Sequence record: NC_101838.1
Source of the DNA: a phage
Reading direction: 5' to 3' (one strand)
Length of the DNA stretch: 64,000 nt
Positions 1-64,000 of the stretch are shown piece by piece. The position numbers and the translations under genes were made by a program. The notes under the pieces were generated by a model that was given only the letters and a program-made list of their open reading frames with translations, had not been told where the DNA came from and did no database searches. Numbering within the stretch: position 1 is the first letter of the stretch; every line of letters starts with the position of its first letter.

Positions 1-2
1 CT

Positions 3-1214
3 AAATCATCAGGTACCTGCCAGTTGACAATCAACACAACTGTGCCGTACAATATGATTTATGATTCCAAAACTTATACGCTAGACAGTGGCAACTTTGT
101 TCTTAGCAACGATGTGCAAGTAGCAGGGAATCTTATTGCTCACAGAATAAATGCTCCAGACCTAAGGATTGGGAAATACAACTTCCAAATTACCAACCAG
201 ACAGATGGAAGTATCAAAACAAAAAGCCTGGTTTTAACAGATAAGTCTCTGGACTCTTCTGATTTGCCAAGCTTTTACGGAGAGATTAAGCAATTCATTG
301 TCGATAATACAACCCTGTTGAACGACGATTTGATTCAGATCGATATGTTGACAGGAACGTTGTGGATAGGGTACAATTCGAATCTTGATCAAGTTGGACT
401 TAACAGCAGGGTAGATTTCAGAGTATCCCCGATTGTAGGGGAAAGAACTATCACACTGGATGTTATCGCTAACGAGGCTGGTGAGCTGTCAAGAGAGGCA
501 GAAACCGTGACAACAATGTCACCTACTCCTAGTGGATTTATCAAGCTTACCAACAGAGAAAGATTCAATGAGGGCAGGGATGTTGAGAAAGACTCAGAGT
601 ATCGCTTAAGAGCTTCCAGCACAAAACAGTTAACATCTAAGGCTACCCGTCCTGCAATCCTTAGCGCTGTAAGCGAGGTGAAAGGTGTTGAGAAAGTGAG
701 AGTGTTCTCCAACAACACCGATAAAACTGATGCTAAAGGTATACCTCCTTACAAGTTCCAAGTGGTTGTGTTTGGTGGTGCAACGGAGGACATTTGCCAG
801 GCACTTTACCAAACTATAGCTTGTACGAACAGGACTTATGGTAATATTTTCTACGATGTCACTACATCTGACGGTCAAACTGAAAGAATTTATTACTCCA
901 AGGCAAATACCTACCGCCTAGATGTAAGAATTACCTACTCCGGTGCTGCGCTTTCTACAACCGAAAAAGATGCCATTGTAGAGGCTCTTTTGCAGGTTGT
1001 TAACGGACTGGATGTTGCAGATACGTTGTATAATATCCAATTGGTAGGTGCTGCATCTGCTGCTGTGTCAATAGGTAGATTTAATAGACTGGTAATTCAA
1101 GTTAAACCAGTAGGGGCTTCTGATGAAGCTTACACTACAAACGATATTGTTGCGAACATGACCGAGGTGTTTGACCTCGACGAAAGTAATATAACTTTCC
1201 AACAAACTATTTAA
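3..1214 (+). CDS. tail/baseplate structural protein, probably 5'-truncated at window edge
   Basis: Frame of ORF 24..1214 stays open to position 3; the first in-frame start is TTG with no SD; co-oriented with downstream tail genes. Confidence 0.45.
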   Translation, partial: KSSGTCQLTINTTVPYNMIYDSKTYTLDSGNFVLSNDVQVAGNLIAHRINAPDLRIGKYNFQITNQTDGSIKTKSLVLTDKSLDSSDLPSFYGEIKQFIVDNTTLLNDDLIQIDMLTGTLWIGYNSNLDQVGLNSRVDFRVSPIVGERTITLDVIANEAGELSREAETVTTMSPTPSGFIKLTNRERFNEGRDVEKDSEYRLRASSTKQLTSKATRPAILSAVSEVKGVEKVRVFSNNTDKTDAKGIPPYKFQVVVFGGATEDICQALYQTIACTNRTYGNIFYDVTTSDGQTERIYYSKANTYRLDVRITYSGAALSTTEKDAIVEALLQVVNGLDVADTLYNIQLVGAASAAVSIGRFNRLVIQVKPVGASDEAYTTNDIVANMTEVFDLDESNITFQQTI

Positions 1215-1225
1215 GGCGGCGAGAT

Positions 1226-1912
1226 ATGGCAGAGATTAAGTCGGATGTTAACCACATCCACACTCTGCCAGATTTTGTTCAGGGAGGTCTTGACTACCTA
1301 CCTGGAGATTTTCTGGCTGAGAAGGTTAATTTAGTCACATTCTTAACCGTATACCTTAAAAGGTTGGAGGATGTTGATAAGATGCTGGTAGGTTTGGCTG
1401 AAGGAAGATTGCTTAACAATGCCAGCGGAAGATACCTTGACGAAGTTGGTAATCAACTTGGTATTCTTAGGAATGGACTTTCAGATGCTGATTTTCGTGC
1501 CACACTAATTATTCAGCAGGCCGCAGCATCAAGGGGCGGGACTCGCGAAGATGTCATCTCCACCTTGCGACAATTGTTCGGAAGAGACAATTTCGATACG
1601 TGGAAAGGAGACAACTTCAGGTTTGACATAAATATTAGAAAAACTTGCTTTGACATATTGCAGTCTATCGATCAGATCTTAGATATGCTACCATTGCCTT
1701 GTCATTTGCGTCTTACAGAATCGCAAGGGCAAGCTTTTGGTTTTGAAGGGGACTCTACAGCTCTGGGCTTCGGATCAGTGTGGGAAGAAAACCAATTCGG
1801 AGTTGGTGGGCTGGCTACTTTGCTATATGTTCCTGACGTAAGACCTGATTGGGACACCACAACCATTTATTGTGAAAGTATTACAGTAAACGCAACTAGA
1901 CAGGAGGGTTAA
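1226..1912 (+). CDS. hypothetical tail/baseplate protein (228 aa)
   Basis: ORF track; tightly packed in structural operon, stop overlaps next start. Confidence 0.5.
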   Translation: MAEIKSDVNHIHTLPDFVQGGLDYLPGDFLAEKVNLVTFLTVYLKRLEDVDKMLVGLAEGRLLNNASGRYLDEVGNQLGILRNGLSDADFRATLIIQQAAASRGGTREDVISTLRQLFGRDNFDTWKGDNFRFDINIRKTCFDILQSIDQILDMLPLPCHLRLTESQGQAFGFEGDSTALGFGSVWEENQFGVGGLATLLYVPDVRPDWDTTTIYCESITVNATRQEG

Positions 1913-3984
1913 TGGCAACAGCTGTTTTTAAACCTTACCGTGATTACTCTACAATGGCTGCACAGTTTCATTACCGCACAGTTCAGGATACTGCCGTTCC
2001 TGGTAGAGATTATGATCATGTTGAGGGCGATGTAACTATCCCAGTTGGGGCAACCAGTATTGAGATCCCAGTGGAAATTGTTGACAAATTACCCAACAGG
2101 TTGCCAAGAAGCTTCTTTATGGAGTTTTCATCAAAATCTCAAGGAGTGATGATTGGAACACAAAGGGCGAAATGTACAATAGTTTCAGATGAGAATCTTG
2201 ACAGGATATCTTGGGATACTGTTGAGGAGAGAATGTTTCACCCAAGATATTGGGTTACAACCACTCAGCAGACTGAAAGTACCTGTATTGTTGCAGATAA
2301 CAACTGTTGTATTAACCGTTTAGTGTCAAGAACATATGGAGGTATGGCTGGGTGCATTTGGGAAACAGTTGACAAGTATGACCATTTCGGTATTGGGTTT
2401 GATGATCACTATGAGATGAGAAACACCAAGCTTTGGTTCAGAATGTCAATAACCAACGCCAGCAACTTCTCCACTCCTGAAAAGATGATTATGACTGTAG
2501 ACCTTGTTGATGGCACAATCATCTATGTTCCTTTAGCTCAATATGCTGTCAGCATCTCAGAGGATAAAAATGTTGCAGAAATTCATATTGATTTTGAGGA
2601 CTGCGTCGGGATGGACCAGAACAACAACATGATGGGTGTTGATCCTCGGCAGGTGAGAAGGATTTTAATACCACTTATGCCTAAAGACTGGGTAAGTAAT
2701 AGCACAGATCCAAGAACGGAAAATGTAGAGTGTGAGTTGCGCCTAGATCTGCTTCAGCCAGACACAGGCTGGAAAATGATGCAACTTAATAATATCCAGG
2801 TGAGAGAGCACGACGTTGGGATCTGCACCGCATATGACGATATGTGGAACGTGTCCCCTTTAAGGGTGTTGAACAATATCAAGCGTCTGGGCTATACCGG
2901 AACCATAAACCATTATGTTGGTATGAGTCATTATTATGACTACACATGGTCAGGAACCCAATGGTCTATAAACAGAACAGGAGCGCTAAACGCTGCAGCT
3001 TATAAATGGCATGATGATTTTATGTACAATGCCAAACGACATAACTTCGACGTTATGCAATCTGTAAGTTTTGAGCTTTTCAGCGATGCCTGCCCGTTGG
3101 AATGGACCCAAAGAGACTGGAACGATAACTACGCTAAAACAGGGTATACACCTTGTAGCTACCTCCTGTCTCCAACCATTGAAGAGGGTATGAATTTCCT
3201 TACTGCAGTATTTAAGAATTTTGCATCAGCCGCTATGAGAAACAACCTGCCAGTGATTATGCAGGTTGGTGAACCGTGGTGGTGGTACAATACCGATACT
3301 CGTAGACCTTGTATTTATGATTACCCTACAAAACAGGCGTTTTATGATGAGACAGGCGAGTATGCATTAGATATTGGGACTATTGACGATCCTAAAACTG
3401 GCGGTGTTTACGATAAGTATGTAGCATTTTGTCGTGGTAAGCTTGGCGCTCGTATTGCTGCTATTTCAAAGGCAATAAAGGCACACGCTGCATCAGCTCA
3501 GATGACAGCTCTGCTGTTTTTCCCAACCATTATGGAAACCGAGCTTACGCAAAAGCTTAACCTTGCTGACCAATATAAAAAGGAAGCAGGTGCTCTTGAT
3601 TTCTTCTGCACCGAGTGCTACGATTGGGTGATGCAGGGAGGTATTGAAAAGGCAAAAGAGTCTGTAAACATACCTATCGTTAAGTTAGGTTGGCAACCGT
3701 CTGAAATACAATACCTTGCAGGGTTCGTTCCTAGTAAAGAGCTTGCTCCGGTATATGGTTACGACCCAACTAGGAATTACCAAGAATTTTTATGGAGATG
3801 TATTTGCGGAAACATGGCAACTATAGAGTATAGATACCCTGAGGTAAAACAGTATGTGTGGGCATACCCGCAAGTAATGTCTGACAGCATCACTGTTACC
3901 GCTAGAGATTCTACCGTGCTTCATATGGGGCAGGTTGCTCTGAAAGGGTATGTAGAAGATGTTGTCCCGCCAGACTTCTCATAA
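1912..3984 (+). CDS. hypothetical tail structural protein (690 aa)
   Basis: ORF track; AGGAGGG SD before ATG; lies between baseplate-like and tail fiber genes. Confidence 0.5.
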   Translation: MATAVFKPYRDYSTMAAQFHYRTVQDTAVPGRDYDHVEGDVTIPVGATSIEIPVEIVDKLPNRLPRSFFMEFSSKSQGVMIGTQRAKCTIVSDENLDRISWDTVEERMFHPRYWVTTTQQTESTCIVADNNCCINRLVSRTYGGMAGCIWETVDKYDHFGIGFDDHYEMRNTKLWFRMSITNASNFSTPEKMIMTVDLVDGTIIYVPLAQYAVSISEDKNVAEIHIDFEDCVGMDQNNNMMGVDPRQVRRILIPLMPKDWVSNSTDPRTENVECELRLDLLQPDTGWKMMQLNNIQVREHDVGICTAYDDMWNVSPLRVLNNIKRLGYTGTINHYVGMSHYYDYTWSGTQWSINRTGALNAAAYKWHDDFMYNAKRHNFDVMQSVSFELFSDACPLEWTQRDWNDNYAKTGYTPCSYLLSPTIEEGMNFLTAVFKNFASAAMRNNLPVIMQVGEPWWWYNTDTRRPCIYDYPTKQAFYDETGEYALDIGTIDDPKTGGVYDKYVAFCRGKLGARIAAISKAIKAHAASAQMTALLFFPTIMETELTQKLNLADQYKKEAGALDFFCTECYDWVMQGGIEKAKESVNIPIVKLGWQPSEIQYLAGFVPSKELAPVYGYDPTRNYQEFLWRCICGNMATIEYRYPEVKQYVWAYPQVMSDSITVTARDSTVLHMGQVALKGYVEDVVPPDFS

Positions 3985-3996
3985 TCAGGAGATAAA

Positions 3997-5037
3997 ATGT
4001 CAAAACCTAGTTTTCCATTAGAGATTTGGGCAGAGGAGGATCAGGTTCTGCCTAACACCCACAGACAGAACAGGCTACGCCCGATTGATGATTTGTGGAG
4101 AAAAGGTTGGGATCTTGGTCAAAAGCCCTCATGTGAAGAACTTAACTATATTTTCAATATGCTCGGAACTTGGGCAAAATACATTGCTGACGAGCAGATC
4201 CCCGCTCAAGAAGGCCGTTATCTGGTACGTGATAATAACTTGAGTGATCTTTTGAACATTCCTGTTGCCCGTAGAAACCTTGGGATTATTACTAAGGAAG
4301 AGGCAGACGCCAGGTATGTAAAAGTTACAGGTGATACAATGACAGGCCCATTGGGTTTGCAACGTATCAACTTTAAAGCTGCAGAGACAGATAAGGCTTG
4401 GATAGAGACAACTATTGGCCCAGATAAGACAACTCTCGACTTTGGGTTAAGTGATAATACTGGTTCGTTTGATGATGGTGGTACATCTACGGTAGATGCG
4501 TTTCGTTGGAGATTCCAGCCAACTCAGCCGGATATTAATCCAGAGTTCACTTTGATGTACCTTAACGCGATCACGGCTAACCGTGCGCTGTTGAAAGTGG
4601 TAGGCAATGTTGAAGTTGTCGATAACATGAGGTGCAATAACCTTACTATCAGCAATACAGCAACATTCACCAACTGTAATGTGGCTAGTCAGTTGACGGC
4701 TGGGTCAGTATATGTTAATGGTGGTGCAAGTTGTGACAGTATGGTTGTAAGAAGCCAGCACTGTGTTGTCGGTAACAGAAATGTGGTGCGCTCCGTGAAT
4801 GGAGTGACGGCTAACGGTAACGGTGATGTAACGATCACTATCCCGCAGACAGGTGTGCAAGACATCAGAATCGGTGCAAGACTTGTGGACGGCGTTTCTG
4901 AGTCTCCAATCCGCAACGGCTACGTTGTCACAGGCTGGCATTTCGGTGACAAAAAAGAGATGCGTGGTTCAACTTACTGGGCAGGACCTTTACAAAAACT
5001 TGTAAACGGTCAATGGATCACTGTTAATTATGCATAG
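3997..5037 (+). CDS. tail fiber protein, P2 gpH-like C-terminal domain
   Basis: C-terminus GWHF...LQKLVNGQWITVNYA resembles the P2 gpH tip (GWHF...IQKYINGTWYNV); conserved N-terminal PLEIWA...GW motif shared with the 6049 paralog; AGGAGA SD. Confidence 0.7.
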   Translation: MSKPSFPLEIWAEEDQVLPNTHRQNRLRPIDDLWRKGWDLGQKPSCEELNYIFNMLGTWAKYIADEQIPAQEGRYLVRDNNLSDLLNIPVARRNLGIITKEEADARYVKVTGDTMTGPLGLQRINFKAAETDKAWIETTIGPDKTTLDFGLSDNTGSFDDGGTSTVDAFRWRFQPTQPDINPEFTLMYLNAITANRALLKVVGNVEVVDNMRCNNLTISNTATFTNCNVASQLTAGSVYVNGGASCDSMVVRSQHCVVGNRNVVRSVNGVTANGNGDVTITIPQTGVQDIRIGARLVDGVSESPIRNGYVVTGWHFGDKKEMRGSTYWAGPLQKLVNGQWITVNYA

Positions 5038-5051
5038 ATCGGAGGACTAGC

Positions 5052-5636
5052 ATGAAAATACTCCAAGAGTTTAAACTTTACCAACCGGGATCTGGCGAAT
5101 ACCACGCCAACAAGGAAACCAAAGAGCTGACCCCTCAAGAGGTTGAGGACTACACCGCATACACTGGGTATTTTTTACGTAATGATGATGGCGATTGGTA
5201 TGTGCAGTCAAGAACATTACGACAAGAAAATCCGGGTTGTATCTTCCTACTTGTTGACGAAAAGGGAATTCTTAAGACATCTACAGAAGAACCTGATGCC
5301 TTATGGCCTGCTCCAGGTCTTCGTGTGGTTATCGCCAAAAAAGAAGAGGTACCAGAAAACATTATGCTTCACCACGACGCTTTGCGTTTAGTTGGTGATG
5401 AATTTGTCACAGACAATGAATTCTTTGTTCAACAGGCAGAGGGTGTCATAGAGACAGAACTTGCTTGGGCTACTGCTAGAATTGGTGCCTATCAAGACAT
5501 GATTGACCTTGAATATGATCTTACTGATGACCAGAAACGTAACATCAGAGATTTGAAAATGTACAGGGTAAAACTTCTTGAAATAGATACATCTAAAGCC
5601 CCTGACATTTTCTTCCCGGAGCGACCTACCCTCTAA
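5052..5636 (+). CDS. hypothetical protein, possible tail fiber assembly chaperone by position
   Basis: Immediately downstream of tail fiber gene; GGAGGA SD; no motif recognised. Confidence 0.4.
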   Translation: MKILQEFKLYQPGSGEYHANKETKELTPQEVEDYTAYTGYFLRNDDGDWYVQSRTLRQENPGCIFLLVDEKGILKTSTEEPDALWPAPGLRVVIAKKEEVPENIMLHHDALRLVGDEFVTDNEFFVQQAEGVIETELAWATARIGAYQDMIDLEYDLTDDQKRNIRDLKMYRVKLLEIDTSKAPDIFFPERPTL

Positions 5637-5647
5637 GAGGAGGTGTT

Positions 5648-5962
5648 GTGGAGTTGGATTTGGCGGCATTGTACGGTATCTGCATGGGTACCGTTGTCCC
5701 GATCTGTGTATGGGCTTTCAACCAGTGGCACACCAAATGGAAAGGCATTTCCAAGAGGTTGGATGAGCTGGAGAAAGACCTCATCTTAGTGAAAAACAGT
5801 ATGGTTACAAAAGATAAACTTGATTCCGTTATAGAGACCCGGTTAAGCAAGCTAGAGGCCGATATTAACGACCTTAAGCAGGATGTCAGGACAGATGTCT
5901 CCGGCATCAGAGCCGATGTACAAAAGATTTTGCACATGCTCGTAGAGCATAGTAAAAGGTAA
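5648..5962 (+). CDS. small membrane-anchored coiled-coil protein
   Basis: N-terminal hydrophobic segment then heptad-like charged region; GTG start after GAGGAGG. Confidence 0.4.
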   Translation: MELDLAALYGICMGTVVPICVWAFNQWHTKWKGISKRLDELEKDLILVKNSMVTKDKLDSVIETRLSKLEADINDLKQDVRTDVSGIRADVQKILHMLVEHSKR

Positions 5963-6048
5963 ACAAAGGTCAGAACGGAAAGGACTCCGTTCTTGCATTT
6001 TGTTCCCTAAAGTGTTAAAATAGTCCTAAGGAATTTTCTCAGGAGAAC

Positions 6049-7095
6049 GTGATGACTAAACCAGTTATCCCTCTTGATATTTGGGCCAATCAGGATGTTG
6101 TGCTTGAAAATACGGGAGAGTTGAATAAGTCTCAACCAAAAAAAGAAGAGAGATTGAAAGGTTGGGATATGACACAAAGAGTGGCATGTGAAGTTGTTAA
6201 CTTTGAACTTCACATGCTTTCTGCGTGGTTAAAGCATTTAACAGAAGATGTTGTCCCGGGATGGGATAATAGATTCTTAAGGGTCACTAATAATCTAGCA
6301 GACGTTCCAGACAAAGCTGCTGCACGTCAAGTTCTCAATGTATACTCGCCTGAAGAAATGGACGATCTATATATTGACAAGTCTGGAGACATAATGACTC
6401 AGACTCAAACTTTAGGTCTTCAAAGAATCGAGTTTGCATCTGCGTCAACAGACAATGCGGCAATATATACCACCATAACTCCAGACAAGACGACGATGGA
6501 TTTCTGGATTATGGACAACATCGGTGGTGCTGACGGCACAGACCTTGATGATCCTTCTCACCAAATAGACGGGTTCCGTTGGAGATTTCAACCTTCTGGT
6601 GGGCAGCCTGTGTTTTCGGCTATGAAGCTCAATGCTATAACTGCCAACCGTGCAAGACTGGCTATCCAAGGGAATCTTGAATGCAACGATGCAAAAAGTT
6701 CCTCTGCAAATGCCAATGCGGTCACGATACCAAGAGCCACTATTAATGGACAACAATCCTGCGGAAGCGCTCAAATAGGTGGAAGAGTTGATTGTAACGA
6801 TGAAACCGTCAGGGGCCAATACGCAACAGTTGGTGGAAGAAACGTGGTCCGCAGGGTAAATGGTAACGGCGCAGACAGTAGTGGTAACCTTACTATTCCT
6901 ATGCCTAGCAGAGGGGTTGATGATGTAAGGATAGCAAACCGTTTCAAAACCACCTACAGAGAGTCAAGAGTCTACCCTGGGCATGTGATGTGCTCTGGTA
7001 ACTACGCTTATAAACACCCTTATCAAGGTGACTACTGGACAGGTGCTATCCAAAAACTTGTAAATGGTCAATGGATCACTATATCTTATGCTTAA
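6049..7095 (+). CDS. tail fiber protein paralog, P2 gpH-like C-terminal domain
   Basis: Shares N-terminal PLDIWA...GW motif and C-terminal IQKLVNGQWITISYA with 3997..5037; central region divergent; ATG at 6052 after AGGAGA. Confidence 0.7.
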   Translation: MMTKPVIPLDIWANQDVVLENTGELNKSQPKKEERLKGWDMTQRVACEVVNFELHMLSAWLKHLTEDVVPGWDNRFLRVTNNLADVPDKAAARQVLNVYSPEEMDDLYIDKSGDIMTQTQTLGLQRIEFASASTDNAAIYTTITPDKTTMDFWIMDNIGGADGTDLDDPSHQIDGFRWRFQPSGGQPVFSAMKLNAITANRARLAIQGNLECNDAKSSSANANAVTIPRATINGQQSCGSAQIGGRVDCNDETVRGQYATVGGRNVVRRVNGNGADSSGNLTIPMPSRGVDDVRIANRFKTTYRESRVYPGHVMCSGNYAYKHPYQGDYWTGAIQKLVNGQWITISYA

Positions 7096-7106
7096 AAAGA
7101 GGGTAA

Positions 7107-7373
7107 ATGAAACTAACTCAGTTTTTATGGGGACTGGTTGCGGCATCTGATGACCCTACGAAAGTGTCCCAAACTAAGCTATGGTCGAACATAGGCATGG
7201 CGGTGATGACTGGGGTGTTTATTCATATGGGGTATAATGATACGCTTCCTGAATGGTATGCGTGGATATACGCGCCTTCAGTAGCTTGCCCCCAGCTTAT
7301 TAGCAAATTCATCTCGCTCCGGTGGGGTTGCCAGCACCCTGACCACGTTAAAAACGAAGAGCAAAAAGCTTAA
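7107..7373 (+). CDS. hypothetical small protein (88 aa)
   Basis: ORF track; SD-like AAGAGGG upstream; hydrophobic stretches. Confidence 0.4.
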   Translation: MKLTQFLWGLVAASDDPTKVSQTKLWSNIGMAVMTGVFIHMGYNDTLPEWYAWIYAPSVACPQLISKFISLRWGCQHPDHVKNEEQKA

Positions 7374-7382
7374 GGAGAAATC

Positions 7383-9128
7383 ATGGCGCAAGACATGACA
7401 AGCTTTGAGCAGGCGGTAGATCAAGTAATTGTTGATTCTGAACGTTTGCACTTGGTTGTCAACGGTAACGCTGTGGATGAAGTTGTCGTAGAGGATGGAA
7501 CCACCATCCCTACGGTACGAAAAGCCATGCTTGACAACCTTTATTTTAAAACGCCACCGATCCCTTGGGCGTATGGTGCATCCACAACAGTTTTTAACCA
7601 GCTGTACGAGTTTAAAGGGGACACAGGCCCTCAGTGGTGGTACGCTCCCGCAGCATCAAAATCTAACCCGGTTAGAATGCCAGCAGATCCTTCACAATCT
7701 CCAAACTGGAGATTATATACCGACTCTGCAGTAATGGCAAAATACTACGCAAAACTTAACAGCCCGAGGTTCGAAGGTGACCCACGAGTACCTACACCTC
7801 CAATGGACGATAAGTCAGAGTCCATAGCAAACACAGAGTTTGTTGTTGACTATGTTGATAGCATATTTAAAGCCATGGAGGGGATGAAAGTTACTGTAGG
7901 GTCTTTGGTGGTAAAAGGTCTTACAGAACTCGCTAACACTATAGTTGGTGGCACCCTTACCTTACATGGACCTGTTAATGGGGCAGATTCTACTGCACGC
8001 TTTAGGAATCTAATCCTCACGGCAAATACTTCTACACTTACTTTTGCGTGGAGCGATCCTAAGCATGCAGACTGGAGAAGTACAGAGCTGCAACCTCATG
8101 AAGTGTCCACCCACAGGGTTATAGCTGACACTATAACTTCTGGGAAACCAGTGGCTAATAATAACGATGTGCATTTTGATGGTCTGGGTAATAACTTTTT
8201 TGACTACGTGTACATTCGTGGTAATGCCATGAAGGCAGCAACCGAACCGACATTGCAGGTCGATGGGACCACCAGGGTTAAGAACCTTGAGGTAACAGGT
8301 ACCGTTACAGGGATAACATACTCTGTCGATGGCACCATGATCTACCCTAGCTATATTGAAAGCACGGGTGATGCATTGATAAATGGCGATTTGGAGGTTG
8401 GCGGGTCTGTAGTTATTCGAGGTACAGCCTCTATCCAAAATATAGCTCTGAATACTCTAAGAGTCAATGAGCGTGCAACTTTTGAAGGAGAAGGGCTTAC
8501 AGCCAATAAAGGTACAATTACCGAGCTAACCACCACCACTTTAACTGCAACAACTGCAAACTCTGAAAACTGCAACATTACCAGAAACTTGCAGGTAAAT
8601 GGAGATGTTAGTTTAAACGCCGCAGGGACTGGCACCACCTACCTTCACAACCTTGAAATATCTGGCACAGTGACCGGGTGGCTGCCAGACTTCTCTAATG
8701 TCAACTTTGTCTGTAATGGCATTAACTCCAGTGGTAAGATAACCACCTCTCAAGAAATTGAGGCGGGTAAAACCATTACTGCCCCTACTTTCCACACAGG
8801 AAAGGTAGATTTTGACTTAGAGGAGGTTGACGCGTCCAGTGGGACATGGACACCTAACGGGCAGGCCAGCATGTATGTTGTCCACGCGAAAGGGGATTTT
8901 ACAATAGGACAGTGGCCTGGGACATCAGCGGAAGATAAACCTTATCCATTCACTGCAGTTATCTATGTCATTCAGGATGCTGTAGGTCACAACGTGACTT
9001 TGCACGATAAGTATGCTATCCTGTCGGCAACACCTGTTATTAACAACAAGGCTAACAGTGTTACCTTGCTGCAATTAACGTATTGTGGTGTTGGTGATAT
9101 TGTAGACGTAGTAATTGCACAACGTTAA
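7383..9128 (+). CDS. tail fiber / tailspike-like protein (581 aa)
   Basis: AAGGAGA SD; Gly/Thr/Asn-rich repeats typical of fibers; followed by intrinsic terminator. Confidence 0.55.
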   Translation: MAQDMTSFEQAVDQVIVDSERLHLVVNGNAVDEVVVEDGTTIPTVRKAMLDNLYFKTPPIPWAYGASTTVFNQLYEFKGDTGPQWWYAPAASKSNPVRMPADPSQSPNWRLYTDSAVMAKYYAKLNSPRFEGDPRVPTPPMDDKSESIANTEFVVDYVDSIFKAMEGMKVTVGSLVVKGLTELANTIVGGTLTLHGPVNGADSTARFRNLILTANTSTLTFAWSDPKHADWRSTELQPHEVSTHRVIADTITSGKPVANNNDVHFDGLGNNFFDYVYIRGNAMKAATEPTLQVDGTTRVKNLEVTGTVTGITYSVDGTMIYPSYIESTGDALINGDLEVGGSVVIRGTASIQNIALNTLRVNERATFEGEGLTANKGTITELTTTTLTATTANSENCNITRNLQVNGDVSLNAAGTGTTYLHNLEISGTVTGWLPDFSNVNFVCNGINSSGKITTSQEIEAGKTITAPTFHTGKVDFDLEEVDASSGTWTPNGQASMYVVHAKGDFTIGQWPGTSAEDKPYPFTAVIYVIQDAVGHNVTLHDKYAILSATPVINNKANSVTLLQLTYCGVGDIVDVVIAQR

Positions 9129-9135
9129 TATATCT

Positions 9136-9161
9136 AACCGCTCCTGACGGGGCGGTTTTCT
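9136..9161 (+). terminator. intrinsic terminator
   Basis: Stem CCGCTCC / GGGGCGG with tetraloop TGAC, followed by TTTTCTT. Confidence 0.55.
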
Positions 9162-9176
9162 TACCTGGAGAACACA

Positions 9177-12100
9177 ATGCTTCCAATCCCTTTGCTAAAA
9201 CTTGGTCGTCATTTCCTCGATAAGAGGGGTGGAATTAAGGAACTTGCTGTTCTGTCATACCCAATAGACAACAGTGATGGTACAAGCAACACAGTATCCT
9301 ATGTAAATAGCTTAGCTATACTTTTTGATGATGGTCAGCTTAATATTACTGGCTATAATAGGTTCGGAGAGTGTCGGACTGGAGATCTTGATACAATAAA
9401 CTATCCTAATGAGGCAGCTTAGAACGTAGACCATGTTTGGAGAGCTGACCGTGCATTTGTAATCCGCACATTCGATAATAAATTTTTCTATATTGGTTGC
9501 ACAGCTGGTCTTATCGGATCGGAGGCAGCAGGTGGAAACGATGTTTGTGTCAGAGAGTGGACACCTTTGCCGGAACAGATCGTAACAGGGTTGCATTTGG
9601 ACACCCATCCTGAGAGACTTGTTGAAGTAATGGGTGGCGTAAACAATACAGTGTGGGTAATTGCTGCACCAGAGGCTGATGGTATGCTTCACCTGTACGG
9701 CTCTGGCAATAATACTTACGGCTCTCTTCATGTTGACAAAAGTCAACACGCTACTCCAGTTAAGATCGGTGAAACATCTGAAAGTCCAGAGACAGGTCCT
9801 TGGAAAAATCCAAGAATTAATTGTGAAGTTCATGACAACTCGGTTATTTTTGGTGGTCCTAACGGATTCTGGATTGCAGGTTACGATTTCTTAAGAAATA
9901 ACAGCAAAAACACACTAGTTTATCCAGCCGAGCATGTGACTCTTGACCAGTTTAAAGGCATCCCGGTGGGCGAGACATGGAAAGGGTTCATGTGTGGACC
10001 TAATGGTGCAATTATAGCCACAGAAAGGATGCACAAACCTGATGACCAACAGCTTGTTAACGTATTCTACGGGCAAGACGTCTGGGGAGATGACACATGG
10101 CGTTCCTTAAATATCACCTACACCCATGAGGTGATAATGGCTCGTGGATACGGCACAAGTGGCATTTTCTTCAATAATGGCACCAAACAGTATCGTGGCT
10201 TCTCTCGCAATCTGTGCAATGATATTGGTGCACAATCTGCAAACAACAGTCCTAGGGCTAATTTTATTCACTATCAGGCTCTGGCTACGGCTAAATACGT
10301 CGAGCAACGGATGCCAGTAAGCTGGACAGAAAGTGTTTATTTCCAGGGTATCCACAGAGAAGGTTTCTTAGGGACCTTTACTGTTGTTAATGGCAAACTT
10401 TGGTGGTCAGGCATCCCAAGGGGAAGTTTTGCAGGCTCTAATAACCTGTTTGGCGGCAGACTTAATAGTCAGGGGTTCACAGAGGTTCCTGAGAATTGGT
10501 ATAAAAATGTCCCAGTAGACAGTTGGGGCGTTGATGATATTTTCGACGTTAATGGTGTTAGTAGTGTTAGCAATATCTACATTGGTGACACGGTCAAGAT
10601 GAAATTGAAGCCTCAGCCAGAGGGGGCTACGTTCATTATTGACAAGATTGAGTTGGTAAATGCTGCAGGTACGGTTGTTACAGATGCAAATTACCAATTC
10701 TCCACCAACTGGAACCACGGTGGGGCCAACGAAGTTGTTGTTACCCAGTATAACAGAAATGTTAACAGACGTGGCCTGTACTCTGTAAAAATAACCTATC
10801 ATGACAAGCATGGCACAGGCAGAACCCATACGACAAGAACTTTGAACTGGAACACCATAGTTCCTGCGTATCCGTCCAACGGCAAGTGGCATACTGTCGG
10901 TAGAAACAAACAGTTCCATGTCAACGATACTGTATACTTCGGGCTTAACGCAGCTCAACCTGTTGTAGAAGGCGATACATCGTATATGGTACGACTCCAT
11001 AGAATGGATGCCGGGTCTGTAACCTACGATGTGACTCAAGAGATCTACGATCAGAGACGTACCACGTATGACAATGTTGTGAAAACACAAGCCTTGTGGG
11101 AGTTCAACCCTAACGGCAGAGGCGGTAAAATGTTGCAGGTCAACGAGCAAAACGGAACATCGTTGACTGTCCATGAACATCCAGATCCTTGGCCTGATCC
11201 TGGAAAACCTAACTCTGGGGCTCGTACACTGAAAATTGTCAGCCATGATGCAGGATATTTCGGAATACGCTGGGAAGCTACAGTAAGATATGTCGACGGG
11301 ACAACAAACAACATAGGGATTACACTTGGCGGCACTAGTGAAGATAACTCGCTGAAAATTGCCTACACGCCCAGAGGTATCTCTATTGATAATATGGATG
11401 TTGTTCGCAATGGTTACGGCGATGTGAATGTCAAAGTTACTCTTGGCGAACATCTTGGTGGGGAAAGGATCATCATGTATGCCTTTGATCATGATCCACG
11501 CACCAATGGAACTTATGCAAATCAGGCATGGAGTTACCTGATAAATGCACCTGAGCCGAATACTAAAGAGTTCTACTATGGTATGAAGCGAGATGTGTGC
11601 AAGAAAACAGGAACACATGACTGGATTGCTATCTGCGTTAAAGATGAGCGCACAGCTTGGGATGAACCTGTTAACAGATGGTTCATAGGTATTCCTACCA
11701 GAAGTGATAAGTATGTCGCAGAATATATTGTATGCATGGGTGGTACCAACCTGAACATGTGTTGGAACGAGGATGCAAACAAATACTCTGATTATGACTA
11801 TATGAGGGATTACTCTTGTAATCAGTGGTTTAACCAATCAACAGGATACCCTCCACGTCAGGCGAGAGTAAACCCTGCAATCTTCACAGATACGCAGGTT
11901 TTCTTGACAAAACAGGCCAACGAGGTTCAGACCTTCAAGAATAAATACGATCCTAACAAGTGGTTCTACAACTGTTACGGCGCATTTTTCTGGGGACCTG
12001 GTGAGTTACCTGGTGGAGGATCTTGCTTGAATGAGGCAACTTACGCCAGTGACTACATCATGGGGCAGGTCAAGAAGTATAAGATAATCCCCGGTCCTGA

Positions 12101-14804
12101 GACTCTGGGCAATGCCGTTGACCCTTATATCATCATGACTGCACTGAGATCAAACATGGACGGGACATCCATGTCTATGCAAATTCCGGTAACAAACGGG
12201 TACAAACGTGTTGTGATGATCATTAAGTGCGACTTAATAGGTAAACAAGTTCTTGCAGAAAACGGGACATCCACACATCCTTTTGAGATTGCTCTGCACT
12301 ATCAGTTTGCTGACTCGCCTTTTGCAGGTGATAAGAGAATATCTGATACAGATACACAGCGTTGTAAGAAAGTATTGTTGGGTGCAGGTTGGTGGTGGTA
12401 TGAGTTTGATTTAACAGACAAATTCACCGACACATCTAAAGTTGTAACAGGACTTCGTCTAGACCTTGGCGAGAACATGCACAAAGCTGTTTGTGATGGC
12501 ACCTATGGTGACCCTACAATATACCTAAAATATATTTCTTTTGAGCATCCGGAAGATGTTGTCTATGGTCCAAAACTGAGATTGTTTGGCAGTTGGATTG
12601 CAAAAGATAGGGTAGGCATGGGTAAGAAGGTAAGAGGGTTCTTGGTTGATGCAGGAACAGAAGACATGCTGGTTAATGCAGTATGGCCTGAATTACCTGG
12701 GACTCAGTGGGACAACTCAGCCAAATCTATAAACTGGTTTAACATTCATAGGGCCATGTGGACCACTAACTGCTACTTGTGGAGAGAGCTTAACGATCAG
12801 GCCTTTGGATTCAGCGATGGTAGAAGGATGGCGATCATTTGCTGGACAACACTGCAAAGATGTTATGACCATGACTATGAGATTGGGGGCAGGGCATGGA
12901 AAAATATCAGAGATAGAATCATAACCAATTTTGCAGACGACAACGGTGGTGGAGCACATAACTTTGGCACAAGCCGACTCATCCATTTGAACGGATCCTC
13001 AGCCTACAAGAAAGAAGGTTACTCTGGGTCTATGATCGAGTGGGGTCTGGTGAAAGATGCTCGTGTATTGATGGGCCAGCAACTTGCTGCTGCAATAGGT
13101 CCTAGTGCAGTGCAGTCTGCTAAACCAGCGTGGTTCGATATCCCATTATGGTCCTCTGGAACACCAGGGGCTGCTGCAATCAACCCTACCACTGGGGATC
13201 TGGAAATCTCCTGGGAAGACCTGAAGCAGGTCGGTGGCTGGGATAAGACCGGGTACCAGGTGCAGTGGTGGAGGGCTGACGGATCTTTAGCCGCTGATGA
13301 GTTTGTTAAGGACAATTTCTACACTATGTCCTCTGCAAAAGCACAGGAATTGTTCGGTCAGGCAACTCCGTCAACGATCACCATGTCTATGTGCTGTAAA
13401 GACAACAGGACTGGAGCTTTGGGGCCAAGGGTTGCTAAAGTTTTCTCAGGTATTAAATGGAATCTACCTGTCCAAAGTATTTCATGGAAGCAAATAGGTG
13501 ATAACAAGCTGCTGGTTACCCCTGCCTGTCAGTTCAACGCAACTCTTAACGTTGATCCTGCTGTTGCGGCAAACTCAGCTAAAGCTTCTGACTTCTCTGT
13601 GTCTAACACTGCTATGGCAGATGTGAGGAAGATTGACACGCTGAACGCCAGAATTACCTGTAAAAACACTTATGGCACATTCCAAATCATCAACAACTTC
13701 ACAGATGCTGATTCTAAGGTAGTGAGGACAGCAAGCCAGACTCTGAGTTTAGGAACTCTGGCCTATGCGGCCCTGATCACCGAGCAGTCGGCAACACTCC
13801 AAGGAGGTGGTGTAGGCAAGTCCATTGCAACACCTGTGTGGAAGCCAAATGAGTGGGTTGTGTTTGATTTGACTGTGGACTTCTCCAGCGATAATAACTG
13901 GACATGGGTAAGGAATTGTTTGTCACAATTGATGGGCGGTCCAAGCTCCGTTAGTGATAGTCACGACTCTACTGACCCGAGTGTGTTCCAGGTAGGTAAA
14001 ACTCACCCAGAGACTGGAGAAACGTTGCCTGACAGGAAGTATGCGTTGGTTTGCATCTCTTACGGGAAGGCAGATGTCACATTCTCAGGGACACACACTT
14101 ATAACGGAACTTACAACTTCTCAAGGAAGTATAGTCTCAAAGCAGGGAACATTATAGACGAGGTCGGTGTGCTGTATAATCCGGGCAACGGCATAGGGAT
14201 TGTGGGCGGTAAACTGCAGATGCAGGAACCTTCTATCACCCCTTCCAACGTATCCGGGATTAGAAAGACTTGGGAAAGTAGTAATACCAACATTGCAACA
14301 GTGGATGCCACCACAGGGCTGGTAACATTTAAAGCTACTGGGAATGTCACCATAAAGTTTGTAGTTAGAGATGATGCAGGCCGCAAAACGTCTTCAACAT
14401 CGTTTACTGTCAGACAGATGGCACCTCAGTGGTTTATTTGGGAAGGAAATCCTCTTGACGGGGCTTACCCTAGACCTGCAGGAACGTCCAATATGAGGGT
14501 CTTTACCGGTCCGGTCATGAACAATCCGACCACAACCACCAACCCTACATTTTTTGGTGCTTACATACCTGAAATTATTGGCCTACCAAGGAACCAGATA
14601 CAACTGCTTTTCGGAGCAGGTGTTGATGGTCTAGCCACTTTTGGGTACAGTGACAACATTGATGCAGCCAGAAGCTCGGGTTGGATTGGATTTAAGTTTC
14701 AGTGGAACCCTGGTGGTAGAACATTAGGTGTTGCAAGCATAGGTGTTATGCTACCTGGTAACCAGCAATACCATCTCGAAGCTTATACAAACTTCCCTAG
14801 TTAA
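9177..14804 (+). CDS. giant RCC1-like-repeat adhesin / host-range protein, interrupted by in-frame TAG at 9420-9422
   Basis: ATG at 9177 with GGAG SD; ORFs 9177..9422 and 9567..14804 are in the same frame with a single TAG and no other stop between; RCC1-like Gly repeats on both sides; ORF-track start at 9567 is TTG without SD. Confidence 0.5.
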
Positions 14805-14816
14805 CAGGAGGCAAAT

Positions 14817-14846
14817 AAAAAGGGGCCAGACGGCCCCTTTCTTTTT
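14817..14846. terminator. bidirectional intrinsic terminator between convergent genes
   Basis: AAAA-GGGGCC-AGAC-GGCCCC-TTTCTTTTT; A-run upstream and T-run downstream. Confidence 0.6.
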
Positions 14847-14850
14847 ATAA

Positions 14851-15051
14851 TTAGTAATATTCCCAACACGACCCATCTTCAGACGGCTGGACACGTTTAC
14901 CTTCATGATCGACATAGGTGTAACCACAGCCTTCACAGATAACAGGGGCCGCATAACCTTCCTTCCACTGGTCCTCTGTGATCAGTCCTTTCAGATCTCC
15001 GCAGTCACGACCAAACAACTCTTCAGAACAATCTTTGCAAAAATCAGCCAT
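14851..15051 (-). CDS. small Cys-rich zinc-ribbon-like protein (66 aa)
   Basis: CxxC ... CxxC pairs in translation. Confidence 0.45.
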   Translation of the reverse strand: MADFCKDCSEELFGRDCGDLKGLITEDQWKEGYAAPVICEGCGYTYVDHEGKRVQPSEDGSCWEYY

Positions 15052-15054
15052 TTC

Positions 15055-15501
15055 TCAGTCCTCGCATTTAACAAATTTTTCTACAGATCCACCAAGCACA
15101 GCTTGTTGTTTAATGGCACTTTCTTCATCATAGTGGATAGATTTATGTTCCGTACCTCCAAACTTACCTGTGTGGAAGGTGTGCACCCAAATCTCTTTAG
15201 GAAGGGATTTATTCTCTTCCTCCACCAACTCCCACATACCCCACAAGTGATCTGCGATATCTCTGATGAAATATCCCTCACCGAGGTTTGTATTCACACT
15301 ATAAGCTGATTCGTGATCTCCGCAAATATAACGGAAGGCAGTGTACTCTTTACCTGGTGTGAAGTGAGTGTCCATTAGTATAGCTGTTAAAGAATAAGGG
15401 TCTCGAAAGCCTAAGAACTTTAGTTTAACAATTTCGACATTTACATCCGCAAGATTATCCATGACGATCTCCTCTGTTCGGTTGGTGAGATAATCATACA
15501 T
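15055..15501 (-). CDS. hypothetical protein (148 aa)
   Basis: ORF track; tight spacing in leftward operon. Confidence 0.45.
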   Translation of the reverse strand: MYDYLTNRTEEIVMDNLADVNVEIVKLKFLGFRDPYSLTAILMDTHFTPGKEYTAFRYICGDHESAYSVNTNLGEGYFIRDIADHLWGMWELVEEENKSLPKEIWVHTFHTGKFGGTEHKSIHYDEESAIKQQAVLGGSVEKFVKCED

Positions 15502-15626
15502 AGATCTGGTGTTGGTGTCAAGTTTAATTTTAAGCGATTCTGGGGAGGTATTTTGTTCAGGAGGGTAATCACACAGGGTAGGGCAATTTATGAAGGCACA
15601 GGCCTCGTTTGAGGCCTTAAAATAGG

Positions 15627-16007
15627 TTATGACGCTTTGACGTAGCGCTCTGACAAAGCTGGGAAGCCAAAAGCAGTACCTATACTACCGTATGCTACCC
15701 ACCATTGAAGTTCATCGTGACACCATTTTCCGATCAGGAAGGTGCTGGGGTAGCGGGTCAGTATTTTGGCATAAGCTTTAGGGTCTGCATCCTCTGGGAT
15801 AATGATACTTGGAACATCTTTGTTATGACCACAGCAGCAGTTTAGAGTTTTCAATCCTGCCGCCCATAGACTCATGATAGGCTTAGCCATGCACTTATCA
15901 AGGCACACACGTTTTTTGCCGTCACGGAGCTTTTTAGGCACATCAACGATAACATTTTGATGCTTGGCACCTTTCACTTTCCAATTATAGGATTTACACT
16001 TGCACAT
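15627..16007 (-). CDS. hypothetical Cys-rich protein (126 aa)
   Basis: GGAGAC SD 9 nt upstream of ATG on minus strand. Confidence 0.45.
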   Translation of the reverse strand: MCKCKSYNWKVKGAKHQNVIVDVPKKLRDGKKRVCLDKCMAKPIMSLWAAGLKTLNCCCGHNKDVPSIIIPEDADPKAYAKILTRYPSTFLIGKWCHDELQWWVAYGSIGTAFGFPALSERYVKAS

Positions 16008-16037
16008 TTAATCAGTCTCCATCTAGAAAGCAATACT

Positions 16038-16208
16038 TTACTTAAAATCTTTGTCACCTATTACGATTGCACGAATCCACTCATTGTGATGTTCAATGGC
16101 GGTAAGGTGTAACATAATGCAGTGATTGTCATTACCAAACACGGTGCGGTAAGCTTTAGCAGCACCATGATATAACTTCCACATCAGGTAATGATATCTT
16201 CGCCTCAT
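16038..16208 (-). CDS. small hypothetical protein (56 aa), not in ORF track
   Basis: ATG overlaps stop of upstream HAD gene (ATGA overlap), consistent with translational coupling; open for 56 codons. Confidence 0.3.
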   Translation of the reverse strand: MRRRYHYLMWKLYHGAAKAYRTVFGNDNHCIMLHLTAIEHHNEWIRAIVIGDKDFK

Positions 16209-16684
16209 GGCTCTTTCTCCGGTTCAGGATCTGGGTAATCTTCAATAATAAAGGGCCATCCGTTCCGCTTAGCCTCAGACTTGTACTCAATCTCCTTCAT
16301 TGCAAACTCTAACTGATTTTTAGCCGGAATACATGCCGGAGAATCATCAACCCAGATATCTGGGTAGATATCAAACTGCGCCAGGTAGGCTGCCTTCTGA
16401 ACACCGCCAGTATAAAACACACCAACATCGAGCTCCTTGCGCCAATACTCAATGTCCACATTGTCTTGAGTAATGAATCGGAAAGTCACAAGGTACACTG
16501 TCCACCCCTCCTTCTTCAGGTCCCTGATCAGGCGGGAGAAGATGAAAGGGCTCGCATTAAACGTTCCATCAAAGTCAATGGCAATGATGTGTGTGCCGTG
16601 GCGAGTCTCGTATGGATTGCTTGTGGTAAGATTACTGTAGTTAAAAGGAACTTCTTCCCCGCAGTAGCTGTAGTCCATATTCAC
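16205..16684 (-). CDS. HAD-superfamily phosphatase / nucleotidase-like
   Basis: HAD motif I IAIDFDGT near N-terminus, later Thr and WVDD motifs. Confidence 0.6.
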   Translation of the reverse strand: MNMDYSYCGEEVPFNYSNLTTSNPYETRHGTHIIAIDFDGTFNASPFIFSRLIRDLKKEGWTVYLVTFRFITQDNVDIEYWRKELDVGVFYTGGVQKAAYLAQFDIYPDIWVDDSPACIPAKNQLEFAMKEIEYKSEAKRNGWPFIIEDYPDPEPEKEP

Positions 16685-16956
16685 ACCTTCTCGTTGATAA
16701 ATTTACGGGCGGTTTGGTGGGTTGTTTCTGCTGTCTTCAGAATGATATTAATTTTATTGTCAAGATCATTCATCTCTGCAGTTAGTTCAGGAATCTCTCC
16801 GGCATGCATAGTGAAATCATACATAGACATGCCCAGAATCTCATTGATGCGACGGTTGCATTCTGCAGCACGCTGGTTCATTTTCCAAGCTAACACCAAA
16901 GCCTCCTGCGTAGCCTCTAGTGCAAAATCTAATACGTCGGCCTCTTCTTTCGTCAT
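16681..16956 (-). CDS. hypothetical protein (91 aa)
   Basis: ORF track; overlapping stop/start with neighbours. Confidence 0.4.
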   Translation of the reverse strand: MTKEEADVLDFALEATQEALVLAWKMNQRAAECNRRINEILGMSMYDFTMHAGEIPELTAEMNDLDNKINIILKTAETTHQTARKFINEKV

Positions 16957-17014
16957 CTCAGTCTCTCCTGTTGTATTGTTGGTAGGTGTATGAATACCTT
17001 ATAACTCACCTTTT

Positions 17015-17581
17015 TTATTCAAACTGCAATAGTAAGTCCACCACCGCGCTAGGTCTGTCAACAAATTCCCCAGGTCCACATGCCCACAGAGGGTATCCGT
17101 CTACATACCGCCAAATCCAACCTGCGGTGTGGAGTTCGAGCAGGGCAGTGCCGTCCTTACTGTCAACCACTCTTTCCCACAGTGTCGGGCAGCGAAGCTT
17201 GAGGACCGGATCACCTCCCTTATACCCGCCCATGTAGATACCCATTGCAAAGTTCAGCATCATCTTTTTGTGCACTGATCTCTTACTGAGGGTGCTCATC
17301 ACTTCCTCTTTGTGAATGTTTGTAAGCTTCTCTTTGGCTACCCGCAGATCGTTGCAACCATTGTTCAGCAGATCTTCCAGACACTTGATCCGAAGGTCGT
17401 GAATGTCTTTGTCGTGTACCGTTGGCACAGGGTCGTAGCGGTATAGCACTGTTGATACAAGGTTGCTCGGGTGTGGGTCTGACAGCAACCCATAACCCCA
17501 ATACTCTTCTGTATCTGAAAGGACAAGACACCCAATGTCTCTGTCAAGCTTTCCTGTGTTGTAAGCCACATTGACCGCCAT
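17015..17581 (-). CDS. hypothetical protein (188 aa)
   Basis: ORF track. Confidence 0.45.
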   Translation of the reverse strand: MAVNVAYNTGKLDRDIGCLVLSDTEEYWGYGLLSDPHPSNLVSTVLYRYDPVPTVHDKDIHDLRIKCLEDLLNNGCNDLRVAKEKLTNIHKEEVMSTLSKRSVHKKMMLNFAMGIYMGGYKGGDPVLKLRCPTLWERVVDSKDGTALLELHTAGWIWRYVDGYPLWACGPGEFVDRPSAVVDLLLQFE

Positions 17582-17583
17582 GA

Positions 17584-17829
17584 CTATAGCTCCACTAGCA
17601 AAGTGCTTTCAAAGTGCCGTTCATGCAGACCGTTGTAAGGGACCACTTCCACAACGCCATCACGGACATACGGGGCCATCATGGTGGCATAATCTCCAAA
17701 CGGGTTGGTATTGTCACTAACCACAACCACCTTCTGCCCTTCCTTGGCAGAGTGCCAAATAGATCTGCACTTCATCAGGTGTTCGAGAGCTCCAGGTAAA
17801 ATTTTGTTACGTTCTTTACGGGTCTTCAT
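17584..17829 (-). CDS. hypothetical protein (81 aa)
   Basis: ORF track. Confidence 0.4.
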   Translation of the reverse strand: MKTRKERNKILPGALEHLMKCRSIWHSAKEGQKVVVVSDNTNPFGDYATMMAPYVRDGVVEVVPYNGLHERHFESTLLVEL

Positions 17830-18275
17830 AACAGATATAGCTCCTTATGAAAGTGGTCTTTTAATTTCTCGCTGAGAAACTTCTTGATACCTTCCTCTAA
17901 AGTGTTTTCGATGTAGTCCAGCTTAACTGCTTCGATGGACATATCATAGATCGCCAGCTCTAAGCTGTCAAGTCCCATCATAGCATGAACCATAAGATTT
18001 TCATCTTCAGATACATTCAGAGGACTTCCTATAACATCTGTAGGTAGGATAGTTTCCCAATTATTCTGGGGGGTGGTTCTCCCGCCATCCACTTTACGGC
18101 GCAGTTCGAAGGTGTTCTTAGTGTAGAACACTTCATAAGAAACGATACGACTATCGCTCTCATAATAAACGAAGTTCAGGTAGGAGCCTAGCCGCAGTCG
18201 GCAAACTTCTACCCCAAACCATTGTTTCTTATAAGAATTCAGGCTAATGCTGTCGCATTCACGCTTGCTCAACAC
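17826..18275 (-). CDS. hypothetical protein (149 aa)
   Basis: ORF track; 4-nt overlap with downstream gene. Confidence 0.45.
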   Translation of the reverse strand: MLSKRECDSISLNSYKKQWFGVEVCRLRLGSYLNFVYYESDSRIVSYEVFYTKNTFELRRKVDGGRTTPQNNWETILPTDVIGSPLNVSEDENLMVHAMMGLDSLELAIYDMSIEAVKLDYIENTLEEGIKKFLSEKLKDHFHKELYLL

Positions 18276-18291
18276 GGCTATCTCCTTTTTG

Positions 18292-18525
18292 TTAATCTTC
18301 GTAAATCAGGATTTCTGCTTTAGGTTTTCGTGCTTTCAAGTCCAGCTCTATCCAGTGCACCATAGCTGTTTCAAGAAAAACAGCTTGGATGCATCCGTCC
18401 TCAGCGTGCCCCACCAACATAACAAGATCTTCACCTTCGTCATCTGCATCACGAACATACAGAATCTCTCCAGATTCAAAGTCTTTCACAACCTGATTGC
18501 TGGATAATTTACGAATTTTTGCCAT
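18292..18525 (-). CDS. hypothetical protein (77 aa)
   Basis: ORF track. Confidence 0.4.
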   Translation of the reverse strand: MAKIRKLSSNQVVKDFESGEILYVRDADDEGEDLVMLVGHAEDGCIQAVFLETAMVHWIELDLKARKPKAEILIYED

Positions 18526-18526
18526 A

Positions 18527-18790
18527 TCAGAAACCCTCTAAAAAGCTTTTGTAGAAAATAATTTCAGTGTCCACACCTGTCACGATCTTATCGTTTCGGA
18601 TCTCATCTGTGAGGTAGGTATCGAAACGTAGTACTTGTGTGGTATTGTCACACATCCACTCAGCTGTGACCATTGCGAAAATCTTAGCATCTTCATTATC
18701 TGGTGTGAATGTTACCACCTCGCCGCACTTAAACTTTTCGATAGGTTGAGTGTTAGCTTTCGGTTCTGCGATAGTGATTTTCGTGGTCAT
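18527..18790 (-). CDS. hypothetical protein (87 aa)
   Basis: ORF track. Confidence 0.4.
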   Translation of the reverse strand: MTTKITIAEPKANTQPIEKFKCGEVVTFTPDNEDAKIFAMVTAEWMCDNTTQVLRFDTYLTDEIRNDKIVTGVDTEIIFYKSFLEGF

Positions 18791-19056
18791 TACTCTTCCT
18801 CCATAGTTTCACCAAATACTTCGATACGAGCATCGAGCTCGGTTGCTTTCAGCTCCCCAACAAAATCTTTTAGTTCTTTCTCGTCCAGATCGTAAGCCCA
18901 CACACAAGAAGAACATGCAGATTTCACAATCAGCAGCGTAGATACACGACCTGACTCTGTGATCATGCTCACAATGGTTCCCACAGGGAACGTGTTGATA
19001 GCTTTTTTAACTGGGCGTTCAGCTTTAATTACTACCTCTGTTGCCATAAATAACAT
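18790..19056 (-). CDS. hypothetical protein (88 aa)
   Basis: ORF track. Confidence 0.4.
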   Translation of the reverse strand: MLFMATEVVIKAERPVKKAINTFPVGTIVSMITESGRVSTLLIVKSACSSCVWAYDLDEKELKDFVGELKATELDARIEVFGETMEEE

Positions 19057-19062
19057 CCTCTC

Positions 19063-20544
19063 TTACTTAGCGTACTCGATTAATTCCACAGTTTTCCCAA
19101 AGCTCGGGATATAATTTTTATTATACCCTTCGGTGAGAACCCATAAAGTATCGTACTTTTTCCACTTGTTGTCAACAGCCTTTTGTTCAAAGTTATGCTC
19201 AAAGTAGAGGTCGGTAAGGACGATGACATCTTTTGCATTCGGTATGTTAGCATCCAGATACTCGAACACGCAGGCGGCTGTTGTGCCCCATGTTGAGTGG
19301 ACCTCATAGTTAATCATCTCATCGATGTTACCGCGAGTGTATACTTTAACCTCTCCAACCTCCGTTGACCAACAGAACATAGTAACCTTAAACTCTTTAT
19401 ACAAATTGCACAACCCGGTGATCTCATTGAACATTTTCTTTAAAGTTCTTTGTGAGATCGACCCAGAAACGTCTAAAGCCACTACAATATCTATAGTGTT
19501 TTCCGGATTACGACCAGGAACAATAACGTGTTGATTCTTGTTTATAGCTCCAACTTTTCGCATTGTGGTGGTCAAAGACCCAGATCGGCGACCAGGTTTT
19601 CTGTAGGTTAACTCAGCCTTTCTTTTAGATAACATACGTTGCTTAATAATATCTATATAATTGATTACAGGCTTGCCTCTGTTTTTGACAAACTCGCGCA
19701 CCGCCTCGGGACAACGACCTCCTGAAGCTTGCATTGCTGCTTCCAACATGTCACCAGAGTCCTGCATGGCCTGATCTTTGTCAGATTGACTGATTACTGG
19801 TTGCGGCTGATCATACCCCATAGCCTTTCCAAGATCATCACTAGTGCCACCGTTCCCGCTCATGTGATCATCGGTTTGTCGTTTATCTCCTTGGGAGTTC
19901 TCACCTTTACCGTTCTTACTTTTACCGCCATTCTGATCTCTTTGTTTATCAAGAACTGCATAGACGTTCTCAGCAATCCATCCATGAAACCTCATGTCGC
20001 AGTAGCAATTAGCTAAGAAGCCAAAAGGCTTACCTTTTACGAACTCAGTGCTTTTCCCCTTCGGGAAGAAAACACAAGGAGGCTTGCTAAAGTCAACCAC
20101 AAGACCTGTGTTGATAACGTGATCACAAGCAATATTGAACAGTTCCGGCTCAAAGCTTTTACCACGGACCAGATGATCACAGATAATATGCCCCACCTCA
20201 TGTGACAGAAGAAAGGCCACCTCTTTCACAGATTTTGGGGAATAGAAAACCTCAGCCATCTCAAACTGCTTGTCAGTCAGAGATGCTTTAAGAATGGTTT
20301 TACGCTCATCCGCCAACCCCATAATGAACTCAGGGCTGTAGTAGATGCGTTTATGGTCGGTTGCCATGGTGGAGCACCATGTGTGGTTTTCTACGAACTG
20401 CAACCCTGACAGTAGTGTGCCATAAAACGGCAGCTTTTCAAGGAGATACATACGTGCAGCCTGCAACATTCTCAGGGCATCATCTTTCTGCGAGGCAATG
20501 ATTTCTGAACTTCTGCTATCCATTAAAACTCCAGAAGGGGCCAT
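19063..20544 (-). CDS. VWA-domain protein with N-terminal metallopeptidase-like HExxH region (CobT/DUF2201-like partner of MoxR ATPases)
   Basis: HEVGHIICDH motif in N-terminal half; MIDAS-like VVALDVSGSIS in C-terminal half. Confidence 0.6.
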   Translation of the reverse strand: MAPSGVLMDSRSSEIIASQKDDALRMLQAARMYLLEKLPFYGTLLSGLQFVENHTWCSTMATDHKRIYYSPEFIMGLADERKTILKASLTDKQFEMAEVFYSPKSVKEVAFLLSHEVGHIICDHLVRGKSFEPELFNIACDHVINTGLVVDFSKPPCVFFPKGKSTEFVKGKPFGFLANCYCDMRFHGWIAENVYAVLDKQRDQNGGKSKNGKGENSQGDKRQTDDHMSGNGGTSDDLGKAMGYDQPQPVISQSDKDQAMQDSGDMLEAAMQASGGRCPEAVREFVKNRGKPVINYIDIIKQRMLSKRKAELTYRKPGRRSGSLTTTMRKVGAINKNQHVIVPGRNPENTIDIVVALDVSGSISQRTLKKMFNEITGLCNLYKEFKVTMFCWSTEVGEVKVYTRGNIDEMINYEVHSTWGTTAACVFEYLDANIPNAKDVIVLTDLYFEHNFEQKAVDNKWKKYDTLWVLTEGYNKNYIPSFGKTVELIEYAK

Positions 20545-20556
20545 TGGCCCCTGTCA

Positions 20557-21534
20557 TTATTTAACGTGTTTGAAAATACCTGCCAACTCGGTCATTGTCA
20601 TGCGGGTGGTCTTCATAAGATCTGTCATAGCTTTCTCCATAATTGGAGATACTACCATAAAGTTTCCTTTAGTGAAACCTTTATTCCAGTCGGTCACCAA
20701 CAGGGGTTTAAGTCCAGCTCCAAGACGTTCACCAGTTAAAGCACAGCATTTGCGAATATACGAACTCTTAAATTGGCTGAATGACAGATCAACTTTCATA
20801 CCTACATCGTAGAACGTTTGACAATAGAAAGTGTAAGCTTTGGCAATCTCAACATCATCAGGTAGTGCAGGAACCTCTTCTGTAAGCTCCTCTTCGACCT
20901 CCTGAGTCTCTTTTTCCTCTTCATGCACCTGTTGCGTCATTTCTTCAATCTCTTCTGTGATAGGCTCGTTTACAATGTCGGAAATGTGCTTCTTGGGTGC
21001 ACGATAAGTAACTTTAGACATCGGTAGCATATCTTCCTCCTCTTCTTCGTCAAAGAGTGCTAGTTTATCCTCTTCCGTTCCATATTGCAAGATGAAATCT
21101 TCAAAAGTATAATCACCTTTCAATTTCTCCATACGCTCTTCGCTCAGGTGGAGCATCATCTGCTGGACAATTTTTCGATCAGTTTCGTCTTTAATCAAGA
21201 CTGCAGTCTTTTTATCTACCAGACAGTCCTTTAGAGAGTTGCATCTCAATCCCACCACACAACAGTTATCAACCGCATAAGGACCTTCATCATCTATCCG
21301 CTCCAGGGATGGGTAGAAAGGATTCCCCAGCCCGTTTTCATCTGTGTGCATGTCAAAAGGTATAAGGGTATAGTCGCATACTCCATCTCCTAAAAGTTTT
21401 TTACCAAATAGGAGGTATTCTTCCCATGACAGGTCGAACTCTATATCTCGTTTCCGTGCGTTATTCTGTTTGCGTCTATATTTTTTGAGCAAGCGCTCTA
21501 ACTCTTCTGGTGTATAATATTTTTCAAGATTCAT
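20557..21534 (-). CDS. hypothetical protein, N-terminal region with possible HNH/His-Me-finger-like nuclease motif
   Basis: ORF track 20557..21600 begins with TTG without SD; ATG at 21534 follows GAGAGA and a TTGACA-17-TACGAT promoter; motif CxY...SLERIDDEGPYAVDNC...N.LK; contains the 27-bp repeat at 20998-21024. Confidence 0.45.
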   Translation of the reverse strand: MNLEKYYTPEELERLLKKYRRKQNNARKRDIEFDLSWEEYLLFGKKLLGDGVCDYTLIPFDMHTDENGLGNPFYPSLERIDDEGPYAVDNCCVVGLRCNSLKDCLVDKKTAVLIKDETDRKIVQQMMLHLSEERMEKLKGDYTFEDFILQYGTEEDKLALFDEEEEEDMLPMSKVTYRAPKKHISDIVNEPITEEIEEMTQQVHEEEKETQEVEEELTEEVPALPDDVEIAKAYTFYCQTFYDVGMKVDLSFSQFKSSYIRKCCALTGERLGAGLKPLLVTDWNKGFTKGNFMVVSPIMEKAMTDLMKTTRMTMTELAGIFKHVK

Positions 21535-21565
21535 GAGTCGTCTCTCGTGCTCTGTAAGTGAAGAA

Positions 21566-21594
21566 ATCGTATCAATTGTCTCAACAGATGTCAA
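21566..21594 (-). promoter_or_regulatory. sigma70-like promoter for leftward block
   Basis: Minus strand TTGACA - 17 nt - TACGAT upstream of ATG at 21534. Confidence 0.35.
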
Positions 21595-21607
21595 CATCAA
21601 AAACGTG

Positions 21608-21636
21608 TTGACTTTACTCTAACTCCACAATATAGT
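21608..21636 (+). promoter_or_regulatory. sigma70-like promoter for rightward block
   Basis: TTGACT - 17 nt - TATAGT, 40 nt upstream of ATG at 21677. Confidence 0.45.
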
Positions 21637-21676
21637 GCACCCATTCGAAAGAAAACTAACATAGGAGCACTTACTT

Positions 21677-22576
21677 ATGGCAAATCTTAACAGTTTTAGT
21701 ACGCGGTGGAAACAGGACATAACAACCAATCTTTCAGCTGGGGACATCCTTTCTGCAATTTACGAGGCTTTAGATGATAAAGCTACTTCAAAAGCGGTTT
21801 GTACCAACCCATTAATTCCTATAGTGATGAAGGTTATTGAGCGTAGATTGGTATCTGGGTCTGATAAGTGGACATATTTAGATAATGAAGGACACACCTA
21901 TTCCAATGGGTATGTCGATATAAAAGTAGAATACGCGGTATCATACCGCCGGAGCGGTTCTGTAACTTTCAACTTCTCTGGAGGTTTTCGATCTCTGGCC
22001 ACCTCACCTTTTGTTTCCTCAGAGGAGAAGTATGAGCTGCCATTTCTTTGGATGATGGCTAACGCGACAGGAAAAACCCCCGTTAGCATCCGAGTAAAAT
22101 ACAACTACAACGGATCTAGTAAGATCTATGCCGAAAGTGTCTCAGCAAGTTTTTATTTTGTGATGGGGGATGGAATCCTCAAACATATAAAGATGTGCGA
22201 TATGCATGATGTTATAAATGAAGTGACTGATAAGAATGTTCTAGTGAAAGACCTCAACAATTTTTATACACCCGGAGACTATTACGTCAGCCGTCCACTG
22301 TGCATCTTTAATGCCGCACACCCTCTAGGTGAGTATTTGATCGCCAATAGCGATATTGCCAATAACCGCTTCGAGGTAGCAAGAGTTCAGAATGAGGTAT
22401 TGACATCTTGCAAGAGCGGTGATAAGTTTACCGAAGAAGAGATGGGTGTTTTAGAAATGATGGGATATAAGTGTAGCCTTTGGGTAGATGAGGTGTTCAA
22501 TGATTGCATCTATGGACAGGATATTTACCCATTAAAGAAGTATACTGATTCCAGTTTAATTTACGCGGAGATTTGA
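21677..22576 (+). CDS. hypothetical protein (299 aa)
   Basis: AGGAG SD; ORF track. Confidence 0.5.
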   Translation: MANLNSFSTRWKQDITTNLSAGDILSAIYEALDDKATSKAVCTNPLIPIVMKVIERRLVSGSDKWTYLDNEGHTYSNGYVDIKVEYAVSYRRSGSVTFNFSGGFRSLATSPFVSSEEKYELPFLWMMANATGKTPVSIRVKYNYNGSSKIYAESVSASFYFVMGDGILKHIKMCDMHDVINEVTDKNVLVKDLNNFYTPGDYYVSRPLCIFNAAHPLGEYLIANSDIANNRFEVARVQNEVLTSCKSGDKFTEEEMGVLEMMGYKCSLWVDEVFNDCIYGQDIYPLKKYTDSSLIYAEI

Positions 22577-22851
22577 CTATGATGAAGTCATGTGGTAGTG
22601 TATATTATGTTGGTGAGAATGTTCAGGCAGATAGTGTGTGGAAATCCATTAAGTCCACCACCGATGATGCCTTTCTGAGCGGGTTATGTTTTCCCAGCCC
22701 AGGGGACACTCTCCCTTACCCTGGAGATTTTGTTGTCAACAAGATGGACGGTTATACCGTGTGCCTGATGGTTGAAAAAATCTTTTTAGACACTAGACAC
22801 AATCACCGTCTTGTGTTAAAATTTCAAGAATGTAAAATGACAATTGCCTAA
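22573..22851 (+). CDS. hypothetical protein (92 aa)
   Basis: ATGA overlap with upstream gene. Confidence 0.45.
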   Translation: MTMMKSCGSVYYVGENVQADSVWKSIKSTTDDAFLSGLCFPSPGDTLPYPGDFVVNKMDGYTVCLMVEKIFLDTRHNHRLVLKFQECKMTIA

Positions 22852-22864
22852 GGAGACCTTGCCG

Positions 22865-23221
22865 ATGTCTAAAGTTACTTATCGTGCAGCTATTTACTGC
22901 AATGAACACCCAATCAATAATGATGGTCACTGCCTTTTTAAAGAAAATCAATTGGGCTGTATTGTCCTCCCTGATGAAGGGGAAGGTTATCTGATTGCGT
23001 TGACAGGGTTTGAACCTGAAGCTCTGGAAGCCAATCTTGACTACCTGGTAGAGGAGGGTGCTGCAGACCTGGTTGCCAATGGCCTCTCCATAAGCCTTGA
23101 CGAAGTGGAGCGCTTCATGGGCAATTACCGTGTAGTGCGTGAGTTTACTATCGAGGTGGAAACTCCAGAGTGGGGTAGCCATGAAACTAATGCCGAAGAA
23201 AAAGAAGAGGAGGTAGAATAA
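22865..23221 (+). CDS. hypothetical acidic protein; start lies inside the 27-bp repeat
   Basis: AAGGAG SD 10 nt upstream of ATG at 22865; ORF-track start 22844 is TTG. Confidence 0.5.
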   Translation: MSKVTYRAAIYCNEHPINNDGHCLFKENQLGCIVLPDEGEGYLIALTGFEPEALEANLDYLVEEGAADLVANGLSISLDEVERFMGNYRVVREFTIEVETPEWGSHETNAEEKEEEVE

Positions 23222-23478
23222 TGAAAGTGCAGATCTTGACTAATGCCGAGAAGATGTTTATTGAAGATACACCTTTTGAAGCTGGTGAGCTACAGTTCAT
23301 TTATTTTGTTGACTTAGATAAGGTGTTCCCTGCACTGAATCTTGGTCTGGATGAAGTTCCTCATAAGGTTTTGTGCCAAGTTGTTCGTGCATTAGCGGCA
23401 GATGGGGAGTTCCACACCCTTGAAGATGTCCAGACCTACGGGTATCTTGAACTACAACGAGAAGAAGAGGTGGACTGA
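23221..23478 (+). CDS. hypothetical protein (85 aa)
   Basis: ORF track; overlapping stop/start. Confidence 0.45.
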   Translation: MKVQILTNAEKMFIEDTPFEAGELQFIYFVDLDKVFPALNLGLDEVPHKVLCQVVRALAADGEFHTLEDVQTYGYLELQREEEVD

Positions 23479-23480
23479 TA

Positions 23481-23861
23481 ATGGCCCAGTGGAAGACAAC
23501 AGTTGACCTTCATGATCAGTGGTTAGGACGCATCACTGAAGACGGGAAGCTAGTGGAGTGGGACAATAAGCATGTTAGCGAGTTGGCAAGTATTGTAGCT
23601 GGCAAGTTACGCTCCAAGTTCCCTGAACAACTGGATCCTGATAGTTCAAAGTTCGATCCTGAGTTAGAGGATGTTGTATACTACTTCGACACCGTTGATG
23701 ACTACGACGCGTGGTTTGCAGCACGGGAGCTTTACCCACAAGGCTCTGCTATGCGCCAGATGGAAGAAGATTATCCTCCGTGCGAGCAATTTAATAGCGC
23801 AATGACTTGCCTCTACGATTGGGCAGATAAGAACCTTGTCTGGATTCGGACTGCATTCTAG
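23481..23861 (+). CDS. hypothetical protein (126 aa)
   Basis: ORF track. Confidence 0.45.
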   Translation: MAQWKTTVDLHDQWLGRITEDGKLVEWDNKHVSELASIVAGKLRSKFPEQLDPDSSKFDPELEDVVYYFDTVDDYDAWFAARELYPQGSAMRQMEEDYPPCEQFNSAMTCLYDWADKNLVWIRTAF

Positions 23862-23875
23862 CAGGTGGGGCAAGG

Positions 23876-24169
23876 ATGCCACTTAAAAGAGTAATAAACA
23901 TGTTATACCAGAAACACGAACTTTGTGCAGAAAAAGAGTTAAATTTTGACAAAGTTATCCACAGATATTGTTATGGAAAAACCGGAAGACAATTAAGAAG
24001 ATGCACTCCAGCATTCTTTCACCCCAGCAGGCGACTAAGCCCTGAAGAAGCAACAGCAGAAAGGGTTGCATACAACTGGGAAGTTGTGTACGATATTGAC
24101 AGATCCGATGTGACATCTGTTTTGGAAAACTTTGAAAACACTTACACACAAGTAGAGGACTTTTACTAA
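23876..24169 (+). CDS. hypothetical protein (97 aa)
   Basis: ORF track. Confidence 0.4.
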   Translation: MPLKRVINMLYQKHELCAEKELNFDKVIHRYCYGKTGRQLRRCTPAFFHPSRRLSPEEATAERVAYNWEVVYDIDRSDVTSVLENFENTYTQVEDFY

Positions 24170-25353
24170 TGTCAAGAAACGTATTTGAAAGTGGTCAAAT
24201 CACTGTCCGTGAGTTGCCAGCCATCATTCAGTTTGCCCAGCGTCATAACCGATCTGTCCTGATTTTAGGACCAATGGGCGTGGGGAAGAGCCAGGTGATG
24301 AAGCAGATCGCTGATAATATGTTCGGTGAGCGAGATGACAACCTGGTTGACGTGCGGCTGTCAGATAAAGATCCTGCCGACTTATCTGGGCTACCTATCC
24401 CTGTAGAAGCGGATGGAACTACACGTACAGTGTTTGCAATTCCAGAATTTTGGCCTGCAGATCCGGACTGGAGCGGAATTATCTTTCTGGATGAGCTCAC
24501 TCATGCAGATAACTATCTGCAAAAGGTTGCAATGCAGATTATGCTCGACCACAAGTGCGGCACCTATGCATTCCCTAAAGGCTCTGTTTTTGTGGCTGCG
24601 GGTAACCGTTCTACAGATGGTGCGGTTCTTTCGGCGCTCGAAGCCCCTCTGGCTAACCGTTTTATCATTGTAGAAGTTACAAGCAATGCAGAGGTGTTTA
24701 TTGAGGACTACGCATTCCTCAATGGGGTGCACTCCTCTGTAATTGGGTATCTGAAAAGAGTTCCATCAGCTATCGATAATTATGAGGCTATGGCTGAGAT
24801 TAATTGTCCATCTTTTGCCACACCGCGATCTTGGGTTGCTGCATCTGACATCTTGCACGATTTTGACAGCGGTATTATTTCTGACGCTATGGCCCGTGTT
24901 CTTCTGCAAGGTGCTATTGGTCACACTGCAGCGGTAGAGATCTGGACCTACCACACCAAGAAACGCAACTTACCGGAAATCGGTCGGATTATGGCAGGGG
25001 GTTGCAAAGAATACATAGGTCCTAAACAGCCAGACATCTTGTGGATTCTTGGGTCTGAAGGTTGTATCGCTATTCGTAATATGATGGAAAATGCAAGTAT
25101 CTCCGACGAAGATCTTGTTAGCTGTGTAGCAAACTTCCTCGATTTCCTTTGGGAAAATTTCAAGGACGAGAACCGAGATTTTGTATTCTCAGTCTTTATG
25201 GCGATGATGAAACCTAATGCCTTAGGAAATGCCTTGCTTATCGGTAAAGGGCGTGACAAGATCGTTGCTCAACTGATCAAAGCGTACCCAAACCTGATGA
25301 AGATTGTAAAAGAGTTTGGTGAAGAGTTTAGCGCCATTTTAGCTAAAGCTTAA
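24169..25353 (+). CDS. MoxR/CobS-like AAA+ ATPase
   Basis: Walker A GPMGVGKS, Walker B IIFLDELT, AAA_5-like spacing. Confidence 0.7.
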   Translation: MSRNVFESGQITVRELPAIIQFAQRHNRSVLILGPMGVGKSQVMKQIADNMFGERDDNLVDVRLSDKDPADLSGLPIPVEADGTTRTVFAIPEFWPADPDWSGIIFLDELTHADNYLQKVAMQIMLDHKCGTYAFPKGSVFVAAGNRSTDGAVLSALEAPLANRFIIVEVTSNAEVFIEDYAFLNGVHSSVIGYLKRVPSAIDNYEAMAEINCPSFATPRSWVAASDILHDFDSGIISDAMARVLLQGAIGHTAAVEIWTYHTKKRNLPEIGRIMAGGCKEYIGPKQPDILWILGSEGCIAIRNMMENASISDEDLVSCVANFLDFLWENFKDENRDFVFSVFMAMMKPNALGNALLIGKGRDKIVAQLIKAYPNLMKIVKEFGEEFSAILAKA

Positions 25354-25362
25354 GGGGGTTGT

Positions 25363-25743
25363 ATGGCTAAAGTAGGTAAGCGGGGAAATTACCGGGTGGT
25401 ATTGACCGAGGAGCCGGAGAAGGAGTACGAATGCAGCTCCACTTGCGTGATCGATATCCGAGAAAAAGATGTAGATGAAATCTGGTTTAAAATATTAGAC
25501 GCTTGCGACAGCAGTGATTATTTCTTCATCTATGTCAACGATAAGGCTGGATTCTTCCATGACGACGGAGAGTTGCCGTATGAAATCTATGAACTTGTAG
25601 AGGCTTGCCATCGTGGAGATGCGGAGTTGTTTGGCCTACGGCTGAAAAGCGGTAAATTCTTCTATCAAGATGAGTGCATGAATCTTCATAACTTTGTAGA
25701 GGGAACTTGCAACGATGGAGAGATTTTGGCACACTACGATTAA
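25363..25743 (+). CDS. hypothetical protein (126 aa)
   Basis: ORF track; followed by strong terminator. Confidence 0.45.
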   Translation: MAKVGKRGNYRVVLTEEPEKEYECSSTCVIDIREKDVDEIWFKILDACDSSDYFFIYVNDKAGFFHDDGELPYEIYELVEACHRGDAELFGLRLKSGKFFYQDECMNLHNFVEGTCNDGEILAHYD

Positions 25744-25755
25744 TTTCTAAGACCT

Positions 25756-25779
25756 CCCCCGCTTCGGCGGGGATTTTCT
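25756..25779 (+). terminator. intrinsic terminator
   Basis: CCCCGC-TTCG-GCGGGG stem with UUCG tetraloop, followed by ATTTTCTATTT. Confidence 0.6.
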
Positions 25780-25792
25780 ATTTGGAGTCATT

Positions 25793-26293
25793 GTGAAAAT
25801 TAAGATCTTTGCTATTATTTTGAGCGCACTTTTATCGCTGCCTGTTGTTGCAGCACCAAAACAAAAAGTATATCATACTTGCAAGCCATCAGATACTAAG
25901 GAAAACATTCTGGCATGCAATATCTACAGGGAAGCTAGAGGAGATGGCACGATGGGTATGCTGGCATCTGGGTTTGCCACACTAAACAGGAAATCCCACC
26001 CTAAATACCCAGACACTATAAGAAAGATTGTCTACCAACCTAACCAGTTTTCGTGGACAAACCACGGCAAAACTTTTAAGGTGACAGAAAAAGATTCATG
26101 GGATCACGCTAAAAGTCTTGCAAAGATGCTTCTAAAGGTCTATAATAACAACCATGTTGCATACATGGCTATGGATATAACAGGTGGAGCAACACACTAC
26201 CATACAACCAAAGTACGACCGAAGTGGGCAAAAAAGATGCAGAGGACAGCTCAATTCGGGAGTCATATCTACTACAAGGAGCGCAATAAATGA
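25793..26293 (+). CDS. secreted SleB-like cell wall hydrolase
   Basis: N-terminal signal peptide MKIKIFAIILSALLSLPVVAA; motif YREARGDG...LNR...YQPNQFS typical of SleB/Hydrolase_2 family; GTG start after GGAG. Confidence 0.65.
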   Translation: MKIKIFAIILSALLSLPVVAAPKQKVYHTCKPSDTKENILACNIYREARGDGTMGMLASGFATLNRKSHPKYPDTIRKIVYQPNQFSWTNHGKTFKVTEKDSWDHAKSLAKMLLKVYNNNHVAYMAMDITGGATHYHTTKVRPKWAKKMQRTAQFGSHIYYKERNK

Positions 26294-28272
26294 TTGTAAA
26301 CAGTAATGAAACTAAAGCGGTACTGACCGGGAATATGGAGGTCACCAGGGGCTCAATTTCTCTGAACAAAGAGACTTTTGGGCTAATCATTAAAGGGATT
26401 TACGAAGACAAGGTGCTGGCAAGCTGCCGTGAACCAATCTTCAATGCCGTGGACTCTCATGTTGAGTCTGGACGGGGTGATGTACCGATCATCATTCACT
26501 CTCCTACAGACCTTGAACCATACTTCTTTGTGCAGGACGTTGGATTGGGCATGTCAGAAGAGATGGTCCGCAACACTTTCATGAACCTCGGGGAGTCAAC
26601 CAAGCGCAACAGCAACGCTCTGGTAGGTAATAAAGGTGTTGGTTCAAAGGCTCCGTTCAGCATGGTGGACACTTTCGATGTTATCAGTGTGCACAATGGT
26701 GTTGAAAGCACATATCTATTGTTCTTGGATCAGGGTATCCCAAACGTTACCAAGATCCGTGAGCGGAAGACTGAAGAGCACAACGGGGTAAAAGTTCAGT
26801 TCCATGTTAAGAAAGAGCATGTCCTGAAATATCGCACTGCTATTGCATCGTGCTTACGCTATGCGAAGTTTCCGTTCATCGTCACCGATCCTATGACCAG
26901 TAAGATGTTAGAAGGTGACAAGGTTGAGGCACAGTATCATTACGAGAAGGATGGCTGGAAAATGACCATCCTGAAAGGTTATACCAGTTCTGATGAGAGC
27001 CGTGTTGTGATGGGTCACCAACCTTACCGCTCCAAGTTCCTGGAGACATTGACCGATTACCCTGCAATCTGCGTGGAAATTCCTATTGGGGATTGCAATA
27101 TTAACCCTGGGCGTGAATGGACCATAGAGGGCCATGACGACGGTGGATTCCAGGATCGCCTGGAGGCCTTTGTCAAAGAAGGTATACGTCTTCGCGGGGC
27201 AGAAGTTGTTGCAGAACTGGAGACGGCAAAAACCTCCGCAGAAGCACGTGAAATGATGAAGAATAGTGGAGTGTTCGGACACATCTTCGGCAAAAACTTT
27301 ATGTGGAACCGTTGGGAAGAAACAGGGCTTGGCGACTTAGGCGATTGTGAAATTTTCGCTGGCGGCTTAAATAAAGGCCGCATAGGCTATGCTCGTTACG
27401 GAAAGTCGGAGTTCTTACGAGGTGTATACCTTGTATTTAACGACGGAGACGGCAAATATAACCGGAATAAGTGTAACTACTTAAGCGAGATCACCGGACG
27501 CAACGTTTTCTATTGCCGGAACACGGATCTGGTGAAAGAGTTTAAAGAGGCGGCACACCATCCGTTCTTTGCAGATACGGTCAAATTGTTATCGGAGCTT
27601 CCACGCCGACCTGCGAAGAAAGGTGAAACCAAAACTCGTTACGAGCCAGGCTACTGGGTTAAGAAGCTTAGAGAGGATGGCTACTTCCATCGTGAGCGCC
27701 TCACGAAGGCAGAGTTCAAGAAGATTAAGCATTGCATCCCTTATGAGGGGGATATCCAACGGGGAAGCTGCTGGCTGGGCCAGATGAGTAACATCTACCA
27801 GCAAAATTATGACCGTGTGCGTGCTGCACTCCAGATTCCTGAAGGTGAAGATCTGTACCTGGTATCAGAATCTCGTCTGCTTTGGACTGATCCTGATTGC
27901 CAGTATGTTACAGAGAAGAATGTGGAACATTTGTTGAAAGAGGATGCTTGGAAATTCTTACTGACTCGCGCAGCAAATGAAACTTCATATGACAGCCTGT
28001 ATAGACAATTAGGGAAAATTATCCCCATGCAGGATTTTGGAAATTATCGGCCACATTTCCACAAGTGGGAAGGTAACACCGCGTGGAAGCACAGTGAGCT
28101 AAATCATCGTGCCAAAATCTTAATCGCCAACCGGGTTAAGTGCGGGAAGGCCTATATTGCAAGATTGGAAAAGAAATATCCACTTTTGAAGCATGTGGGC
28201 TTGAAATATTGGGACACTCCTGCTATGATTGAATACCGTGAACTGATTGATACAAAGAATAACATCAAATAA
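26290..28272 (+). CDS. rIIA: rIIA-like protein with GHKL ATPase domain
   Basis: GHKL N-box IFNAVDSH, G1 DVGLGM, G2 GVGSKAPFSMVDTFDVIS closely matching the T4 rIIA motif GLGSKSPFSYTDTFSITS; followed by rIIB-like gene. Confidence 0.65.
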   Translation: MIVNSNETKAVLTGNMEVTRGSISLNKETFGLIIKGIYEDKVLASCREPIFNAVDSHVESGRGDVPIIIHSPTDLEPYFFVQDVGLGMSEEMVRNTFMNLGESTKRNSNALVGNKGVGSKAPFSMVDTFDVISVHNGVESTYLLFLDQGIPNVTKIRERKTEEHNGVKVQFHVKKEHVLKYRTAIASCLRYAKFPFIVTDPMTSKMLEGDKVEAQYHYEKDGWKMTILKGYTSSDESRVVMGHQPYRSKFLETLTDYPAICVEIPIGDCNINPGREWTIEGHDDGGFQDRLEAFVKEGIRLRGAEVVAELETAKTSAEAREMMKNSGVFGHIFGKNFMWNRWEETGLGDLGDCEIFAGGLNKGRIGYARYGKSEFLRGVYLVFNDGDGKYNRNKCNYLSEITGRNVFYCRNTDLVKEFKEAAHHPFFADTVKLLSELPRRPAKKGETKTRYEPGYWVKKLREDGYFHRERLTKAEFKKIKHCIPYEGDIQRGSCWLGQMSNIYQQNYDRVRAALQIPEGEDLYLVSESRLLWTDPDCQYVTEKNVEHLLKEDAWKFLLTRAANETSYDSLYRQLGKIIPMQDFGNYRPHFHKWEGNTAWKHSELNHRAKILIANRVKCGKAYIARLEKKYPLLKHVGLKYWDTPAMIEYRELIDTKNNIK

Positions 28273-28282
28273 GGAGACCAAG

Positions 28283-29488
28283 ATGATTTTCATTTACGAA
28301 CACTTCAAAACTCGTAAAGAAGCACGTGACCGCCGTGCAGAACTTGAGAAGAAGGGTTTCACATGTGCCATTGAGAAAGGTGACACAACCTGGACACTGG
28401 CAGTGGGTGCCCCAGAGTTGTTCGATCCTGACCGTGACAGCGTCTGCTACACCCGTGAGGATTTTGAAACCCGTGAAGAGGCCCGTTTATTTCGATATGG
28501 GCTGGAAGATAACGGTAAGTACGCCATGATCTTAGACTTGGGCGAAGGTTCCGTTAAACGTTGGGGCGTGGTATACCCACTGTGTGTTGTTCACGGTGTG
28601 GGGTTCACTGGGGTGGCAATCAAGTCAGAAGAACCTTTAGTAGAAGTCAAAGATCCGGTGCTGGAGGTGGTGAGCAGTGTGTCTCAGCAACAGACTCGAA
28701 GCATCGAGCCTTTAGTAGTTATTTGTGGAGAACTCCTCCAGATCACCTGCAACGAAGGTATTTTTGAAATTCGCCGCAGTGAAAGTGAGGAAGTTTACCA
28801 GAAAGTCTTCGACCATATCTCTGTTCAGGAATATGACGAGGCAATTGGTGAAATCCTTGTCTGGGTGGAACGCAAGAATGAGTTCACCACACTTGCAGAC
28901 AACCTGATCATGAAGGATGGTAAGCTCTACTACTACGGTGTAGAGATGCGATCCACCATTGCAAAGAAAATTGAGAAAGATTATGCAGACGGAACACTGG
29001 ATGACCGCTATGTGAAATTCCTAGTTCGCCTGCTACGCAATCCTTCTGCAAAATCTGTAAACATGCTCTACGATTTTATGCAGGCCAACGATATCCAGAT
29101 TGCAGAAGATGGTCGAATCATTTGCTACAAAGGGGTTCAGTTTAACGGCAGCAAGTGGGTGGATTGGCACAGTGGTAAAGTTCCACAATACCAGGGTGCT
29201 TTTGTATCCATGCCTCGTAACTTTGTAGAGGATGATCCGGAAGCTGCGTGCTCCTATGGCTTACACTGCGCCAGCAAAGAGTATGCAAAGAGCTACGGCA
29301 CTGTAATGACTGTTATGGTTGATCCTGCAGATGTGGTTAGTGTGCCATACCAACACAATAGCGCTAAGTGCCGTGCATGCCGCTATGAGATTGTGGTAGC
29401 TCCGGAAGCACGCAAAGATGGAGACCCTATTGAATATGTAGTTGATCGTGACGGCAACACTATCGACATTCTTTACGAGGAGGCGTAA
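28283..29488 (+). CDS. rIIB: rIIB-like protein
   Basis: C-terminal region matches T4 rIIB pattern DI.I.EDG...MPR..V.DD...CS.GLH..SK.Y...V.V.V.P.DVVS.P...N.AK.R.C.YE.V; AAGGAG SD before ATG 28283. Confidence 0.65.
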   Translation: MIFIYEHFKTRKEARDRRAELEKKGFTCAIEKGDTTWTLAVGAPELFDPDRDSVCYTREDFETREEARLFRYGLEDNGKYAMILDLGEGSVKRWGVVYPLCVVHGVGFTGVAIKSEEPLVEVKDPVLEVVSSVSQQQTRSIEPLVVICGELLQITCNEGIFEIRRSESEEVYQKVFDHISVQEYDEAIGEILVWVERKNEFTTLADNLIMKDGKLYYYGVEMRSTIAKKIEKDYADGTLDDRYVKFLVRLLRNPSAKSVNMLYDFMQANDIQIAEDGRIICYKGVQFNGSKWVDWHSGKVPQYQGAFVSMPRNFVEDDPEAACSYGLHCASKEYAKSYGTVMTVMVDPADVVSVPYQHNSAKCRACRYEIVVAPEARKDGDPIEYVVDRDGNTIDILYEEA

Positions 29489-30858
29489 TGGAAAAAGGGC
29501 AGTATGATGTAGGCACAGATGCTGCCCTCGTTGCAATCATGAGCGGTGAGAATGTCTTCGTTTCAGGACCCGCAGGTTGTGGGAAGACGTACCTCATCAA
29601 CATGATCCAGTCAATGTATGGAGACTCTTGCATAACGGTTGCCCCGACAGGGGTTGCCGCTTTAAACGTTAATGGAGCAACAGCACACCGAACCTTCGAT
29701 CTTGCAGCAGGTGTGAGCATGGAGTCAGACTGGACTGCAATAAGGGCAAAAACAGCAAAGCCTTTGAAAAGCAAGGCATTTACCATCCTAATTATCGATG
29801 AAATCTCTATGATCCGTGCTGATAAGTTTATAGAGATGGATAGGAAACTCCGCTTCCTTCGAAAAAATGACAAACCTTTCGGAGGCATACAGGTCATATT
29901 GTTTGGCGATTTTTACCAGGCACCTCCTGTTGTCTCTTCTATGGAGAAGGAGGCCTACTTCAACTTCTACCACACAGACCTATGTTGCTATACCGAATCT
30001 TGGAAAGAGCTGGACCTTCACAACATAGCCCTAATAGACCAGTTCCGACAGGAGTCTATTCGATTTGCCACAATGCTCAACTGTGTTCGTGAGGGTCGTC
30101 GCATAAAAGAGGTTGTAGCAGAACTTAATGCTCGCTGTTACAAAGGCGGTGTACCAACAGACGCTCTCACAATTTGCGCCACCAACAAACAAGCAGAGGA
30201 AGTGAACAGAAGGTTCTATGATGCCATCAACGCCCCAGAGAAGGTATACACTGGTGAAATGAAGGGTAAGTTTCCCTCCACCCTGCCAGTTGAGCAGGAG
30301 ATGAAGTTGAAAATTGGCATGAAAGTTATGATAACCGCCAACGATGTTGACCCGACGCACAAAGTACCTTATTATGTTAACGGAACACGTGCCACAATTG
30401 TTAAATTTAAGAACAAGGCGGTGGTGGTAGAGCTTGAAGATGGAACACAGGTTGACATAGAGCAGAGGTTGTGGGAAAATAACGAGTATAAGCCATCTCA
30501 GAGATACAACATTGCAGAAAGGAAGATGGAGAAGTTTATAGAGAGGGTAGTGATTGGGTCATACAGGCAACTTCCTCTGAAATCTGGGTATGCCGTAACA
30601 TCTCATAAAAGTCAAGGACTTACGCTAGATTGTTACAACCTGGACCTTGGAAAGAACGGAGCTTTCTCTCCTGGGATGACGTATGTTGCTTTGAGTCGGG
30701 TTAAGACAATACAAGGAATAAACTTGTTGCGTCCACTAAGAGAAGTTGACATTATTGTTGACCCGCGAGTCGTAGAGTTTTACAATACAACATTCCCTGA
30801 CTTAGACAAAATTGTCAGGAAAGATTTTGAAACCAGAGCTGAAGAGGGGGACGTATGA
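29488..30858 (+). CDS. Dda/Pif1-like SF1B DNA helicase
   Basis: Walker A GPAGCGKT, Walker B IIDEISM, motif GGIQVILFGDFYQ.PPV. Confidence 0.7.
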   Translation: MEKGQYDVGTDAALVAIMSGENVFVSGPAGCGKTYLINMIQSMYGDSCITVAPTGVAALNVNGATAHRTFDLAAGVSMESDWTAIRAKTAKPLKSKAFTILIIDEISMIRADKFIEMDRKLRFLRKNDKPFGGIQVILFGDFYQAPPVVSSMEKEAYFNFYHTDLCCYTESWKELDLHNIALIDQFRQESIRFATMLNCVREGRRIKEVVAELNARCYKGGVPTDALTICATNKQAEEVNRRFYDAINAPEKVYTGEMKGKFPSTLPVEQEMKLKIGMKVMITANDVDPTHKVPYYVNGTRATIVKFKNKAVVVELEDGTQVDIEQRLWENNEYKPSQRYNIAERKMEKFIERVVIGSYRQLPLKSGYAVTSHKSQGLTLDCYNLDLGKNGAFSPGMTYVALSRVKTIQGINLLRPLREVDIIVDPRVVEFYNTTFPDLDKIVRKDFETRAEEGDV

Positions 30859-31196
30859 GTTTGTGGAGAAATATAGTTAACTACGTGTGTGGCAATCCAA
30901 CTCCTGAAGAGAAGGATGTTGTGATTCACGATTTTACTAAAAGATCTCGTGAAAAAGATCTACTGCTAACAAAGGTGACTGATAAAGATCCTGCAGTAGG
31001 GGACTGGGCAGGTTTTGCGTTCACATCGGACAAATACACCTTTAACAAAGGTGACTATCTTGTTGTGGATTTTAACGAGGACATCGAGGGTGCTGAACCT
31101 TACTATCAGACCCTTATTGTTGCAGGGTGTGTTGATCTCTCTGCAGGCATGCACAGTTTGATTCTTTTTGAGCTTGACTCTGAAGACCTTCAGTAG
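30855..31196 (+). CDS. hypothetical protein (113 aa)
   Basis: ORF track; ATGA overlap with helicase gene. Confidence 0.45.
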   Translation: MSLWRNIVNYVCGNPTPEEKDVVIHDFTKRSREKDLLLTKVTDKDPAVGDWAGFAFTSDKYTFNKGDYLVVDFNEDIEGAEPYYQTLIVAGCVDLSAGMHSLILFELDSEDLQ

Positions 31197-31258
31197 TAAG
31201 ATGTGAGTATAAAGGGGAGGCACTCCTCCCCACAAAAAACTAGGGAGAGCACCAAACG

Positions 31259-32584
31259 ATGAGCAAAACCAAATTAGAACTAACCTGGATAGGTAAAAAC
31301 GAGCGCAAAAAGTTAGAGCCGCACATTTTGTTAGAAGATTCTAGCAAGTCTTACCACAGCCAGAAAGTGACCGAAAACGATATTTTTGATAATAAACTGA
31401 TTTTTGGAGATAACTTATTAGCATTGAAGGCGCTAGAGCAAGAGTATGCAGGCAAAGTGAAGTGTGTTTACATAGACCCACCATTCAATACTGGAAGGGC
31501 TTTTGAGCACTACGATGATAGCCTAGAGCATTCCATTTGGCTGGGCTTAATGAGGGATAGGTTAGAAATAATTCGTAATCTTCTAAGTGATGATGGGGTA
31601 ATATTCGTTCACTTAGATGATTGCGAAATGGCGTATTTAAAAGTTTTGATGGACGAGATTTTTGGTCGTGCAAATCAGTTAAATACCATATCGATGACCA
31701 CAAATTCCCCTTCGGGATTTAAGGCAACAGGAGCCACAGTTTTCTCCACAGCAAACTTTTTGCTCGTATATGCAAAAGATCGCACCCAGAAACCGCTTAA
31801 CAAAATCTATATACCTAAAGGGTATGATACAGGATATAACAAATACCTATTAAACCCGGATGACCATTATAAAAATTGGACGTGGTGCGGTATTGCCGAT
31901 GCGTTTGCAAAGGCCAATGGCTATAAAGATGCAAAAGAAGCCAAGAAAAAACTGCCTGACACATTCGATGATGAATTAGCACAATTCGCAATTGATAATG
32001 CAGAACGTGTATTTCAATCTGTTGCAATTGGTGGTGGTGCTAAAATAAAGAGAAAAGAAACTATCGAGAAGTCAAAGAAAGATAGGGATAAGGTCTATGT
32101 ACATCCAAATGAGGATATTGAAGGATTTTATATCGCAAATGGTAGGCAAATGGTCTTTTACTCCAATAGGCTTTTGGAAATTGACGGGAAAATGCAACCT
32201 GCGGAACTAATAACTGATGTTTGGACAGACATTAGTTGGAATGGAATAGCAAATGAAGGCGGCGTTAGTTTCAAAAATGGGAAAAAACCAGAAGCGCTTT
32301 TGAAGCGGATTTTCGAAATGTGTACGCGAGAAGGTGATTTGGTATTGGATTCATTTGGTGGTTCGGGAACTACTGCTGCTGTAGCTCACAAGATGAAAAG
32401 ACGTTGGATCTCAATCGAGCTAGGTGATCATTGTCATACCCATATTATTCCGCGCTTGGAAAAAGTGATCGATGGTGAAGATCAAGGTGGTATTTCTAAG
32501 TCTGTAAACTGGCAAGGTGGTGGTGGTTTCCGTTATTACAAACTTACCCCGACCTTAATTGCGAAAGATAAGTCTGATCAATAA
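31259..32584 (+). CDS. DNA methyltransferase, N6-adenine/N4-cytosine class (Mod-like, orphan)
   Basis: Catalytic motif IDPPFN and SAM motif DSFGGSGTT; no adjacent restriction subunit. Confidence 0.7.
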   Translation: MSKTKLELTWIGKNERKKLEPHILLEDSSKSYHSQKVTENDIFDNKLIFGDNLLALKALEQEYAGKVKCVYIDPPFNTGRAFEHYDDSLEHSIWLGLMRDRLEIIRNLLSDDGVIFVHLDDCEMAYLKVLMDEIFGRANQLNTISMTTNSPSGFKATGATVFSTANFLLVYAKDRTQKPLNKIYIPKGYDTGYNKYLLNPDDHYKNWTWCGIADAFAKANGYKDAKEAKKKLPDTFDDELAQFAIDNAERVFQSVAIGGGAKIKRKETIEKSKKDRDKVYVHPNEDIEGFYIANGRQMVFYSNRLLEIDGKMQPAELITDVWTDISWNGIANEGGVSFKNGKKPEALLKRIFEMCTREGDLVLDSFGGSGTTAAVAHKMKRRWISIELGDHCHTHIIPRLEKVIDGEDQGGISKSVNWQGGGGFRYYKLTPTLIAKDKSDQ

Positions 32585-32597
32585 AGAGTACAATCAA

Positions 32598-32903
32598 ATG
32601 ATGAAACGTTATAAACCATACACTTTTGAAATCGATTTCGAACTTGACGATATGTTCACTGTGGAAGCTCAGGCAGTTGTCCAGTTGCCAGACCCAGAGT
32701 GCCGTGATTCTGATGTTGACTATTATGGATTTAGACAGATCACTGATGTACATGTTTACCACAACGGCGAAGAGATTGACTTCCACCAACTGCCAAACGC
32801 TGTGCGCCACTCAATTTACAAACGTGCAGCCCGTGAACTAGAGTCCTATCTGGATGCAGCTACAACAGCGGCTGCATTTGCTGAAGAAGTAGGAGGTTTC
32901 TGA
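32598..32903 (+). CDS. hypothetical protein (101 aa)
   Basis: First ATG in ORF 32559..32903. Confidence 0.4.
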   Translation: MMKRYKPYTFEIDFELDDMFTVEAQAVVQLPDPECRDSDVDYYGFRQITDVHVYHNGEEIDFHQLPNAVRHSIYKRAARELESYLDAATTAAAFAEEVGGF

Positions 32904-33298
32904 TGATTACAGGTGTGAAGGTTATCCAATACCACTTAACCAAATTGGAAGATGCTGAAAAAGAGCTTGCAGAAGTTCTGAACAGCGGGTATACTTTTCT
33001 ATCATGCGCCTGCTCAGACACCTACGTTGTGTGGACACTTATCCGGAAGGAAGAGCCTGCAGGGATCTTGGTGCCAAATCCTAAGATTATTAGTGAGGTG
33101 GATGACTACTCTCAGGACGGCCTGCCAGAAGGTTGGGAAGTATGGGAAGGTGGTGAAAACCCTGCACCAGGTAAGTGGGTAAAATACAAACTACGTAGCG
33201 GTGCACAGTACGCTGACTACTCTGATGACCTAGACTGGAGTCATTCTTCACCAGGATCATCTGCAAGTTCATATGATATCGTAGCTTTTCAGGAATAA
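32903..33298 (+). CDS. hypothetical protein (131 aa)
   Basis: ORF track; GGAGG SD. Confidence 0.45.
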   Translation: MITGVKVIQYHLTKLEDAEKELAEVLNSGYTFLSCACSDTYVVWTLIRKEEPAGILVPNPKIISEVDDYSQDGLPEGWEVWEGGENPAPGKWVKYKLRSGAQYADYSDDLDWSHSSPGSSASSYDIVAFQE

Positions 33299-33310
33299 GG
33301 AGAAGAAGGT

Positions 33311-33793
33311 ATGTCAGATTTTATGTGGAAAGTAGGTTACGCAACCCCTGAAATGTGTGAGGCTTGCTTTGTTAAAATAGGCCGCGAGGATATCGACAAA
33401 GTGATCCTTAAGTTTCGTGATGTGGCTGTGATCGGCAACCGAGTGCTTAAGCACTTAAAGAATCTGAAGCTCACCAAAAAGAAGTTCTTCGGACTTTTCG
33501 AAGAGAAGGTTGATGCTTGGACTCATTGCATTCAGGAAGCCAAATCCCACTACAGTGCCATCGTTACTCCAGAACGGGTAGCAAAGATGGAAGGATTCAT
33601 CAACAGCACAGAATTTGAGTGCCTAAAGGCTGCCCTTGATAGCTATCCAAAGTGCCTCAAACACCTTGACAAGTATGCAGAAAAGGATGGTGAAATGTAT
33701 CTCACCCTGGACGCATATTATGAGATGCAAGAAATTTTAAATTTAGATTTGACATTGGTATCCACCGAGTATACAATAGGTATCCGGGTTTAA
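33311..33793 (+). CDS. hypothetical protein (160 aa)
   Basis: ORF track; AGGAGAAG SD. Confidence 0.45.
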   Translation: MSDFMWKVGYATPEMCEACFVKIGREDIDKVILKFRDVAVIGNRVLKHLKNLKLTKKKFFGLFEEKVDAWTHCIQEAKSHYSAIVTPERVAKMEGFINSTEFECLKAALDSYPKCLKHLDKYAEKDGEMYLTLDAYYEMQEILNLDLTLVSTEYTIGIRV

Positions 33794-33798
33794 CACTA

Positions 33799-33827
33799 GG
33801 CCCTGCCCGAAAGGGTGGGGCTTTTTG
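33799..33827 (+). terminator. intrinsic terminator (copy 1 of a repeated hairpin)
   Basis: GCCCTGCCC-GAAA-GGGTGGGGC with GNRA loop then TTTTT; identical hairpin at 43934. Confidence 0.55.
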
Positions 33828-33844
33828 CATTAGGAGACAGCAAA

Positions 33845-34609
33845 TTGAAATTTATCTACAAAGAACACTACCACAAAGGTGTTGTGTGGAGTCTATTTGA
33901 CGGGTCTGGTGGTGCAGTCATTGACTGGGCAAAAGCTGGGTACCTGTGCCTGTGCTTTAATGCAGAAGGTGCTGATCACGGCAGTTATGCAGAGGTTATA
34001 ACCGATCATCCCAACATTCACTATGTGGATTATTGGATTGACCCATGGTTCCCTCAGGAAACTTTTTGCATGTACCCAGCTCCAGACTTTATTCTTGCAT
34101 TTCCTCCGTGCACGCATTTAGCGGTATCAGGTGCTGCACATTTTAAGAAAAAGCTGGCTAAGGACCCCATGATCCAAATTAATGCTGTAAAGGATGCTCG
34201 GGTTGCGGAAGAGCTGGGAGAGATTTACGATTGCCCGTGGCATGTAGAGAATCCTGTGGGTGTTATGTCCACACTGTGGCGTAAACCTGATTACCGTTTT
34301 CATCCTTCTGACTATGGTGGGTATTTACCGGAGGATGATGTAAACCCTTGGTTTCCTGAATTTATAGCTCCACGTGATGCCTATCCAAAAATAACTTGCG
34401 GCTGGATAGGTAATGGATTTATAATCCCGCCCACAAAACCTGTCCCGCAAATAGTTGACGCGGTTAGCGGGTATTCCATGCAACACGCCAAGCTGGGTGG
34501 GAAGAGTGCAAGAACGAAGATGATCCGAAGCCTCACACCACGTGGCTGGGCAAAAGCTGTATTCTTAGCAAACGAGCCTGTAGTAAGGAGCAGAATTAAT
34601 GGGAAGTAA
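33845..34609 (+). CDS. DNA (cytosine-5)-methyltransferase-like protein
   Basis: Motif I LFDGSGG, motif IV FPPCTHLAVSGA (PCQ-like with catalytic Cys), motif VI VENPVG; probable TTG start 7 nt after AGGAG (ORF-track start 33815 lies in the terminator stem). Confidence 0.5.
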   Translation: MKFIYKEHYHKGVVWSLFDGSGGAVIDWAKAGYLCLCFNAEGADHGSYAEVITDHPNIHYVDYWIDPWFPQETFCMYPAPDFILAFPPCTHLAVSGAAHFKKKLAKDPMIQINAVKDARVAEELGEIYDCPWHVENPVGVMSTLWRKPDYRFHPSDYGGYLPEDDVNPWFPEFIAPRDAYPKITCGWIGNGFIIPPTKPVPQIVDAVSGYSMQHAKLGGKSARTKMIRSLTPRGWAKAVFLANEPVVRSRINGK

Positions 34610-36677
34610 ATTTATGGCATCTGCATACAACCGTTTCGGTGAGCCAAACCCGAAAGCAACTAAGTATAAAAGCGGGGGAAGTGTGAAACGAGACTATCGT
34701 GATGAAAAAGAAGTTGAAACTGTAGAGACTGTTTTAGAAAATACTAAAATTGTCCCTGTCCCACAACAAAATATCGGTCTGATGGCTGCACAATATTTTG
34801 GTGTGCGATCAGCATTGTCCCAAGAAGACGGTGTGACAGTCACTGCAACATATTTCCCATATTACGACCGCTACGGAAATCTGTCCGGTTTCAAAAAGCG
34901 CGACTGGACGATTCCTAAAGAGCAAAGGGGCCATTTCTCCGTTGTTGGCATAGTAAAGGCTAACTCTCAGATGTTTGGTCAAAAGCTGTGTGCATCTTCC
35001 AACAACCGTAAGCAGATTAACGTTTGTGAGGGAGAAGGTGATGTTATTGCAGCATGGCAGGCTGCATATCAGATACAAGTAAAAGGGATTCTCACCAACG
35101 CTAAAGCCCCGGCAAAGGTGAAGCAGTGGGCTAAAGAGGTCCAGGACGGGATCGACGCAGTTATCAACGGTGGTGATCTGGCAGGAAAACCCTGCCTGCC
35201 TTTTGTTGGAATTAACTGTGGATGTGCAAACGCAGTAGATACTTTTGCAAACAATGAGAAGTTTATCCGCAGCTATGGAACAGTTGTGCTGGCAATGGAT
35301 AACGATGCAGCTAACGAGGTAGAGAAGCAAAAACACGTCATTAAAGGTGTTGAGGCCACGCACAATATCGCAGCATTTTTGATGGCTGATAACGTTTACC
35401 ACGTAGAATACCCTGGTGAAGTAAATGACCCTGACGGGGTAAAAGATATCCGTGACATGCTGAAGGCTAAAAAGCTGGAAGATATTGTCAACATGTTCCG
35501 GCACCCTGTTAAATATGTGCCTGATGCTGTGTCGGATTTAGAAGACTTCTCTATCGAGTCTTTGCGGAAAAAGACTTCCAACGGGGTAGATATCAGCGCA
35601 GAGTTCCCAAAACTGCAAAAAATGCTAAAAGGCTTGCACAAAGGGACACTCGTAATGCTTACAGGGCCATCAGGGGGCGGTAAAACAACTGTAGCTAAAA
35701 AACTGGAACATTGTATTGCAAGATACCTAATGGACCCGACATGCCCGAAGGCTGATGACTATGAAGAGGATGATCGTCTATGTATGATCCATCTTGAGGA
35801 GGACCCAGAGGAAGCAATTAACTCCTTGTATGCAAACCAGTTAGGGTTTGATGTTAAAGAGTTTGTTGAAGATCCTAGCCAGTTTTTAACTGATCAAGAA
35901 CACGCAGAGATTCACCAATCATGGGCAAAAGCTGGAAAAATCAAAGTGTTCAAACATTTCGGATCTATTCCGGTGGACGAGTTGATTACCAAGCTTAAGC
36001 AAATGGTTTGCCTGTACCATTGCCGTTATATTGTGCTGGATCACCTGTCCATGGTAATTTCAGGGCTTAATGTTAAGGATGAGCGAAAAGAACTGGACAT
36101 GGCTATGACTCAGCTGGCTGCGTTTTGTAAGCAGTTTAACGTGTTTATCTTGGTGATCGCTCACCTCAAACGTACAGAGATTGTGCCTCCTAAGGACAAG
36201 GATGGTAACCCGTTACCTTTCTGGTATCCTGTGCGAAAAGAGAATTTGCGAGGATCGGCGGGGCTTGAACAGTTGAGTTGGGTAGTCATAGGTGTCGAGG
36301 CCGAAGAAATGGTGGATCGTTCTCGTGGACGTGTCCGTCTGGTAGGTCTTAAAAACCGTCCAGCAAAAACTCTAGGTATTGCTGACACTTTGGTTATGGA
36401 CCCGCACACAGGTAAGTTCCATGATGCCAGTAATTGGTACTGGGACAAAGAAATGCAAATGTTTACAGACGGAGAAGGTGGGGAGGTTGTTTGGAGACCT
36501 CAGGCTATGTTTGAGGATCAGGAGCATGCAGTTGTAGAAACACCTATGGGCAAGGTTGTGGCTGATAAGGTTGTAACTCCTACTGTTAAGCCTGTTGACA
36601 CGCAGGAAGACCTCCAGTACGATGATCCATCCTCTGACCCGGTCCCTGGTTTTGAGGATGATGAAACGCCTTTTTAA
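34599..36677 (+). CDS. DNA primase-helicase (TOPRIM + DnaB/gp4-like helicase)
   Basis: TOPRIM VCEGEGD; Walker A GPSGGGKTT, Walker B YIVLDHL; AAGGAG SD. Confidence 0.75.
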   Translation: MGSKFMASAYNRFGEPNPKATKYKSGGSVKRDYRDEKEVETVETVLENTKIVPVPQQNIGLMAAQYFGVRSALSQEDGVTVTATYFPYYDRYGNLSGFKKRDWTIPKEQRGHFSVVGIVKANSQMFGQKLCASSNNRKQINVCEGEGDVIAAWQAAYQIQVKGILTNAKAPAKVKQWAKEVQDGIDAVINGGDLAGKPCLPFVGINCGCANAVDTFANNEKFIRSYGTVVLAMDNDAANEVEKQKHVIKGVEATHNIAAFLMADNVYHVEYPGEVNDPDGVKDIRDMLKAKKLEDIVNMFRHPVKYVPDAVSDLEDFSIESLRKKTSNGVDISAEFPKLQKMLKGLHKGTLVMLTGPSGGGKTTVAKKLEHCIARYLMDPTCPKADDYEEDDRLCMIHLEEDPEEAINSLYANQLGFDVKEFVEDPSQFLTDQEHAEIHQSWAKAGKIKVFKHFGSIPVDELITKLKQMVCLYHCRYIVLDHLSMVISGLNVKDERKELDMAMTQLAAFCKQFNVFILVIAHLKRTEIVPPKDKDGNPLPFWYPVRKENLRGSAGLEQLSWVVIGVEAEEMVDRSRGRVRLVGLKNRPAKTLGIADTLVMDPHTGKFHDASNWYWDKEMQMFTDGEGGEVVWRPQAMFEDQEHAVVETPMGKVVADKVVTPTVKPVDTQEDLQYDDPSSDPVPGFEDDETPF

Positions 36678-36735
36678 TGTTTAACAAAGAGTGGGAGGGG
36701 TAGTACAACCGCCTCCCCTTTAAGGAGAACTGTAT

Positions 36736-39513
36736 ATGAGTATGTGGTCTTTCGATTTTGAGTCATCCGGTTTGCTGGAAGACCCAGATCTTTATTATCA
36801 CTGCGGTCTGTTTAAAGAGCTGAATAAGAACCGTTTTATGCTGTTCCTTCCTCTAAATGACCGCACACACTACTCCGAGGAGGATATAGAAAAGGCTAAG
36901 AACTTCATTCTGGCAAAGAAAACTCTTTATAAAGATTTTGAAGTTCGCATAGCAGATTTTTCGGAGTTGGAAGGTTGGCTTACAGGCAATTCTGACTGGT
37001 CACCAACAGCTTTGAACTGCCATAACTGCTACAGTTATGACTTTATGCTAATGGAAAGATTATCCGGTATTCATTTTGATATGTTCCGTGATCCTAAATG
37101 CATGGGGACTATCAACGACCACCAGGTTAACCTGTTTGATACGTTGGCGATGAGCAGAATCTTGTGGCCTGATCGCCCTTTACCAAAAGGTTGTCCGGAC
37201 TCTGTATTCAACCCGGTTACTAAGAAAATGCAGCCTGTTGGTCCTCACGGCCTTATGGCATGGGGCTACGCCCTTGGTAACCAGAAAGTTCAAATTGATG
37301 ACTGGCGAGATCTTCCGTTGTGGAAGTATGTGGATCGTGTATTCGAGGACGTTATCATCCAGGAGCTGCTCTGGAAAGAGCTGGTAGCGGAATCAAAAGG
37401 TGTATTCTACGGCAAATCTGACATGCAGAACTTTATGTACGATCCAGCCAAAGAGAAGCCGAAAGGGTTCAAGAAAATCACCTGGAAGAACGCATTACGC
37501 CGAGGCATGCTGCAGCACTTCCTGATGGAGCTGCAGGCCCGTCAGGGTGTGTATTTCGACATAGATGGGGCTATTGCTTTACGTGACCGTTGCGATGCGT
37601 GGATGAAAGAGATCGCTGATCGTGTTGAACCTCAACTTCCTTTAAAAGAGTTGTCAATGTCTCAGCGGCCCAAGTTCCCTGAAAAGCCGTTTAACCAAGA
37701 TGGGACAATCTCCAATAATGGTTGGAAATGGTTAAAAGATAAGCTTGGCTATCCTGTAGACATGAGCGCTTTAGAATTCAAAGCCCCGCCTAAGCGAGCA
37801 TTTACCTCCACAGGAGATGTCAGCAAGATGGGGATAAAATGGTGCGAAGAGATGGGCTGCAAAGACCCCGACAAGATGGCTGATTTCTTGAGAGGTTATA
37901 TTAAGGGCACCTCCACACCACAACCTTTACCTAAAGAGCTGATGGATCAGGCAATAAGTGATCTGCAGCAGAAGCGAATGCCTGACTGCAAGATACCTAT
38001 GAAAATCAGCAATCAGGACGACATTAAGCGATACCTGATCAGTGCTGGTTGGCTTCCGACAATGTGGAGAACTAAGGATGTAACTAAGGACAGCAAGAAG
38101 AAAGCTCTACCTGATGCAGATGTTGATGCACGAGTATATGCATACATGGACGAGCTTTTAGAGTCAGAGTATTGTGACCTAATTATCAACTTCTGGAACA
38201 AAACTGATGCTAAGTTTCAGACAACAGTGCACAAGTTCCGAAGCTTTCCTAACTCCGAAAGGATTAAAAAGGAAGTGTTCGGGAAAATACGCAGAAAAGC
38301 CAGGGCACTTATTACTTCTCCGCAACTGAAAGATACGTTTGGACACCTATGTCCGAATCTTGAAAAATTGAACGGAGAGATGGCTAAAGATATCGTCTTG
38401 TGGTTATCATTGCGAAACCGCAGATCGGTCCTTGATCCAATCAAGGAGGATAAGGTTGATACTGGTCTTCTTAATCACCCACGTTTGAAGATTGACCATA
38501 AGCTTCCTGCTAAAAGCTCTGGATTAACAAACACTTCCCGACAGAAACACAGTATTTGTGCAAACATGCCTAAACCATCTCCTAAAGTGGTTATGGGTAA
38601 AGAGATGCGTAGCTTGTGGGGTGTTCCTCCTGGATATTTTGAGATCGGTATTGACGGGTCCAACTTAGAGCAGCTTATCGGGGCTTGGGGTGCCTTTGAG
38701 TTCGACAACGGCTTGTACTATGATGTTGTAAGTAACGGAGACGCACACCAAAACAATGCTGAGGCATATACAAAAGTAGCAGGCAGAGAGGTGTCTCGTA
38801 ACGACGGTAAACCTATCACGTATGGGGTTATGTACGGGGCACAAAAAGATAAAGTTGCAGATATGCTGGATATCTCCCCAGAGTTGGGGCAAAGGGTGAT
38901 CGATGCACTTTGGGATGCCAACCCCGGTCTTAAGGGGCGCAAAGAGGATCTGGAGAAATTCTGGGAAGCAACAGGTAAGAAGTTTATCTACTCTTTTGAT
39001 GGTCATGCTATCTGGACCCGATCTAAACACTCTTTACTTAATGCATACCAACAAAATGGTGGTGCATCGCTGTGTGACTTAGTTGGGATACTCATGCACC
39101 ACCAAATGGTGAAGCGTGGGTGGTACGATGAAGGTGTCCGTCGTATTATCTATTACCATGACGAATATCAGCTTCAAGTGCCTGACACACCGAAGTATAA
39201 GACTGTGTACACCTTCGACACAATTGAAGAACTGGAAGCATTTAAGGCAGAGCAGGAAGCCAAACTTCATGTGTTCGACGGTCATAAGTACAAAAAGGCA
39301 CGCAAGGATGAGGACGGAAACGAAGTGGTTGACAGAGACGGAAACACGGTGTACGATCCTATCCTGAACGATGACGGAAAGCTTGAACTTATCTGGAGCC
39401 CTGTGGGTGAAATGGTGGTGCATTGCTTCTGGCAAGCTTCTAAAATGATGGGAGTCCCGTTCCAGATCACAGGTGAATACTTGTGTGGTCGTAACTGGGG
39501 TGATTGTCACTAA
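36736..39513 (+). CDS. family A DNA polymerase with 3'-5' exonuclease
   Basis: Exo I FDFESSGL; Pol A motif A GIDGSNLEQL, motif B RNDGKPITYGVMYG, motif C YYHDE. Confidence 0.8.
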   Translation: MSMWSFDFESSGLLEDPDLYYHCGLFKELNKNRFMLFLPLNDRTHYSEEDIEKAKNFILAKKTLYKDFEVRIADFSELEGWLTGNSDWSPTALNCHNCYSYDFMLMERLSGIHFDMFRDPKCMGTINDHQVNLFDTLAMSRILWPDRPLPKGCPDSVFNPVTKKMQPVGPHGLMAWGYALGNQKVQIDDWRDLPLWKYVDRVFEDVIIQELLWKELVAESKGVFYGKSDMQNFMYDPAKEKPKGFKKITWKNALRRGMLQHFLMELQARQGVYFDIDGAIALRDRCDAWMKEIADRVEPQLPLKELSMSQRPKFPEKPFNQDGTISNNGWKWLKDKLGYPVDMSALEFKAPPKRAFTSTGDVSKMGIKWCEEMGCKDPDKMADFLRGYIKGTSTPQPLPKELMDQAISDLQQKRMPDCKIPMKISNQDDIKRYLISAGWLPTMWRTKDVTKDSKKKALPDADVDARVYAYMDELLESEYCDLIINFWNKTDAKFQTTVHKFRSFPNSERIKKEVFGKIRRKARALITSPQLKDTFGHLCPNLEKLNGEMAKDIVLWLSLRNRRSVLDPIKEDKVDTGLLNHPRLKIDHKLPAKSSGLTNTSRQKHSICANMPKPSPKVVMGKEMRSLWGVPPGYFEIGIDGSNLEQLIGAWGAFEFDNGLYYDVVSNGDAHQNNAEAYTKVAGREVSRNDGKPITYGVMYGAQKDKVADMLDISPELGQRVIDALWDANPGLKGRKEDLEKFWEATGKKFIYSFDGHAIWTRSKHSLLNAYQQNGGASLCDLVGILMHHQMVKRGWYDEGVRRIIYYHDEYQLQVPDTPKYKTVYTFDTIEELEAFKAEQEAKLHVFDGHKYKKARKDEDGNEVVDRDGNTVYDPILNDDGKLELIWSPVGEMVVHCFWQASKMMGVPFQITGEYLCGRNWGDCH

Positions 39514-39562
39514 TGTAAACTATCAGCACAGGGAGGTGCTGTTGAGCAAAGAGGAGACTTTT

Positions 39563-39847
39563 ATGGTAGTAGAGCCAACAAAAACATTTACATCCATGAC
39601 CATTCCTGTTATTATGCAGGTGGAGTGTGTTCAGGTATCTCAAGTGTGGCCTGGCACCAAAATCCCAACAGGGCCTGATTTCTTTCAGGTTGGGAAAGTG
39701 TACAATGTCTGGAAGGCACCAGATTGTTACCCTTTCATTAAAGATGACCGTGGGATGCTGTGGTATCTTGGAAATGACTTGACACTGCACCTTGGGAATG
39801 CTATTATTGCAGTATTCAGACTTAACAAGAAGGAGACCGATCAATGA
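39563..39847 (+). CDS. small paralog-family protein A
   Basis: ATG after AAGAGGAGAC; motif FFQVGKVYNVW...IKDDRGMLWYL shared with next two genes. Confidence 0.45.
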   Translation: MVVEPTKTFTSMTIPVIMQVECVQVSQVWPGTKIPTGPDFFQVGKVYNVWKAPDCYPFIKDDRGMLWYLGNDLTLHLGNAIIAVFRLNKKETDQ

Positions 39848-40071
39848 CGACTTTGGTTAAAGCTACCTTTGTAGAAGAAAAGATGACAGACCTGTCATTC
39901 TTTAAAGAAGGAAAGACCTACGAGGTTTATTACGATAAAGCTCGTGCAAACAAAATGATTAAAGACGAGGAAGGGGTTGCCTGGTATATCTCTCACCTGG
40001 CAAACGGTGAGTATCATATCTACGGAACCACTTTGCTTGCCAAGTTTGTAGTTGTTGAAGAGGACCTATGA
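39844..40071 (+). CDS. small paralog-family protein B
   Basis: Motif FFKEGKTYEVYY...IKDEEGVAWYI. Confidence 0.5.
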   Translation: MTTLVKATFVEEKMTDLSFFKEGKTYEVYYDKARANKMIKDEEGVAWYISHLANGEYHIYGTTLLAKFVVVEEDL

Positions 40072-40262
40072 AAGTAAAGTATCTTGCTGAAGGTATGAAT
40101 AGGTATTTTACCCTTGGGGAAGAATATTGGCCCTTTACAAACAACGGTGATGTCTACGTGAAAGATAATTTCGGCACGCCGTGGTTTCTGCACTCTAATG
40201 GGCTGGGATACTCCATTTACTGCGGTGCAGTGAACAACACAACTCTTGCAGAGTTCGTTTAG
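40068..40262 (+). CDS. small paralog-family protein C
   Basis: Motif YFTLGEEYWPF...VKDNFGTPWFL. Confidence 0.45.
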   Translation: MKVKYLAEGMNRYFTLGEEYWPFTNNGDVYVKDNFGTPWFLHSNGLGYSIYCGAVNNTTLAEFV

Positions 40263-40272
40263 AGGAGGTAGG

Positions 40273-40644
40273 ATGTTAGTAAAAGGTACCCACACAGTCA
40301 AACAACGTATTGAAGTTGAGATTGATGATTGTGAGCTGAAGCATATTTTACGGTCATGCTCCAACGTTTTGCTCCTTAGTATTCTTCAGGAGCGAGCGGA
40401 GAACGAGTTCTTAAATGCATTGGCAGGCCGTCCCGGTGACTTCTGTGTGCGTAAGCGTGGTGACAACAAGTCATGGTTGTGGGAAATCGATGCCGACTGG
40501 GATTACCACAAAAATGAAGGTATAGATGAGCCTATTCGTGAACTGACTGACAAAGAGATTCAGATGTACAATGAAGTTTGTCATTGGGCAACACGCCAAC
40601 AAATTTACCTAGACCCTGTGTGGCTGATTGAAAATAGCCATTGA
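40273..40644 (+). CDS. hypothetical protein (123 aa)
   Basis: ATG 7 nt after GAGGAGG. Confidence 0.5.
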   Translation: MLVKGTHTVKQRIEVEIDDCELKHILRSCSNVLLLSILQERAENEFLNALAGRPGDFCVRKRGDNKSWLWEIDADWDYHKNEGIDEPIRELTDKEIQMYNEVCHWATRQQIYLDPVWLIENSH

Positions 40645-40720
40645 CAAGAAGTAAGATTAGATATAAGATGCTTCGCACAAACAGAGTGTTGATTTTTAAA
40701 TAACTAAGGAGACTGCTAAG

Positions 40721-40975
40721 ATGAAAATTACTTTGAAGTCAGAATGCGTTGCAAATGACCGAGCTTTTAAAGATTGCACAGTCGGTGCAATTTATGAAGC
40801 AGAGTTTTGTGAGAACCCTCTGGTAAAAGCCCTCCTGGAAGAAGGGGCCCCTTTATCACAAGAAGAGATCGATGAGCTGGAAAACTCAGCACAGTGCCTT
40901 ACCTTTAAAGATGATGAAGGAGACTCTGTATGGTGCACTGTTAATGAAGTAGTTTTTGTAAAACCTGAACATTAA
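40721..40975 (+). CDS. small paralog-family protein D
   Basis: AAGGAGA SD; motif DRAFKDCT...DDEGDSVWCT shared with next gene. Confidence 0.5.
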   Translation: MKITLKSECVANDRAFKDCTVGAIYEAEFCENPLVKALLEEGAPLSQEEIDELENSAQCLTFKDDEGDSVWCTVNEVVFVKPEH

Positions 40976-40977
40976 TA

Positions 40978-41006
40978 CTTGACAACAGTGATGGGGCCTA
41001 ATATAA
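40978..41006 (+). promoter_or_regulatory. sigma70 consensus promoter inside the gene array
   Basis: TTGACA - 17 nt - TATAAT directly after the stop of the upstream gene. Confidence 0.5.
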
Positions 41007-41038
41007 TGGCCCTATCAAAACGAAAGGGGACCACAGCA

Positions 41039-41299
41039 ATGACCAAACAATACCAACGAATTAAAGCCAAGGTTAAGCCAGACTATCTGGAGAAAGACTC
41101 TGCTTTTCGGGACTGCACAGCCGACAAAGTTTACACAGGGACTGTCCTGTTGAACGATAAACTTGAAGTAGATGTGCTGGGTAAAGAGGCCGTTATCGAG
41201 GATGACAACGGTGACTGTGTTTTCTGCACCACACGGGAGCTAGAAGTCTTAGAATACTTCGGTGAAATCTTCAACTCTTTAGACGACGAGGAAGCGTGA
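41039..41299 (+). CDS. small paralog-family protein E
   Basis: ATG after AAAGGGGA; motif DSAFRDCT...DDNGDCVFCT. Confidence 0.45.
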   Translation: MTKQYQRIKAKVKPDYLEKDSAFRDCTADKVYTGTVLLNDKLEVDVLGKEAVIEDDNGDCVFCTTRELEVLEYFGEIFNSLDDEEA

Positions 41300-41688
41300 T
41301 GAAAAATATTTGGGATATTGATATCTTTGAAGCCTCTAAGCTTGACGGTGCTGATGGAGTTATTATGGTGTCTGATGGCAAGGCAACACTAACTTCCGGA
41401 GATATCATCTATGCCTTGGACGAGCTGGCGCTTCTGAAATCTACCGGTAACACTTTAGAGGAGCGTCTTCAAGGCTTCGCCTTCAAAGAAGGTACAAATA
41501 CCGCCATGATGTGCACCACACGGACAGTTCAGGTTGGTAACGGTGTCTATATGATCATTGCGGTGTGTTATAAATTCAGCAACGTCAATAAAGATGATGC
41601 TGACGCTGTCAACGATGTGGTTGTTCTCTTCGTAGGTGACGCTATGGCAGACCTGATGAATGCAGGAGAAGCGGCAAATGAAGACTGA
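41296..41688 (+). CDS. hypothetical protein (130 aa)
   Basis: ORF track; ATGA overlap. Confidence 0.5.
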   Translation: MMKNIWDIDIFEASKLDGADGVIMVSDGKATLTSGDIIYALDELALLKSTGNTLEERLQGFAFKEGTNTAMMCTTRTVQVGNGVYMIIAVCYKFSNVNKDDADAVNDVVVLFVGDAMADLMNAGEAANED

Positions 41689-41980
41689 AAACATTACCCC
41701 AGCAGGGTTCTTAAAAGTATACCGTGAACTGCTATATACTACAGAGGACAGTGTTCTAGAGTATCCAGAATATCTTTTGCTGTATAAGTATCTGCAGGAG
41801 GCTGGTGAAAATCTGCCAGTTAGTGCAGAAGGTGGTCCGAACTGGATATACAGCGCATGGAGAAAGGTTGACATTCTCCCAGATCCAGGTAAAGATATGG
41901 TAGTTTGGCAGCTTATCAACAACATTGGGATTCCAATCTTTGATGAAGCTGTTAAAATCTATTTTGAACTTGACGATTAA
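41678..41980 (+). CDS. hypothetical protein (100 aa)
   Basis: ATG after AGGAGAAG within ORF 41660..41980. Confidence 0.45.
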   Translation: MKTENITPAGFLKVYRELLYTTEDSVLEYPEYLLLYKYLQEAGENLPVSAEGGPNWIYSAWRKVDILPDPGKDMVVWQLINNIGIPIFDEAVKIYFELDD

Positions 41981-41997
41981 TATCAGGAGACCTTAAG

Positions 41998-42243
41998 ATG
42001 ACTGAAGTAGTTGCTCGCGCAGGACAGAAAGTACGTTGTGTTGAAGTAGGTTTTGGTGGCAAAGGGTGTCAAAACTTGACTCAAGGTAAGGAATACGCTG
42101 TTATTTCTGGTGGTGGCGACGAAAGTATTGTGTTCGAGGGCCACATCCTGGATGCTGAAAACTTTGAAATCTTTGACGACGATGGGGATCCAATCACCTG
42201 CCTGCTGGACGGGAATTGGGGAACTTTCGAAGTGATTGGCTAA
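41998..42243 (+). CDS. small paralog-family protein F
   Basis: AGGAGAC SD; Gly-rich beta-like motifs similar to A-E. Confidence 0.5.
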   Translation: MTEVVARAGQKVRCVEVGFGGKGCQNLTQGKEYAVISGGGDESIVFEGHILDAENFEIFDDDGDPITCLLDGNWGTFEVIG

Positions 42244-42326
42244 CAAATACCTATTGTAATTTGCAGAAGGGGATGCTAAAATAGTGTCTCCTTCTATGTT
42301 GTTCAAATAAAATCGGAGATTCCATA

Positions 42327-42692
42327 ATGGAACAAATGAACGATCAAGCGTCGGTTGCGATGAACGAGCAAGAACAACCTCAAGAATTTTTCTTAGGGTT
42401 AAGTAAAGATCAAGTGTCTCTTCTACTAGTGCTTTCTTCTTTCATGGGAAGACTTCAGGAGCTCACACAACAACCAGAGGCTGAACAATTATTTCAAGCT
42501 CTGCGTGAAGAAGAAAAATATCGTCGTTTGGACTATGCCTTAGGTTGGGTAGCTCAACAACGAGATATGCTGATGGCCCTCTCTGGGACCACAAGTTTTG
42601 CAATGGGGCTGTTGGCTCAAGTTCAGGACAAATTAATTCAAGCAGGGTTTGCACACACGGCAAACACTAACGAAGAACAAGGAGACAAATAA
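42327..42692 (+). CDS. hypothetical protein (121 aa)
   Basis: ORF track. Confidence 0.5.
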   Translation: MEQMNDQASVAMNEQEQPQEFFLGLSKDQVSLLLVLSSFMGRLQELTQQPEAEQLFQALREEEKYRRLDYALGWVAQQRDMLMALSGTTSFAMGLLAQVQDKLIQAGFAHTANTNEEQGDK

Positions 42693-43918
42693 TGAGCGTT
42701 ATTCAACAATTCGCTAACCCGATGAATCCGCGTGAAACTGTTTTACTGGCTCACGGCATGATTAAACGTGTCAGCATCAAGCCTATCAAAGGTGCTGATC
42801 CTACAACAGGTATTAAAACCACTGTGTGGCAAGGTAAGAAAATTGAATCCAGCCACACCATCTCTTTACTGATTTCTGAACTGGATTCCTCTGATAACCT
42901 GCTTCAAGGTGGTGAAGAAGTTTGGATCAGCATGGGTGATAAGCTGCTTAAACCTGGTCATCAAGACTCTGTCTCTGTTAAAATTGATGACAAGTGGGAA
43001 ACCGTAACGCCGGGATGGATCGTAAATATCCCTTTGAAGGCAAACGAGCATAACGGTAAGACCTATTACAAAGGCTCACTGGCTAAGATGGTCAAGCTGG
43101 GTGCAGGAGAGGCTCCAGCAGCGACTCAGCAGCAAAAACAGCAACAAGGTGCACAATCACAAGGCCAGAAGCAGAAACCTCAGCAGAATGCCAATCAGGA
43201 CGTTTTACGCATCTATGGCGATGTGACTCAGATTGTTGGCAACGTGGTTACTGTTAATGACCACAAGATTGGCGAAGGTGCTATGGTTGTAACTGATGAG
43301 CAGCTTAAAGACCTGGTGGTAGGTGGTCGTGTTGCAGCCATTGTTGACAAAGACACCGGAAACATTATCAGTGGTTTCAAAGCCTATCCCCCTAAGGCAG
43401 AGAACGGCACTCAAGGCTCCGGTGGCAAGCGTAAATCCTCTTACGACCCTATCGGTGTGGAAACGGGGCATAGCATCAATGCGTTGCAGATCATCCTGGA
43501 TCGCGGGTTTAAGGTAGACGACCCACTGGGCGTGGCTAAAACACTGCACGTAGTCACCATTGAGCTTAAGAAAGAGTATGCTCAAGCCACCAACCGAACT
43601 GAAGATGAAGTAGGTGCCAGTGTCGGTAATGCGGTGTTGAACGCTTGTCGCCGTATTGACAAGAAAACGAAAGTTGATGATTTTGCAGCGGCAATTACTG
43701 CAGAAGCAAAAGATGTCTTGACTAATCTGGCTGAACCGTTGTACGATTGGATCAAGAACGGTGCTGGGTCAACTGACTATCAAGAACCCCAGGCTGCCAA
43801 ACAGGAAGCAGCTCCACAGCAAAACACTGTAGACGCTCCTCCTGTAAATGATGAGGAAGATGACCCAATGGATCAGAATCCAGCACAGTACACCTTTGAT
43901 GATGACATCCCTTTTTAA
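42692..43918 (+). CDS. single-stranded DNA-binding protein-like, with SSB-type acidic C-terminal tip
   Basis: C-terminus ...YTFDDDIPF matches the bacterial SSB tail DDDIPF; Gln/Pro-rich linker precedes it. Confidence 0.55.
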   Translation: MSVIQQFANPMNPRETVLLAHGMIKRVSIKPIKGADPTTGIKTTVWQGKKIESSHTISLLISELDSSDNLLQGGEEVWISMGDKLLKPGHQDSVSVKIDDKWETVTPGWIVNIPLKANEHNGKTYYKGSLAKMVKLGAGEAPAATQQQKQQQGAQSQGQKQKPQQNANQDVLRIYGDVTQIVGNVVTVNDHKIGEGAMVVTDEQLKDLVVGGRVAAIVDKDTGNIISGFKAYPPKAENGTQGSGGKRKSSYDPIGVETGHSINALQIILDRGFKVDDPLGVAKTLHVVTIELKKEYAQATNRTEDEVGASVGNAVLNACRRIDKKTKVDDFAAAITAEAKDVLTNLAEPLYDWIKNGAGSTDYQEPQAAKQEAAPQQNTVDAPPVNDEEDDPMDQNPAQYTFDDDIPF

Positions 43919-43933
43919 CATCTAGTTAACATA

Positions 43934-43961
43934 GCCCTGCCCGAAAGGGTGGGGCATTTTT
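43934..43961 (+). terminator. intrinsic terminator (copy 2 of repeated hairpin)
   Basis: GCCCTGCCC-GAAA-GGGTGGGGC followed by ATTTTTG; same hairpin as 33799. Confidence 0.55.
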
Positions 43962-43980
43962 GTATAAGGAGATCTGAAAA

Positions 43981-44397
43981 ATGACATTAGAAGATATCAT
44001 TGTTAAGCCTGAGAACTATGACCAATACAACCTGTCAACTCAATCTGTAGACCTTGGATGCGCCACGGTCAGTGCGTGGCTGGTTAACGGAAAAGAGCTG
44101 GATAAATGCTTAGAAGCTCACATGTCTATTAACAAGTTTCTGGATGAAAATACTCACTGGCTTGAGGGTGCAGGCGTATATGCTTCATGGTTGGATAGTA
44201 TGGGATTCGACTACCAATCTGAAGAGGGGTGGTGGAGCTATTTAGCTATCTGTCCAGAGACGCTACAATGCTTCATGAAATATTCTGAAGATTTGGAGTA
44301 CCGGGCGGTGGTTGATAGTGCTATTGCCCGTTATAGCCGTAAACCTTTTTCCCACGACATTAAAACTGTGGAAGAATTTGTTGAAGTTTTCTGTTGA
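43981..44397 (+). CDS. hypothetical protein (138 aa)
   Basis: AAGGAGA SD. Confidence 0.5.
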   Translation: MTLEDIIVKPENYDQYNLSTQSVDLGCATVSAWLVNGKELDKCLEAHMSINKFLDENTHWLEGAGVYASWLDSMGFDYQSEEGWWSYLAICPETLQCFMKYSEDLEYRAVVDSAIARYSRKPFSHDIKTVEEFVEVFC

Positions 44398-44493
44398 CAC
44401 AGATTGAAAGGTGTGCAATTATAACTTCATAGAACGGGAGGACGTGATGAACGAAGAAAACTGGGATGTATAACTAACAGGAGGCCACTGCCC

Positions 44494-44691
44494 ATGATTT
44501 ATCGAATCCGTGTAAGAGAAGATGCACCAGGCTGTTACTTTGACTGGCGTGGGTGGTGGTTTATCCACCCAATGGATGGACTCACAGATAGAATGCTGGA
44601 TGCTGCCCTTTACACAGATACCGACATAGAATATAATCTCTATCTGAAGGACGGTATAGATAACGGCCTGTTTGAAGCAATTCCTGTGTAA
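44494..44691 (+). CDS. hypothetical protein (65 aa)
   Basis: AGGAGG SD. Confidence 0.4.
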   Translation: MIYRIRVREDAPGCYFDWRGWWFIHPMDGLTDRMLDAALYTDTDIEYNLYLKDGIDNGLFEAIPV

Positions 44692-44759
44692 GAGACTGTG
44701 ATAGCTATGTTTTATGATCTTCCTGTAGCGCCACCACCTGTTGAACCAGGAGAACTAAG

Positions 44760-45185
44760 ATGATCTATGAAATGCCAAAACTGATTCGTGACGATGCCCA
44801 AAACGCTCACACCATTATTATGGGCAAACGCATGGATATTATTTGTCATAAAGATTTCTGGGAAGGAAGTTACTTCACAGAGTATTTTGGTAAACTGGAC
44901 AATGGTCTGCTGATCCAGTTCTACACCGATGCGGAAAACAACATTCCCTGGGAGTTCGAAACTGAAGATGTCCATAAACTTTTCACCTTCCTCGGTATTA
45001 AGGTTAAGGCCAAGTTTGAAGAAGGTGAGTGCGACGATTGTGGATTTTATGAGGTAACAGATTTCTACCTTCCTAGCGGTAAGAACCTTTACTATGAAAG
45101 CCACTTCGGTAACTCCAATATGCCACAGTGCTGGACTGAGTTTTTTGAAATTGCGGAAGAGGAGCTGGCTTACCGTGATTATTGA
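44760..45185 (+). CDS. hypothetical protein (141 aa)
   Basis: ORF track. Confidence 0.5.
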   Translation: MIYEMPKLIRDDAQNAHTIIMGKRMDIICHKDFWEGSYFTEYFGKLDNGLLIQFYTDAENNIPWEFETEDVHKLFTFLGIKVKAKFEEGECDDCGFYEVTDFYLPSGKNLYYESHFGNSNMPQCWTEFFEIAEEELAYRDY

Positions 45186-45633
45186 TACTGTAGAGGGAGA
45201 TTTAATCTCCCTTTTTAAGAGCGGTGCTGGTCACCTGATCCACGGTTGTAACTGCTTCCACACAATGGGCAAGGGTATAGCAAAACAGATTGCCCGTGAG
45301 TTTCCTCAAGCACTGTCAGCCGACAAAGAGACTAGATACGGTTGCCTAAGTAAACTGGGTGCGTTCTCCCGATGGGAGCACTTATCTCCGGTAGGTATTG
45401 TCTACGGAATCAATCTATATACCCAGTTCTACCCAGGACCTAATGCTGAGTATTTCTCAATCCTGAAAGGCTTTGAGCTAGTCAATGAAGTATTCAGCGG
45501 ATCGACTTTACCATTCTACATCCCTAAGATCGGGTGCGGCATAGGCGGTTTGAAGTGGGAACACGTAGAGGACGTTATTAACCTTGCCACTTTCGACATA
45601 GATATTGTCGTGGTGGAGTACAAAAAGTGTTGA
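45175..45633 (+). CDS. macro-domain protein (ADP-ribose binding/processing)
   Basis: Motifs GDLIS...HLIHGCNC...MGKGIA and IGCGIGGL typical of macro domains; GTG start 10 nt after GGAAGAGGAG, overlapping upstream stop. Confidence 0.6.
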   Translation: MIIDTVEGDLISLFKSGAGHLIHGCNCFHTMGKGIAKQIAREFPQALSADKETRYGCLSKLGAFSRWEHLSPVGIVYGINLYTQFYPGPNAEYFSILKGFELVNEVFSGSTLPFYIPKIGCGIGGLKWEHVEDVINLATFDIDIVVVEYKKC

Positions 45634-45884
45634 CGACCATCTTCTGAGGTGATATAGTTTCCACGACAACTAAGAGAGGAGAGCACTGTGGAGACTAAAA
45701 TCTTAATTCTTGCTGTGGTAGATACAACCGAAGGAGCTATATTCGAATCTGCAGGAGGGTATTTCTACCTACCATACGGAAAAAGAACTTCCGAGCCAGG
45801 TAAAGATTCAATCCTCAAAGTGTTCCCGTGTGCTTTCTGGCTGGAGATTTTGGTATAAGATTGCAGAGGATTTGGGAGAGAATT

Positions 45885-46079
45885 ATGAGAAACAAGAAAG
45901 AACTTTACTCCGGTGAGTGGATCAACGATCAACAGGTGGGAGAGGTAACCTGCTTCCGATGTTTTACCAGGTACAATCTTAAAACTGCACCAAAAAGTGT
46001 TCCAAAGACTGACGGTTACTACATAAAAGAACCTCATTGCCCAAAATGTAAATGCCGATTGTACTGGAGCAATCTGTAA
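45885..46079 (+). CDS. small zinc-ribbon-like protein (64 aa)
   Basis: ATG after GGGAGAG; CxxC ... CxxC pairs. Confidence 0.4.
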   Translation: MRNKKELYSGEWINDQQVGEVTCFRCFTRYNLKTAPKSVPKTDGYYIKEPHCPKCKCRLYWSNL

Positions 46080-46142
46080 GAGGTTGACATCTGAAAACTG
46101 CAGTGTATAATATACGCATAAACTAACAGAGGGTGATGTATT

Positions 46143-46334
46143 ATGGTAATTTTTAACCGGGATGGTATCATAGTTAGACAGCACCCGTTCCTTGAATACT
46201 ATCAAATTGAGCAATGGTGCTACGGGGATTGCAGTCACTCCTATGGGCAAAGTTGGGGATATCGTACAGTTTTTGAATCCACAGACCTTGACAAAGTAAA
46301 ACAGAAAGTTTTAGAACTTCTTAACAACAAGTGA
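46143..46334 (+). CDS. hypothetical protein (63 aa)
   Basis: ORF track. Confidence 0.4.
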   Translation: MVIFNRDGIIVRQHPFLEYYQIEQWCYGDCSHSYGQSWGYRTVFESTDLDKVKQKVLELLNNK

Positions 46335-46344
46335 GTATCGTGCC

Positions 46345-46677
46345 ATGGTAACATTGGAAAGACGTAAAGCTATTGCCGCCACACTGGCAGACATCTTTTG
46401 GGATTGTAATTTAAAATCTACCCGAAATTGTGGTGCATCTGTAGATGTATTATTCCCACGGCCTACTATTGTTGCAATGGGCAACCTGCTCGATGTGGTA
46501 TATGGAGCATGGGACAAGGAAGGTGGATTCTATATCTGGCAACCTGACTACGGGACTTGGAAAGAGGTTAGTGGTTCTTCGGACTTCACTCCTGCAGTGG
46601 CTAAAATGGATGGCTGGAAAATCTATGTCGGTAACGACATGGAACTGAAAGGCGAAATTGTTTACTGGTTACCTTAA
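46345..46677 (+). CDS. hypothetical protein (110 aa)
   Basis: ORF track. Confidence 0.45.
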   Translation: MVTLERRKAIAATLADIFWDCNLKSTRNCGASVDVLFPRPTIVAMGNLLDVVYGAWDKEGGFYIWQPDYGTWKEVSGSSDFTPAVAKMDGWKIYVGNDMELKGEIVYWLP

Positions 46678-46698
46678 GAAAGTCCAGGAGATAAAGTT

Positions 46699-46944
46699 AT
46701 GAACAAAGGGTGGACATTTGTAGACGGCGTTAAAAACATGCCTCTAGGAAAGTATATTGTAGCCATGGCAGATGAGAATGGCAAGGTTGATTTCGGAGTT
46801 TGCGAGGTTGTTCTTGCAGGATCTGGTGACTATGCTCACAAAACTGGGATAATTAACGGTCATTTCTACTTTGATTACAACCCTGTTGTGGCGTATATGG
46901 CTATGCCAGAGTTCGAGCTCCCAAAGGAAGGTGCAGATGTTTAA
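46699..46944 (+). CDS. small paralog-family protein G
   Basis: CAGGAGA SD; Gly-rich motif similar to 39.5-42.3 kb family. Confidence 0.45.
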   Translation: MNKGWTFVDGVKNMPLGKYIVAMADENGKVDFGVCEVVLAGSGDYAHKTGIINGHFYFDYNPVVAYMAMPEFELPKEGADV

Positions 46945-47134
46945 GCTTAAATCTGCATGGAACATCGCTGTGGGGGACGAGATCCGTATCCCAGGTGGAA
47001 AGACCATTATGAAAATATCTCGTATCGAGTACGAAGGTGATCGTGTATTTCATATCTTTGCAGAAGATGGTCGAGAAATTTATATACAGGCAGGCTCTCA
47101 CATCTATATTCGTAAGAAAGGGGAGGACAAATGA
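46937..47134 (+). CDS. hypothetical protein (65 aa)
   Basis: ATG after AAGGAAGG, overlapping upstream stop. Confidence 0.4.
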   Translation: MFKLKSAWNIAVGDEIRIPGGKTIMKISRIEYEGDRVFHIFAEDGREIYIQAGSHIYIRKKGEDK

Positions 47135-47460
47135 CAGAGATCATCATTTCAACTGCAGGGTATGTATTCCTGACAATCATTGCGCTGGCTATTCTGGTGG
47201 CGGTGTATGGATTTGTTATCCTTCCTATCCTTGAGACATTTAGTTTGTGTCGGTGTTGGAGAAAAGCTTACGGTCCACAACCATGGAAGGACTGGCCCCA
47301 CCTGGTGCGCTTAGCGTTCTCTTATGCTTACGATCACTCCAGTAGTGCATGCATAACCGGATACCACGCCCACAACTGGAGCTGGGAAGGGTTGAGGAAA
47401 TGGAATGTTACAAAGACCATACCTCTGCGCATGTACAAACCTAAAAACAAAGACAACTGA
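47131..47460 (+). CDS. small membrane protein (109 aa)
   Basis: ATGA overlap; N-terminal transmembrane segment. Confidence 0.45.
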   Translation: MTEIIISTAGYVFLTIIALAILVAVYGFVILPILETFSLCRCWRKAYGPQPWKDWPHLVRLAFSYAYDHSSSACITGYHAHNWSWEGLRKWNVTKTIPLRMYKPKNKDN

Positions 47461-47499
47461 TACTTGAAAATTCCTGGCATATCAAGTATAAGGGGGATT

Positions 47500-47960
47500 T
47501 CTAAAATGGATTTCCTCCTTTTGATATTTCACCGGGCTGGATATTTTAAAATTCTTAGAAAATCAGAAAATGGATCGAAAACTAAAATGGATTTTTCAGA
47601 GTAGGCGCGACAAGCTGAATAACTCATCCTATCGTTTGCACCATATTCCAGGCCACCATTATAGATTTCCCACACATGCTAACCTCCCTCTACTAGAACT
47701 TCCTCCACTTACCCTTGACCTTCTATGGTAACAATCTAACCGCTATCTTGAAGTTGCGGTGCAGCTTTCCAGGTACTCGATCTACTTTTCATTTCAGGGC
47801 TTGGATTTTCTGAAAATTTTTCTCGATAAATTTCTCAGTACTCGATCTGTTTTTCGTTTTCTGAATCGGATTTTCTGGAAATCGTTCCGGCTCTCAACCT
47901 GAAATTTTTGGGGACGAAATCGATTTTTCGTTTTCAGAAATGGATTTTTAAAATTTCTAT
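47500..47960. repeat. non-coding iteron-like region: at least 5 copies of TGGATTTT(T)C plus a 30-bp direct repeat
   Basis: AAATGGATTT(T)C-type motifs at about 47505, 47570, 47585, 47795, 47870, 47940; CAGGTACTCGATCT...TTTC repeated at 47770 and 47836; no ORF. Confidence 0.5.
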
Positions 47961-48063
47961 ATGGGAATATTTTAGTGGATACTATTTTATAGTAAATTGT
48001 TACGGAGGGTAATTAGCGTGCTAATTAAATTTATTAAATGCGAGGAGTTCTCATTTAGAATCT

Positions 48064-48290
48064 TGAATGATAATCATTCTCGTTTGCAGAATAACGGGCA
48101 GGCCCGGTGATTGTCTCCCGGCCCCTGTTGCCCCGGCTTGTTATTATAGTATCACACAGGACAAAGAAAGCAAGGATTTTTTGCATAAATTTTTAAATGA
48201 TAATGATAACCGTTCTCATTTTATGCAGCGCTCATCCCTGGTGGTTGTCTCCCCCGTCACCGGTGCCTGCCGTCCTTTCGATAGGTATAT
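48064..48290 (+). repeat. two tandem degenerate units, each ending in a GC-rich element containing TTGTCTCCC
   Basis: AATGATAAT...GCAG then CCCGGTGATTGTCTCCC (48103-48119) and GGTGGTTGTCTCCCCCGTCACCGGTGCCTGC (48241-48270). Confidence 0.45.
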
Positions 48291-48473
48291 TGTGCCACCT
48301 GTCGGGGCCGCTGTCAACACTTTTCAAAAAATTTTTCTAACCTGATGCGCTAACCGCTGCAACCTGGCGGGGCCAGCCTGGCAGGACCTAACTGACCAGG
48401 TGGGAGAGGGTGAAATCTTGCAAACCTGGTAGGCCCATGCTGTAGGGTAAACAATTGAAGAGGAGGTACAAAA

Positions 48474-48611
48474 ATGAAAGGTAATGCTACTCACCTGGGA
48501 AATGTAGTGATTAATGATACAGAAGCGCGGGAACATAAAGAAGAGTACGAAAAAATGGTGGTTAACCTGGCGGGGGGGCGGCAGGTGGATTCTATCATAA
48601 AAATAATTTAA
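48474..48611 (+). CDS. small hypothetical protein (45 aa), not in ORF track
   Basis: ATG 7 nt after GAGGAGG; open for 45 codons. Confidence 0.4.
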   Translation: MKGNATHLGNVVINDTEAREHKEEYEKMVVNLAGGRQVDSIIKII

Positions 48612-48619
48612 AATAATCG

Positions 48620-48647
48620 TTGACAACAAGGTTAATCATGGTATTAT
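48620..48647 (+). promoter_or_regulatory. sigma70-like promoter
   Basis: TTGACA - 16 nt - TATTAT. Confidence 0.4.
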
Positions 48648-48697
48648 TACCCTACAAGGTGAACAACACCGCACTAACCAGTAAAGAGGATAAATTT

Positions 48698-48895
48698 ATG
48701 AACGCATACGGGATCAAAGTACGTCGCAACACTCGCCAGGTGGTCACCGATCAAATGGTTTGCCAGGTGGACGTAACCATCAACAACGGGCAAGGCCTTT
48801 ATAAATTCCGTCGCGGTCAGAGCTATACCCGGCAACAGCTTAATCGTTGCGCCCTGACAAAAGGACAGATCAACCACTGGTTTAATAAAAAATAA
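48698..48895 (+). CDS. hypothetical basic protein (65 aa)
   Basis: ATG after AAAGAGGA; within ORF 48620..48895. Confidence 0.5.
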   Translation: MNAYGIKVRRNTRQVVTDQMVCQVDVTINNGQGLYKFRRGQSYTRQQLNRCALTKGQINHWFNKK

Positions 48896-48898
48896 GTA

Positions 48899-48927
48899 TT
48901 GACATATAGTCCGACACCAAATACACT
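48899..48927 (+). promoter_or_regulatory. sigma70-like promoter
   Basis: TTGACA - 17 nt - TACACT. Confidence 0.45.
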
Positions 48928-48959
48928 AAAAGCACAAAAGACACTAAGAGGATAAAATC

Positions 48960-49358
48960 ATGAAAACCACTACCTTTAATTTTGATAATGCGGACTTTTC
49001 TTTTTCTGATGTCAAGAACTGCCGCCGTGATCGTGGATTTTACAAGGCTTATAATCTGGTGGGCCTGGACGATGACAATAATTTGCACGAAGTAGCTGAG
49101 ATCCGGTATTATGCCGCCGTCAGCGGGAACACTCACTACTGCGTGTTTTGGATTCACGACAACAAGAACAATAAGTACGGTTATACTGGCGGCAAGGCGA
49201 GCGGTCACGGTTACGATAAAGCTAACGCAGCACTTGAGAGCGCATTAAATGCTATGGGGATCACTGCCGACGGCTGGATCTACGAAGAAGAGTTTTTGTC
49301 GGCACTTGCTGACCACCTGGGCTATAAAAAACACATTGTAACATGCGCCCACGAATAA
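48960..49358 (+). CDS. hypothetical protein (132 aa)
   Basis: AAGAGGA SD; own promoter. Confidence 0.55.
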   Translation: MKTTTFNFDNADFSFSDVKNCRRDRGFYKAYNLVGLDDDNNLHEVAEIRYYAAVSGNTHYCVFWIHDNKNNKYGYTGGKASGHGYDKANAALESALNAMGITADGWIYEEEFLSALADHLGYKKHIVTCAHE

Positions 49359-49364
49359 AAATCA

Positions 49365-49392
49365 TTGACACGCTGCAAAATTTAAGTAAACT
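49365..49392 (+). promoter_or_regulatory. sigma70-like promoter followed by 5' leader hairpin
   Basis: TTGACA - 16 nt - TAAACT; GGCGGGAA-TGT-TTCCCGCC hairpin at 49403-49421. Confidence 0.45.
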
Positions 49393-49440
49393 AGACACAA
49401 AAGGCGGGAATGTTTCCCGCCAGCACAAAGGAAAAAGATC

Positions 49441-49836
49441 ATGAATAAGAACGTACGCCGCATCATGAACGAACTGGCAAACGATGAAAAAATTATTGAT
49501 ATGCATTTGGTCAACATTTGCCGCCGTTGTGTAACATATAACAACCGCGCCGCAAAAGCGCGTGAGATGAACGCAAAAGGCACCTTAAAGCCCTTTCAGG
49601 TGGTTGTAAAATCTATAACTAGCGCAGCAGGCCAGGCGCAGGACCACAACAACGAGAGCGCTAATATTGATCCGTCTTACGTAATGAAACGGATCCGGAC
49701 TTGCAAGAATAAAGAGCAGGTATATAACGTCATAGATTGGCTGGACTCCCTGGGCGATGTGGTTTACAATAGGTTTTCTGCAGCTATCGAGATCCAGCTT
49801 GACAGATTGGACGGGAAAGTACTAAAAACTTATTGA
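49441..49836 (+). CDS. hypothetical protein (131 aa)
   Basis: AAAGGAAAAAG SD-like; ORF track. Confidence 0.55.
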   Translation: MNKNVRRIMNELANDEKIIDMHLVNICRRCVTYNNRAAKAREMNAKGTLKPFQVVVKSITSAAGQAQDHNNESANIDPSYVMKRIRTCKNKEQVYNVIDWLDSLGDVVYNRFSAAIEIQLDRLDGKVLKTY

Positions 49837-49838
49837 GT

Positions 49839-49883
49839 TTATTTTTAGATGGCCTTGACACCAGGGCCATCAATAAAGTAAAC
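49839..49883 (+). promoter_or_regulatory. 45-bp conserved element copy 1 (palindrome GATGGCC-N10-GGCCATC with TTGACA in loop)
   Basis: TTATTTTTAGATGGCCTTGACACCAGGGCCATCAATAAAGTAAAC; near-identical at 50460 and 54194. Confidence 0.5.
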
Positions 49884-49916
49884 TAACCACAGTTGAGCGG
49901 AAAAGGAGGCTTAAAG

Positions 49917-50036
49917 ATGAGCACTACACGCCAGCACACAAAGGTAACCATCATCGTTTGCATCATTGGGTACATCCTGGCGCAAATGTTGATGGGTAGC
50001 GCCAACGGTGTCGCAAAATTTTTCTTAAACTTTTAA
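49917..50036 (+). CDS. small hydrophobic protein (39 aa), not in ORF track
   Basis: ATG 6 nt after AAGGAGG; predicted single transmembrane helix. Confidence 0.4.
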   Translation: MSTTRQHTKVTIIVCIIGYILAQMLMGSANGVAKFFLNF

Positions 50037-50064
50037 TTGACAAGCTAACTTAAATCGATATAAT
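50037..50064 (+). promoter_or_regulatory. sigma70 consensus promoter followed by 5' leader hairpin
   Basis: TTGACA - 16 nt - TATAAT; GGGAA-AAC-TTCCC hairpin at 50077-50089. Confidence 0.6.
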
Positions 50065-50115
50065 AAGCACATAAACGGGAAAACTTCCCAGAACACACAA
50101 AAGGAGAAAAACACC

Positions 50116-50457
50116 ATGACTACTATGACCGCCTCAGAAAAAGCTATGCAGATCGCTGAACTGAAAAAACAGATCGCAGACCTTGAGAATAAGATCGATA
50201 ACTTTGAAATCGACGAGGACAAGTACGACGAAAACTATGATGAATGGTTAGACGAGATCTACGGCGAAATTATGATCGGAAACATTTCTTTTCTTCCGTC
50301 GCGTATCCTCAAGGAGCTAGATCCTATCGCTTACCGCTGCGGATTTAGCGACTACATCGACAGCCTGGATATTGAGGACGATGAAGAATACCAGGAATTA
50401 CAGACAGAGTTAGAAGAAGCAAAAGAAGAGCTTGCGGAGCTGGAAGAAAACGAGTAA
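50116..50457 (+). CDS. highly acidic small protein (113 aa)
   Basis: AAAAGGAGA SD; roughly 30 percent Asp+Glu, predicted coiled coil. Confidence 0.55.
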   Translation: MTTMTASEKAMQIAELKKQIADLENKIDNFEIDEDKYDENYDEWLDEIYGEIMIGNISFLPSRILKELDPIAYRCGFSDYIDSLDIEDDEEYQELQTELEEAKEELAELEENE

Positions 50458-50459
50458 GC

Positions 50460-50504
50460 TTATTTTTAGATGGCCTTGACACCAGGGCCATCAATAAAGT
50501 AAAC
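50460..50504 (+). promoter_or_regulatory. 45-bp conserved element copy 2
   Basis: Identical to copy 1 across about 44 nt. Confidence 0.5.
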
Positions 50505-50546
50505 TTTATACTGTTAACACTGAACTAATGCATAGGAGTTAAAACC

Positions 50547-50792
50547 ATGGCAGCACTAATCACCAAATATTATGCCCCTACCAACACCAAAAGCGCCCGT
50601 ATCATGGTAAAAGGCTTCGGACGTAAAAAGGTGTACACCTGGGATTATGCCTTAGACATGGAAGACAACTACACCAACGCAATGACCGATTTTATTAATG
50701 AACTAAATAAGCAGATCTTGACAAGTTATAAAGTGACCGATATTGCTTATATAGGTGAAGGCGGGATCTGTTTTGTAGGCATTGTGAAATAG
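50547..50792 (+). CDS. hypothetical protein (81 aa)
   Basis: TAGGAG SD. Confidence 0.5.
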   Translation: MAALITKYYAPTNTKSARIMVKGFGRKKVYTWDYALDMEDNYTNAMTDFINELNKQILTSYKVTDIAYIGEGGICFVGIVK

Positions 50793-50866
50793 TTATTTTT
50801 TCGGTGGTCCTGGCTGCAGGGCCATCTATAAAGATAATTTATCAACACCATGAAAGGAGAAAGTAC

Positions 50867-51220
50867 ATGATCAGCGGGGCTAGTTTTATTATTGGCGCTA
50901 TTGCTACGGCTTTAATTGTAAACAAGATCCAATCTAAAAACGAAAAAGATAGCAACGCGCTCACAGAATACCCATTTTGGGTATTCAACGACAACGAAGA
51001 CTACATAATCAAGTACAAAGATGAGAGAGGCGACCAGGTAACACCGCGACCGATCCCAGCTTACAAGATGCAGGAAACACTATACCGCCTAAAGGCCGGA
51101 GGCGCAAAGATCGTAGACTTTTGGGGATATGATTGCAAGGATCAGGAGGTCATAAAACGTCGTATCCGGGCGATTCAGGCAAATATTGAAATTAGTAAAG
51201 GGGAAATTTATGAAAATTAA
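50867..51220 (+). CDS. membrane protein (117 aa)
   Basis: ATG after GAAAGGAGAAAG; N-terminal transmembrane helix. Confidence 0.5.
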   Translation: MISGASFIIGAIATALIVNKIQSKNEKDSNALTEYPFWVFNDNEDYIIKYKDERGDQVTPRPIPAYKMQETLYRLKAGGAKIVDFWGYDCKDQEVIKRRIRAIQANIEISKGEIYEN

Positions 51221-51407
51221 TTTCGAAAAAATTGTAAAGCGCCCCCACGATTCCGAAGAGCTGCCGGAACGCCGCCAGCGTAACAATAAACTGAATAAAC
51301 CGAAAAGGTTCGGGAAGATCTGGAGGAATCACTATGATCGCAAATTACCGGGCCTGCTTTTGGAACGTGAACGACAGGCGGAACGATACCGCCACAAAGG
51401 CAAATAA
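51210..51407 (+). CDS. small basic protein (65 aa)
   Basis: ATG after AAAGGGGA, overlaps upstream gene end. Confidence 0.35.
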   Translation: MKINFEKIVKRPHDSEELPERRQRNNKLNKPKRFGKIWRNHYDRKLPGLLLERERQAERYRHKGK

Positions 51408-51415
51408 CAACCAAC

Positions 51416-51442
51416 GCCCCGCCATTGTGCGGGGCTTTTTAT
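51416..51442 (+). terminator. intrinsic terminator
   Basis: GCCCCGC-CATTGT-GCGGGGC followed by TTTTTATTT. Confidence 0.55.
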
Positions 51443-51577
51443 TTCTATCCTACGAATAGCGCCCCTGGTTGGCCCCACAAACGCCACAAAAGCCCCTACC
51501 TATGCAATCCCCTTTCTTAGCCTGAAAACATCACCCAGGACCGTTTTATGGTGTTAAAAATATCTTTTATTTAAAGC

Positions 51578-51606
51578 TTGACACCTTGGAATCGCCTGGA
51601 TATACT
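51578..51606 (+). promoter_or_regulatory. sigma70-like promoter
   Basis: TTGACA - 17 nt - TATACT. Confidence 0.5.
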
Positions 51607-51641
51607 AACCACATCAAAGCAAGAAGAAAGGAGTAAACGCC

Positions 51642-51902
51642 ATGCGTAAATTAAAAAATTTTGATAAAGTCGATGTTGTCCTGAATAATTTTTACTACTG
51701 CAATAATAAGGCCGTTTGGTGGCGTGATAGTTCCACCGATAAAGTTAAAGCGCGCTTTCTCCAGGGGCACTGGCAAGGCCGCCCAGTGATTAAGATCCGG
51801 GGGCAATTGGTAGCGTTTAAAAATTGCCGCCGTGTTGATGACGTTGAAGAGATTCTAAACATTTTACGCCACAATAATTTAAAAAATAGTGTTGACAAGT
51901 AA
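51642..51902 (+). CDS. hypothetical protein (86 aa)
   Basis: AAAGGAG SD. Confidence 0.5.
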   Translation: MRKLKNFDKVDVVLNNFYYCNNKAVWWRDSSTDKVKARFLQGHWQGRPVIKIRGQLVAFKNCRRVDDVEEILNILRHNNLKNSVDK

Positions 51903-51919
51903 GCCTCAATAAGTATACT
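51892..51919 (+). promoter_or_regulatory. sigma70-like promoter followed by 5' leader hairpin
   Basis: TTGACA - 16 nt - TATACT overlapping upstream stop; GGCGGGAA-AAC-TTCCCGCC at 51930-51948. Confidence 0.5.
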
Positions 51920-51976
51920 TAAACACACAGGCGGGAAAACTTCCCGCCACTAACAAAGAAAATAGGAGAAAATATC

Positions 51977-52600
51977 ATGACCACCGTTAACATTACCGCA
52001 GGTTACAATTTATCTTTCGACGTGCTGACCGACGAACAAAAAGAAAAAGCCGTTGAAATGGTCCGCGAAAGAGAAGAACACAGCGGGGATAACTTTTTTG
52101 CAGAAAGTGTAATTGAATACTATAAAGAATATGTTTTTCCAGAGTATGGCCTTGAAGATACCGAAGTACATTGGTCAGGCTTTTGGTGCCAGGGTGACGG
52201 CGCGTCAATCAGTGCTGAAAACGTGGATTTAGAAAAATTTTTGCGTAAAGTAAAGGCCCTGACCAAGTTCCGATCAATTCGTCACTTGTTCGGCACAATG
52301 CACGATGGCGAGTTATCAGCCAGTGTTGAGCGTGATCCATATAGCCGCTATAGTCACGAAAACACTGTAAGCGGATACATTGATACCACCTGGCTAGATC
52401 TGACCGCCAAACAAGAAAACAAAGTGGAAGACCTGGAAGAGCTGATCACCGAGACGGTACGGGAGCTATCCCGCAAGGTTTACGTAGACCTGGAGGAGGC
52501 CTATCTTGAACAGTTTACTACCGAAAACCTGATCGGCCTTATTGAGGCCAATGATTGGCGGTTTGATGTGGATGAATATGGCGAGATGACTTTTTCATAA
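51977..52600 (+). CDS. acidic hypothetical protein (207 aa)
   Basis: ATAGGAGA SD; ORF track. Confidence 0.55.
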   Translation: MTTVNITAGYNLSFDVLTDEQKEKAVEMVREREEHSGDNFFAESVIEYYKEYVFPEYGLEDTEVHWSGFWCQGDGASISAENVDLEKFLRKVKALTKFRSIRHLFGTMHDGELSASVERDPYSRYSHENTVSGYIDTTWLDLTAKQENKVEDLEELITETVRELSRKVYVDLEEAYLEQFTTENLIGLIEANDWRFDVDEYGEMTFS

Positions 52601-52608
52601 ATAAAGTG

Positions 52609-52636
52609 TTGCAATAACCTAAAAACCTGCTATATT
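52609..52636 (+). promoter_or_regulatory. sigma70-like promoter followed by 5' leader hairpin
   Basis: TTGCAA - 16 nt - TATATT; GGGGCAA-GACGT-TTGCCCC at 52647-52665. Confidence 0.45.
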
Positions 52637-52689
52637 AAAACTCAAGGGGGCAAGACGTTTGCCCCACACAAAACAAAGAGGAAAACATT

Positions 52690-53070
52690 ATGAAAAACAC
52701 TACCAAGGCTATTGACACCGTTATGTTTAACCTGGTTACATTCCGTGAAGATATGAAAGATCTTCCACGTGAAACAGTGTGCGATCACATTGAAAACTAT
52801 CGCAAACTAATCAAAGAGTTGCCCCTAAAACGTGACCAGTATGCGGCTAACGCTATGCTCAACGCCATGATCAAAAAGATGATCCAGTGTGATTTAACCC
52901 TGGCCTATGACTATGCGGGTGGTCGTTTTGCAGTATACAATCAGCCCGTGCCTGGTATGGGCACCACCGAAGAATTGCACGCGCTCAATCTAAAACAAGA
53001 CGTATGGGATAACATGCCCCGCGTGGTGGTGTGGGCAGAAAGCGGAAAGATTTACGGCGATAATTTTTAA
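52690..53070 (+). CDS. hypothetical protein (126 aa)
   Basis: AAAGAGGA SD. Confidence 0.55.
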   Translation: MKNTTKAIDTVMFNLVTFREDMKDLPRETVCDHIENYRKLIKELPLKRDQYAANAMLNAMIKKMIQCDLTLAYDYAGGRFAVYNQPVPGMGTTEELHALNLKQDVWDNMPRVVVWAESGKIYGDNF

Positions 53071-53079
53071 TCAGGTAAC

Positions 53080-53106
53080 AGGCGGCAAATATGCCGCCTT
53101 ATTGTT
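53080..53106 (+). terminator. putative intrinsic terminator
   Basis: AGGCGGCA-AATA-TGCCGCCT followed by TATTGTT. Confidence 0.45.
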
Positions 53107-53134
53107 AAACAGAACTGCAAAAGAGGTACATAGA

Positions 53135-53506
53135 ATGGAATTTATTATTTTGGCTGTAGTAGTTGCCTTGTTCAACGCCTGGATCGCTGGCAAGATGGGT
53201 AGATCCGCCTTTTTATGGTTTATTATATCTATTTTCCTGGGGGTGGTTGCAACTATTGTACTTGTTATCCTTGCAATTGTTGACAAGGGGAATAATAGAA
53301 AGGGTAAAGTATTTTCAGACCTGTACGACGCTCAAACGTTTGTCAACGCCTATTATAGTGATCTTCCAGTCTCCCTACGCTGCAGCCTGGCACAACAAGT
53401 TTTCGATGAGGCTAAAACCAGAGATCAAGCCCATGAGATATGTTTAACTGAGGCGGATCGCCTATTTGAGAGGAATAGAAAATATGTGGGCCAACCGTTT
53501 AAATAA
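53135..53506 (+). CDS. membrane protein (123 aa)
   Basis: ATG after AAAGAGG; two hydrophobic helices. Confidence 0.5.
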   Translation: MEFIILAVVVALFNAWIAGKMGRSAFLWFIISIFLGVVATIVLVILAIVDKGNNRKGKVFSDLYDAQTFVNAYYSDLPVSLRCSLAQQVFDEAKTRDQAHEICLTEADRLFERNRKYVGQPFK

Positions 53507-53725
53507 TGCCACGTTAATTAATCCCTTTAGTGAAGATTTGAAGCCAGCCGCCTGGCGTGATGGATTCAATAACGAACGCTTTATTTTCAAGCCTGATCTT
53601 GAGGAATTTTATAACAATGGATCGAACAACGACAGAGATAATTTTTCTTGTGGTGTGCGTAGTGATGGTACTCCTGGGGGCCATTGTAAACCACGTCACT
53701 ACTAACAGGGGGAAAGGGGGAGACG

Positions 53726-53845
53726 ATGACACCCAAGGATAAGCCCCGCACCGATAAGGCGCGCCGTGTTATGGTATGGCTTGAGATCATCGCCCTTGAA
53801 ATATTGTTAGGGGTAGGGATGTACTTTATCGCTGTAAGTAACTAA
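53726..53845 (+). CDS. small membrane protein (39 aa), not in ORF track
   Basis: ATG after GGGGGAGACG; hydrophobic C-terminal half. Confidence 0.35.
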   Translation: MTPKDKPRTDKARRVMVWLEIIALEILLGVGMYFIAVSN

Positions 53846-53849
53846 GAAC

Positions 53850-53878
53850 GGCCCCCCGATCATGGGGGCCTATCTTTT
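53850..53878 (+). terminator. intrinsic terminator
   Basis: GGCCCCC-CGATCAT-GGGGGCC followed by TATCTTTT and an A14 tract. Confidence 0.55.
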
Positions 53879-53905
53879 AAAAAAAAAAAAAATTCTTCCG
53901 GGGTG

Positions 53906-53934
53906 TTGCAATCCGGTCCGGAATGTGGATAATA
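53906..53934 (+). promoter_or_regulatory. sigma70-like promoter followed by leader hairpin
   Basis: TTGCAA - 16/17 nt - GATAAT; GGGGA-GCTAA-TCCCC downstream. Confidence 0.4.
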
Positions 53935-53989
53935 ACAATCAACGGGGAGCTAATCCCCACCACCACAAAAACCAGAAAGGAGAAACAAA

Positions 53990-54190
53990 ATGAGCAACAA
54001 TATCCGCGTTATTAACTTCAAAAAAGAAGAAAAAATTGCCGTGCTGATTGACGGTCAAGAAATCTTCAAGGGCGACTATGAAGATCATCAAACGGCGATT
54101 AGTATCACTCGCGTGATTGGTTACCATAATTTTTACCCCCAAGGCGCTGAGGCAGCGGTTAAACGAATCAAAGAGATTGTAGGCCTGTAA
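53990..54190 (+). CDS. hypothetical protein (66 aa)
   Basis: AAAGGAGAAA SD. Confidence 0.5.
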   Translation: MSNNIRVINFKKEEKIAVLIDGQEIFKGDYEDHQTAISITRVIGYHNFYPQGAEAAVKRIKEIVGL

Positions 54191-54193
54191 AAT

Positions 54194-54236
54194 TTATTTT
54201 TAGATGGCCTTGACTCCAGGGCCATCAATAAAGTAA
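54194..54236 (+). promoter_or_regulatory. 45-bp conserved element copy 3
   Basis: TTATTTTTAGATGGCCTTGACTCCAGGGCCATCAATAAAGTAAA, one mismatch to copies 1 and 2. Confidence 0.5.
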
Positions 54237-54284
54237 ATTTAAACCCTGTTAAAAATACCACGCAGTTAACAAGGAGTGATAGAC

Positions 54285-54584
54285 ATGTTTATCCAGGCTA
54301 ATAATCTTTATTTCTTTGATGGTCAGATCGTAGACGGTGTGGAAGTGGAGATCACCGGGTGCCCTGGCGGTCAGGCTATGACTTTTCGGAATAATGCCTT
54401 TGATGATTCTCATATCGTTATGAGAATGGAAGTTACGAAGCTGGACGACAAGAAAACACTTATTGACTATTCTGTGAAAGATCATCCAGACTACCGCATG
54501 ATCCATGGCGATTTGTGCATTGTTGACCGTGACAAGGTGGGCGGCATTGTGATCGCTATTGTGAACGATGTTTTCTCAAACTAA
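54285..54584 (+). CDS. hypothetical protein (99 aa)
   Basis: ATG after AAGGAG. Confidence 0.5.
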   Translation: MFIQANNLYFFDGQIVDGVEVEITGCPGGQAMTFRNNAFDDSHIVMRMEVTKLDDKKTLIDYSVKDHPDYRMIHGDLCIVDRDKVGGIVIAIVNDVFSN

Positions 54585-54601
54585 TTTCAGCAGGTGATTT
54601 T

Positions 54602-54952
54602 ATGAAAGTCAAACTATATTACCTTAATGAGCTTAACCCCCTTGCCCAGGTCCGCGCCCTAGCTAATACCTTGATTTGTGAGAAATCTGCATATTGTGTT
54701 GAGCTTAACGCCATGCGTGAACGTCTCAAAGGGGGTTACTTTGACATCCATGCTGCAATCAACGGCCTGAATATGGAATTTATACGCTTACGTAACAGCC
54801 GCCGGAATCTGGCAAGAATGGAACAAGATCCGGCCCACCTTCGTAAGCTGGTTATTGAAAATCATCTGATGTTTAATGCCGAGGGTGATTATTACCATTT
54901 TCACCGCAAACGCTGGTACCGTGGCGGCAATACAGGCAAGAATGCAAAATAA
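54602..54952 (+). CDS. hypothetical basic protein (116 aa)
   Basis: ORF track. Confidence 0.5.
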   Translation: MKVKLYYLNELNPLAQVRALANTLICEKSAYCVELNAMRERLKGGYFDIHAAINGLNMEFIRLRNSRRNLARMEQDPAHLRKLVIENHLMFNAEGDYYHFHRKRWYRGGNTGKNAK

Positions 54953-54987
54953 GGCCCCAGGCAGGGCCTGCAGCGATATAATCACAT

Positions 54988-55021
54988 AAAGGCTATGCGG
55001 TTGCATGGCCTTTATTATTTT
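54988..55021 (+). terminator. putative intrinsic terminator
   Basis: AAAGGCTATGC-GGTT-GCATGGCCTTT followed by ATTATTTT. Confidence 0.45.
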
Positions 55022-55072
55022 AGCGTTACAGCGGCCCCAAGGCGCTTAAAAAAAAAATTTTTAAAGAAGTAC

Positions 55073-55101
55073 TTGCATCAAGTCCTACAATATGGATAAT
55101 A
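55073..55101 (+). promoter_or_regulatory. sigma70-like promoter followed by G-rich leader hairpin
   Basis: TTGCAT - 16/17 nt - GATAAT; GGGGGGCGGCCCCC downstream. Confidence 0.4.
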
Positions 55102-55157
55102 GGACGTGTCAGGGGGGCGGCCCCCAATCATTAACCGGATAGATAGGAGTTAAAATC

Positions 55158-55442
55158 ATGACTATTGTCACCGTTGGCGATGTAGTGGAAATGGAAGCAA
55201 AATACTTAAAAGCGGGTATGCATATCCTACGGAATGATCAAGAATTGTTATTAACGATGGTAGACTATAATCCCGGCCAGGATTATCCAAGCATCGACTA
55301 CTTTTTTGAGTATGTTGATGAAGAATTGAAAGAGGATGAGGCTTATCAGGGTGAATTCTGCAATTTCTTTTGCCCTGATGAGGTTGTAAAAGTTATCTAT
55401 CAACCTGGAGTACCTTTCCCGCTGCACGCTATCAATAAATAA
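55158..55442 (+). CDS. hypothetical acidic protein (94 aa)
   Basis: TAGGAG SD. Confidence 0.5.
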   Translation: MTIVTVGDVVEMEAKYLKAGMHILRNDQELLLTMVDYNPGQDYPSIDYFFEYVDEELKEDEAYQGEFCNFFCPDEVVKVIYQPGVPFPLHAINK

Positions 55443-55496
55443 ACCTGGTGGGGCCGAAAAGGCCCCAATTATGAAAATAAAGAGAGGTAAATCATC

Positions 55497-55730
55497 ATGA
55501 TGGAACAAATTAAACGCGCTGAGTCTATTAATGGCAATGTGATCTATTTTGTCAGCAAAAACGAAAAAGGCGTACCATATGCGGCGGTAATAGTACAACC
55601 TGACGGCGATTATTGGTTTACTGTATACGGATCTTATTCTTTCGGGCGTCCGGTTCATGATAGAATTTTGAAAGTAGCAAATCCGACCGGGAAAAATATC
55701 ACAGCAGAAAAATTTTTTGAAAATAGTTGA
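55497..55730 (+). CDS. hypothetical protein (77 aa)
   Basis: AGAGAGG SD. Confidence 0.5.
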   Translation: MMEQIKRAESINGNVIYFVSKNEKGVPYAAVIVQPDGDYWFTVYGSYSFGRPVHDRILKVANPTGKNITAEKFFENS

Positions 55731-55754
55731 CATGACCATATAAGACTGTAATAT
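55727..55754 (+). promoter_or_regulatory. sigma70-like promoter followed by G-rich leader hairpin
   Basis: TTGACA - 16 nt - TAATAT overlapping upstream stop; GGGGC-AACAA-GCCCC downstream. Confidence 0.5.
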
Positions 55755-55807
55755 ATAAATCAAAGGGGGGGCAACAAGCCCCACCAACCACAAAGAGGAT
55801 AAAAATC

Positions 55808-55987
55808 ATGGCTATTATTGCAAAGACTGAGATCGTAGGCTTAGATTCTATTCTCCTCGCATATGAGGAAGCTATAGAAATGTATGTGGTTTCCTATGGT
55901 GAGTATATTCGTGAATATAAATCTATTGATCTGGCTTTTGAATGTTATATTCGCCAGGTTAATAAAGCGTACGATGATTATCGTTAA
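55808..55987 (+). CDS. small hypothetical protein (59 aa), not in ORF track
   Basis: ATG after AAAGAGGA; open for 59 codons. Confidence 0.4.
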   Translation: MAIIAKTEIVGLDSILLAYEEAIEMYVVSYGEYIREYKSIDLAFECYIRQVNKAYDDYR

Positions 55988-56077
55988 AATAGTTTGACAA
56001 CAAACAACCATCTAACAAAGCATAATACATAAGGCGGTGGAATGGTCCGCCACCTGGAACAAGAAGAGGAAAACAAG

Positions 56078-56182
56078 ATGAAACAGAAATTAATTGATGC
56101 GGTGATCCTGGTTATTGCCCTGGGTATTGGCCTGATTGCAACCATGGCTAATATGATCTTGTCTTCCAACGGTATCGGGTGA
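56078..56182 (+). CDS. small membrane peptide (34 aa), not in ORF track
   Basis: ATG after AAGAAGAGGA; single hydrophobic helix. Confidence 0.3.
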   Translation: MKQKLIDAVILVIALGIGLIATMANMILSSNGIG

Positions 56183-56191
56183 GGTTGGCAA

Positions 56192-56407
56192 ATGATCACT
56201 AACAAAACAGGCAAAACAGAATTTTTACGCAACTTACAGATCGGTAAGTCTGAGATCTGGTATTGCACTAAAACACCCCGTGACGAAATGAAAGACTTCA
56301 CCGCCACGCTGCAACGGGTAAAGATATCCATCACGCAGAAAAAGGCCTTACTAGTGGTGGAAGGTGAGATCCCCCAAACCGTTGTTATAGTTGAGCGTAC
56401 AGCATAG
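56192..56407 (+). CDS. hypothetical protein (71 aa)
   Basis: ORF track. Confidence 0.45.
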   Translation: MITNKTGKTEFLRNLQIGKSEIWYCTKTPRDEMKDFTATLQRVKISITQKKALLVVEGEIPQTVVIVERTA

Positions 56408-56498
56408 TTTAATTTATACAGATACCTTAAAATTAACCAACAAAGCATAAACAGGCGGTTACCGCCGCCTTAAACGTAGCAGAAAGAGGATAGACACA

Positions 56499-56783
56499 AT
56501 GAAAAAGATGATCGCAGTTGTTGCCCTGGTTGTTGGACTTAATGCGCCTGTAATGGCTAAAGAGCTGGCAAAAGAGGTTAATCTAACGGATATTCATGCC
56601 GTCAATCAAATAGGGGTTACTTATCGCTTATGCCTTGCCGCTAAAACTTTTAAGGACGGCACAACAGAGTACTACGGCTTCGAGGGTGTCCGGTGCGGTG
56701 AACTTGCTCGCGACCTTAAAGAAGATCCAGACCTGGAAGATCTGCCCATCACCGTAAATGGTAAAGCTTACGTAAACCGTTAA
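56499..56783 (+). CDS. secreted/periplasmic small protein (94 aa)
   Basis: Signal peptide MKKMIAVVALVVGLNAPVMA; AAAGAGGA SD. Confidence 0.5.
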   Translation: MKKMIAVVALVVGLNAPVMAKELAKEVNLTDIHAVNQIGVTYRLCLAAKTFKDGTTEYYGFEGVRCGELARDLKEDPDLEDLPITVNGKAYVNR

Positions 56784-56785
56784 CC

Positions 56786-56920
56786 ATGAGAAAGATAATC
56801 ATCACCTTGGGGATTGTGGCGGGATCGCTGGCGCTCTTTCTCCTTATGGTTAGGTATGTGCTGATCGGTATTGTCCTGGTAGTCAGCGATCTGTTGGAAA
56901 CGGTTGGCACCTTGTTTTAA
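56786..56920 (+). CDS. small membrane protein (44 aa), not in ORF track
   Basis: ATG 2 nt after upstream stop; hydrophobic. Confidence 0.3.
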   Translation: MRKIIITLGIVAGSLALFLLMVRYVLIGIVLVVSDLLETVGTLF

Positions 56921-56932
56921 AGAGCGGTAAAA

Positions 56933-57124
56933 ATGAATATCGAACAAGTTAGAAAGGTATTGGCGGTACTGCGTTATCATAATCATAGAAAGGTCATAGA
57001 CGATCCTGATTATGTCGATTCAAGCCTGGAAGGGGATACACTACAAGCCATAAGTAACATGCAAGAATTGCTAAAGCGCATGACAGAGAAAAACCGACCG
57101 GACTACATAGGCGAAAAAATATAA
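56933..57124 (+). CDS. hypothetical protein (63 aa)
   Basis: ORF track. Confidence 0.45.
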   Translation: MNIEQVRKVLAVLRYHNHRKVIDDPDYVDSSLEGDTLQAISNMQELLKRMTEKNRPDYIGEKI

Positions 57125-57138
57125 TCCTTATAAACTAC

Positions 57139-57168
57139 AAAACAGGGCTTGCAATGGTCCTGTTTTTT
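57139..57168 (+). terminator. intrinsic terminator
   Basis: AAAACAGG - 12 nt loop - CCTGTTTT followed by TTTGTTA. Confidence 0.5.
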
Positions 57169-57185
57169 GTTATACTTGTTTCACG

Positions 57186-57233
57186 GCAGGCACCTGGCGA
57201 CGGGGGGGGGAGACAATCACCGGGTGTGCCTGC
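57186..57233. repeat. GC-rich inverted-repeat element with G9 tract (inverted copy of the 48.1/48.25 kb elements)
   Basis: GCAGGCAC...GGGGGGGGGAGACAATCACCGGG...GTGCCTGC; its reverse complement matches 48103-48119 exactly over 17 nt and 48243-48270 closely. Confidence 0.5.
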
Positions 57234-57255
57234 TATATAAAAACTATAAAAACCG

Positions 57256-57284
57256 TTGACATCTGCCAGGTGGTGGGGTAGCAT
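57256..57284 (+). promoter_or_regulatory. sigma70-like promoter
   Basis: TTGACA - 17 nt - TAGCAT; G-rich leader hairpin follows. Confidence 0.35.
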
Positions 57285-57339
57285 TTATCTCGAAGGGGGC
57301 AAAAGCGCCCACACAACAACTGGAAGAGAGGAAAACGCC

Positions 57340-57612
57340 ATGTTAAGCTGGATTAACCAAGAAGTTGAATCACGTTTTAATGCTATTTGGGATCTCATCG
57401 AAAAAGAGGACGGAACATCAAGCCCTTATCTCAATAATCTTGAATTCCATTTCGTGGAAGCGATGAACGCAGAACATGATCACGAAGGTGGTGCGGATGA
57501 ATTCGCTAAAGGATATGGCTTCAACAATGCCAACGAAATGATCGAGGCGGTTGTACTCCAGGCTGAGGAAGATTATCAATTAAAAACGCTTGAATTCTGC
57601 CGCCGTAAGTAA
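57340..57612 (+). CDS. hypothetical acidic protein (90 aa)
   Basis: ATG after GAAGAGAGGAAAA within ORF 57256..57612. Confidence 0.5.
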   Translation: MLSWINQEVESRFNAIWDLIEKEDGTSSPYLNNLEFHFVEAMNAEHDHEGGADEFAKGYGFNNANEMIEAVVLQAEEDYQLKTLEFCRRK

Positions 57613-57674
57613 TAAGATAATGACACGGGCCAAAAGGCCCACTAAACAAAAACCACATAAAGAGGAAAAACATC

Positions 57675-57938
57675 ATGAAACGCCTTGATCAGCTCAAATT
57701 AGTTCAATATATGGCTTATCGTGTTCTTGAAGTCCAGAAAGGTAGCAAAAAAGAGGTTTGCGAGAAAGCTTATAAGATCTTCACTCGCAAAAAAGATGAC
57801 TGGATGCTGCGCCAGACTAAAAAGGCTGACATCTTGGGGTACCTGGAAGAAGAGATCCGCCTTGAAGAGCAAGAAGAGATCCGCCGTAGTGAGGCAGATT
57901 ATCAGGCAGCTTGGGAAAACTGGATGAGCAACAAATAA
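57675..57938 (+). CDS. hypothetical protein (87 aa)
   Basis: AAAGAGGAAAA SD. Confidence 0.5.
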   Translation: MKRLDQLKLVQYMAYRVLEVQKGSKKEVCEKAYKIFTRKKDDWMLRQTKKADILGYLEEEIRLEEQEEIRRSEADYQAAWENWMSNK

Positions 57939-58003
57939 TACAACAAGTTACGGTCAGGGGGTAATAAAGCCCCTTGATCACATAAAAATTATGCTATCCC
58001 TGG

Positions 58004-58032
58004 TTGACAGGGATCGGCAGTTTTGCTATATT
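58004..58032 (+). promoter_or_regulatory. sigma70-like promoter
   Basis: TTGACA - 17 nt - TATATT. Confidence 0.5.
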
Positions 58033-58081
58033 CTTTTTTGAAGGGAAGTTGTAAGAAAATTAACTAAGAGGTAAAAACACC

Positions 58082-58501
58082 ATGAACATTAAATCTAATA
58101 ATCCGGCATATAGCTTTGATAACGCTTTTTGTCACGGTCCGGCGGCGAAAGGATTCGAAATCGATGGTAAACTAATTATTGTCAATGTTGACGGGGAAGA
58201 GGTTGCAGTATATCCGGTGGCAGACGTAAAAAGCCGTTTACAATGCCGCATGGATGTTACCGCCTATCAGCTTGATCCGGTTCGCATAGTTGCCCTGGTC
58301 CTGGAAGAAGAAATTAAAGCCATGCACCATAGCAACAGGTTTATTGGTGACGCTCAGGATAATATGAAGGTGTGCCGCCATAAAGTTAATGAAGTGCTTA
58401 AAGAGTACGGCTATAAAGATCTTATGATCAAACGTGATGAAAAATTCCGCTACCGTAACGACCTGGCAAATCGGATTTTTGAAATATACGAATCATTATA
58501 A
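58082..58501 (+). CDS. hypothetical protein (139 aa)
   Basis: TAAGAGG SD. Confidence 0.55.
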   Translation: MNIKSNNPAYSFDNAFCHGPAAKGFEIDGKLIIVNVDGEEVAVYPVADVKSRLQCRMDVTAYQLDPVRIVALVLEEEIKAMHHSNRFIGDAQDNMKVCRHKVNEVLKEYGYKDLMIKRDEKFRYRNDLANRIFEIYESL

Positions 58502-58519
58502 TTTTTTAACTGAATTATC

Positions 58520-58545
58520 AAGGGGCTTAGCCCCTTTCTTTTTGT
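58520..58545 (+). terminator. intrinsic terminator ending the rightward small-gene module
   Basis: AAGGGGC-TTA-GCCCCTT followed by TCTTTTTGT. Confidence 0.6.
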
Positions 58546-59149
58546 CTGCTCTTCCCCCTACCATAAACGGCCCTACCTGGAAAGTGGAATAATTGACGAG
58601 CCATCAATCCCACACACTGTACAAACATACATGTAAAATAGCTATTGCATAACCTTTCATTGTGTGGTAGCGGTGCTATTTTTTACCAGTTTTCCTTCCA
58701 AAATTGCACGTAATGCAGCTATTGCATAAATTTTAACCTGATGCATATCTTCAATATCTTGTCAACAAATAAAAATTCTTATAAGTCATACACTTATACC
58801 CCCACAAAAGCGTTCTCTACGTGAAAAATCGGGCATAACTATAGCCGCCAGATCTCAGAATTTACGTACGCTCGCCATTCTATAGCCTGCTAAGTATTTA
58901 TTCCAACCATAGAATAATGGAATAGTCAATACCTGAATAAAATAATTATTCGTTTAAACTGCATAACATAAATCAGCTCAGGTGTCAACATTTTTCGTAA
59001 ACAGTCTTAAATTGTCACTGTGAGTTATCATAAACAGAGAAATCTTTAGTCGTCTAATGTTTACTGTACGTTACTATACTGACTGGAATCATTAGATGAC
59101 TAATAGAAAGATAAGAAATAATTAACGATACAATTATTTTACCTGTAAC

Positions 59150-59400
59150 AATAAGGCAACTATGCAAACGAATGGCATGGCGCGACGGAGTCGCGACATA
59201 ATATAAAAGCAGTAACCATCACCCCCGTGATAGTTTGTCTGCAAACTATTAATCAGATCATAGTTGCCTTGTATTTAGTTAATCATGACATAACAAGCAA
59301 GGCAACTATAGATCTTCTAATAGTTGCCCTGCTTTTATATTATGTCATGCTAATTATAATCAGTGCGATTATTGTCATGCAAACGAATGGCATGGCTTAT
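59150..59400. repeat. non-coding region of nested direct and inverted repeats
   Basis: 20-bp direct repeat ATGCAAACGAATGGCATGGC at 59162 and 59377; 18-bp inverted repeat GACATAATATAAAAGCAG at 59195 / 59329; GGCAACTAT in alternating orientation 4 times; palindrome CGCGAC-GGA-GTCGCG. Confidence 0.5.
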
Positions 59401-59458
59401 CATCTCTGTGTAAACAATCTATGCGTGAACAGTGAAACATGAAATAATAACAGTCGTT

Positions 59459-59515
59459 ATTGTGTCAAGTATTCCGATTGTGTCACCATTGTGTCTAAAG
59501 TGTCATATTGTGTCA
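59459..59515. repeat. iteron array: 5 copies of (T/A)TTGTGTCA at about 10-bp spacing
   Basis: TATTGTGTCA 59459, GATTGTGTCA 59477, CATTGTGTCT 59487, AAAGTGTCA 59497, TATTGTGTCA 59506. Confidence 0.5.
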
Positions 59516-60089
59516 GACAAGTTTTTCTCCTCTTTGTCAAGTGCTGCATGAAAAATTTACAAACTGGTATGGTAGCATTTTTGCGGACCTGTTTACATTC
59601 AGGAGTGTATGTATAATCCTTGTTGTGTGGGCGTTTATACGTCTGGACGGTCAGAAGTCTGCAGGTTAATATCTAATCTATTGGCTGCTAACTATATCCC
59701 ACACAAATGATAAGAAATATAATTGTTATATGCGTAAACTGTAACTCATGTTATCAATCCCTGTATGGATCGCCAGTGGTGCGCATAATGGGTATTATGT
59801 TAAATTGCCCGTAATGATAAAGGTTCTCACAATGATAGGTATTCTCATTCACCCTCACAAAATAGATTGCAAATGTTGTGCCACTGTGTGAACGGCCTCA
59901 CCTATTAATTTGCCTCACTGCCTCGATATTTGAGAATTATTATAAGAATGAGAAGTATTCCCATTCCGTCCGCCTGGCAGCACTCCTGTAGGTCCTGCAA
60001 GGACTCTAGCTTTCAGCTAGACCCTTCGGGCCTCCCTGTAGGTCAGGTCAAAATCGGGGTAGAATTGGGCCTATTCAGATATTTCTGGC

Positions 60090-60330
60090 TGACTCTTCAG
60101 GTCTGTGTGGGAAAAGCCAACCTCTCCGGCGGGGCAGGGGGATATCTGCGGGAAAATTGCAGGTCAATTAAAAAATTTACGTGGTATATGAAGCGCTCTT
60201 CAGGTAAGGCATGTATTATGGGATGAAACCCTCTTCAGGCAATGATATTTGTGGGTGTGATATTTGCTGGAAAGCCAGATATGACGGGACTCCCGGCGGG
60301 GCAGGGGTGGTACAGACAGGGAAAATATGA
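60090..60330. repeat. two degenerate tandem units carrying CTCTTCAGG and CCGGCGGGGCAGGGG motifs
   Basis: CTCTTCAGG at about 60095, 60197, 60232 (and 60645); CTCCGGCGGGGCAGGGGG at 60124 and CTCCCGGCGGGGCAGGGG at 60291. Confidence 0.4.
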
Positions 60331-61005
60331 AGGATGTGGTTGGGTAGATTGATCAGACAGGTAGAGTATGGAATATGTTACAAGTATGTTAAATATGGAG
60401 GTTGAATATCTGTAGGATTTGTGTGTAAAATCAAAGACTTAAGTGGTGTTGTGGTATTTTCTATAAATAATTCAAGTTTAATAGGCAATATTTGTCTCTA
60501 TCCGCTTTGTGTGGTAAACAGATTCAGATTAGATTGGTTTACAAGTGTATACATAATATACAAATTAAAGATACAAGAAACCCCCCCTCCCCCCTTCGGC
60601 TACCATTCACCTTTTCCTCTGACTGGTACTTAAACACTTATTCAGACTCTTCAGGTTATCACCCATATATCATATGGCAGTGACTGGTGTCCTCCGGCCC
60701 CTCTTTCGTCACCCGTCCGCTTCGCCATGCTAATGCCATAGCTAATGGTTCGGTTGTTCACCCTGTTCACTCAGGTGTATCTCTATACCCCTTCAAACCG
60801 AAGAGAACAGAAAACCCGAATTACTCGGTAAAAGAAAAGAGAAGAACTTAATTTTATCAGGATAGGCAAGAATGTCAAGGTATGACTGCTCACTAAACAA
60901 GCAAACAGTCATGTGTGGGAGGTAAGTGATTGTGGTGGTAGGAAATTTAGTTGAAAGATGTGTTATAGGTGCTTCCAGCACTTTAGCCGGGCAGCTAATT
61001 GTGTG

Positions 61006-61221
61006 TCAGTCCAGCGGTTCATCCTCTACTTCACTGAAATCAATGTTCATGGTCTCTTCCCAACCATCGATCTCAGCACAAGAGTGGAGTTCTTTAGGGT
61101 TTACTCCCAAAGCCTCAGCAACAGAGTCTATATTTAACACCTCTGGCAGGTATGATTCATCGAATTCAAGGTAAATCAGGCCACGAGTGTTGTCAGCTCC
61201 ACCAAATATCTCTATCTTCAT
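61006..61221 (-). CDS. hypothetical acidic protein (71 aa)
   Basis: GAGGAG SD upstream on minus strand. Confidence 0.45.
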   Translation of the reverse strand: MKIEIFGGADNTRGLIYLEFDESYLPEVLNIDSVAEALGVNPKELHSCAEIDGWEETMNIDFSEVEDEPLD

Positions 61222-61342
61222 AAAATCTCCTCTGGGAATGAAAGTGTGAACAGGGTTTTATACGTTCTAATGCACAGGAATTATACACGTTTGCCTCTTC
61301 AGGCCATGCTTTAGCATGAGGAACCTGTGTGGGCTCGGTGCT

Positions 61343-61555
61343 TCATAGTCTACCACCTCTGAACTCTTCGTGCTCAGGCATAATAGAGAACCAGATATCT
61401 ACGATGTCTTCCCACGTTAGGTCATCAGCCTCAGGATCTACCTGGAGCGAAGATGGAGAATCTTCAGAATCTAAGTTTTCCTCTTTCACTGGCTCAGCCA
61501 AGGGACATATAGTCACTCCTTTGGATGTCTCTTCAGATGCATGTGTGTTTATCAT
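61343..61555 (-). CDS. hypothetical acidic protein (70 aa)
   Basis: ORF track; start uncertain. Confidence 0.35.
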   Translation of the reverse strand: MINTHASEETSKGVTICPLAEPVKEENLDSEDSPSSLQVDPEADDLTWEDIVDIWFSIMPEHEEFRGGRL

Positions 61556-61687
61556 GTTCCACCCGTGAGTATTCCGGCAACAGCCGCTATGGACGTAATG
61601 ATCATCAGGATCACCACTAAAACTTCGGACAATGTTCTCATTGTGTACTCCATATTCTACAAACTATGTGTGGATACTATCACTGGA

Positions 61688-61723
61688 TCGGTAATGTGTC
61701 AACAGTCGGTAATGTGTCAACAG
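61688..61723. repeat. perfect tandem duplication of 18-bp unit TCGGTAATGTGTCAACAG
   Basis: Two adjacent identical units; core TGTGTCA shared with the 59.46 kb iterons; intergenic between leftward genes. Confidence 0.5.
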
Positions 61724-61933
61724 AAACGCCGCGAGGGTTTGGTTAAAATCCGAGCGTATGGTGATTTGGGTCAAAACGGACGTGCGTTCTCGCTACGCTC
61801 GAAATATGGAGTTGTTTGTAGGGAGCTCTTAAACGCTCTGTAATGAGATTAACTGCCCAAGGTATGCAATCGTGCACCAGATAAAGAAAAGGACGCCACA
61901 GAGCGTCCTAGGTGTCTTAAATTTGATATTTTG

Positions 61934-62245
61934 CTATACCCACGAGGGCTTATCAAGGTTGGAGTAGCTGAAAGGTGTCAAAAGGTGACTGTCAAAATCT
62001 CTCAAACTATCCAAATCTTTTTCCTCGTCCTGACACCATCTGTGCCTACATTTGTTGTTGTAGTGCATGGAATGCATAGCGTTCTGCAACTTAACAGGCA
62101 CAAGTGATTCAGGAGTAGATAGTATTGTTGGGTATGCCAGAACCACCTCAAACAGTGGAAACACATCGAAACTAAAGTCTACCTCTGCAGAGGTTGATGG
62201 CATGTAGGAGTATTTAGCCGCCTTTGTAGACATAATCCACCTCAC
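61934..62245 (-). CDS. hypothetical protein (103 aa)
   Basis: ORF track. Confidence 0.4.
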   Translation of the reverse strand: MRWIMSTKAAKYSYMPSTSAEVDFSFDVFPLFEVVLAYPTILSTPESLVPVKLQNAMHSMHYNNKCRHRWCQDEEKDLDSLRDFDSHLLTPFSYSNLDKPSWV

Positions 62246-62574
62246 ACAGGTTTGATAATACCTTCACCGAATAGCTCTTCGTATCTAATCTTGTCCGGAT
62301 CCCACTCCTGGATAATTTCGAAGACAATATCCAACCCAGGGACAATCACTTCTCCAGTGTCAAGCTTAGCAAGAACAAAACCGGAAGGTTGAATGGTTTC
62401 CCAGTTACGGCGATCAGAATAAAATACTTCGAAAATATCACCAACCTCAATCCGTTTCTGTTGCTCAAGATGCTCAAGGTTCTCTTTCATACGGATGCAG
62501 CGTATTTTTCGTGCAGGCCATAGACCACCTGCATCACGTTCATTCAATTCTTTTACAGTGATCGGTATACCCAT
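62242..62574 (-). CDS. hypothetical protein (110 aa)
   Basis: ORF track; 4-nt overlap with downstream gene. Confidence 0.45.
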   Translation of the reverse strand: MGIPITVKELNERDAGGLWPARKIRCIRMKENLEHLEQQKRIEVGDIFEVFYSDRRNWETIQPSGFVLAKLDTGEVIVPGLDIVFEIIQEWDPDKIRYEELFGEGIIKPV

Positions 62575-62629
62575 CTCAAATCTCCTTCATAGATAGTAAA
62601 AAGAGGGGCCCAAGCCCCTCTATTTGTCA

Positions 62630-62935
62630 TTATTCTACAGAGCGTTTGAACAGAATGTCTGCCTCGGACATGTGCTCAACCTCTTCTTCGATTTTAGCTC
62701 GACGTTTTTCAGCCTCATAGCGAATATCGAACTCGGTAGCCACCAGAGATTTGATGAATTTAGGAGAATACAGGTGATCCTGCTTCTCAACGAGAATGAT
62801 ATCCTTAATGGCATCTTTCAGATCTTTAATCTGAAGTTGGAGTTCCACCAGTTCTTCGATTGTCTTGCGAAGGCGATCACGCTCTGCAGTGTCAGAAGGA
62901 AGAGAGGTGAACAGTTCAACTTTAGATTTAGCCAT
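62630..62935 (-). CDS. hypothetical coiled-coil protein (101 aa)
   Basis: ORF track. Confidence 0.45.
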   Translation of the reverse strand: MAKSKVELFTSLPSDTAERDRLRKTIEELVELQLQIKDLKDAIKDIILVEKQDHLYSPKFIKSLVATEFDIRYEAEKRRAKIEEEVEHMSEADILFKRSVE

Positions 62936-62963
62936 AGTAAGAGTCTCCTTATGTTGTTTTAAA

Positions 62964-63281
62964 TTAACGTTCTACAAAAATACCGTTCAGTTCAATAACC
63001 AGGAATTTCTGGTCTTCACTGTCGTCTCGTGCCAGCACCTCACAGACGTATCGGTCATCTCCATCATCATCGCAGTCAAATACAAGACTGAGGACTTTAT
63101 CATGATAAACCTTCGCCACTACCGCCTCGTAAGTATTGCCGATTGTGAATCCAAGATAATCTCCGATGCATTTGACAACAACATGGTCGCCAGCATTCAA
63201 GTCAATCTTCGTCATTACTGCGCTCCTTGGGTAATAATACTGTATGTAAAACTTTAACCAGAGATGTGAATAACGCCCCAA
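62964..63281 (-). CDS. hypothetical protein (105 aa)
   Basis: ORF track. Confidence 0.45.
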   Translation of the reverse strand: MGRYSHLWLKFYIQYYYPRSAVMTKIDLNAGDHVVVKCIGDYLGFTIGNTYEAVVAKVYHDKVLSLVFDCDDDGDDRYVCEVLARDDSEDQKFLVIELNGIFVER

Positions 63282-63370
63282 AACACACCGATAGCGCTAA
63301 AACAGACAAGGCCATCATTAAAGCTTCAGTAAAATCAGTCACTCCTCACCTCTTGTTAGTCACTATACTG

Positions 63371-63634
63371 TCATTTATCCTTGCCGTCAAGAACTTTTTT
63401 AAATCTTTCAGGGATATCGCCTGTTCTTAGATAGCTCATGACCTCACAAGGTTCCCACTTGAATTTCTTACAAAGCAGGGCGGCTGAGATTGTTTCATTG
63501 CGAAAAGAAAGGATATTAATATCCCATTCTGAGAACCCCAACTTCCGAAGGGTAGCTACAGAAATCCTCACCGCAACCCAGCAGCAAAAACATGCAACAA
63601 ACGCCACTGCTATAACCCACATCAGGATGTTCAT
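63371..63634 (-). CDS. membrane protein (87 aa)
   Basis: Hydrophobic N-terminal helix; ORF track. Confidence 0.4.
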   Translation of the reverse strand: MNILMWVIAVAFVACFCCWVAVRISVATLRKLGFSEWDINILSFRNETISAALLCKKFKWEPCEVMSYLRTGDIPERFKKVLDGKDK

Positions 63635-63723
63635 ACAAGCACCTCACTGAAATACAAGACACAGTGTTAAGGTTACAGACCAGCAAATAATTAACAGTGC
63701 CGTTGCAACCTTGGCAAGATTTA

Positions 63724-64000
63724 TCATAGTGCCTCTAAGATTTCATATCCTTCGGGTCGGAATACAAGCCACTCCGTGGCTCCGTTTGGTCGATACGCTT
63801 TATACAGAACAACCTGATCTCGGCACATGCACATAGCTACATAGTTTTCATCCACACCTGCAGCCTGCATTGCAGCTTCTTCTCCGGCAACTGCTTTGCT
63901 TACAACCTCCTTAGTAGGCAGGTGTGCGATCAGCTCGTCACCATCATTAATTCCAAAATGGCTGAGTTCTCCATTGGTATCTTTAATCTTAATCTTAACC
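63724..64000 (-). CDS. hypothetical protein, 5'-truncated at window end
   Basis: Minus-strand frame open from window end to TGA at 63726-63724 (92 codons). Confidence 0.4.
   Translation of the reverse strand, partial: VKIKIKDTNGELSHFGINDGDELIAHLPTKEVVSKAVAGEEAAMQAAGVDENYVAMCMCRDQVVLYKAYRPNGATEWLVFRPEGYEILEAL

Follow-up and report, generated by a model that had tools for sequence, protein, structure and literature searches.

A conserved multi-site non-coding element in an rV5-like coliphage: a probable origin of replication or hub of early control

Introduction

The primary origin of phage T7 consists of the tandem promoters phi1.1A and phi1.1B together with an AT-rich tract, and T4 oriF and oriG each pair a promoter with a downstream unwinding element and are primed by an R-loop. 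The locus that we describe here resembles these origins in that two tandem promoters, in this case predicted ones, point into untranslated AT-rich DNA, and it resembles T7 further in that the phage possesses a gp4/DnaB-like helicase and a family A polymerase. Unlike the T7 and T4 origins, its promoters are of the host sigma70 type and oppose all neighbouring genes, it carries three 70-bp iterons and Fur-type boxes, and it has no sequence similarity to them, its own origin activity being putative. The iteron origins, such as lambda ori and those of P1, RK2 and pSC101, provide a second comparison. Here, too, direct repeats with a core of ~20 bp adjoin an AT-rich tract, and the phage repeat DNA is intrinsically bendable; unlike in the iteron origins, there are only three copies, spaced 65–74 bp as opposed to ~20–24 bp, with no recognised initiator gene adjoining and no conserved DnaA box.

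A third comparison is with the untranslated repeat and injection stop regions of T5 (Davison, bioRxiv 10.1101/866236). Like the T5 region, the phage locus is ~1 kb of untranslated DNA, rich in repeats and palindromes, with an ordered array of boxes for a host protein, lying ~8% from a genome end. Its boxes, however, are of the Fur rather than the DnaA type, the region lies outside the 458-bp terminal repeat, and two-step DNA entry is not known in rV5-like phages. Fur operators themselves have the consensus GATAATGATAATCATTATC in E. coli and TGAGAATGATTCTCA in E. faecalis (PMC6056675). In consensus, the phage boxes and the bacterial operators are one and the same 9-1-9 palindrome of 19 bp, although the phage boxes are set in gene-free DNA of a strictly lytic phage, with no iron-uptake gene behind them. 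Finally, as in rut sites, a spacer of ~150 nt that is untranslated, C-rich and G-poor follows the end of an operon, its composition being conserved and its sequence not; unlike in rut sites, the same composition would give a G-rich leftward transcript, and a Rho role is that of a candidate only.

Extent and conservation of the gene-free block

The stretch analysed (64,000 nucleotides of NC_101838.1, hereafter the window) comes from a Vequintavirus, an rV5-like lytic coliphage that is 99.8% identical to HdK5. An earlier note on this DNA had described about 500 bp without an open reading frame; the region is indeed non-coding, but it runs for 1013 bp, from 47461 to 48473, and its clearest regulatory features all lie beyond the part first described: a pair of predicted leftward promoters (PL1 and PL2), the boxes of Fur type, and a candidate rightward promoter that diverges from them (Table 1). 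Mechanically called ORFs of 46–53 aa do occur inside the block, and GenBank records disagree on them, some giving different ORFs and some none. Because the annotation varies by record and the alignment contains 1–2-nt indels, we take the stretch to be non-coding, and the hypothetical-protein ORFs of many records are probably spurious. Unannotated small protein genes, such as an ORF198-like frame at 48067–48345 (+) or one at 47675–47529 (−), might nonetheless be thought to explain the conservation, as several records annotate hypothetical proteins here and the minus-strand GTG has ahead of it a Shine-Dalgarno-like motif, GGGAGG. We find this barely credible: beyond the inconsistent annotation and the indels, Phage 203 carries a 1-nt insertion inside 48067–48345, substitutions number 7, 4 and 4 at codon positions 3, 1 and 2 (a hand count), giving no clear coding bias, and the DNA motifs are kept in other genera that have no such ORF.

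Among Vequintaviruses the repeat blocks show 94–97% identity and 86–91% invariant columns, higher than the 84–92% and 52–81% of the flanking genes. The order of the parts is kept in all 11 of the genomes examined from other genera; the layout is common to Seunavirus, Mydovirus, Certrevirus, Henunavirus, Phapecoctavirus and a Serratia-phage group, and the architecture is retained in at least eight genera. This conservation supports the view of the block as a multi-site cis-acting non-coding functional element. The repeats are best explained as the left half of a ~1-kb essential cis-acting module, 47490–48385, common to rV5-like phages.

The conserved core is carried by only five contigs in IMG/VR, and E. 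coli genomes hold no meaningful match to the Fur-box region. The literature on rV5 origins, on termini and on Fur boxes in lytic phages does not describe the block, and we found no account there of a role for it. Small minus-strand genes adjoin the element in other genera; as these are absent from the window and not homologous between genera, we rejected them as a shared component. Strong clustering of GATC sites marks Certrevirus and the Serratia-phage group; with just three such sites in 1 kb, the window shows that it is not universal.

Table 1. Features of the gene-free block and its left margin, in window coordinates
Feature	Position	Strand	Remarks
Hairpin, 11-nt arms	47457–47492		Inverted repeat overlapping the stop codon of the upstream gene
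Intrinsic-terminator-like hairpin	47490–47529	+	Fold; AAGGGGGA...UUCCUCCUU, then UUGAUAUUU
Short-repeat block	47523–47600	+	GATATTT twice (47523, 47540), then GAAAAT/ATTTTC half-sites
Variable spacer, C-rich/G-poor	47601–47771		Composition kept, sequence not
Iteron unit 1	47763–47827	+	Core AGGTACTCGATCTACTTTTC, then TTGGATTTTC, then A/T tract
Iteron unit 2	47828–47901	+	AAATTTCT-CAGTACTCGATCTGTTTTTC-GTTTTC-...CGGATTTTC
Iteron unit 3	47902–47965	+	AAATTTTT-GGGGACGAAATCGATTTTTC-GTTTTC-...TGGATTTTT
AT-rich linker	47966–48036		GC 25–27% over 47900–48050
Weak Fur-type box	48037–48055		AATGCGAGGAGTTCTCATT; 14.4 bits; 29 bp before box A
Candidate rightward promoter	48063–48092	+	TTGAAT-N18-CAGAAT; direct sequence reading; box A in spacer
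Fur-type box A	48066–48084		AATGATAATCATTCTCGTT; 28.3 bits
GC-rich core A	48093–48135		CrGGCA-N5-GGTGATTGTCTCC; invariant columns
PL1, predicted sigma70 promoter, extended -10	48146–48173	−	TTGCTT-N16-TGa-TACTAT; direct reading; predicted start ~48139
Fur-type box B	48202–48220		AATGATAACCGTTCTCATT; 26.6 bits
GC-rich core B	48224–48288		GGTGGTTGTCTCC...; paralogue of core A; repeats and inverted repeat
PL2, predicted sigma70 promoter	48289–48317	−	TTGACA-N17-TGg-CACAAT; AT-rich upstream tract; predicted start ~48282
Shared A/T tract, degenerate rightward promoter and leader of gene 48474	48321–48473	+	CTAACC-N17-CAACCT

The left edge: hairpins, short repeats and spacer

The hairpin that had been noticed right after the last gene is there, with arms at 47457–47467 and 47482–47492, and is followed by a second at 47490–47520. 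The first varies among relatives and probably lies outside the conserved element; segment 47461–47496 is only 75% identical among Vequintaviruses, and in SYGMH1 its place is taken by an inserted gene that separates the upstream gene from the terminator hairpin. The second, whose stem is conserved in relatives as AGGAGGA/TCCTCCT, has a counterpart at the equivalent position in other genera and probably ends the upstream rightward operon, the z-score of the fold over the whole 121-nt stretch being a weak −1.7.

The short-repeat block (94% identity, 86% invariant columns among Vequintaviruses) can also be described by GAAAATGGATTTTC-type short repeats beside GATATTT, and its half-sites include AAAATGGAT at 47566 and 47583. 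Two to three copies of GATATTTG together with GAAAT(N) arrays are found in PVP-SE1, Mydo, three Certrevirus genomes (PcCB7V, PBES 02 and KaOmega) and the ABPH49/ChuuTotoro pair, which belongs to the Vequintavirinae with no genus. The 8-mers AAATGGAT, AAAATGGA and ATTTTCTG are 95–119 times denser in 47461–48473 than in the rest of the 64 kb. The claim that at least five TGGATTT-type repeats are present was correct, exact copies standing at 47507, 47588, 47802 and 47941, with CGGATTT at 47867 and TGGATCG at 47570. They do not form a single family: the first is located in the loop of the terminator hairpin, another two make near-palindromes of the form GAAAAT-GG-ATTTTC, and the remaining three form the 3' halves of iterons.

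In the spacer, which among Vequintaviruses shows 72% identity with 1–2-nt indels, the GC skew reaches −0.65 and runs from −0.60 to −0.65 over 47621–47740; the relatives L010 and L012 give −0.63 and −0.56, and most others −0.3 to −0.58. Rho-dependent terminators typically have 80 nt or more of untranslated sequence rich in C and poor in G. The spacer does too, and its composition makes it a candidate rut site, at which Rho could load on RNA reading through rightward; by the same token, a leftward transcript would be G-rich over 47750–47600. On our reading of the alignment, the spacer does not keep the G-triplet clusters that would promote an R-loop, and a rut site therefore suits it better than an R-loop zone does.

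Iteron units and the AT-rich linker

To the right of the spacer, a 30-bp direct repeat had previously been counted twice. The repetition is real, but there are three copies, and the unit measures 65–74 bp. The units are 70–74% identical over 47 nt, and each has an A5T5 tract and a GGTACTCGATCnnTTTTTC core, that of unit 3 being degenerate, with a small hairpin possible. The 18-nt core GTACTCGATCTnTTTTTC occurs twice at no more than one mismatch, versus 0.12 expected in shuffles, and has no comparable match elsewhere in the ~139-kb genome. We also considered the units as a general phage promoter class and rejected this, the core being unique in the genome and its -10-like part not being kept between genera. 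Block 47772–47965 has 95% identity and 87% invariant columns among Vequintaviruses.

As in iteron origins, at least three direct repeats share a core of ~17–22 bp, GG(T/G)ACTCGATCnnTTTTTC, and adjoin an AT-rich tract, a candidate for DNA unwinding. The phasing of ~22 bp, or about two helical turns, that marks classical iteron origins is not seen; start-to-start distances are 65 and 74 bp here, and 65–75 bp in other genera, which likewise have three copies. This spacing argues against an origin.

Fur-type boxes

Boxes A and B are 19-bp palindromes lying within three mismatches of the 9-1-9 consensus AATGAGAATCATTCTCATT, against an expectation of 0.05, and this consensus is the published Xanthomonas Fur box AATGAgAATcATTctCATT (PMC1790865). 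Shifted to the E. coli register, box A (48063–48081) agrees with the 19-bp Fur consensus in 15 of its 19 positions, and box B (48199–48217) agrees with the E. coli sequence given above in 16. When a matrix made from phage boxes only was run over 26 kb of the E. coli K-12 ent/fep cluster, it returned six sites of at least 12 bits, where 0.07 were expected, and thus recognised bona fide Fur operators. All six fall within promoter regions known to be Fur-controlled in E. coli, those of fepA-fes, fepD-entS and fepB-entC. From this identity of sequence we infer that Fur binds the phage boxes.

The strong boxes in this region form arrays of one to four (two in the window), typically 29 bp apart, and the 29-bp spacing is identical in other genera. 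Across at least eight genera such arrays occur both in the block and inside the terminal repeat. Box A sits at +55 to +73 of PL1 as well as in the spacer of the weak rightward promoter, and box B at +62 to +80 of PL2. The phage encodes the iron-dependent ribonucleotide reductases NrdAB and NrdDG. It is conceivable, if rather doubtful, that rV5-like phages have wired host Fur into their own DNA metabolism, in which case Fur-Fe2+ would gate leftward early transcription and thereby origin firing or genome processing, or the amplified boxes would titrate Fur and derepress host iron uptake. On such wiring, replication would be licensed only when iron is available, since it depends on iron-requiring ribonucleotide reductases.

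Promoters and GC-rich cores

PL2 passed the promoter scan in 12 of 12 genomes, 107 nt from the box in PcCB7V and ~250–275 nt from it in the rest. Its sequence is invariant among Vequintaviruses, with a weak -10, and it has the form of the phage's early promoters, an upstream tract plus TTGACA, its upstream half being 93% complementary to the early promoter at 55706–55732. PL1 scores under the scan threshold in the window, where its -35 is weak, and passed in eight other genomes, its -35 at 104–110 nt from the last Fur box. The minus strand carries at least one sigma70 promoter scoring 9–11 within 330 nt right of the last box in each of the 12 genomes, and in that zone the plus strand never outscores it. 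PL1 and PL2 point leftward into the repeats, opposite to every flanking gene, and downstream of them no conserved minus-strand ORF was found. As sequence prediction has it, then, they are promoters reading into untranslated AT-rich DNA, as at transcription-activated origins; from their quality and position we would expect them to fire.

The candidate rightward promoter around box A falls below the scan threshold, and its assignment is for that reason tentative; it is kept in most genera, Phapecoctavirus being an exception. Farther right, the degenerate promoter ahead of gene 48474 has a Certrevirus counterpart, TTGACC-N17-CACAAT, and the leader of that gene holds an indel-prone zone of ACCTGG repeats at 48386–48450.

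Could the conserved product of these promoters be RNA? One or more functional non-coding RNAs, either leftward ones of ~0.65–0.8 kb from PL1/PL2 or a small Fur-repressed rightward one from ~48097, with the repeats as RNA motifs, would account for promoters that have no ORFs downstream, and single sequences of the GC-rich core can be folded, with energies of −10 to −24 kcal/mol. We nevertheless judge this quite improbable. RNAalifold gives no consensus fold of the GC-rich core on either the plus or the minus strand, and the covariation of a hand-proposed helix does not rise above shuffles, 290 of 500 of which were at least as well paired; a conserved RNA fold was accordingly rejected, core A being conserved in primary sequence only. 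A known RNA family was rejected as well, Rfam matching none of seven related loci and giving in the window a single, spurious match (E = 4).

Replication origin or control hub

The block is probably a replication origin or an early control hub. Our tentative preference, which we hold at somewhat less than an even chance, is for a transcription-activated replication origin with Fur input. On this model the intrinsic terminator would halt rightward transcription from the upstream operon, with the C-rich Rho-loading stretch as backup, and PL2 and PL1, as early-class sigma70 promoters, would send an untranslated transcript leftward across the Fur-type boxes, the AT-rich tract and the three iteron units. 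The iterons, each with a bendable A5T5 tract alongside, would assemble a phage-encoded protein complex, and leftward transcription would open or prime the AT-rich DNA for a T7-type replisome, much as at the T7 primary origin and T4 oriF/oriG. Host Fur-Fe2+ on the 29-bp-spaced boxes, ~55–80 nt downstream of the predicted starts, would gate this transcription by iron supply. The combination of iterons with an AT-rich tract and with promoters directed into untranslated DNA fits an origin, and the replisome is T7-like, comprising a DnaB/gp4-type helicase, a family A polymerase and a PIF1 helicase; the binding of protein to the iterons and the start of replication at the block are the model's predictions.

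Several observations speak against this proposal. The window shows no change of sign in GC skew at 47–48 kb; in the rV5 genome paper, too, a skew search for an origin gave none, with only transcription-linked skew changes. DnaA boxes (TTWTNCACA) are absent from the window and appear as scattered single matches in other genomes, and so are not conserved. In Pfam, none of the ten flanking proteins shows a recognisable DNA-binding or initiator domain, and no role in binding DNA or in replication is known for the PHROGs families to which they belong, nine unknown and one 'phosphatase'; no informative domains were found in these or in neighbouring proteins. We know of no origin that has Fur boxes as a component. 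A further point against an origin is that the block lies 8 kb from the replication genes, which stop at 39513, so that ~8 kb of small genes intervene. The weak -35 of PL1 in the window and the weak -10 of PL2 (CACAAT) also count against it. The earlier placement of the block at the boundary between the replication genes and a small-gene module holds only loosely: on either side of it there are small genes that have sigma70 promoters, and what changes is the promoter type, those to the right carrying AT-rich upstream (UP-like) tracts that those to the left mostly lack.

That change of promoter type is among the observations that speak for a purely transcriptional boundary or control hub without origin function. 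The terminator and rut site would then end the upstream delayed-early/replication unit, and PL2 with the rightward promoter would form a divergent pair starting the immediate-early unit. PL1/PL2 would make a non-coding leftward RNA that insulates or interferes with transcription, a phage regulator would have its operators in the iterons and short repeats, and the Fur boxes would render the switch responsive to iron. The terminator-like hairpin, the C-rich spacer, the well-formed promoters and the palindromic, operator-like Fur boxes are all transcription elements, and box A occupies the classic place for Fur repression, the spacer of a rightward promoter. Yet for a simple boundary 700 nt of near-invariant DNA is much more than is needed, operators do not typically take the form of three 70-bp direct repeats that have A5T5 tracts and recur nowhere else in the genome, and the rightward box-A promoter is missing in Phapecoctavirus. 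We regard a hub of this kind as possible, if on balance unlikely. The earlier suggestion of an origin or a multi-site regulatory region is thus upheld as to a multi-site cis element, by conservation and by the architecture common to at least eight genera, and as to an origin meets arguments on both sides.

Genome ends and DNA entry

The 458-bp terminal repeat of HdK5 maps to window positions 59516–59974, and the ends of the HdK5 record to 59516–59994; with the terminal repeat located there, we rejected the idea that the block is a packaging site or an end of the genome. The terminal repeat of KPP-1 resembles nothing in the window, shows no homology to the block and, by distance and gene orientation, thus corresponds to the other non-coding region.

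An arrangement of this sort could instead suggest a checkpoint in DNA entry like the T5 injection-stop (iss) regions, in which the last ~11.5 kb at one end, with small genes behind strong sigma70 promoters, would enter first. The repeat region with its host-protein boxes would hold the DNA until early proteins act, and PL1/PL2 would be the only inward-pointing promoters able to help pull in the remaining genome. Box A stands 8.3% of the genome from the HdK5 end, and first-step transfer in T5 covers 7.9%, a match that may be coincidence. Both regions are untranslated, repeat-rich, more conserved than neighbouring ORFs and furnished with arrays of host-protein boxes, and an inverted copy of the GC-rich core 9 kb away (57202–57242) recalls the IRC/IRD' pairs of T5; the Fur boxes inside the terminal repeat point the same way. 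On the other hand, the array is not one of DnaA boxes, and the block lies outside the terminal repeat, 11.5–12.5 kb from it, that repeat measuring 458 bp as against 10 kb. Sigma70 promoters are also found left of the block, and two-step transfer has not been reported for these phages. An entry checkpoint seems to us improbable.

Implications

Phage therapy and biocontrol of E. coli, Salmonella and Klebsiella make wide use of the rV5-like phages (Vequintavirinae and Stephanstirmvirinae), for which a precisely delimited, deeply conserved 1-kb cis-element with named parts is now defined. If Fur truly binds the boxes, a virulent phage would be reading the iron status of its host by way of the host's own repressor, and this would be of relevance to phage efficacy at iron-limited sites of infection.

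Extent and coding content

The phage, a lytic rV5-like myovirus of E. coli, belongs to the genus Vequintavirus and has plus-strand genes from ~21.7 kb to 58.5 kb; in a DNA search, 124 phage records match 46500-49500, with 99.8% identity to phages HdK5, nom and CarlMeissner. The earlier note described about 500 bp without an ORF, and the DNA is indeed non-coding, but its true length is 1013 bp, bounded by a stop codon at 47460 and a start codon at 48474, so that only the left half had been covered. The note's boundary between replication block and small genes likewise holds on one side only: small genes do adjoin, but the stretch sits within a region (39.3-58.5 kb) of many small genes with sigma70-type promoters upstream, while the replication genes (PIF1-like helicase, DNA methylase, DnaB/gp4-type helicase, family A DNA polymerase) end at 39513.

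The TGGATTT-type repeats are present, the 8-mers AAATGGAT, AAAATGGA and ATTTTCTG being 95-119 times denser than in the rest of the window, and the single hairpin noted after the last gene proves to be two. The 30-bp direct repeat, thought to occur twice, is real but forms the core of three 65-74-bp iteron units, whose 18-nt core occurs 2 times at no more than one mismatch versus 0.12 expected. We rejected this core as a general promoter motif, since no comparable match exists elsewhere in the genome.

Small mechanical ORFs overlie the iterons, Fur boxes and promoters, and GenBank records differ in annotating them, some annotating none. The Vequintavirus alignment of the stretch contains 1-2-nt indels, and Phage 203 has a 1-nt insertion within the widely annotated ORF 48067-48345. 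Given this inconsistent annotation and these indels, we treat the whole stretch as non-coding; the hypothetical-protein ORFs, varying by record, are probably spurious, as are probably the annotated genes over the iterons in PVP-SE1 (203/202) and Mydo (gp054), and hidden small proteins are unlikely. Non-coding RNA genes are also unlikely. Known RNA families were rejected, none matching the stretch, and no fold with covariation support was found for the GC-rich core on either strand. The leader of the gene at 48474 holds an indel-prone zone of ACCTGG-type repeats (48386-48450), with 20-50-nt deletions in several relatives; one "Campylobacter phage" record begins about there.

Features of the gene-free stretch and related loci (window positions unless a locus of another record is named; percentages are mean pairwise identities among eight Vequintaviruses)
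Feature	Position	Strand	Remark
Hairpin	47457-47492
Terminator-like hairpin	47490-47520		then U-rich run
Short-repeat block	47497-47600		94%
C-rich spacer	47601-47771		72%, with indels
Three iteron units	47772-47965		95%
Iteron unit starts	47763, 47828, 47902
Fur box A, core, PL1	48037-48175		96%
Fur box B, core, PL2	48176-48320		97%
Flanking genes	various		84-92%
PL1 (predicted)	TTGCTT (48173-48168)-N16-TGa-TACTAT (48151-48146)	minus	sequence reading; depends on extended -10
PL2 (predicted)	TTGACA (48317-48312)-N17-TGg-CACAAT (48294-48289)	minus	scan
Annotated ORFs	47570-47731, 47759-47902, 47908-48012, 48067-48345		probably spurious
ORFs over the element, other genera	PVP-SE1 L005 1531-1958; Mydo L006 1621-1974		probably spurious
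Small genes right of element, other genera	L005 2294-2476, L006 2326-2511, L009 2317-2583, L012 2282-2491, L003 2814-3080	minus
49-nt promoter modules	49836-49884, 50457-50505, 50791-50839, 54191-54239
GATATTT	59925, 60078, 60244, 60259

Conservation within and beyond the genus

The gap regions of the eight aligned Vequintaviruses are 85-93% identical to the window. Because identity in the conserved non-coding blocks exceeds that of their coding neighbours, the alignment indicates that these blocks are under purifying selection. In SYGMH1, an inserted 191-aa gene separates the upstream gene from the terminator hairpin. The hairpin and all that follows it are undisturbed, so the element's left edge can be put near 47490. 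The inserted gene (L024 426-1001) is annotated as "ATP-dependent Clp protease" and, lacking Pfam support, may be mobile and mis-annotated.

A sensitive DNA search recognizes 48021-48182 at 72-88% in many other genera. We read the intergenic regions of 11 such genomes: PVP-SE1 and R7 (Seunavirus), Mydo (Mydovirus), PcCB7V, PBES 02 and KaOmega (Certrevirus), Hena1 (Henunavirus), phiWec181 and anhysbys (Phapecoctavirus), and ChuuTotoro and ABPH49 (Vequintavirinae, genus not assigned). All show eight parts in identical order: a hairpin 3' of the last rightward gene; GATATTTG in 2-3 copies; a GAAAT(N)-type short-repeat array; a variable spacer, C-rich on the window strand; three direct repeat units of consensus AAAAATTTTT-N-GG(T/G)(A/T)C-TCGATCGGTTTTTC-awwwTC; the palindrome AATGAGAATCATTCTCATT in 1-4 strong copies plus degenerate ones, usually spaced 29 bp; a conserved GC-rich core, CrGGCA-N5-GGTGwTTGTCT; and promoter-like elements.

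Several other genera carry, directly right of the element, a small minus-strand gene (60-88 aa) from one of three unrelated families, one of them DUF7170; that of PVP-SE1, the one checked, has its own leftward promoter upstream, and the window holds no such gene right of the element. Record PQ002170, classed under Demerecviridae, is nonetheless identical to PVP-SE1 across this region. Some 16-17 "Campylobacter phage" records are ~94% identical to this E. coli phage, and their C. jejuni host label therefore looks doubtful.

Fur-type boxes

Judged by sequence, the palindromes are Fur boxes. Their consensus is identical to the Xanthomonas Fur-box consensus AATGAgAATcATTctCATT (PMC1790865) and includes the E. 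faecalis Fur box TGAGAATGATTCTCA (PMC6056675). The boxes at 48066 and 48202 agree with the E. coli 19-bp consensus at 15/19 and 16/19 positions. A weight matrix built from 25 boxes of non-Vequintavirus genomes only was scanned on 26 kb of the E. coli K-12 ent/fep cluster and gave 6 matches of at least 12 bits (~0.07 expected by chance), all in intergenic regions (fepA-fes, fepD-entS and fepB-entC) known in E. coli as Fur-controlled promoter regions.

A score of 20 bits is reached by only four boxes in the window and the remainder of HdK5: two in the gene-free stretch and two (59831, 59947) in the terminal repeat, near its edge. In Klebsiella phage KPP-1, too, Fur-like boxes flank the terminal repeat. 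Genes for ribonucleotide reductases, both aerobic (NrdAB) and anaerobic (NrdDG), for glutaredoxin and for ThyX lie in HdK5 (record 115797-122685, L032). The phage thus needs iron to supply its nucleotides, a dependence that may bear on the boxes, and NrdAB, NrdDG and glutaredoxin make a phage interest in iron status plausible.

Predicted leftward promoters

The AT-rich pieces right of the boxes are predicted to be well-formed minus-strand sigma70 promoters. In the 330 nt to the right of the last box, all 12 genomes have at least one scoring 9-11, and the plus strand never outscores the minus there. Promoter positions are kept across genomes, with variable spacers: PL1 exceeds the scan threshold in 8 genomes, its -35 lying 104-110 nt from the box, and PL2 in 12 of 12, at 107 nt in PcCB7V and ~250-275 nt in the others. 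Scoring below threshold in the window, PL1 was taken there directly from the sequence. The strong early promoters of the phage have an AT-rich upstream tract of the type found at PL2, and complementarity to the early promoter at 55706-55732 reaches 93% in the upstream half of PL2. To its right, PL2 stands back-to-back with the rightward promoter of the next genes (clear in Certrevirus, degenerate in the window). PL1 and PL2 both point leftward, opposed to all flanking genes, into DNA without a conserved ORF; transcription from them would pass through the boxes, then the AT-rich linker (GC 25-27%) and the iterons, before reaching the spacer.

The tracts upstream of sigma70 promoters at 48620-58004 are strongly AT-rich (up to 88% AT), and such tracts are mostly absent at 39329-46084, which suggests two promoter classes divided by the gene-free stretch. 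A 49-nt early-promoter module occurs four times (73-98% identity to the reference copy), each copy having a GGCC...GGCC hairpin within its promoter spacer, like the promoter-early stem-loops of T4-type phages.

Terminal repeat and distant core copy

The gene-free stretch was rejected as a genome end, the HdK5 record ends mapping to 59516-59994. HdK5 and EdH4 have terminal redundancies of 458 bp; since that of HdK5 maps to 59516-59974, the physical ends lie within 58502-61005, a second, larger gene-free region (~2.5 kb) where rightward and leftward gene blocks converge. GATATTT occurs there four times, and a minus-strand promoter at 60878 is directed toward the terminal repeat.

The GC-rich core recurs in a third, inverted copy (GGAGACAATCACC) ~9 kb off at 57202-57242, within the locus 57150-57246; this copy is 83% complementary to 48091-48125 and 76% to 48219-48255. 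It is preceded by TTGCAA-N16-TATACT and could form a long hairpin (-23.7 kcal/mol). A T5-like DNA-entry checkpoint would draw on this distant copy, on a position 8.3% away from a genome end and on likeness in kind to the untranslated repeat regions of T5 (10.1101/866236); it is the more speculative reading, and we think it improbable.

Proposed function

The suggestion of an origin or multi-site regulatory region survives in part: the stretch is a multi-part conserved non-coding element with the same part order across genera, and the choice of function stays tentative. The terminator would halt the upstream operon, and the C-rich spacer would probably add a Rho-loading site, because its composition is kept and its sequence is not, as in rut sites. 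Early-class promoters at the right would send an untranslated transcript into the Fur boxes, AT-rich tract and iterons.

Transcription-activated origins are a kind known in T7 and T4. An origin of this kind, with host Fur as its gate (the feature proposed for this phage), best fits the anatomy, though we give it somewhat less than an even chance; the unique iterons with A5T5 tracts, the adjoining AT-rich tract, the tandem promoters into that tract and the T7-type replisome argue for it. DnaA boxes are not conserved. Most of the same parts would also be accounted for if the region were a boundary and control hub for transcription only, a reading that we consider less probable. Skew analysis in the rV5 genome paper, aimed at an origin, revealed none, and our literature search found neither this region nor Fur boxes in lytic phages described.

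From its sequence, we rate the region as a phage origin or control region made of iterons, promoters and boxes for host factors. What is unusual is a conserved array of putative Fur boxes in strictly lytic phages.

Follow-up and report, generated by a model that had tools for sequence, protein, structure and literature searches.

A rare repeated element of rV5-like phages as the possible core of an outward-firing promoter–leader–Fur-operator module

Short structured leader elements such as nutL/nutR of lambda and putL/putR of HK022 lie just downstream of promoters, number few per genome, and are oppositely oriented, as the transcription units they serve diverge. T7 phi1.1A/B with its AT-rich region, as well as the T4 R-loop origins ori(uvsY) and ori(34), are transcription-activated phage origins, while short inverted repeats around a multi-kb segment are the hallmark of the invertible segments of Mu (G), P1 (C) and Salmonella (Hin). 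Fur operators normally overlap promoters and do not lie near +55. The rV5-like and phAPEC8-like phages are among the coliphages of broadest host range and serve as components of cocktails for therapy and biocontrol; to our knowledge, their regulation is hardly known. At the ryhB promoter of Escherichia coli, whose operator is a classic 19-bp Fur box, Fur binding is established by experiment (PMC2189734).

The DNA analysed here, a 64-kb stretch that we call the window, belongs to an rV5-like Vequintavirus and is 96% identical to phage nom across 11.5 kb. Its plus strand is the strand of the gene stream, which runs from replication genes through many small genes into a 2.5-kb non-coding zone of converging transcription. 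Two G+C-rich elements, U1 and U2, lie within a non-coding gap of about 1 kb in this co-directional gene stream, and a third, U3, occupies an intergenic spacer 1.3 kb short of its end. We propose, with a probability of roughly 40%, that the U elements are the conserved core of an outward-firing promoter–leader–Fur-operator module rather than recombination boundaries. As judged from its sequence, the module is made of known kinds of parts, namely a host-type promoter and an operator for a host transcription factor, together with an uncharacterised conserved core. What the searchable literature offers on these phages is sigma70 promoters and terminators; it contains neither this module nor a link to Fur, and searches there for Fur boxes in virulent phages or for transcriptomes of these subfamilies bring up nothing on this locus.

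The U1 core is the 17-mer CCCGGTGATTGTCTCCC at 48103-48119 (plus strand). A 17-mer scan confirms what the sequence-only reading had noticed, that this core is the exact reverse complement of 57208-57224, which is the U3 core. The U2 copy, CCTGGTGGTTGTCTCCC, lies at 48237-48253 (plus strand) and carries two mismatches. Allowing up to three mismatches, the 17-mer has three matches in the window against 0.12 expected, a number reached in 0 of 100 shuffles. The inverted similarity extends beyond the 17-mer, covering 35 nt at 83% between U1 and U3 (48091-48125 versus 57202-57236) and 37 nt at 76% between U2 and U3 (48219-48255 versus 57206-57242). Additionally, one indel and one mismatch are all that separates the right part of U2 (48249-48271) from the other arm of the element at 57.2 kb, and the earlier remark that the second unit also matches the reverse complement of that element is borne out. 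Profile HMM searches return three copies only in the window and three homologous copies only in the complete 136-kb genome of nom (E <= 1e-3 in both cases, the next best match having E > 3). The element is therefore rare and not a dispersed repeat, which removes the concern, voiced together with the original observation, that it might be frequent throughout the genome. When the viral contig collection is scanned for exact 14-mers, most of the matches are single chance ones in unrelated contigs.

Read on the opposite strand, referred to here as the core strand, the TTGTCTCCC elements become GGGAGACAAYCACCG, and this GGGAGACAA strand is also that of the proposed promoters. On it, the U1 core (48103-48119, minus strand) reads GGGAGACAATCACCGGG, with the best-conserved 13-mer, GAGACAATCACCG, at 48105-48117, and the U2 core (48237-48253, minus strand) reads GGGAGACAACCACCAGG. 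The U3 core is GGGAGACAATCACCGGG on the plus strand, with its 13-mer at 57210-57222, and sits inside a hairpin at 57186-57232.

Upstream of each of the three cores, on the opposite strand, is a predicted sigma70-type promoter of its own, with 28-37 nt from the -10 box to the core, so that the core would be transcribed in a short leader. Specifically, the predicted U1 promoter (48146-48173, minus strand) consists of a -35 box TTGCTT (48173-48168), a 16-nt spacer and an extended -10 element TGaTACTAT (-10 box at 48151-48146), with 28 nt from the end of the -10 box to the core, and equivalent promoters are present in the orthologues of all genera examined. The predicted U2 promoter (48289-48338, minus strand) reads TTGACA-17-TGgCACAAT (48317 to 48289), its -10 box ending 37 nt ahead of the core, and is preceded by an upstream A/T element that reaches to 48338 and is 93% complementary to an early-class promoter at 55706-55732; like the cassette promoters it is of the early class, but it faces the opposite direction. 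The predicted U3 promoter (57139-57176, plus strand) combines a -35 box TTGCAA (57149-57154), a 16-nt spacer and an extended -10 element TGtTATACT (-10 box at 57171-57176), and is overlapped by a terminator-like hairpin at 57139-57166. The predicted U1 and U2 promoters point leftward and the predicted U3 promoter rightward, outward from the early small-gene cassette, and this arrangement explains the inverted orientation of the copies without recombination. The roughly 9 kb between the copies, described as promoter-rich in the sequence-only reading, indeed contain 34 promoter-like sites against 21.6 +/- 4.1, together with 27 terminator-like sites against 11.1 +/- 3.3, and every promoter-like site scoring at least 10/12 there is on the plus strand.

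The coupling of promoter and core recurs well beyond the window. Among 22 instances from about eight genera, a sigma70-type promoter consensus is present on the core strand in 21, so that a consensus-level promoter of its own, as a small RNA gene would have, accompanies nearly every copy. In 19 instances 26-33 nt separate the -10 box from the core, and in three the gap is 36-37 nt; the -35 and -10 sequences themselves vary by lineage, and their position is kept. Neither the opposite-strand promoters nor the adjacent Fur-type operators had figured in the sequence-only reading.

Beyond two of the window's cores lie palindromes of 19 bp, whose consensus AATGAGAATCATTCTCATT is near the classical Fur box. 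Fur-type palindrome 1, AATGATAATCATTCTCGTT (48066-48084), begins 20 nt past the U1 core and is followed by a degenerate further copy at about 48037-48057, and the overlapping Fur-type palindromes 2, AATGATAATGATAACCGTTCTCATT (48196-48220), lie 18 nt past the U2 core. Behind the U3 core of the window there is no palindrome, and the next promoter (57256-57284) fills that position. The 19-bp Fur consensus GATAATGATAATCATTATC is matched at 48199-48217 with three mismatches (0.04 expected), and the 7-1-7 form of the Fur site at 48068-48082 with two. Overall, the palindrome has six matches in the window against 0.18 expected and six in the whole nom genome against 0.52 expected, the latter being distributed as three in the gap, two in the terminal repeat and one elsewhere. 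Of the 22 instances, 14 have the start of the palindrome at exactly 20 nt past the core, in left-type and right-type modules alike; other distances are 18 nt in U2 and 50-61 nt in three, and the palindrome is absent from four U3-type copies, comprising that of the window and U3 relatives in Phapecoctavirus and Justusliebigvirus. The right-hand copy in other genera also has it.

A second cluster of palindromes, at 59706-59965 (59706, 59831, 59931 and 59947), lies inside the homologue of the terminal repeat. The published terminal repeat of the genus, 458-459 bp in length, resides in the convergent non-coding zone (PMC6658697, PMC6563267, PMC7471380), and that of phage LL12 maps to 59516-59974 of the window with 94% identity over the full 459 bp. 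The presumed genome ends are thus predicted to carry Fur-like operators as well. The same mapping rules out the U elements as genome termini, since the repeat lies away from them.

When the palindrome is compared with 5,426 E. coli genomes, the best match is the operator of the ryhB promoter in the yhhX-yhhY spacer (21/23 identical, 17 nt exact), and local alignment to this operator scores 33-39 against 15 +/- 2.2 in shuffles in six of the seven phages tested. The palindrome of PVP-SE1 and Hena1 has 17 identical nt (AATCATTCTCATTTGCA) in common with the ryhB operator, box 1 of the window differing at one position, and the phage palindromes are clustered and overlapping, like those of host Fur regulons. 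By this resemblance, the palindromes at U1 and U2 are probably operators of the ryhB type. Distinct from ryhB, in which the operator lies over the promoter, the predicted phage operator lies about 55 nt downstream of a well-conserved promoter, occurs in virulent genomes and adjoins an unrelated conserved GC-rich core. The only promoter candidate overlapped by the palindrome is a weak one, TTGAAT-18-CAGAAT, the -10 box of which is not conserved, whereas the conserved promoter lies upstream of the palindrome. The idea that the elements are binding sites for a shared regulator, also put forward in the sequence-only reading, is strengthened by these adjacent operators, and for the core itself such a regulator is possible.

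The similarity to ryhB led nowhere as a clue to a RyhB-like gene, because beyond the Fur box only the 12-mer TTGTCTCGCGAT is held in common. It is shared by the PVP-SE1 form of the core (plus strand) and the -10/+1 junction of ryhB at 12/12 (12/13 in the ESCO5 form), the coordinates being 1548-1559 in contig L208 and about 1547-1559 in L210, against 1490-1505 of E. coli ryhB in L256. Being borderline against shuffles (1-5 of 500), in the opposite orientation and absent from other genera, the 12-mer is probably a chance match and was treated as such. RyhB RNA itself has no significant similarity to the phage loci compared. Borrowed host DNA was likewise rejected as a source of the locus: blastn of 48040-48160 against the 5,426 complete E. 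coli genomes gives no match, and the palindrome alone matches, at ryhB.

BLAST with the U1-U2 stretch retrieves 48048-48134 at 72-89% identity from the non-coding gaps of other groups, namely Phapecoctavirus, Seunavirus, Certrevirus, Mydovirus and Henunavirus, and from related phages of Klebsiella, Pantoea, Pectobacterium, Salmonella and Cronobacter. With a 3.5-kb query, only about 48021-48182, which comprises the palindrome and U1, aligns in other genera or subfamilies (87 records in the 60-80% identity band), and this segment is therefore better conserved than the flanking genes (about 12 neighbours). U3, for its part, lies in a stretch common to the Phapecoctaviruses along with its flanking genes. 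In all genera examined, the gap keeps the order of A+T-rich GATC direct repeats, one to four palindromes, GC-rich element and core-strand promoter, and the geometry of promoter, core, 20 nt and palindrome recurs among the 22 instances from about eight genera. In the window, the repeats are three A+T-rich direct repeats of 65-74 nt at 47763-47948, downstream of the leftward U2 and U1 units, and they look iteron-like; GATC-containing repeats (GGGTTCTCGATCG...TTTTTC...) occupy the equivalent position in the gaps of Seunavirus, Mydovirus, Certrevirus and Henunavirus.

The copies lie 8.3-10.2 kb apart in fixed order and relative orientation in five Vequintavirus and three Phapecoctavirus genomes (ime, DrSchubert, Murica, CM1, slur16, anhysbys, dw-ec and phiWec188), and order and strand are likewise unchanged in HdK5 and nom. 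Mydovirus-type contigs and contig L225 have a second, inverted and weaker copy 7.3-7.9 kb away, with the architecture complete including the palindrome. The only rearrangement found is in phage AlexBoehm (contig L216, about 823-960), where recombination between the direct U1 and U2 cores has deleted 134 nt and left a single hybrid unit, in which the U2 promoter and 5' arm are joined at the common core to the U1 3' arm and palindrome.

On the minus strand, U1 is predicted to fold into a G+C-rich imperfect hairpin (48096-48134) with outer pairs GGGCA...UGCCC, inner pairs CCGG/CCGG and the apical loop GAGACAAUCA (MFE -21.6 kcal/mol, z -0.96), and the U3 hairpin (GCAGGCAC...GUGCCUGC, 57186-57232, plus strand) contains the core and has a z-score of -2.44. 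The corresponding fold-energy z-scores are -0.07 for U2, -3.87 for CR8, -4.98 for the AlexBoehm hybrid, -0.58 for PVP-SE1 and -0.76 for ESCO5. Of the cells in the two-helix structure defined on the core strand, 72.6% are paired, a share that drops to 33-50% if the partner is slid; the covariation score of this structure is matched by 1 of 500 shuffles. The hairpin has A-U to G-C compensation and ten G.U cells that would be mismatches on the opposite strand, and an alignment-free complementarity test over 23 instances sums to 161 pairs against 147.1 +/- 3.4. The inner helix, which pairs in 61% of cells, is poorly kept. Taken together, these comparisons lend moderate support to a core-strand two-helix hairpin with the core in or beside its apical loop. 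Because fold stability is not consistently above that expected from composition and the inner helix is poorly kept, sequence and spacing are better conserved than structure, and a DNA-level site would fit equally well. RNAalifold on the MAFFT alignment recovers the palindrome hairpin only, as indels break the alignment register.

The U elements resemble lambda nut and HK022 put in their predicted promoter-proximal position and in being few per genome and oppositely oriented. The promoter-proximal position suits a leader of this kind and the support from pairing is modest; unlike nut, the U elements have no conserved boxA-like sequence, with GCUAUUCU in U1 and GUCAUAU in several U3 copies. No known RNA family is recognised: Rfam 15 gives no match at gathering score in the window, chance-level matches only at E <= 10 (two loci), and none at E <= 1 in six orthologous gaps. 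The pseudo-ToxI RNA locus of phiTE was discarded as a counterpart, since it lies at 106.7 kb of that genome and not in the homologous gap at 39.6 kb. A terminator scan finds none at U1, U2 or U3, the sole nearby match being the hairpin at 57139-57166 upstream of U3; the tails behind the U hairpins read UAUUCUGC or UAUAUAAAA and have no U-tract. For the short transcript, no terminator of its own is found downstream of U1 or U2, and that from U3 runs into the next promoter and gene.

In the proposed mechanism, host RNA polymerase would produce a short non-coding leader in which the core occupies about +20 to +45, within the G+C-rich imperfect hairpin, and the core would act in cis as a signal that is read from the nascent leader RNA or perhaps from the DNA itself. 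Fe-Fur bound just downstream of the core would impose a conditional block on the outward transcripts, which on the left would head towards the A+T-rich repeats and on the right towards the terminal-repeat zone. Core signal and Fur block together could tie transcription leaving the early region to the iron status of the host. In this scheme, the number and positions of the copies, the promoter consensus, the rigid spacing and the far-reaching conservation are read from the sequences, and we infer that the promoters fire, that Fur binds and that the transcript has a role.

Several other explanations compete with this mechanism. The core could be a double-stranded DNA operator for a phage or host protein that acts with Fur to repress or modulate the three promoters, with its site just past each promoter, the Fur box exactly two helical turns away, and any RNA structure incidental. 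We regard this as unlikely, though not negligibly so: the core and the 20-nt spacer (TGCCYGYYATTC) are kept as sequence, hairpin stability is often no better than in shuffles, the inner helix is poorly kept, and the rigid core-to-palindrome spacing and narrow -10-to-core distance are what an operator would have. On the other hand, the region 5' of the core varies by lineage and yet stays complementary to the conserved 3' segment, G.U pairs are found on the core strand only, the core lacks palindromic symmetry, and the analysis found no candidate for the binding protein. Under iron limitation, the weak promoter TTGAAT-18-CAGAAT, with the palindrome in its 18-nt spacer, might instead produce a Fur-repressed small RNA from the plus strand, whose 5'-proximal CGGUGAUUGUCUCC would serve as an anti-Shine-Dalgarno-like seed and for which the strong opposite promoter would provide an antisense partner. 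This reading, which seems rather improbable to us, draws on the location of the palindrome between -35-like and -10-like hexamers as in ryhB, on the fixed spacing that would put the core at about +10 to +22, on a UCUCC motif complementary to GGAG, and on the perfect complementarity over 17 nt between the U3 plus-strand RNA and a plus-strand RNA crossing U1. It sits poorly, however, with a promoter match of 8/12 with an 18-nt spacer that the promoter scan missed, and with a -10-like hexamer that has no essential A at position 2 in about a third of the instances read (phiTE, L225, L240, KNP2 and the right-hand copy of Mydovirus). Moreover, no terminator or U-tract follows in most genera, and such a promoter is absent from U2 and from the Vequintavirus U3, in contrast to the opposite-strand promoter in 21 of 22 instances. 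That the elements are intrinsic terminators, perhaps bidirectional, or insulators closing the transcription units that flank the cassette is very unlikely, even though they are GC-rich hairpins in intergenic DNA and the homologous hairpin is annotated as a terminator in the phiTE record; a U-tract is missing from both strands in most genera, the scan finds no terminator at any of the three, U1 and U2 fold no better than shuffles, and the loop sequence is conserved, for which a terminator has no need.

The order of promoters, GC-rich transcript, palindromes and A+T-rich direct repeats, found in all genera and in the unrelated contig L228, would also suit a control region of the replication-origin type in the 1-kb gap, with leftward activator or primer transcripts crossing the palindromes into the iteron-like repeats. 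The U elements would then be the G-rich start of these transcripts and the palindromes sites for host factors. Like the T7 and T4 origins, the gap has tandem promoters reading into an A+T-rich repeat region of a large non-coding gap, and in contig L219, where a gp4-like primase-helicase gene follows about 2 kb downstream, palindromes lie among DnaA boxes. In contrast to those origins, GC skew is uninformative here, since the cumulative curve has no inflection at the gap and merely follows the direction of transcription, which in a phage is weak evidence in any case. U3, moreover, lies between genes with no A+T-rich repeats nearby, and no initiator protein was found, so that we give an origin little credence. 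Finally, the sequence-only reading had taken the inverted copies as possible boundaries of a 9-kb cassette acquired or rearranged as a unit, that is, as crossover sites of an invertible or horizontally acquired segment. The bracketing itself is real and old, as eight genomes from two subfamilies keep it, and an inverted repeat of 17 nt exact (35 nt at 83%) at 48.1 and 57.2 kb is of the kind that flanks an invertible segment; the direct copies U1 and U2 have also recombined in AlexBoehm. The acquired or rearranged cassette does not follow from it: the comparison among related phages gives a single orientation in all eight genomes, and this fixed order and orientation across genera argues against it. 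An inverted second copy is similarly placed in Mydovirus-type contigs and L225, and every copy comes with a promoter and in most cases a Fur box, neither of which a crossover site needs. No recombinase or transposase Pfam domain occurs in the ten largest ORFs between or just beyond the copies, and no recombinase is annotated in isim, HdK5 or nom. Unlike Mu G, P1 C and Salmonella Hin, the segment thus has no invertase in the ORFs examined and one orientation across genera and subfamilies, and we consider a role in crossover scarcely credible.

If the promoter–leader–Fur-operator module operates as proposed, it might further be supposed that virulent Enterobacterales myophages (Vequintavirinae and Stephanstirmvirinae) have wired host Fur into their own control DNA and that the core (GAGACAAWCACCG) is the site for a new RNA- or DNA-binding factor. 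This wider supposition is doubtful; in it, ryhB-grade operators stand a fixed 20 nt behind a phage-specific leader element on both flanks of the early region and are also present in the 459-bp terminal repeat. With Fur so wired in, infection would read the iron status of the cell, or perturb it by titrating Fur as genomes multiply, and transcription would be gated into cis-acting regions for replication or packaging. Should Fur really bind, the phages could depend on iron status for their development in the iron-limited gut or in an infected host, and their genomes, as they multiply, could act like a Fur-titration plasmid and derepress iron uptake by the host. If the link to Fur fails, the module is still a well-delimited target, both for mapping promoters and leaders and for engineering these phages.

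The locus is also one in which a non-coding module, better conserved across genera than the surrounding genes, now passes for a hypothetical protein. A 92-aa ORF (48067-48345, plus strand) spans U1, U2 and the palindromes, and the U1-U2 stretch is annotated as a plus-strand hypothetical protein in several records, including rV5 (ORF198), Gotham and HdK5, while the reverse-strand promoters are annotated in none of the records examined. We set aside a coding function for this stretch, since the ORF begins inside a palindrome without a ribosome-binding site and is broken by the 134-nt deletion in AlexBoehm. The annotation of ORF198 and its equivalents is, on these sequence features, probably a mis-annotation.

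Several further observations concern the parts of the module and their surroundings. The AlexBoehm hybrid folds far better (z -4.98) than either parent unit, and its composite make-up is like that of U3. Outside Vequintavirus, the position of U2 is held by another conserved GC-rich block (...TACCGGCGATCCACCTTCC...GTTAGCCCCGCCTTTTCGCCGTGGGGTGGCG...) with a strong leftward promoter of its own, TTGACA/TTGCAA-17-TATAnT, and CTTTACAAA repeats on its flanks; it lies at 1600-1760 of L208, 1310-1470 of L213, 1330-1480 of L212 and 1620-1760 of L210, and has no Rfam match. The Fur-type palindrome is also present in unrelated viral contigs (L219, 1200-1360; L229, 7030-7140; L223, 1546-1670; L228, 800-1000). 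In L219 the accompanying DnaA boxes include three exact TTATCCACA, in L229 and L223 the palindrome forms tandem arrays of four, and in L228, a contig of 116 kb, it follows a promoter and GC-rich transcript in the order of the window's module.

Within the cassette, a 49-nt unit occurs four times (49836-49884, 50457-50505, 50791-50839 and 54191-54239); it consists of a terminator-like hairpin, GGCCTTGACACCAGGGCC, with TTGACA inside, followed by ATAAAGTAAACT, and merges terminator and promoter like the hairpin upstream of U3. The terminal non-coding zone at 59140-59510 is densely repetitive: about five ATTGTGTC-type motifs lie within 59460-59510, the 20-nt sequence ATGCAAACGAATGGCATGGC is repeated exactly and in direct orientation at 59162 and 59377, and there is an 18-nt perfect inverted repeat (59195-59212 and 59329-59346). 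Additionally, about 20 GenBank records (MG0656xx) named 'Campylobacter phage', with C. jejuni as host, are 90-98% identical to this coliphage genus; those retrieved are classified as Vequintavirus and marked UNVERIFIED, and the host labels look doubtful.

Follow-up and report, generated by a model that had tools for sequence, protein, structure and literature searches.

The locus raises the question of how a crowd of small phage genes is provided with signals for its expression and what the GC-rich hairpins lying between these genes contribute. The answer that we think is probably, though by no means certainly, right is that the region is built of standardised expression cassettes, which would fire early, carry a 5' hairpin prolonging mRNA life and be shuffled as cassettes.

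The small-gene array, its promoters and terminators

The window, the whole stretch of 64,000 nucleotides that was analysed, was identified by its sequence as a Vequintavirus (rV5-like) E. coli phage, and the region under study showed 94–96% identity with Vequintavirus phages. Lying at one end of the rV5-like genome, this region constitutes its variable array of small genes.

48474..58545, + strand: array of g1–g29 (34–207 aa), the variable early-type module of Vequintavirus, from curated genes and PHROG matches
59516..59974, no strand assigned: counterpart of the 459-bp terminal repeat that the annotation of phage Gotham gives at either end, from comparison with Gotham

The first-pass annotation had counted about 30 small genes, mostly under 140 aa, and curation agreed with it: 29 genes on the + strand span 48474 to 58501, with a median size of 86 aa (range 34–207; 28 of 29 below 140 aa), and 77% of the region is coding. 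Each gene starts with ATG and has a Shine-Dalgarno (SD) sequence. All 29 matched PHROG families, every one of unknown function, and are therefore genuine conserved phage genes. The earlier statement that no product matches a recognised family has to be corrected for g9, which matched Pfam PF08200 (T7 gp1.1); the Pfam search of the array proteins gave no match for the other 28, and neither PDB sequence relatives of four array proteins nor fold relatives of one modelled array protein were found. The host-takeover or anti-defence character suggested in the first-pass annotation stays hypothetical for these proteins. Among the proteins of the window, one matched PHROG families annotated as Srd and as a sigma-70 decoy. 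Srd of T4 stimulates RNase E on host mRNA (PMC4980113), and this Srd-like protein may be a possible link to RNase E.

The stretch 46000–60500 contained 61 promoter-like sites, compared with 34.2 ± 5.9 in shuffles; of the 16 that scored 10/12 or more, 14 were on the + strand. An upstream-spacer site of at least 9/12 was present for 15 genes (g2–g7, g10–g12, g16, g17, g21, g22, g27 and g29) and weaker upstream promoters for two more (g19 and g28). The claim that many genes have their own promoter thus held for about 17 of the 29, all with predicted sigma-70 promoters. Several terminators had also been said to punctuate the module, and six hairpins with a T-tract were located. The rV5 promoters and terminators of the array had already been listed in 2013 (rV5 Table S4).

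48620..48647, + strand: plain promoter of g2, TTGACA-16-TATTAT, extended TG, without hairpin
48899..48927, + strand: plain promoter of g3 (P195 in rV5), TTGACA-17-TACACT, without hairpin
51578..51606, + strand: plain promoter of g10 (P186 in rV5), TTGACA-17-TATACT, without hairpin
51416..51445, + strand: intrinsic terminator after g9, GCCCCGC..GCGGGGC then TTTTTATTT
53080..53108, + strand: intrinsic terminator after g12 (t184 in rV5)
53850..53879, + strand: intrinsic terminator after g15 (t181 in rV5)
54986..55024, + strand: intrinsic terminator after g18 (t177 in rV5), with hairpin 54952–54969 just before it
57139..57175, + strand: intrinsic terminator after g26
58520..58545, + strand: intrinsic terminator closing the module (t164 in rV5)

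These results supported a densely promoted, terminator-punctuated array with host-type sigma-70 promoters. It lies about 1 kb from the terminal-repeat equivalent and is transcribed towards it. Small genes of unknown function, sigma-70 promoters, terminators and a nearby terminal repeat together fit an early, accessory region, as the equivalent regions are likewise regarded in the rV5 and Certrevirus genome papers.

Two types of cassette

Ten units of the array, named type A, consist of a promoter, a GC hairpin, a leader with SD and an ATG. The first element is a strong host sigma-70 promoter, and a conserved C-then-purine step 7–8 nt after the -10 box is, on sequence grounds, the probable transcript start. 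The hairpin has 5–9 bp and starts 10 nt downstream of the -10 box (exactly so in six units), that is, at a predicted position of about +4 of the transcript; between it and the ATG lies an A/C-rich leader of 20–30 nt that is unstructured and contains a strong SD. When a unit was defined as a promoter followed by a hairpin with its first paired base 8–12 nt after the -10 box, 10 were observed on the + strand of the window against 1.26 expected, and 1 on the - strand against 0.9. The promoter-hairpin-SD unit described in the first-pass annotation is therefore present beyond chance, though the full unit belongs to about 10 of 29 genes and not to most of them; the hairpins quoted there as examples were all located, in the units of g4, g6, g11 and g12. 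GC hairpins were 5.7 times denser in intergenic (20 in 2.29 kb) than in coding sequence (12 in 7.78 kb), and folding of the predicted leaders gave z-scores from -2.6 to -5.0.

49365..49440, + strand: unit of g4 (P194 in rV5 Table S4), TTGACA at 49365, 16-nt spacer, TAAACT ending 49392, 10-nt gap, hairpin 49403–49421 (GGCGGGAA tgt TTCCCGCC), A/C-rich leader with SD, ATG 49441
50037..50115, + strand: unit of g6 (P192 in rV5), consensus TTGACA-16-TATAAT, gap 12 nt, weak hairpin 50077–50089 (GGGAA aac TTCCC), ATG 50116; matched by RNA model R1 with E 0.046
51892..51976, + strand: unit of g11 (P185 in rV5), TTGACA-16-TATACT, gap 10 nt, hairpin 51930–51948 (GGCGGGAA aac TTCCCGCC), ATG 51977
52609..52689, + strand: unit of g12, TTGCAA-16-TATATT, extended TG, gap 10 nt, hairpin 52647–52665 (GGGGCAA gacgt TTGCCCC), ATG 52690
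53880..53989, + strand: unit of g16, UP-element-like A/T tract 53880–53897, TTGCAA at 53906, 16-nt spacer, GATAAT, gap 10 nt, hairpin 53944–53958, ATG 53990
55047..55157, + strand: unit of g19, A/T tract 55047–55066, weak TTGCAT at 55073, 16-nt spacer, GATAAT ending 55100, gap 11 nt, hairpin 55112–55125, ATG 55158
55727..55807, + strand: unit of g21 (P174 in rV5), TTGACA-16-TAATAT, gap 10 nt, hairpin 55765–55785 with core 55768–55782, ATG 55808
55994..56077, + strand: unit of g22, TTGACA with weak -10 box (AAGCAT), hairpin 56032–56055, ATG 56078
57256..57339, + strand: unit of g27 (P168 in rV5), TTGACA-17-TAGCAT, gap 10 nt, hairpin 57295–57310, ATG 57340
57590..57674, + strand: unit of g28, weak promoter TTGAAT-17-TAAGAT (8/12), hairpin 57627–57640 (GGGCC aaaa GGCCC), leader 57641–57668
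31174..31260, + strand: extra type-A unit outside the array, TTGACT-17-TAAGAT, gap 11 nt, hairpin GGGGAGG cact CCTCCCC

A second type, type B, comprises four to five units in which the upstream stop codon is followed by a long two-tier hairpin whose loop holds the -35 box of the next promoter. Two further hairpins stand without a promoter.

49836..49884, + strand: type-B cassette upstream of g5 (repeat family D1), 49-nt two-tier imperfect palindrome, dG -25 kcal/mol, TTGACA in and beside the apical loop, -10 box TAAACT in the 3' basal arm
50457..50505, + strand: type-B cassette upstream of g7, 98% identical to 49836–49884
50791..50839, + strand: type-B variant upstream of g8, -35 box lost, two-tier hairpin maintained via G.U pairs (dG -22.4, z -5.8)
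54191..54239, + strand: type-B cassette upstream of g17, 94% identical to 49836–49884
57996..58032, + strand: promoter of g29 (P164 in rV5), TTGACA-17-TATATT, -35 box inside the loop and 3' arm of hairpin 57996–58014 (ATCCCTG gttga CAGGGAT)
55449..55467, + strand: inter-cistron hairpin upstream of g20, GGGGCC gaaaa GGCCCC, no recognisable promoter
56453..56470, + strand: hairpin upstream of g24, no sigma-70 promoter, wholly inverted in FV3, Mangalyan and HMD-6

The RNA in which the type-B, g20 and g24 hairpins occur can only originate upstream, the variant at 50791 has kept its structure after loss of the promoter, and every hairpin lies 45–90 nt past the preceding stop codon. Such features would suit hairpins that act on upstream-derived transcripts, either as attenuators or terminators insulating the units or as 3' barriers stabilising the processed upstream cistron, which we regard as a rather unlikely account of the array. 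The type-A and type-B hairpins have no T-tract (0–3 T in the next 9 nt, against 5–8 for the six terminators), and the type-A hairpins are locked at +4 to the promoter and not to the upstream stop codon, so that a 3'-end role alone is an insufficient explanation.

Conservation and possible function of the hairpins

By sequence comparison, the cassette is conserved in four genera (Vequintavirus, Seunavirus, Certrevirus and Phapecoctavirus), with 5–10 units per locus where about 1 was expected from shuffles: 9 against 0.66 in ESCO5 (Phapecoctavirus), 5 against 0.80 in KE22 (Seunavirus) and 6 against 0.82 in CR3 (Certrevirus). The minus strands of these three had none (0.76 expected in total). Across 42 curated units from the four genera, the gap between the -10 box and the hairpin had a mode of 10 nt and was 8–11 nt in 36; its SD was 1.6 nt, compared with 4.3 nt between hairpin and start codon. 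The hairpin is tied to the promoter, not to the start codon. Position 7 after the -10 box was C in 29 of the 42 and position 8 a purine in 35, and positions 11–13 were G. Of the many strong promoters in the remaining 79 kb of nom, a related phage, none had a GC hairpin; the element is specific to the small-gene module.

Among these units, 38 different hairpins and 32 different 5' arms were distinguished. The mean energy of the native hairpins was -11.3 kcal/mol, compared with -7.1 for arm-swapped chimeras, and none of 2000 permutations reached the native mean. In the alignment to RNA model R1, 95.7% of cells were paired and both sides had changed in 6 of 8 pairs. The covariation score was 0.277 against 0.092 in shuffles (0 of 500 as high) in an alignment itself fitted to this model; since no compensatory double changes occurred among close orthologues, it rests on paralogues and on units of different genera. 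Pairwise differences among 12 close relatives averaged 0.077 in stems, 0.231 in loops and 0.141 in leaders. Between relatives, loops flipped to their reverse complement with the stems unchanged. Hairpin structure is thus conserved across the four genera while the sequence varies. Counts of G.U wobbles and A.C mismatches (9 vs 6 among units, 6 vs 15 among orthologues) gave no preference for + strand RNA.

That strand test would suit palindromes that work as DNA operators centred near +13, where a phage or host protein would switch the module off or on at the early-to-middle transition. Classical operators that block promoter clearance, lacO1 for example, share such a position with respect to the start, one arm, GGCGGGAA/TTCCCGCC or GGGCGG, is found again in all four genera, and the element is confined to one co-regulated module. 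We nevertheless hold operators to be improbable: with so many different 5' arms, stems of 5–9 bp or more and loops of 3–6 nt, half-site spacing and sequence are not constant, hairpins are inverted or their loops altered between relatives in an unchanged context, and no candidate regulator was identified.

In the expression-cassette reading, host RNA polymerase would fire each cassette early in infection and the hairpin would form in RNA, at the 5' border of the mRNA made from its own cassette and, in read-through transcripts, between the cistrons. In these positions it would most likely prolong mRNA life by hindering 5'-end-dependent attack by RppH and RNase E and by blocking 3' exonucleases, and it would keep the ribosome-binding site independent of context. 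The transcript start site, the action at the RNA level, the stabilisation and the early timing are what we infer. Stabilisation by 5' stem-loops is plausible but unproven; the locking of the hairpin to the promoter and the conserved structure of varying sequence favour it. A 5'-terminal stem-loop blocks RppH, and RppH and RNase E need at least two unpaired 5' nucleotides and prefer three or more (PMC8833179). The predicted start leaves three before the type-A hairpin, and RNase E bypasses simple stem-loops during scanning (PMC9943677); protection would therefore be partial at best. Hairpins without promoters (g20, g24), promoters without hairpins (g2, g3, g10) and the strand test count against this reading, as does DNA-level template switching, which could maintain palindrome complementarity.

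Cassette exchange and relation to T4-type cassettes

Gene-sized insertions and deletions between relatives had their crossovers inside cassettes. In phage ime and in locus L002, g5 and g6 are deleted exactly between the two 49-nt type-B copies at 49836–49884 and 50457–50505. Loss of g29 has its crossover at hairpin 57953–57978 and terminator 58520–58545, and phage slur16 carries a chimeric hairpin at this deletion. Leaders of 28–32 nt are repeated at insertion flanks; that of g28 (57641–57668) is the repeat flanking a 265-nt gene insertion in five relatives. At an insertion hot spot in the g22 unit (56038–56126), relatives carry one to three complete extra promoter-hairpin-ORF cassettes, nearly identical to ESCO5 cassettes. 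The cassettes thus appear, from these comparisons, to be repeated recombination modules swapped between phages. Since the units resemble one another in promoter, hairpin and leader, these elements would also serve as homology patches, at which recombination would insert, delete and exchange single-gene cassettes within and between phage lineages.

The loop inversions show that template switching at the DNA level does occur here, and palindrome arms can stay complementary through it. Hairpins might accordingly have no role in expression and be self-maintaining palindromes or linkers that promote recombination and cassette mobility, their arms kept complementary by within-strand template switching. 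The inverted loops and whole hairpins, the crossovers in hairpins and cassettes and the missing compensatory changes among orthologues would all agree with this, yet we consider it very improbable. Without selection on expression it is hard to explain why the hairpin keeps its +4 position in four genera, why the C-then-purine start context is conserved and why other promoters of the same genome lack the hairpin; in addition, stems vary two to three times less than loops and leaders.

The array cassettes, which we read as expression cassettes, have close analogues among T4-type phages, the PeSL (promoter-early stem-loop) cassettes (PMC2839356, PMC4122927). A PeSL stem-loop cut lacZ expression like a strong terminator, and its authors read their stem-loops as attenuators or terminators insulating each unit (PMC2839356), which speaks for an action on upstream-derived transcripts here as well. 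The layout is different, however: the stem-loops of phage phi1 overlap the promoter core, whereas the type-A hairpin follows the promoter.

Gene content and genome position of the module

The module (window 48474-58545, + strand) matched Vequintavirus E. coli myophages (nom, FFH2, Murica and rV5 variants) over its full length at 94-96% identity, and all 228 matching records annotate 26-30 hypothetical proteins there (annotation basis: Murica and Gotham). We curated 29 genes on the + strand (g1-g29), each with an ATG and a Shine-Dalgarno (SD) sequence; their products are 34-207 aa long (median 86) and the module is 77% coding. The first-pass annotation had described most of these genes as shorter than 140 aa, which was borne out for 28 of the 29. 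It had also found no product in a family that it recognised. A PHROG family was matched by 29/29 products, with the label 'unknown function' every time, and the Pfam search left 28 of the 29 without a match, so this statement stood for those 28 and failed for g9 (51210-51407), which alone matched a family, PF08200 Phage_1_1 (T7 gp1.1; 42.1 bits against a gathering cut-off of 21, E 1.2e-10). PF08200 is T7 protein 1.1, a family whose own function is unknown. The PDB sequence search with g3, g4, g11 and g29 returned no relative, and the tRNA search returned none. Thus, the PHROG, Pfam and PDB outcomes together indicated that the claim of unknown function holds for the products, g9 excepted. The largest product, g11 (51977-52600, 207 aa), belongs to a family sharing 60% identity with proteins of ~350-kb coliphages, in which G68, F69, Q72-A76 (QGDGA), R119 and H127 are invariant. 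The AlphaFold model of g11 was confident (pLDDT 87), and no fold relative of this model was found in the PDB.

Phage Gotham has a 459-bp repeat annotated at both ends, in two identical copies, which maps to window 59516-59974 with 95% identity. Therefore, the module stops ~1 kb short of a physical end of the genome, and its transcription runs in the direction of that end. The 91-103 kb part of the nom record, corresponding to window 60000-64000 on the - strand, contains a second block of ~38 small hypothetical genes convergent on the module. From the terminal-repeat match, two convergent small-gene arrays thus flank the physical ends, and both are transcribed towards them.

Several features were noticed around the module. 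The region 58545-59500 is AT-rich and non-coding and contains more short repeats (families D15 and D17). On the other side, within 47460-48473, three direct repeats of ~47-57 nt spaced by 65 and 74 nt occupy 47763-47948 in a ~1-kb stretch with no convincing ORF, followed by a GC-rich segment with a strong fold (48346-48473; dG -41.6 kcal/mol for the 128 nt). The repeats and fold of 47460-48473 may represent a non-coding RNA or an array of binding sites. Further away, 20557-21597 on the - strand encodes a 346-aa protein matching the PHROG families 'decoy of host sigma70' (E 3e-15) and 'Srd anti-sigma factor' (E 3e-10), and also an HNH-labelled PHROG family.

Promoters, terminators and promoter-hairpin units

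The consensus scan of 46000-60500 gave 61 promoter-like sites against 34.2 +/- 5.9 in shuffles, and the + strand held 14 of the 16 sites with scores of 10/12 or higher. The earlier proposal that many genes have their own promoter and that terminators punctuate the module was confirmed: 15 genes are preceded in their upstream spacer by a site of at least 9/12 and 2 more by a weaker one, six module promoters reach at least 11/12, and six T-tract hairpins split the array into transcription blocks.

T-tract hairpins (terminators) in the module
51416, + strand, T-tract hairpin
53080, + strand, T-tract hairpin
53850, + strand, T-tract hairpin
54986, + strand, T-tract hairpin
57139, + strand, T-tract hairpin
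58520, + strand, T-tract hairpin

The promoters and terminators of the module are already published for rV5. Table S4 of the rV5 paper (PMC3606486) lists promoters P164, P168, P174, P185, P186, P192, P194 and P195 and terminators t164, t177, t181 and t184 of the module; the listed promoters end 7-8 nt past the -10 box, and the paper makes no mention of a hairpin. Similarly, clustered sigma-70-like early promoters with -35/-10 boxes and an UP element were reported in small-ORF regions of the Certrevirus phages CB7, CR3, CR8 and CR9, where a downstream hairpin is not mentioned (PMC7344957). In the present module, long A/T tracts at 53880-53897 and 55047-55066 lie directly 5' of two weak -35 promoters (TTGCAA and TTGCAT), both coming after terminators, and these tracts look like UP elements.

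GC hairpins were 5.7-fold denser in intergenic than in coding DNA. The hairpins named in the first-pass annotation were all present, and its 5' leader hairpin was recovered in the predicted leaders, which fold as one 5' hairpin followed by unpaired RNA (z -2.6 to -5.0). The spacing between promoter and hairpin is tighter than it had described. The gap from the -10 hexamer to the hairpin is exactly 10 nt at promoters 49365, 51892, 52609, 53906, 55727 and 57256, and 8-12 nt in four further units (g6, g19, g22 and g28). In this layout, named type A, the hairpin follows a sigma-70 promoter at ~+4 and precedes an A/C-rich SD leader. Such units numbered 10 on the + strand of the window against 1.26 expected from dinucleotide shuffles, and 1 against 0.9 on the - strand; the unit at 31174 was the only one in the window outside the module. 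The other 79 kb of phage nom has many promoters of at least 11/12, some of them in the second small-gene block, and no convincing GC hairpin was found there at the type-A position. Thus, only some promoters have the hairpin, and these lie almost exclusively in the module. In the second block the sigma-70 promoters are strong and lack +4 hairpins, indicating that the early-type promoters of the phage fall into two classes.

A different layout, type B, consists of a 49-nt hairpin repeat that includes the next promoter.

Type-B repeats (family D1; four copies, 73-98% identity)
49836, + strand, 49-nt type-B repeat, 94-98% identity with the next two
50457, + strand, 49-nt type-B repeat
54191, + strand, 49-nt type-B repeat
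50791, + strand, diverged type-B copy

The fold of the repeat is a hairpin in two tiers, ~10 + 10 bp plus an internal loop (dG -22 to -25 kcal/mol, z -5.8 to -7.8), and this hairpin holds the -35 box TTGACA of the next promoter in its apical loop and arm and the -10 box TAAACT in its 3' basal arm. The copy at 50791 has lost the -35 box and has retained the fold through G.U pairs, which suggested that the structure matters apart from the promoter, in RNA derived from upstream. The g29 promoter likewise has its -35 box within a hairpin (57996-58014), with a stem sequence unrelated to type B.

Promoter and hairpin layouts of the module genes
Type A, hairpin at ~+4 downstream of the promoter: 10 genes
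Type B or similar, -35 box within a hairpin: 4-5 genes
Plain promoter without hairpin: g2, g3 and g10
Hairpin without promoter: g20 and g24
Operonic, no promoter of its own: all other genes

Conservation, structure and exchange of the cassettes

The promoter-hairpin unit recurs in other phages, most of whose small genes have no relation to g1-g29. The relatives were drawn from GenBank phage records because the IMG/VR protein-anchored search yielded two close loci only. In ESCO5 (Phapecoctavirus, Stephanstirmvirinae), 12.4 kb contained 13 TTGACA-16/17-TAnnnT promoters, each with a hairpin at a 10-11 nt gap and with the unit consensus nnnYCACRTA-GGGCGG..., and KE22 (Seunavirus) and CR3 (Certrevirus) had 8-10 such units each. 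The unit counts exceeded shuffle expectation in ESCO5 (9 vs 0.66), KE22 (5 vs 0.80) and CR3 (6 vs 0.82), and the opposite strands of all three contained none. Two other cassettes of Cronobacter phage CR3, at 1721-1760 and 4534-4573 of its comparison locus, have the hairpin in the promoter spacer (TTGACC-GGGGCCgggttaGGCCCC-ATAATA).

Across 42 curated units, the gap has a mode of 10 nt (36/42 at 8-11 nt; standard deviation 1.6 nt), and the distance from the hairpin to the start codon has a median of ~21 nt (standard deviation 4.3 nt). Downstream of the -10 box, position 7 is C in 29/42 units, position 8 is a purine in 35/42 and positions 11-13 are G. The C7/purine8 step is the preferred pyrimidine-then-purine start context, and together with the -10 spacing it predicts an mRNA that starts with a purine, continues with 2 more free nucleotides and then enters the stem.

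The hairpin is conserved as a structure. The 42 units contain 38 different hairpins and 32 different 5' arms. When 3' halves were exchanged between units in an alignment-free arm-swap test, the mean energy changed from -11.3 kcal/mol (native) to -7.1 kcal/mol (swapped), and 0/2000 permutations were as low as the native mean. The stems contain 175 G-C pairs (G in the 5' arm) against 55 C-G pairs. In an alignment fitted to the RNA model R1, 95.7% of cells were paired, 6/8 pairs varied on both sides, and the covariation score was 0.277 against 0.092 shuffled (0/500 shuffles as high), figures that come from an alignment fitted to the model itself and including some - strand and weak rows; the slid controls collapsed. 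Stems and loops of unequal length were misaligned when 32 units were aligned with MAFFT, so that RNAalifold returned no consensus structure, and the Rfam search matched no family.

Among 12 close relatives, the mean pairwise difference was 0.009 in the -35 box, 0.056 in the -10 box, 0.077 in stems, 0.129 in the spacer, 0.141 in the leader and 0.231 in loops. No compensatory double changes were found among close orthologues, whose divergence is too low. At g4, g12 and g24, loops (in one case the whole hairpin) turn to their exact reverse complement among relatives with the stem retained, for example tgt/aca, gacgt/acgtc and AGGCGGTTACCGCCGCCT vs AGGCGGCGGTAACCGCCT.

Loops or hairpin found as reverse complement, relative to comparison loci L003, L011, L013, L014, L015 and L018
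49411-49413, + strand module, loop or hairpin inverted
52654-52658, + strand module, loop or hairpin inverted
56453-56470, + strand module, loop or hairpin inverted

These flips are small inversions such as template switching produces at palindromes. When G.U pairs were compared with A.C mismatches as a strand test, G.U was not in excess, and the RNA and DNA levels were not separated. Taken together, the sequence comparisons show a conserved hairpin-forming element, and the evidence fits its action in RNA or in DNA. The G.U result would leave room for the palindromes being a DNA operator, and the irrelevance of the stem sequence would favour an RNA role at the 5' end; we regard the operator as quite improbable.

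Alignment to the 12 relatives revealed a mosaic with recurrent gene-sized differences. Phage ime and one metagenomic contig have g5 and g6 deleted precisely between two 49-nt type-B copies. Five relatives are missing g29; at the slur16 junction of this loss, a left arm derived from 57953 and a right arm derived from the terminator at 58520 together form a chimeric hairpin. In addition, a 265-nt gene insertion in five relatives is bounded by a 28-nt repeat of the g28 leader, and a 291-nt insertion in three relatives by a 32-nt repeat spanning the g22 SD and first codons. In slur16, naswa, Mangalyan, FV3, HMD-6 and an IMG/VR contig, a hot spot at 56038-56126 is occupied by 1-3 complete cassettes, which consist of a promoter, a GTATyryrTAGGGCGG-type hairpin and a small ORF and are near-identical to ESCO5 cassettes. 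Other repeats include family D13 (76% identity over 38 nt) and the leader families D4-D6. The loss of g18 was not cassette-mediated and looks like an illegitimate deletion. The cassette-bounded junctions would suit hairpins that are self-maintaining recombination linkers, and the tie of the hairpin to the promoter and not to the start codon would favour an RNA role at the 5' end; as the explanation of the hairpins, linkers seem very unlikely to us.

Possible role of the hairpin and comparison with known systems

With the anatomy, position, conservation, specificity and recombination of the cassettes established, we infer that the hairpin functions in RNA, as a structure close to the 5' end. 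The stem would stand as near the transcript start as the open promoter complex permits, which in our judgement favours such a role. RppH is blocked by a 5'-terminal stem-loop, and three unpaired 5' nucleotides satisfy the minimum stated for RppH and RNase E (PMC8833179). In addition, RNase E scanning bypasses simple stem-loops (PMC9943677). The block of RppH and the Srd-like protein encoded at 20557-21597 count in favour of an RNA role at the 5' end, the three free 5' nucleotides and this bypass against 5' stabilisation. An attenuation of upstream transcripts, or protection of their 3' ends, would agree with the fold retained at 50791; the position of type A inside its own predicted transcript would speak for the 5' end, and we consider attenuation or 3'-end protection conceivable, if rather doubtful. 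The 3'-end and 5'-end roles are not mutually exclusive.

Other known types of hairpin were compared and rejected. Intrinsic terminators do not fit type A or B, which have 0-3 T in the next 9 nt against 5-8 for the six module terminators, and antisense-transcription terminators do not fit, the - strand tails being only partly T-rich and in ESCO5-type units not T-rich. Antitermination of the lambda boxB or HK022 put kind was set aside since the loops vary (tgt, aac, gacgt, gctaa, gcgg, aacaa, atgg and aaaa) and invert among relatives and there is no Rfam match. N4-type hairpin promoters were dismissed, a virion RNA polymerase being absent and the promoters being of the canonical sigma-70 type, and an aid to promoter escape because the hairpin forms only once escape is over.

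For the inferred 5'-proximal RNA structure, a wider meaning was considered. The +4 hairpin might be the mark of an immediate-early regulon of Vequintavirinae and Stephanstirmvirinae, read by a trans factor and defining an exchangeable cassette pool, which we hold to be unlikely. A phage or host factor would read the RNA 5' hairpin or the DNA palindrome and shield or time the transcripts, and the same mark would delimit single-gene cassettes traded between unrelated coliphages. T4 Srd stimulates RNase E on host mRNA and phage mRNA is stabilised meanwhile (PMC4980113). By analogy, the Srd-like protein at 20557-21597 may bear on why early mRNAs carry 5' hairpins; marked transcripts could, for example, be spared while it turns RNase E on host mRNA. 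The literature search, partly ill-framed, brought up neither a transcriptome nor a start-site study for any Vequintavirus, and the functions of the hairpin and of the 29 products are putative.

The rV5-like and phAPEC8-like phages are widely used in therapy and biocontrol, and a quarter of their genes lie in such arrays without known function or regulation. If the element is real, T4-type phages are not alone in having composite promoter and stem-loop cassettes, which would be a general way of holding and trading accessory genes in large lytic phages. The signature (TTGACA-16/17-TAnnnT, 10 nt, GC hairpin) would find accessory genes of probable immediate-early expression, themselves candidates for roles in host takeover or anti-defence, and the cassettes may serve in E. 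coli as compact expression parts that are insulated by nature. The fixed +4 site and the restriction to one module also pose a testable question on the fate of phage mRNA under manipulated RNase E activity.

Work attributed to Emory and to Bouvet and Belasco, both of 1992 and cited in PMC3997798, reportedly found that 5'-terminal stem-loops stabilise E. coli mRNAs (ompA and papA); in the classical ompA result, a stabilising hairpin is said to lie within 2-4 nt of the 5' end. The leader of T7 gene 10 also carries a 5' hairpin. Type A resembles ompA and papA in having a stable hairpin of arbitrary sequence a few nucleotides from the (here predicted) 5' end, with a single-stranded leader and then the ribosome-binding site downstream. 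As in the ompA type, structure and not sequence is kept, judging from the 32 5' arms, the arm-swap test and covariation, and, set beside the 0-4 unpaired nucleotides of that type, the start is predicted 3 nt before the stem from the -10 spacing and the C7/purine8 step. Unlike ompA and papA, type A is repeated and modular, stands before at least 10 genes and has 3 unpaired nucleotides at its predicted 5' end. Type B recalls the T7 early region, where RNase III sites lie between genes, in its long two-tier hairpins between early cistrons; unlike those sites, the type-B hairpin holds a promoter and is known here from sequence.

The closest concept to the cassettes of the module is the promoter-early stem-loop (PeSL) cassette, known from the T4-type phages RB49, phi1, PST and nt-1 (Arbiol 2010, PMC2839356; Comeau 2014, PMC4122927). 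The PeSL is a promoter and stem-loop composite before orphan genes in variable regions and drives modular shuffling; its stem-loop terminates transcription, the cassettes excise as mini-circles, and in its five positional subclasses the stem-loop overlaps or adjoins the promoter core, mostly in the spacer or over the -10 box (PMC2839356, PMC4122927). Both systems have a strong sigma-70-type early promoter adjoining a G-run/C-run stem-loop before small orphan genes, cluster in variable regions with copies similar enough to recombine, and show indels of close relatives bounded by cassettes with crossovers in or beside the stem-loop. PeSLs occur in Straboviridae, whereas the present units occur in Vequintavirinae and Stephanstirmvirinae (Vequintavirus, Seunavirus, Certrevirus and Phapecoctavirus). 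In phi1, the reference PeSL phage, 14/16 promoter-associated GC hairpins overlap the promoter core, beginning 14-25 nt ahead of the end of the -10 box; 8/16 fill the -35/-10 spacer, 6/16 hold the -10 box in the loop and only 1 starts at +9. Type B, with its -35 box within the loop, fits the PeSL logic. The type-A hairpin spans +4 to +22, past the fifth PeSL subclass ('downstream of -10, just before the start'), and its start 10 nt past the -10 box places it inside the unit's own transcript. Thus, type A appears to be a separate, fixed layout with the hairpin within its own predicted transcript. The feature is real and extends a known kind of cassette to new phage lineages with a distinct fixed topology.
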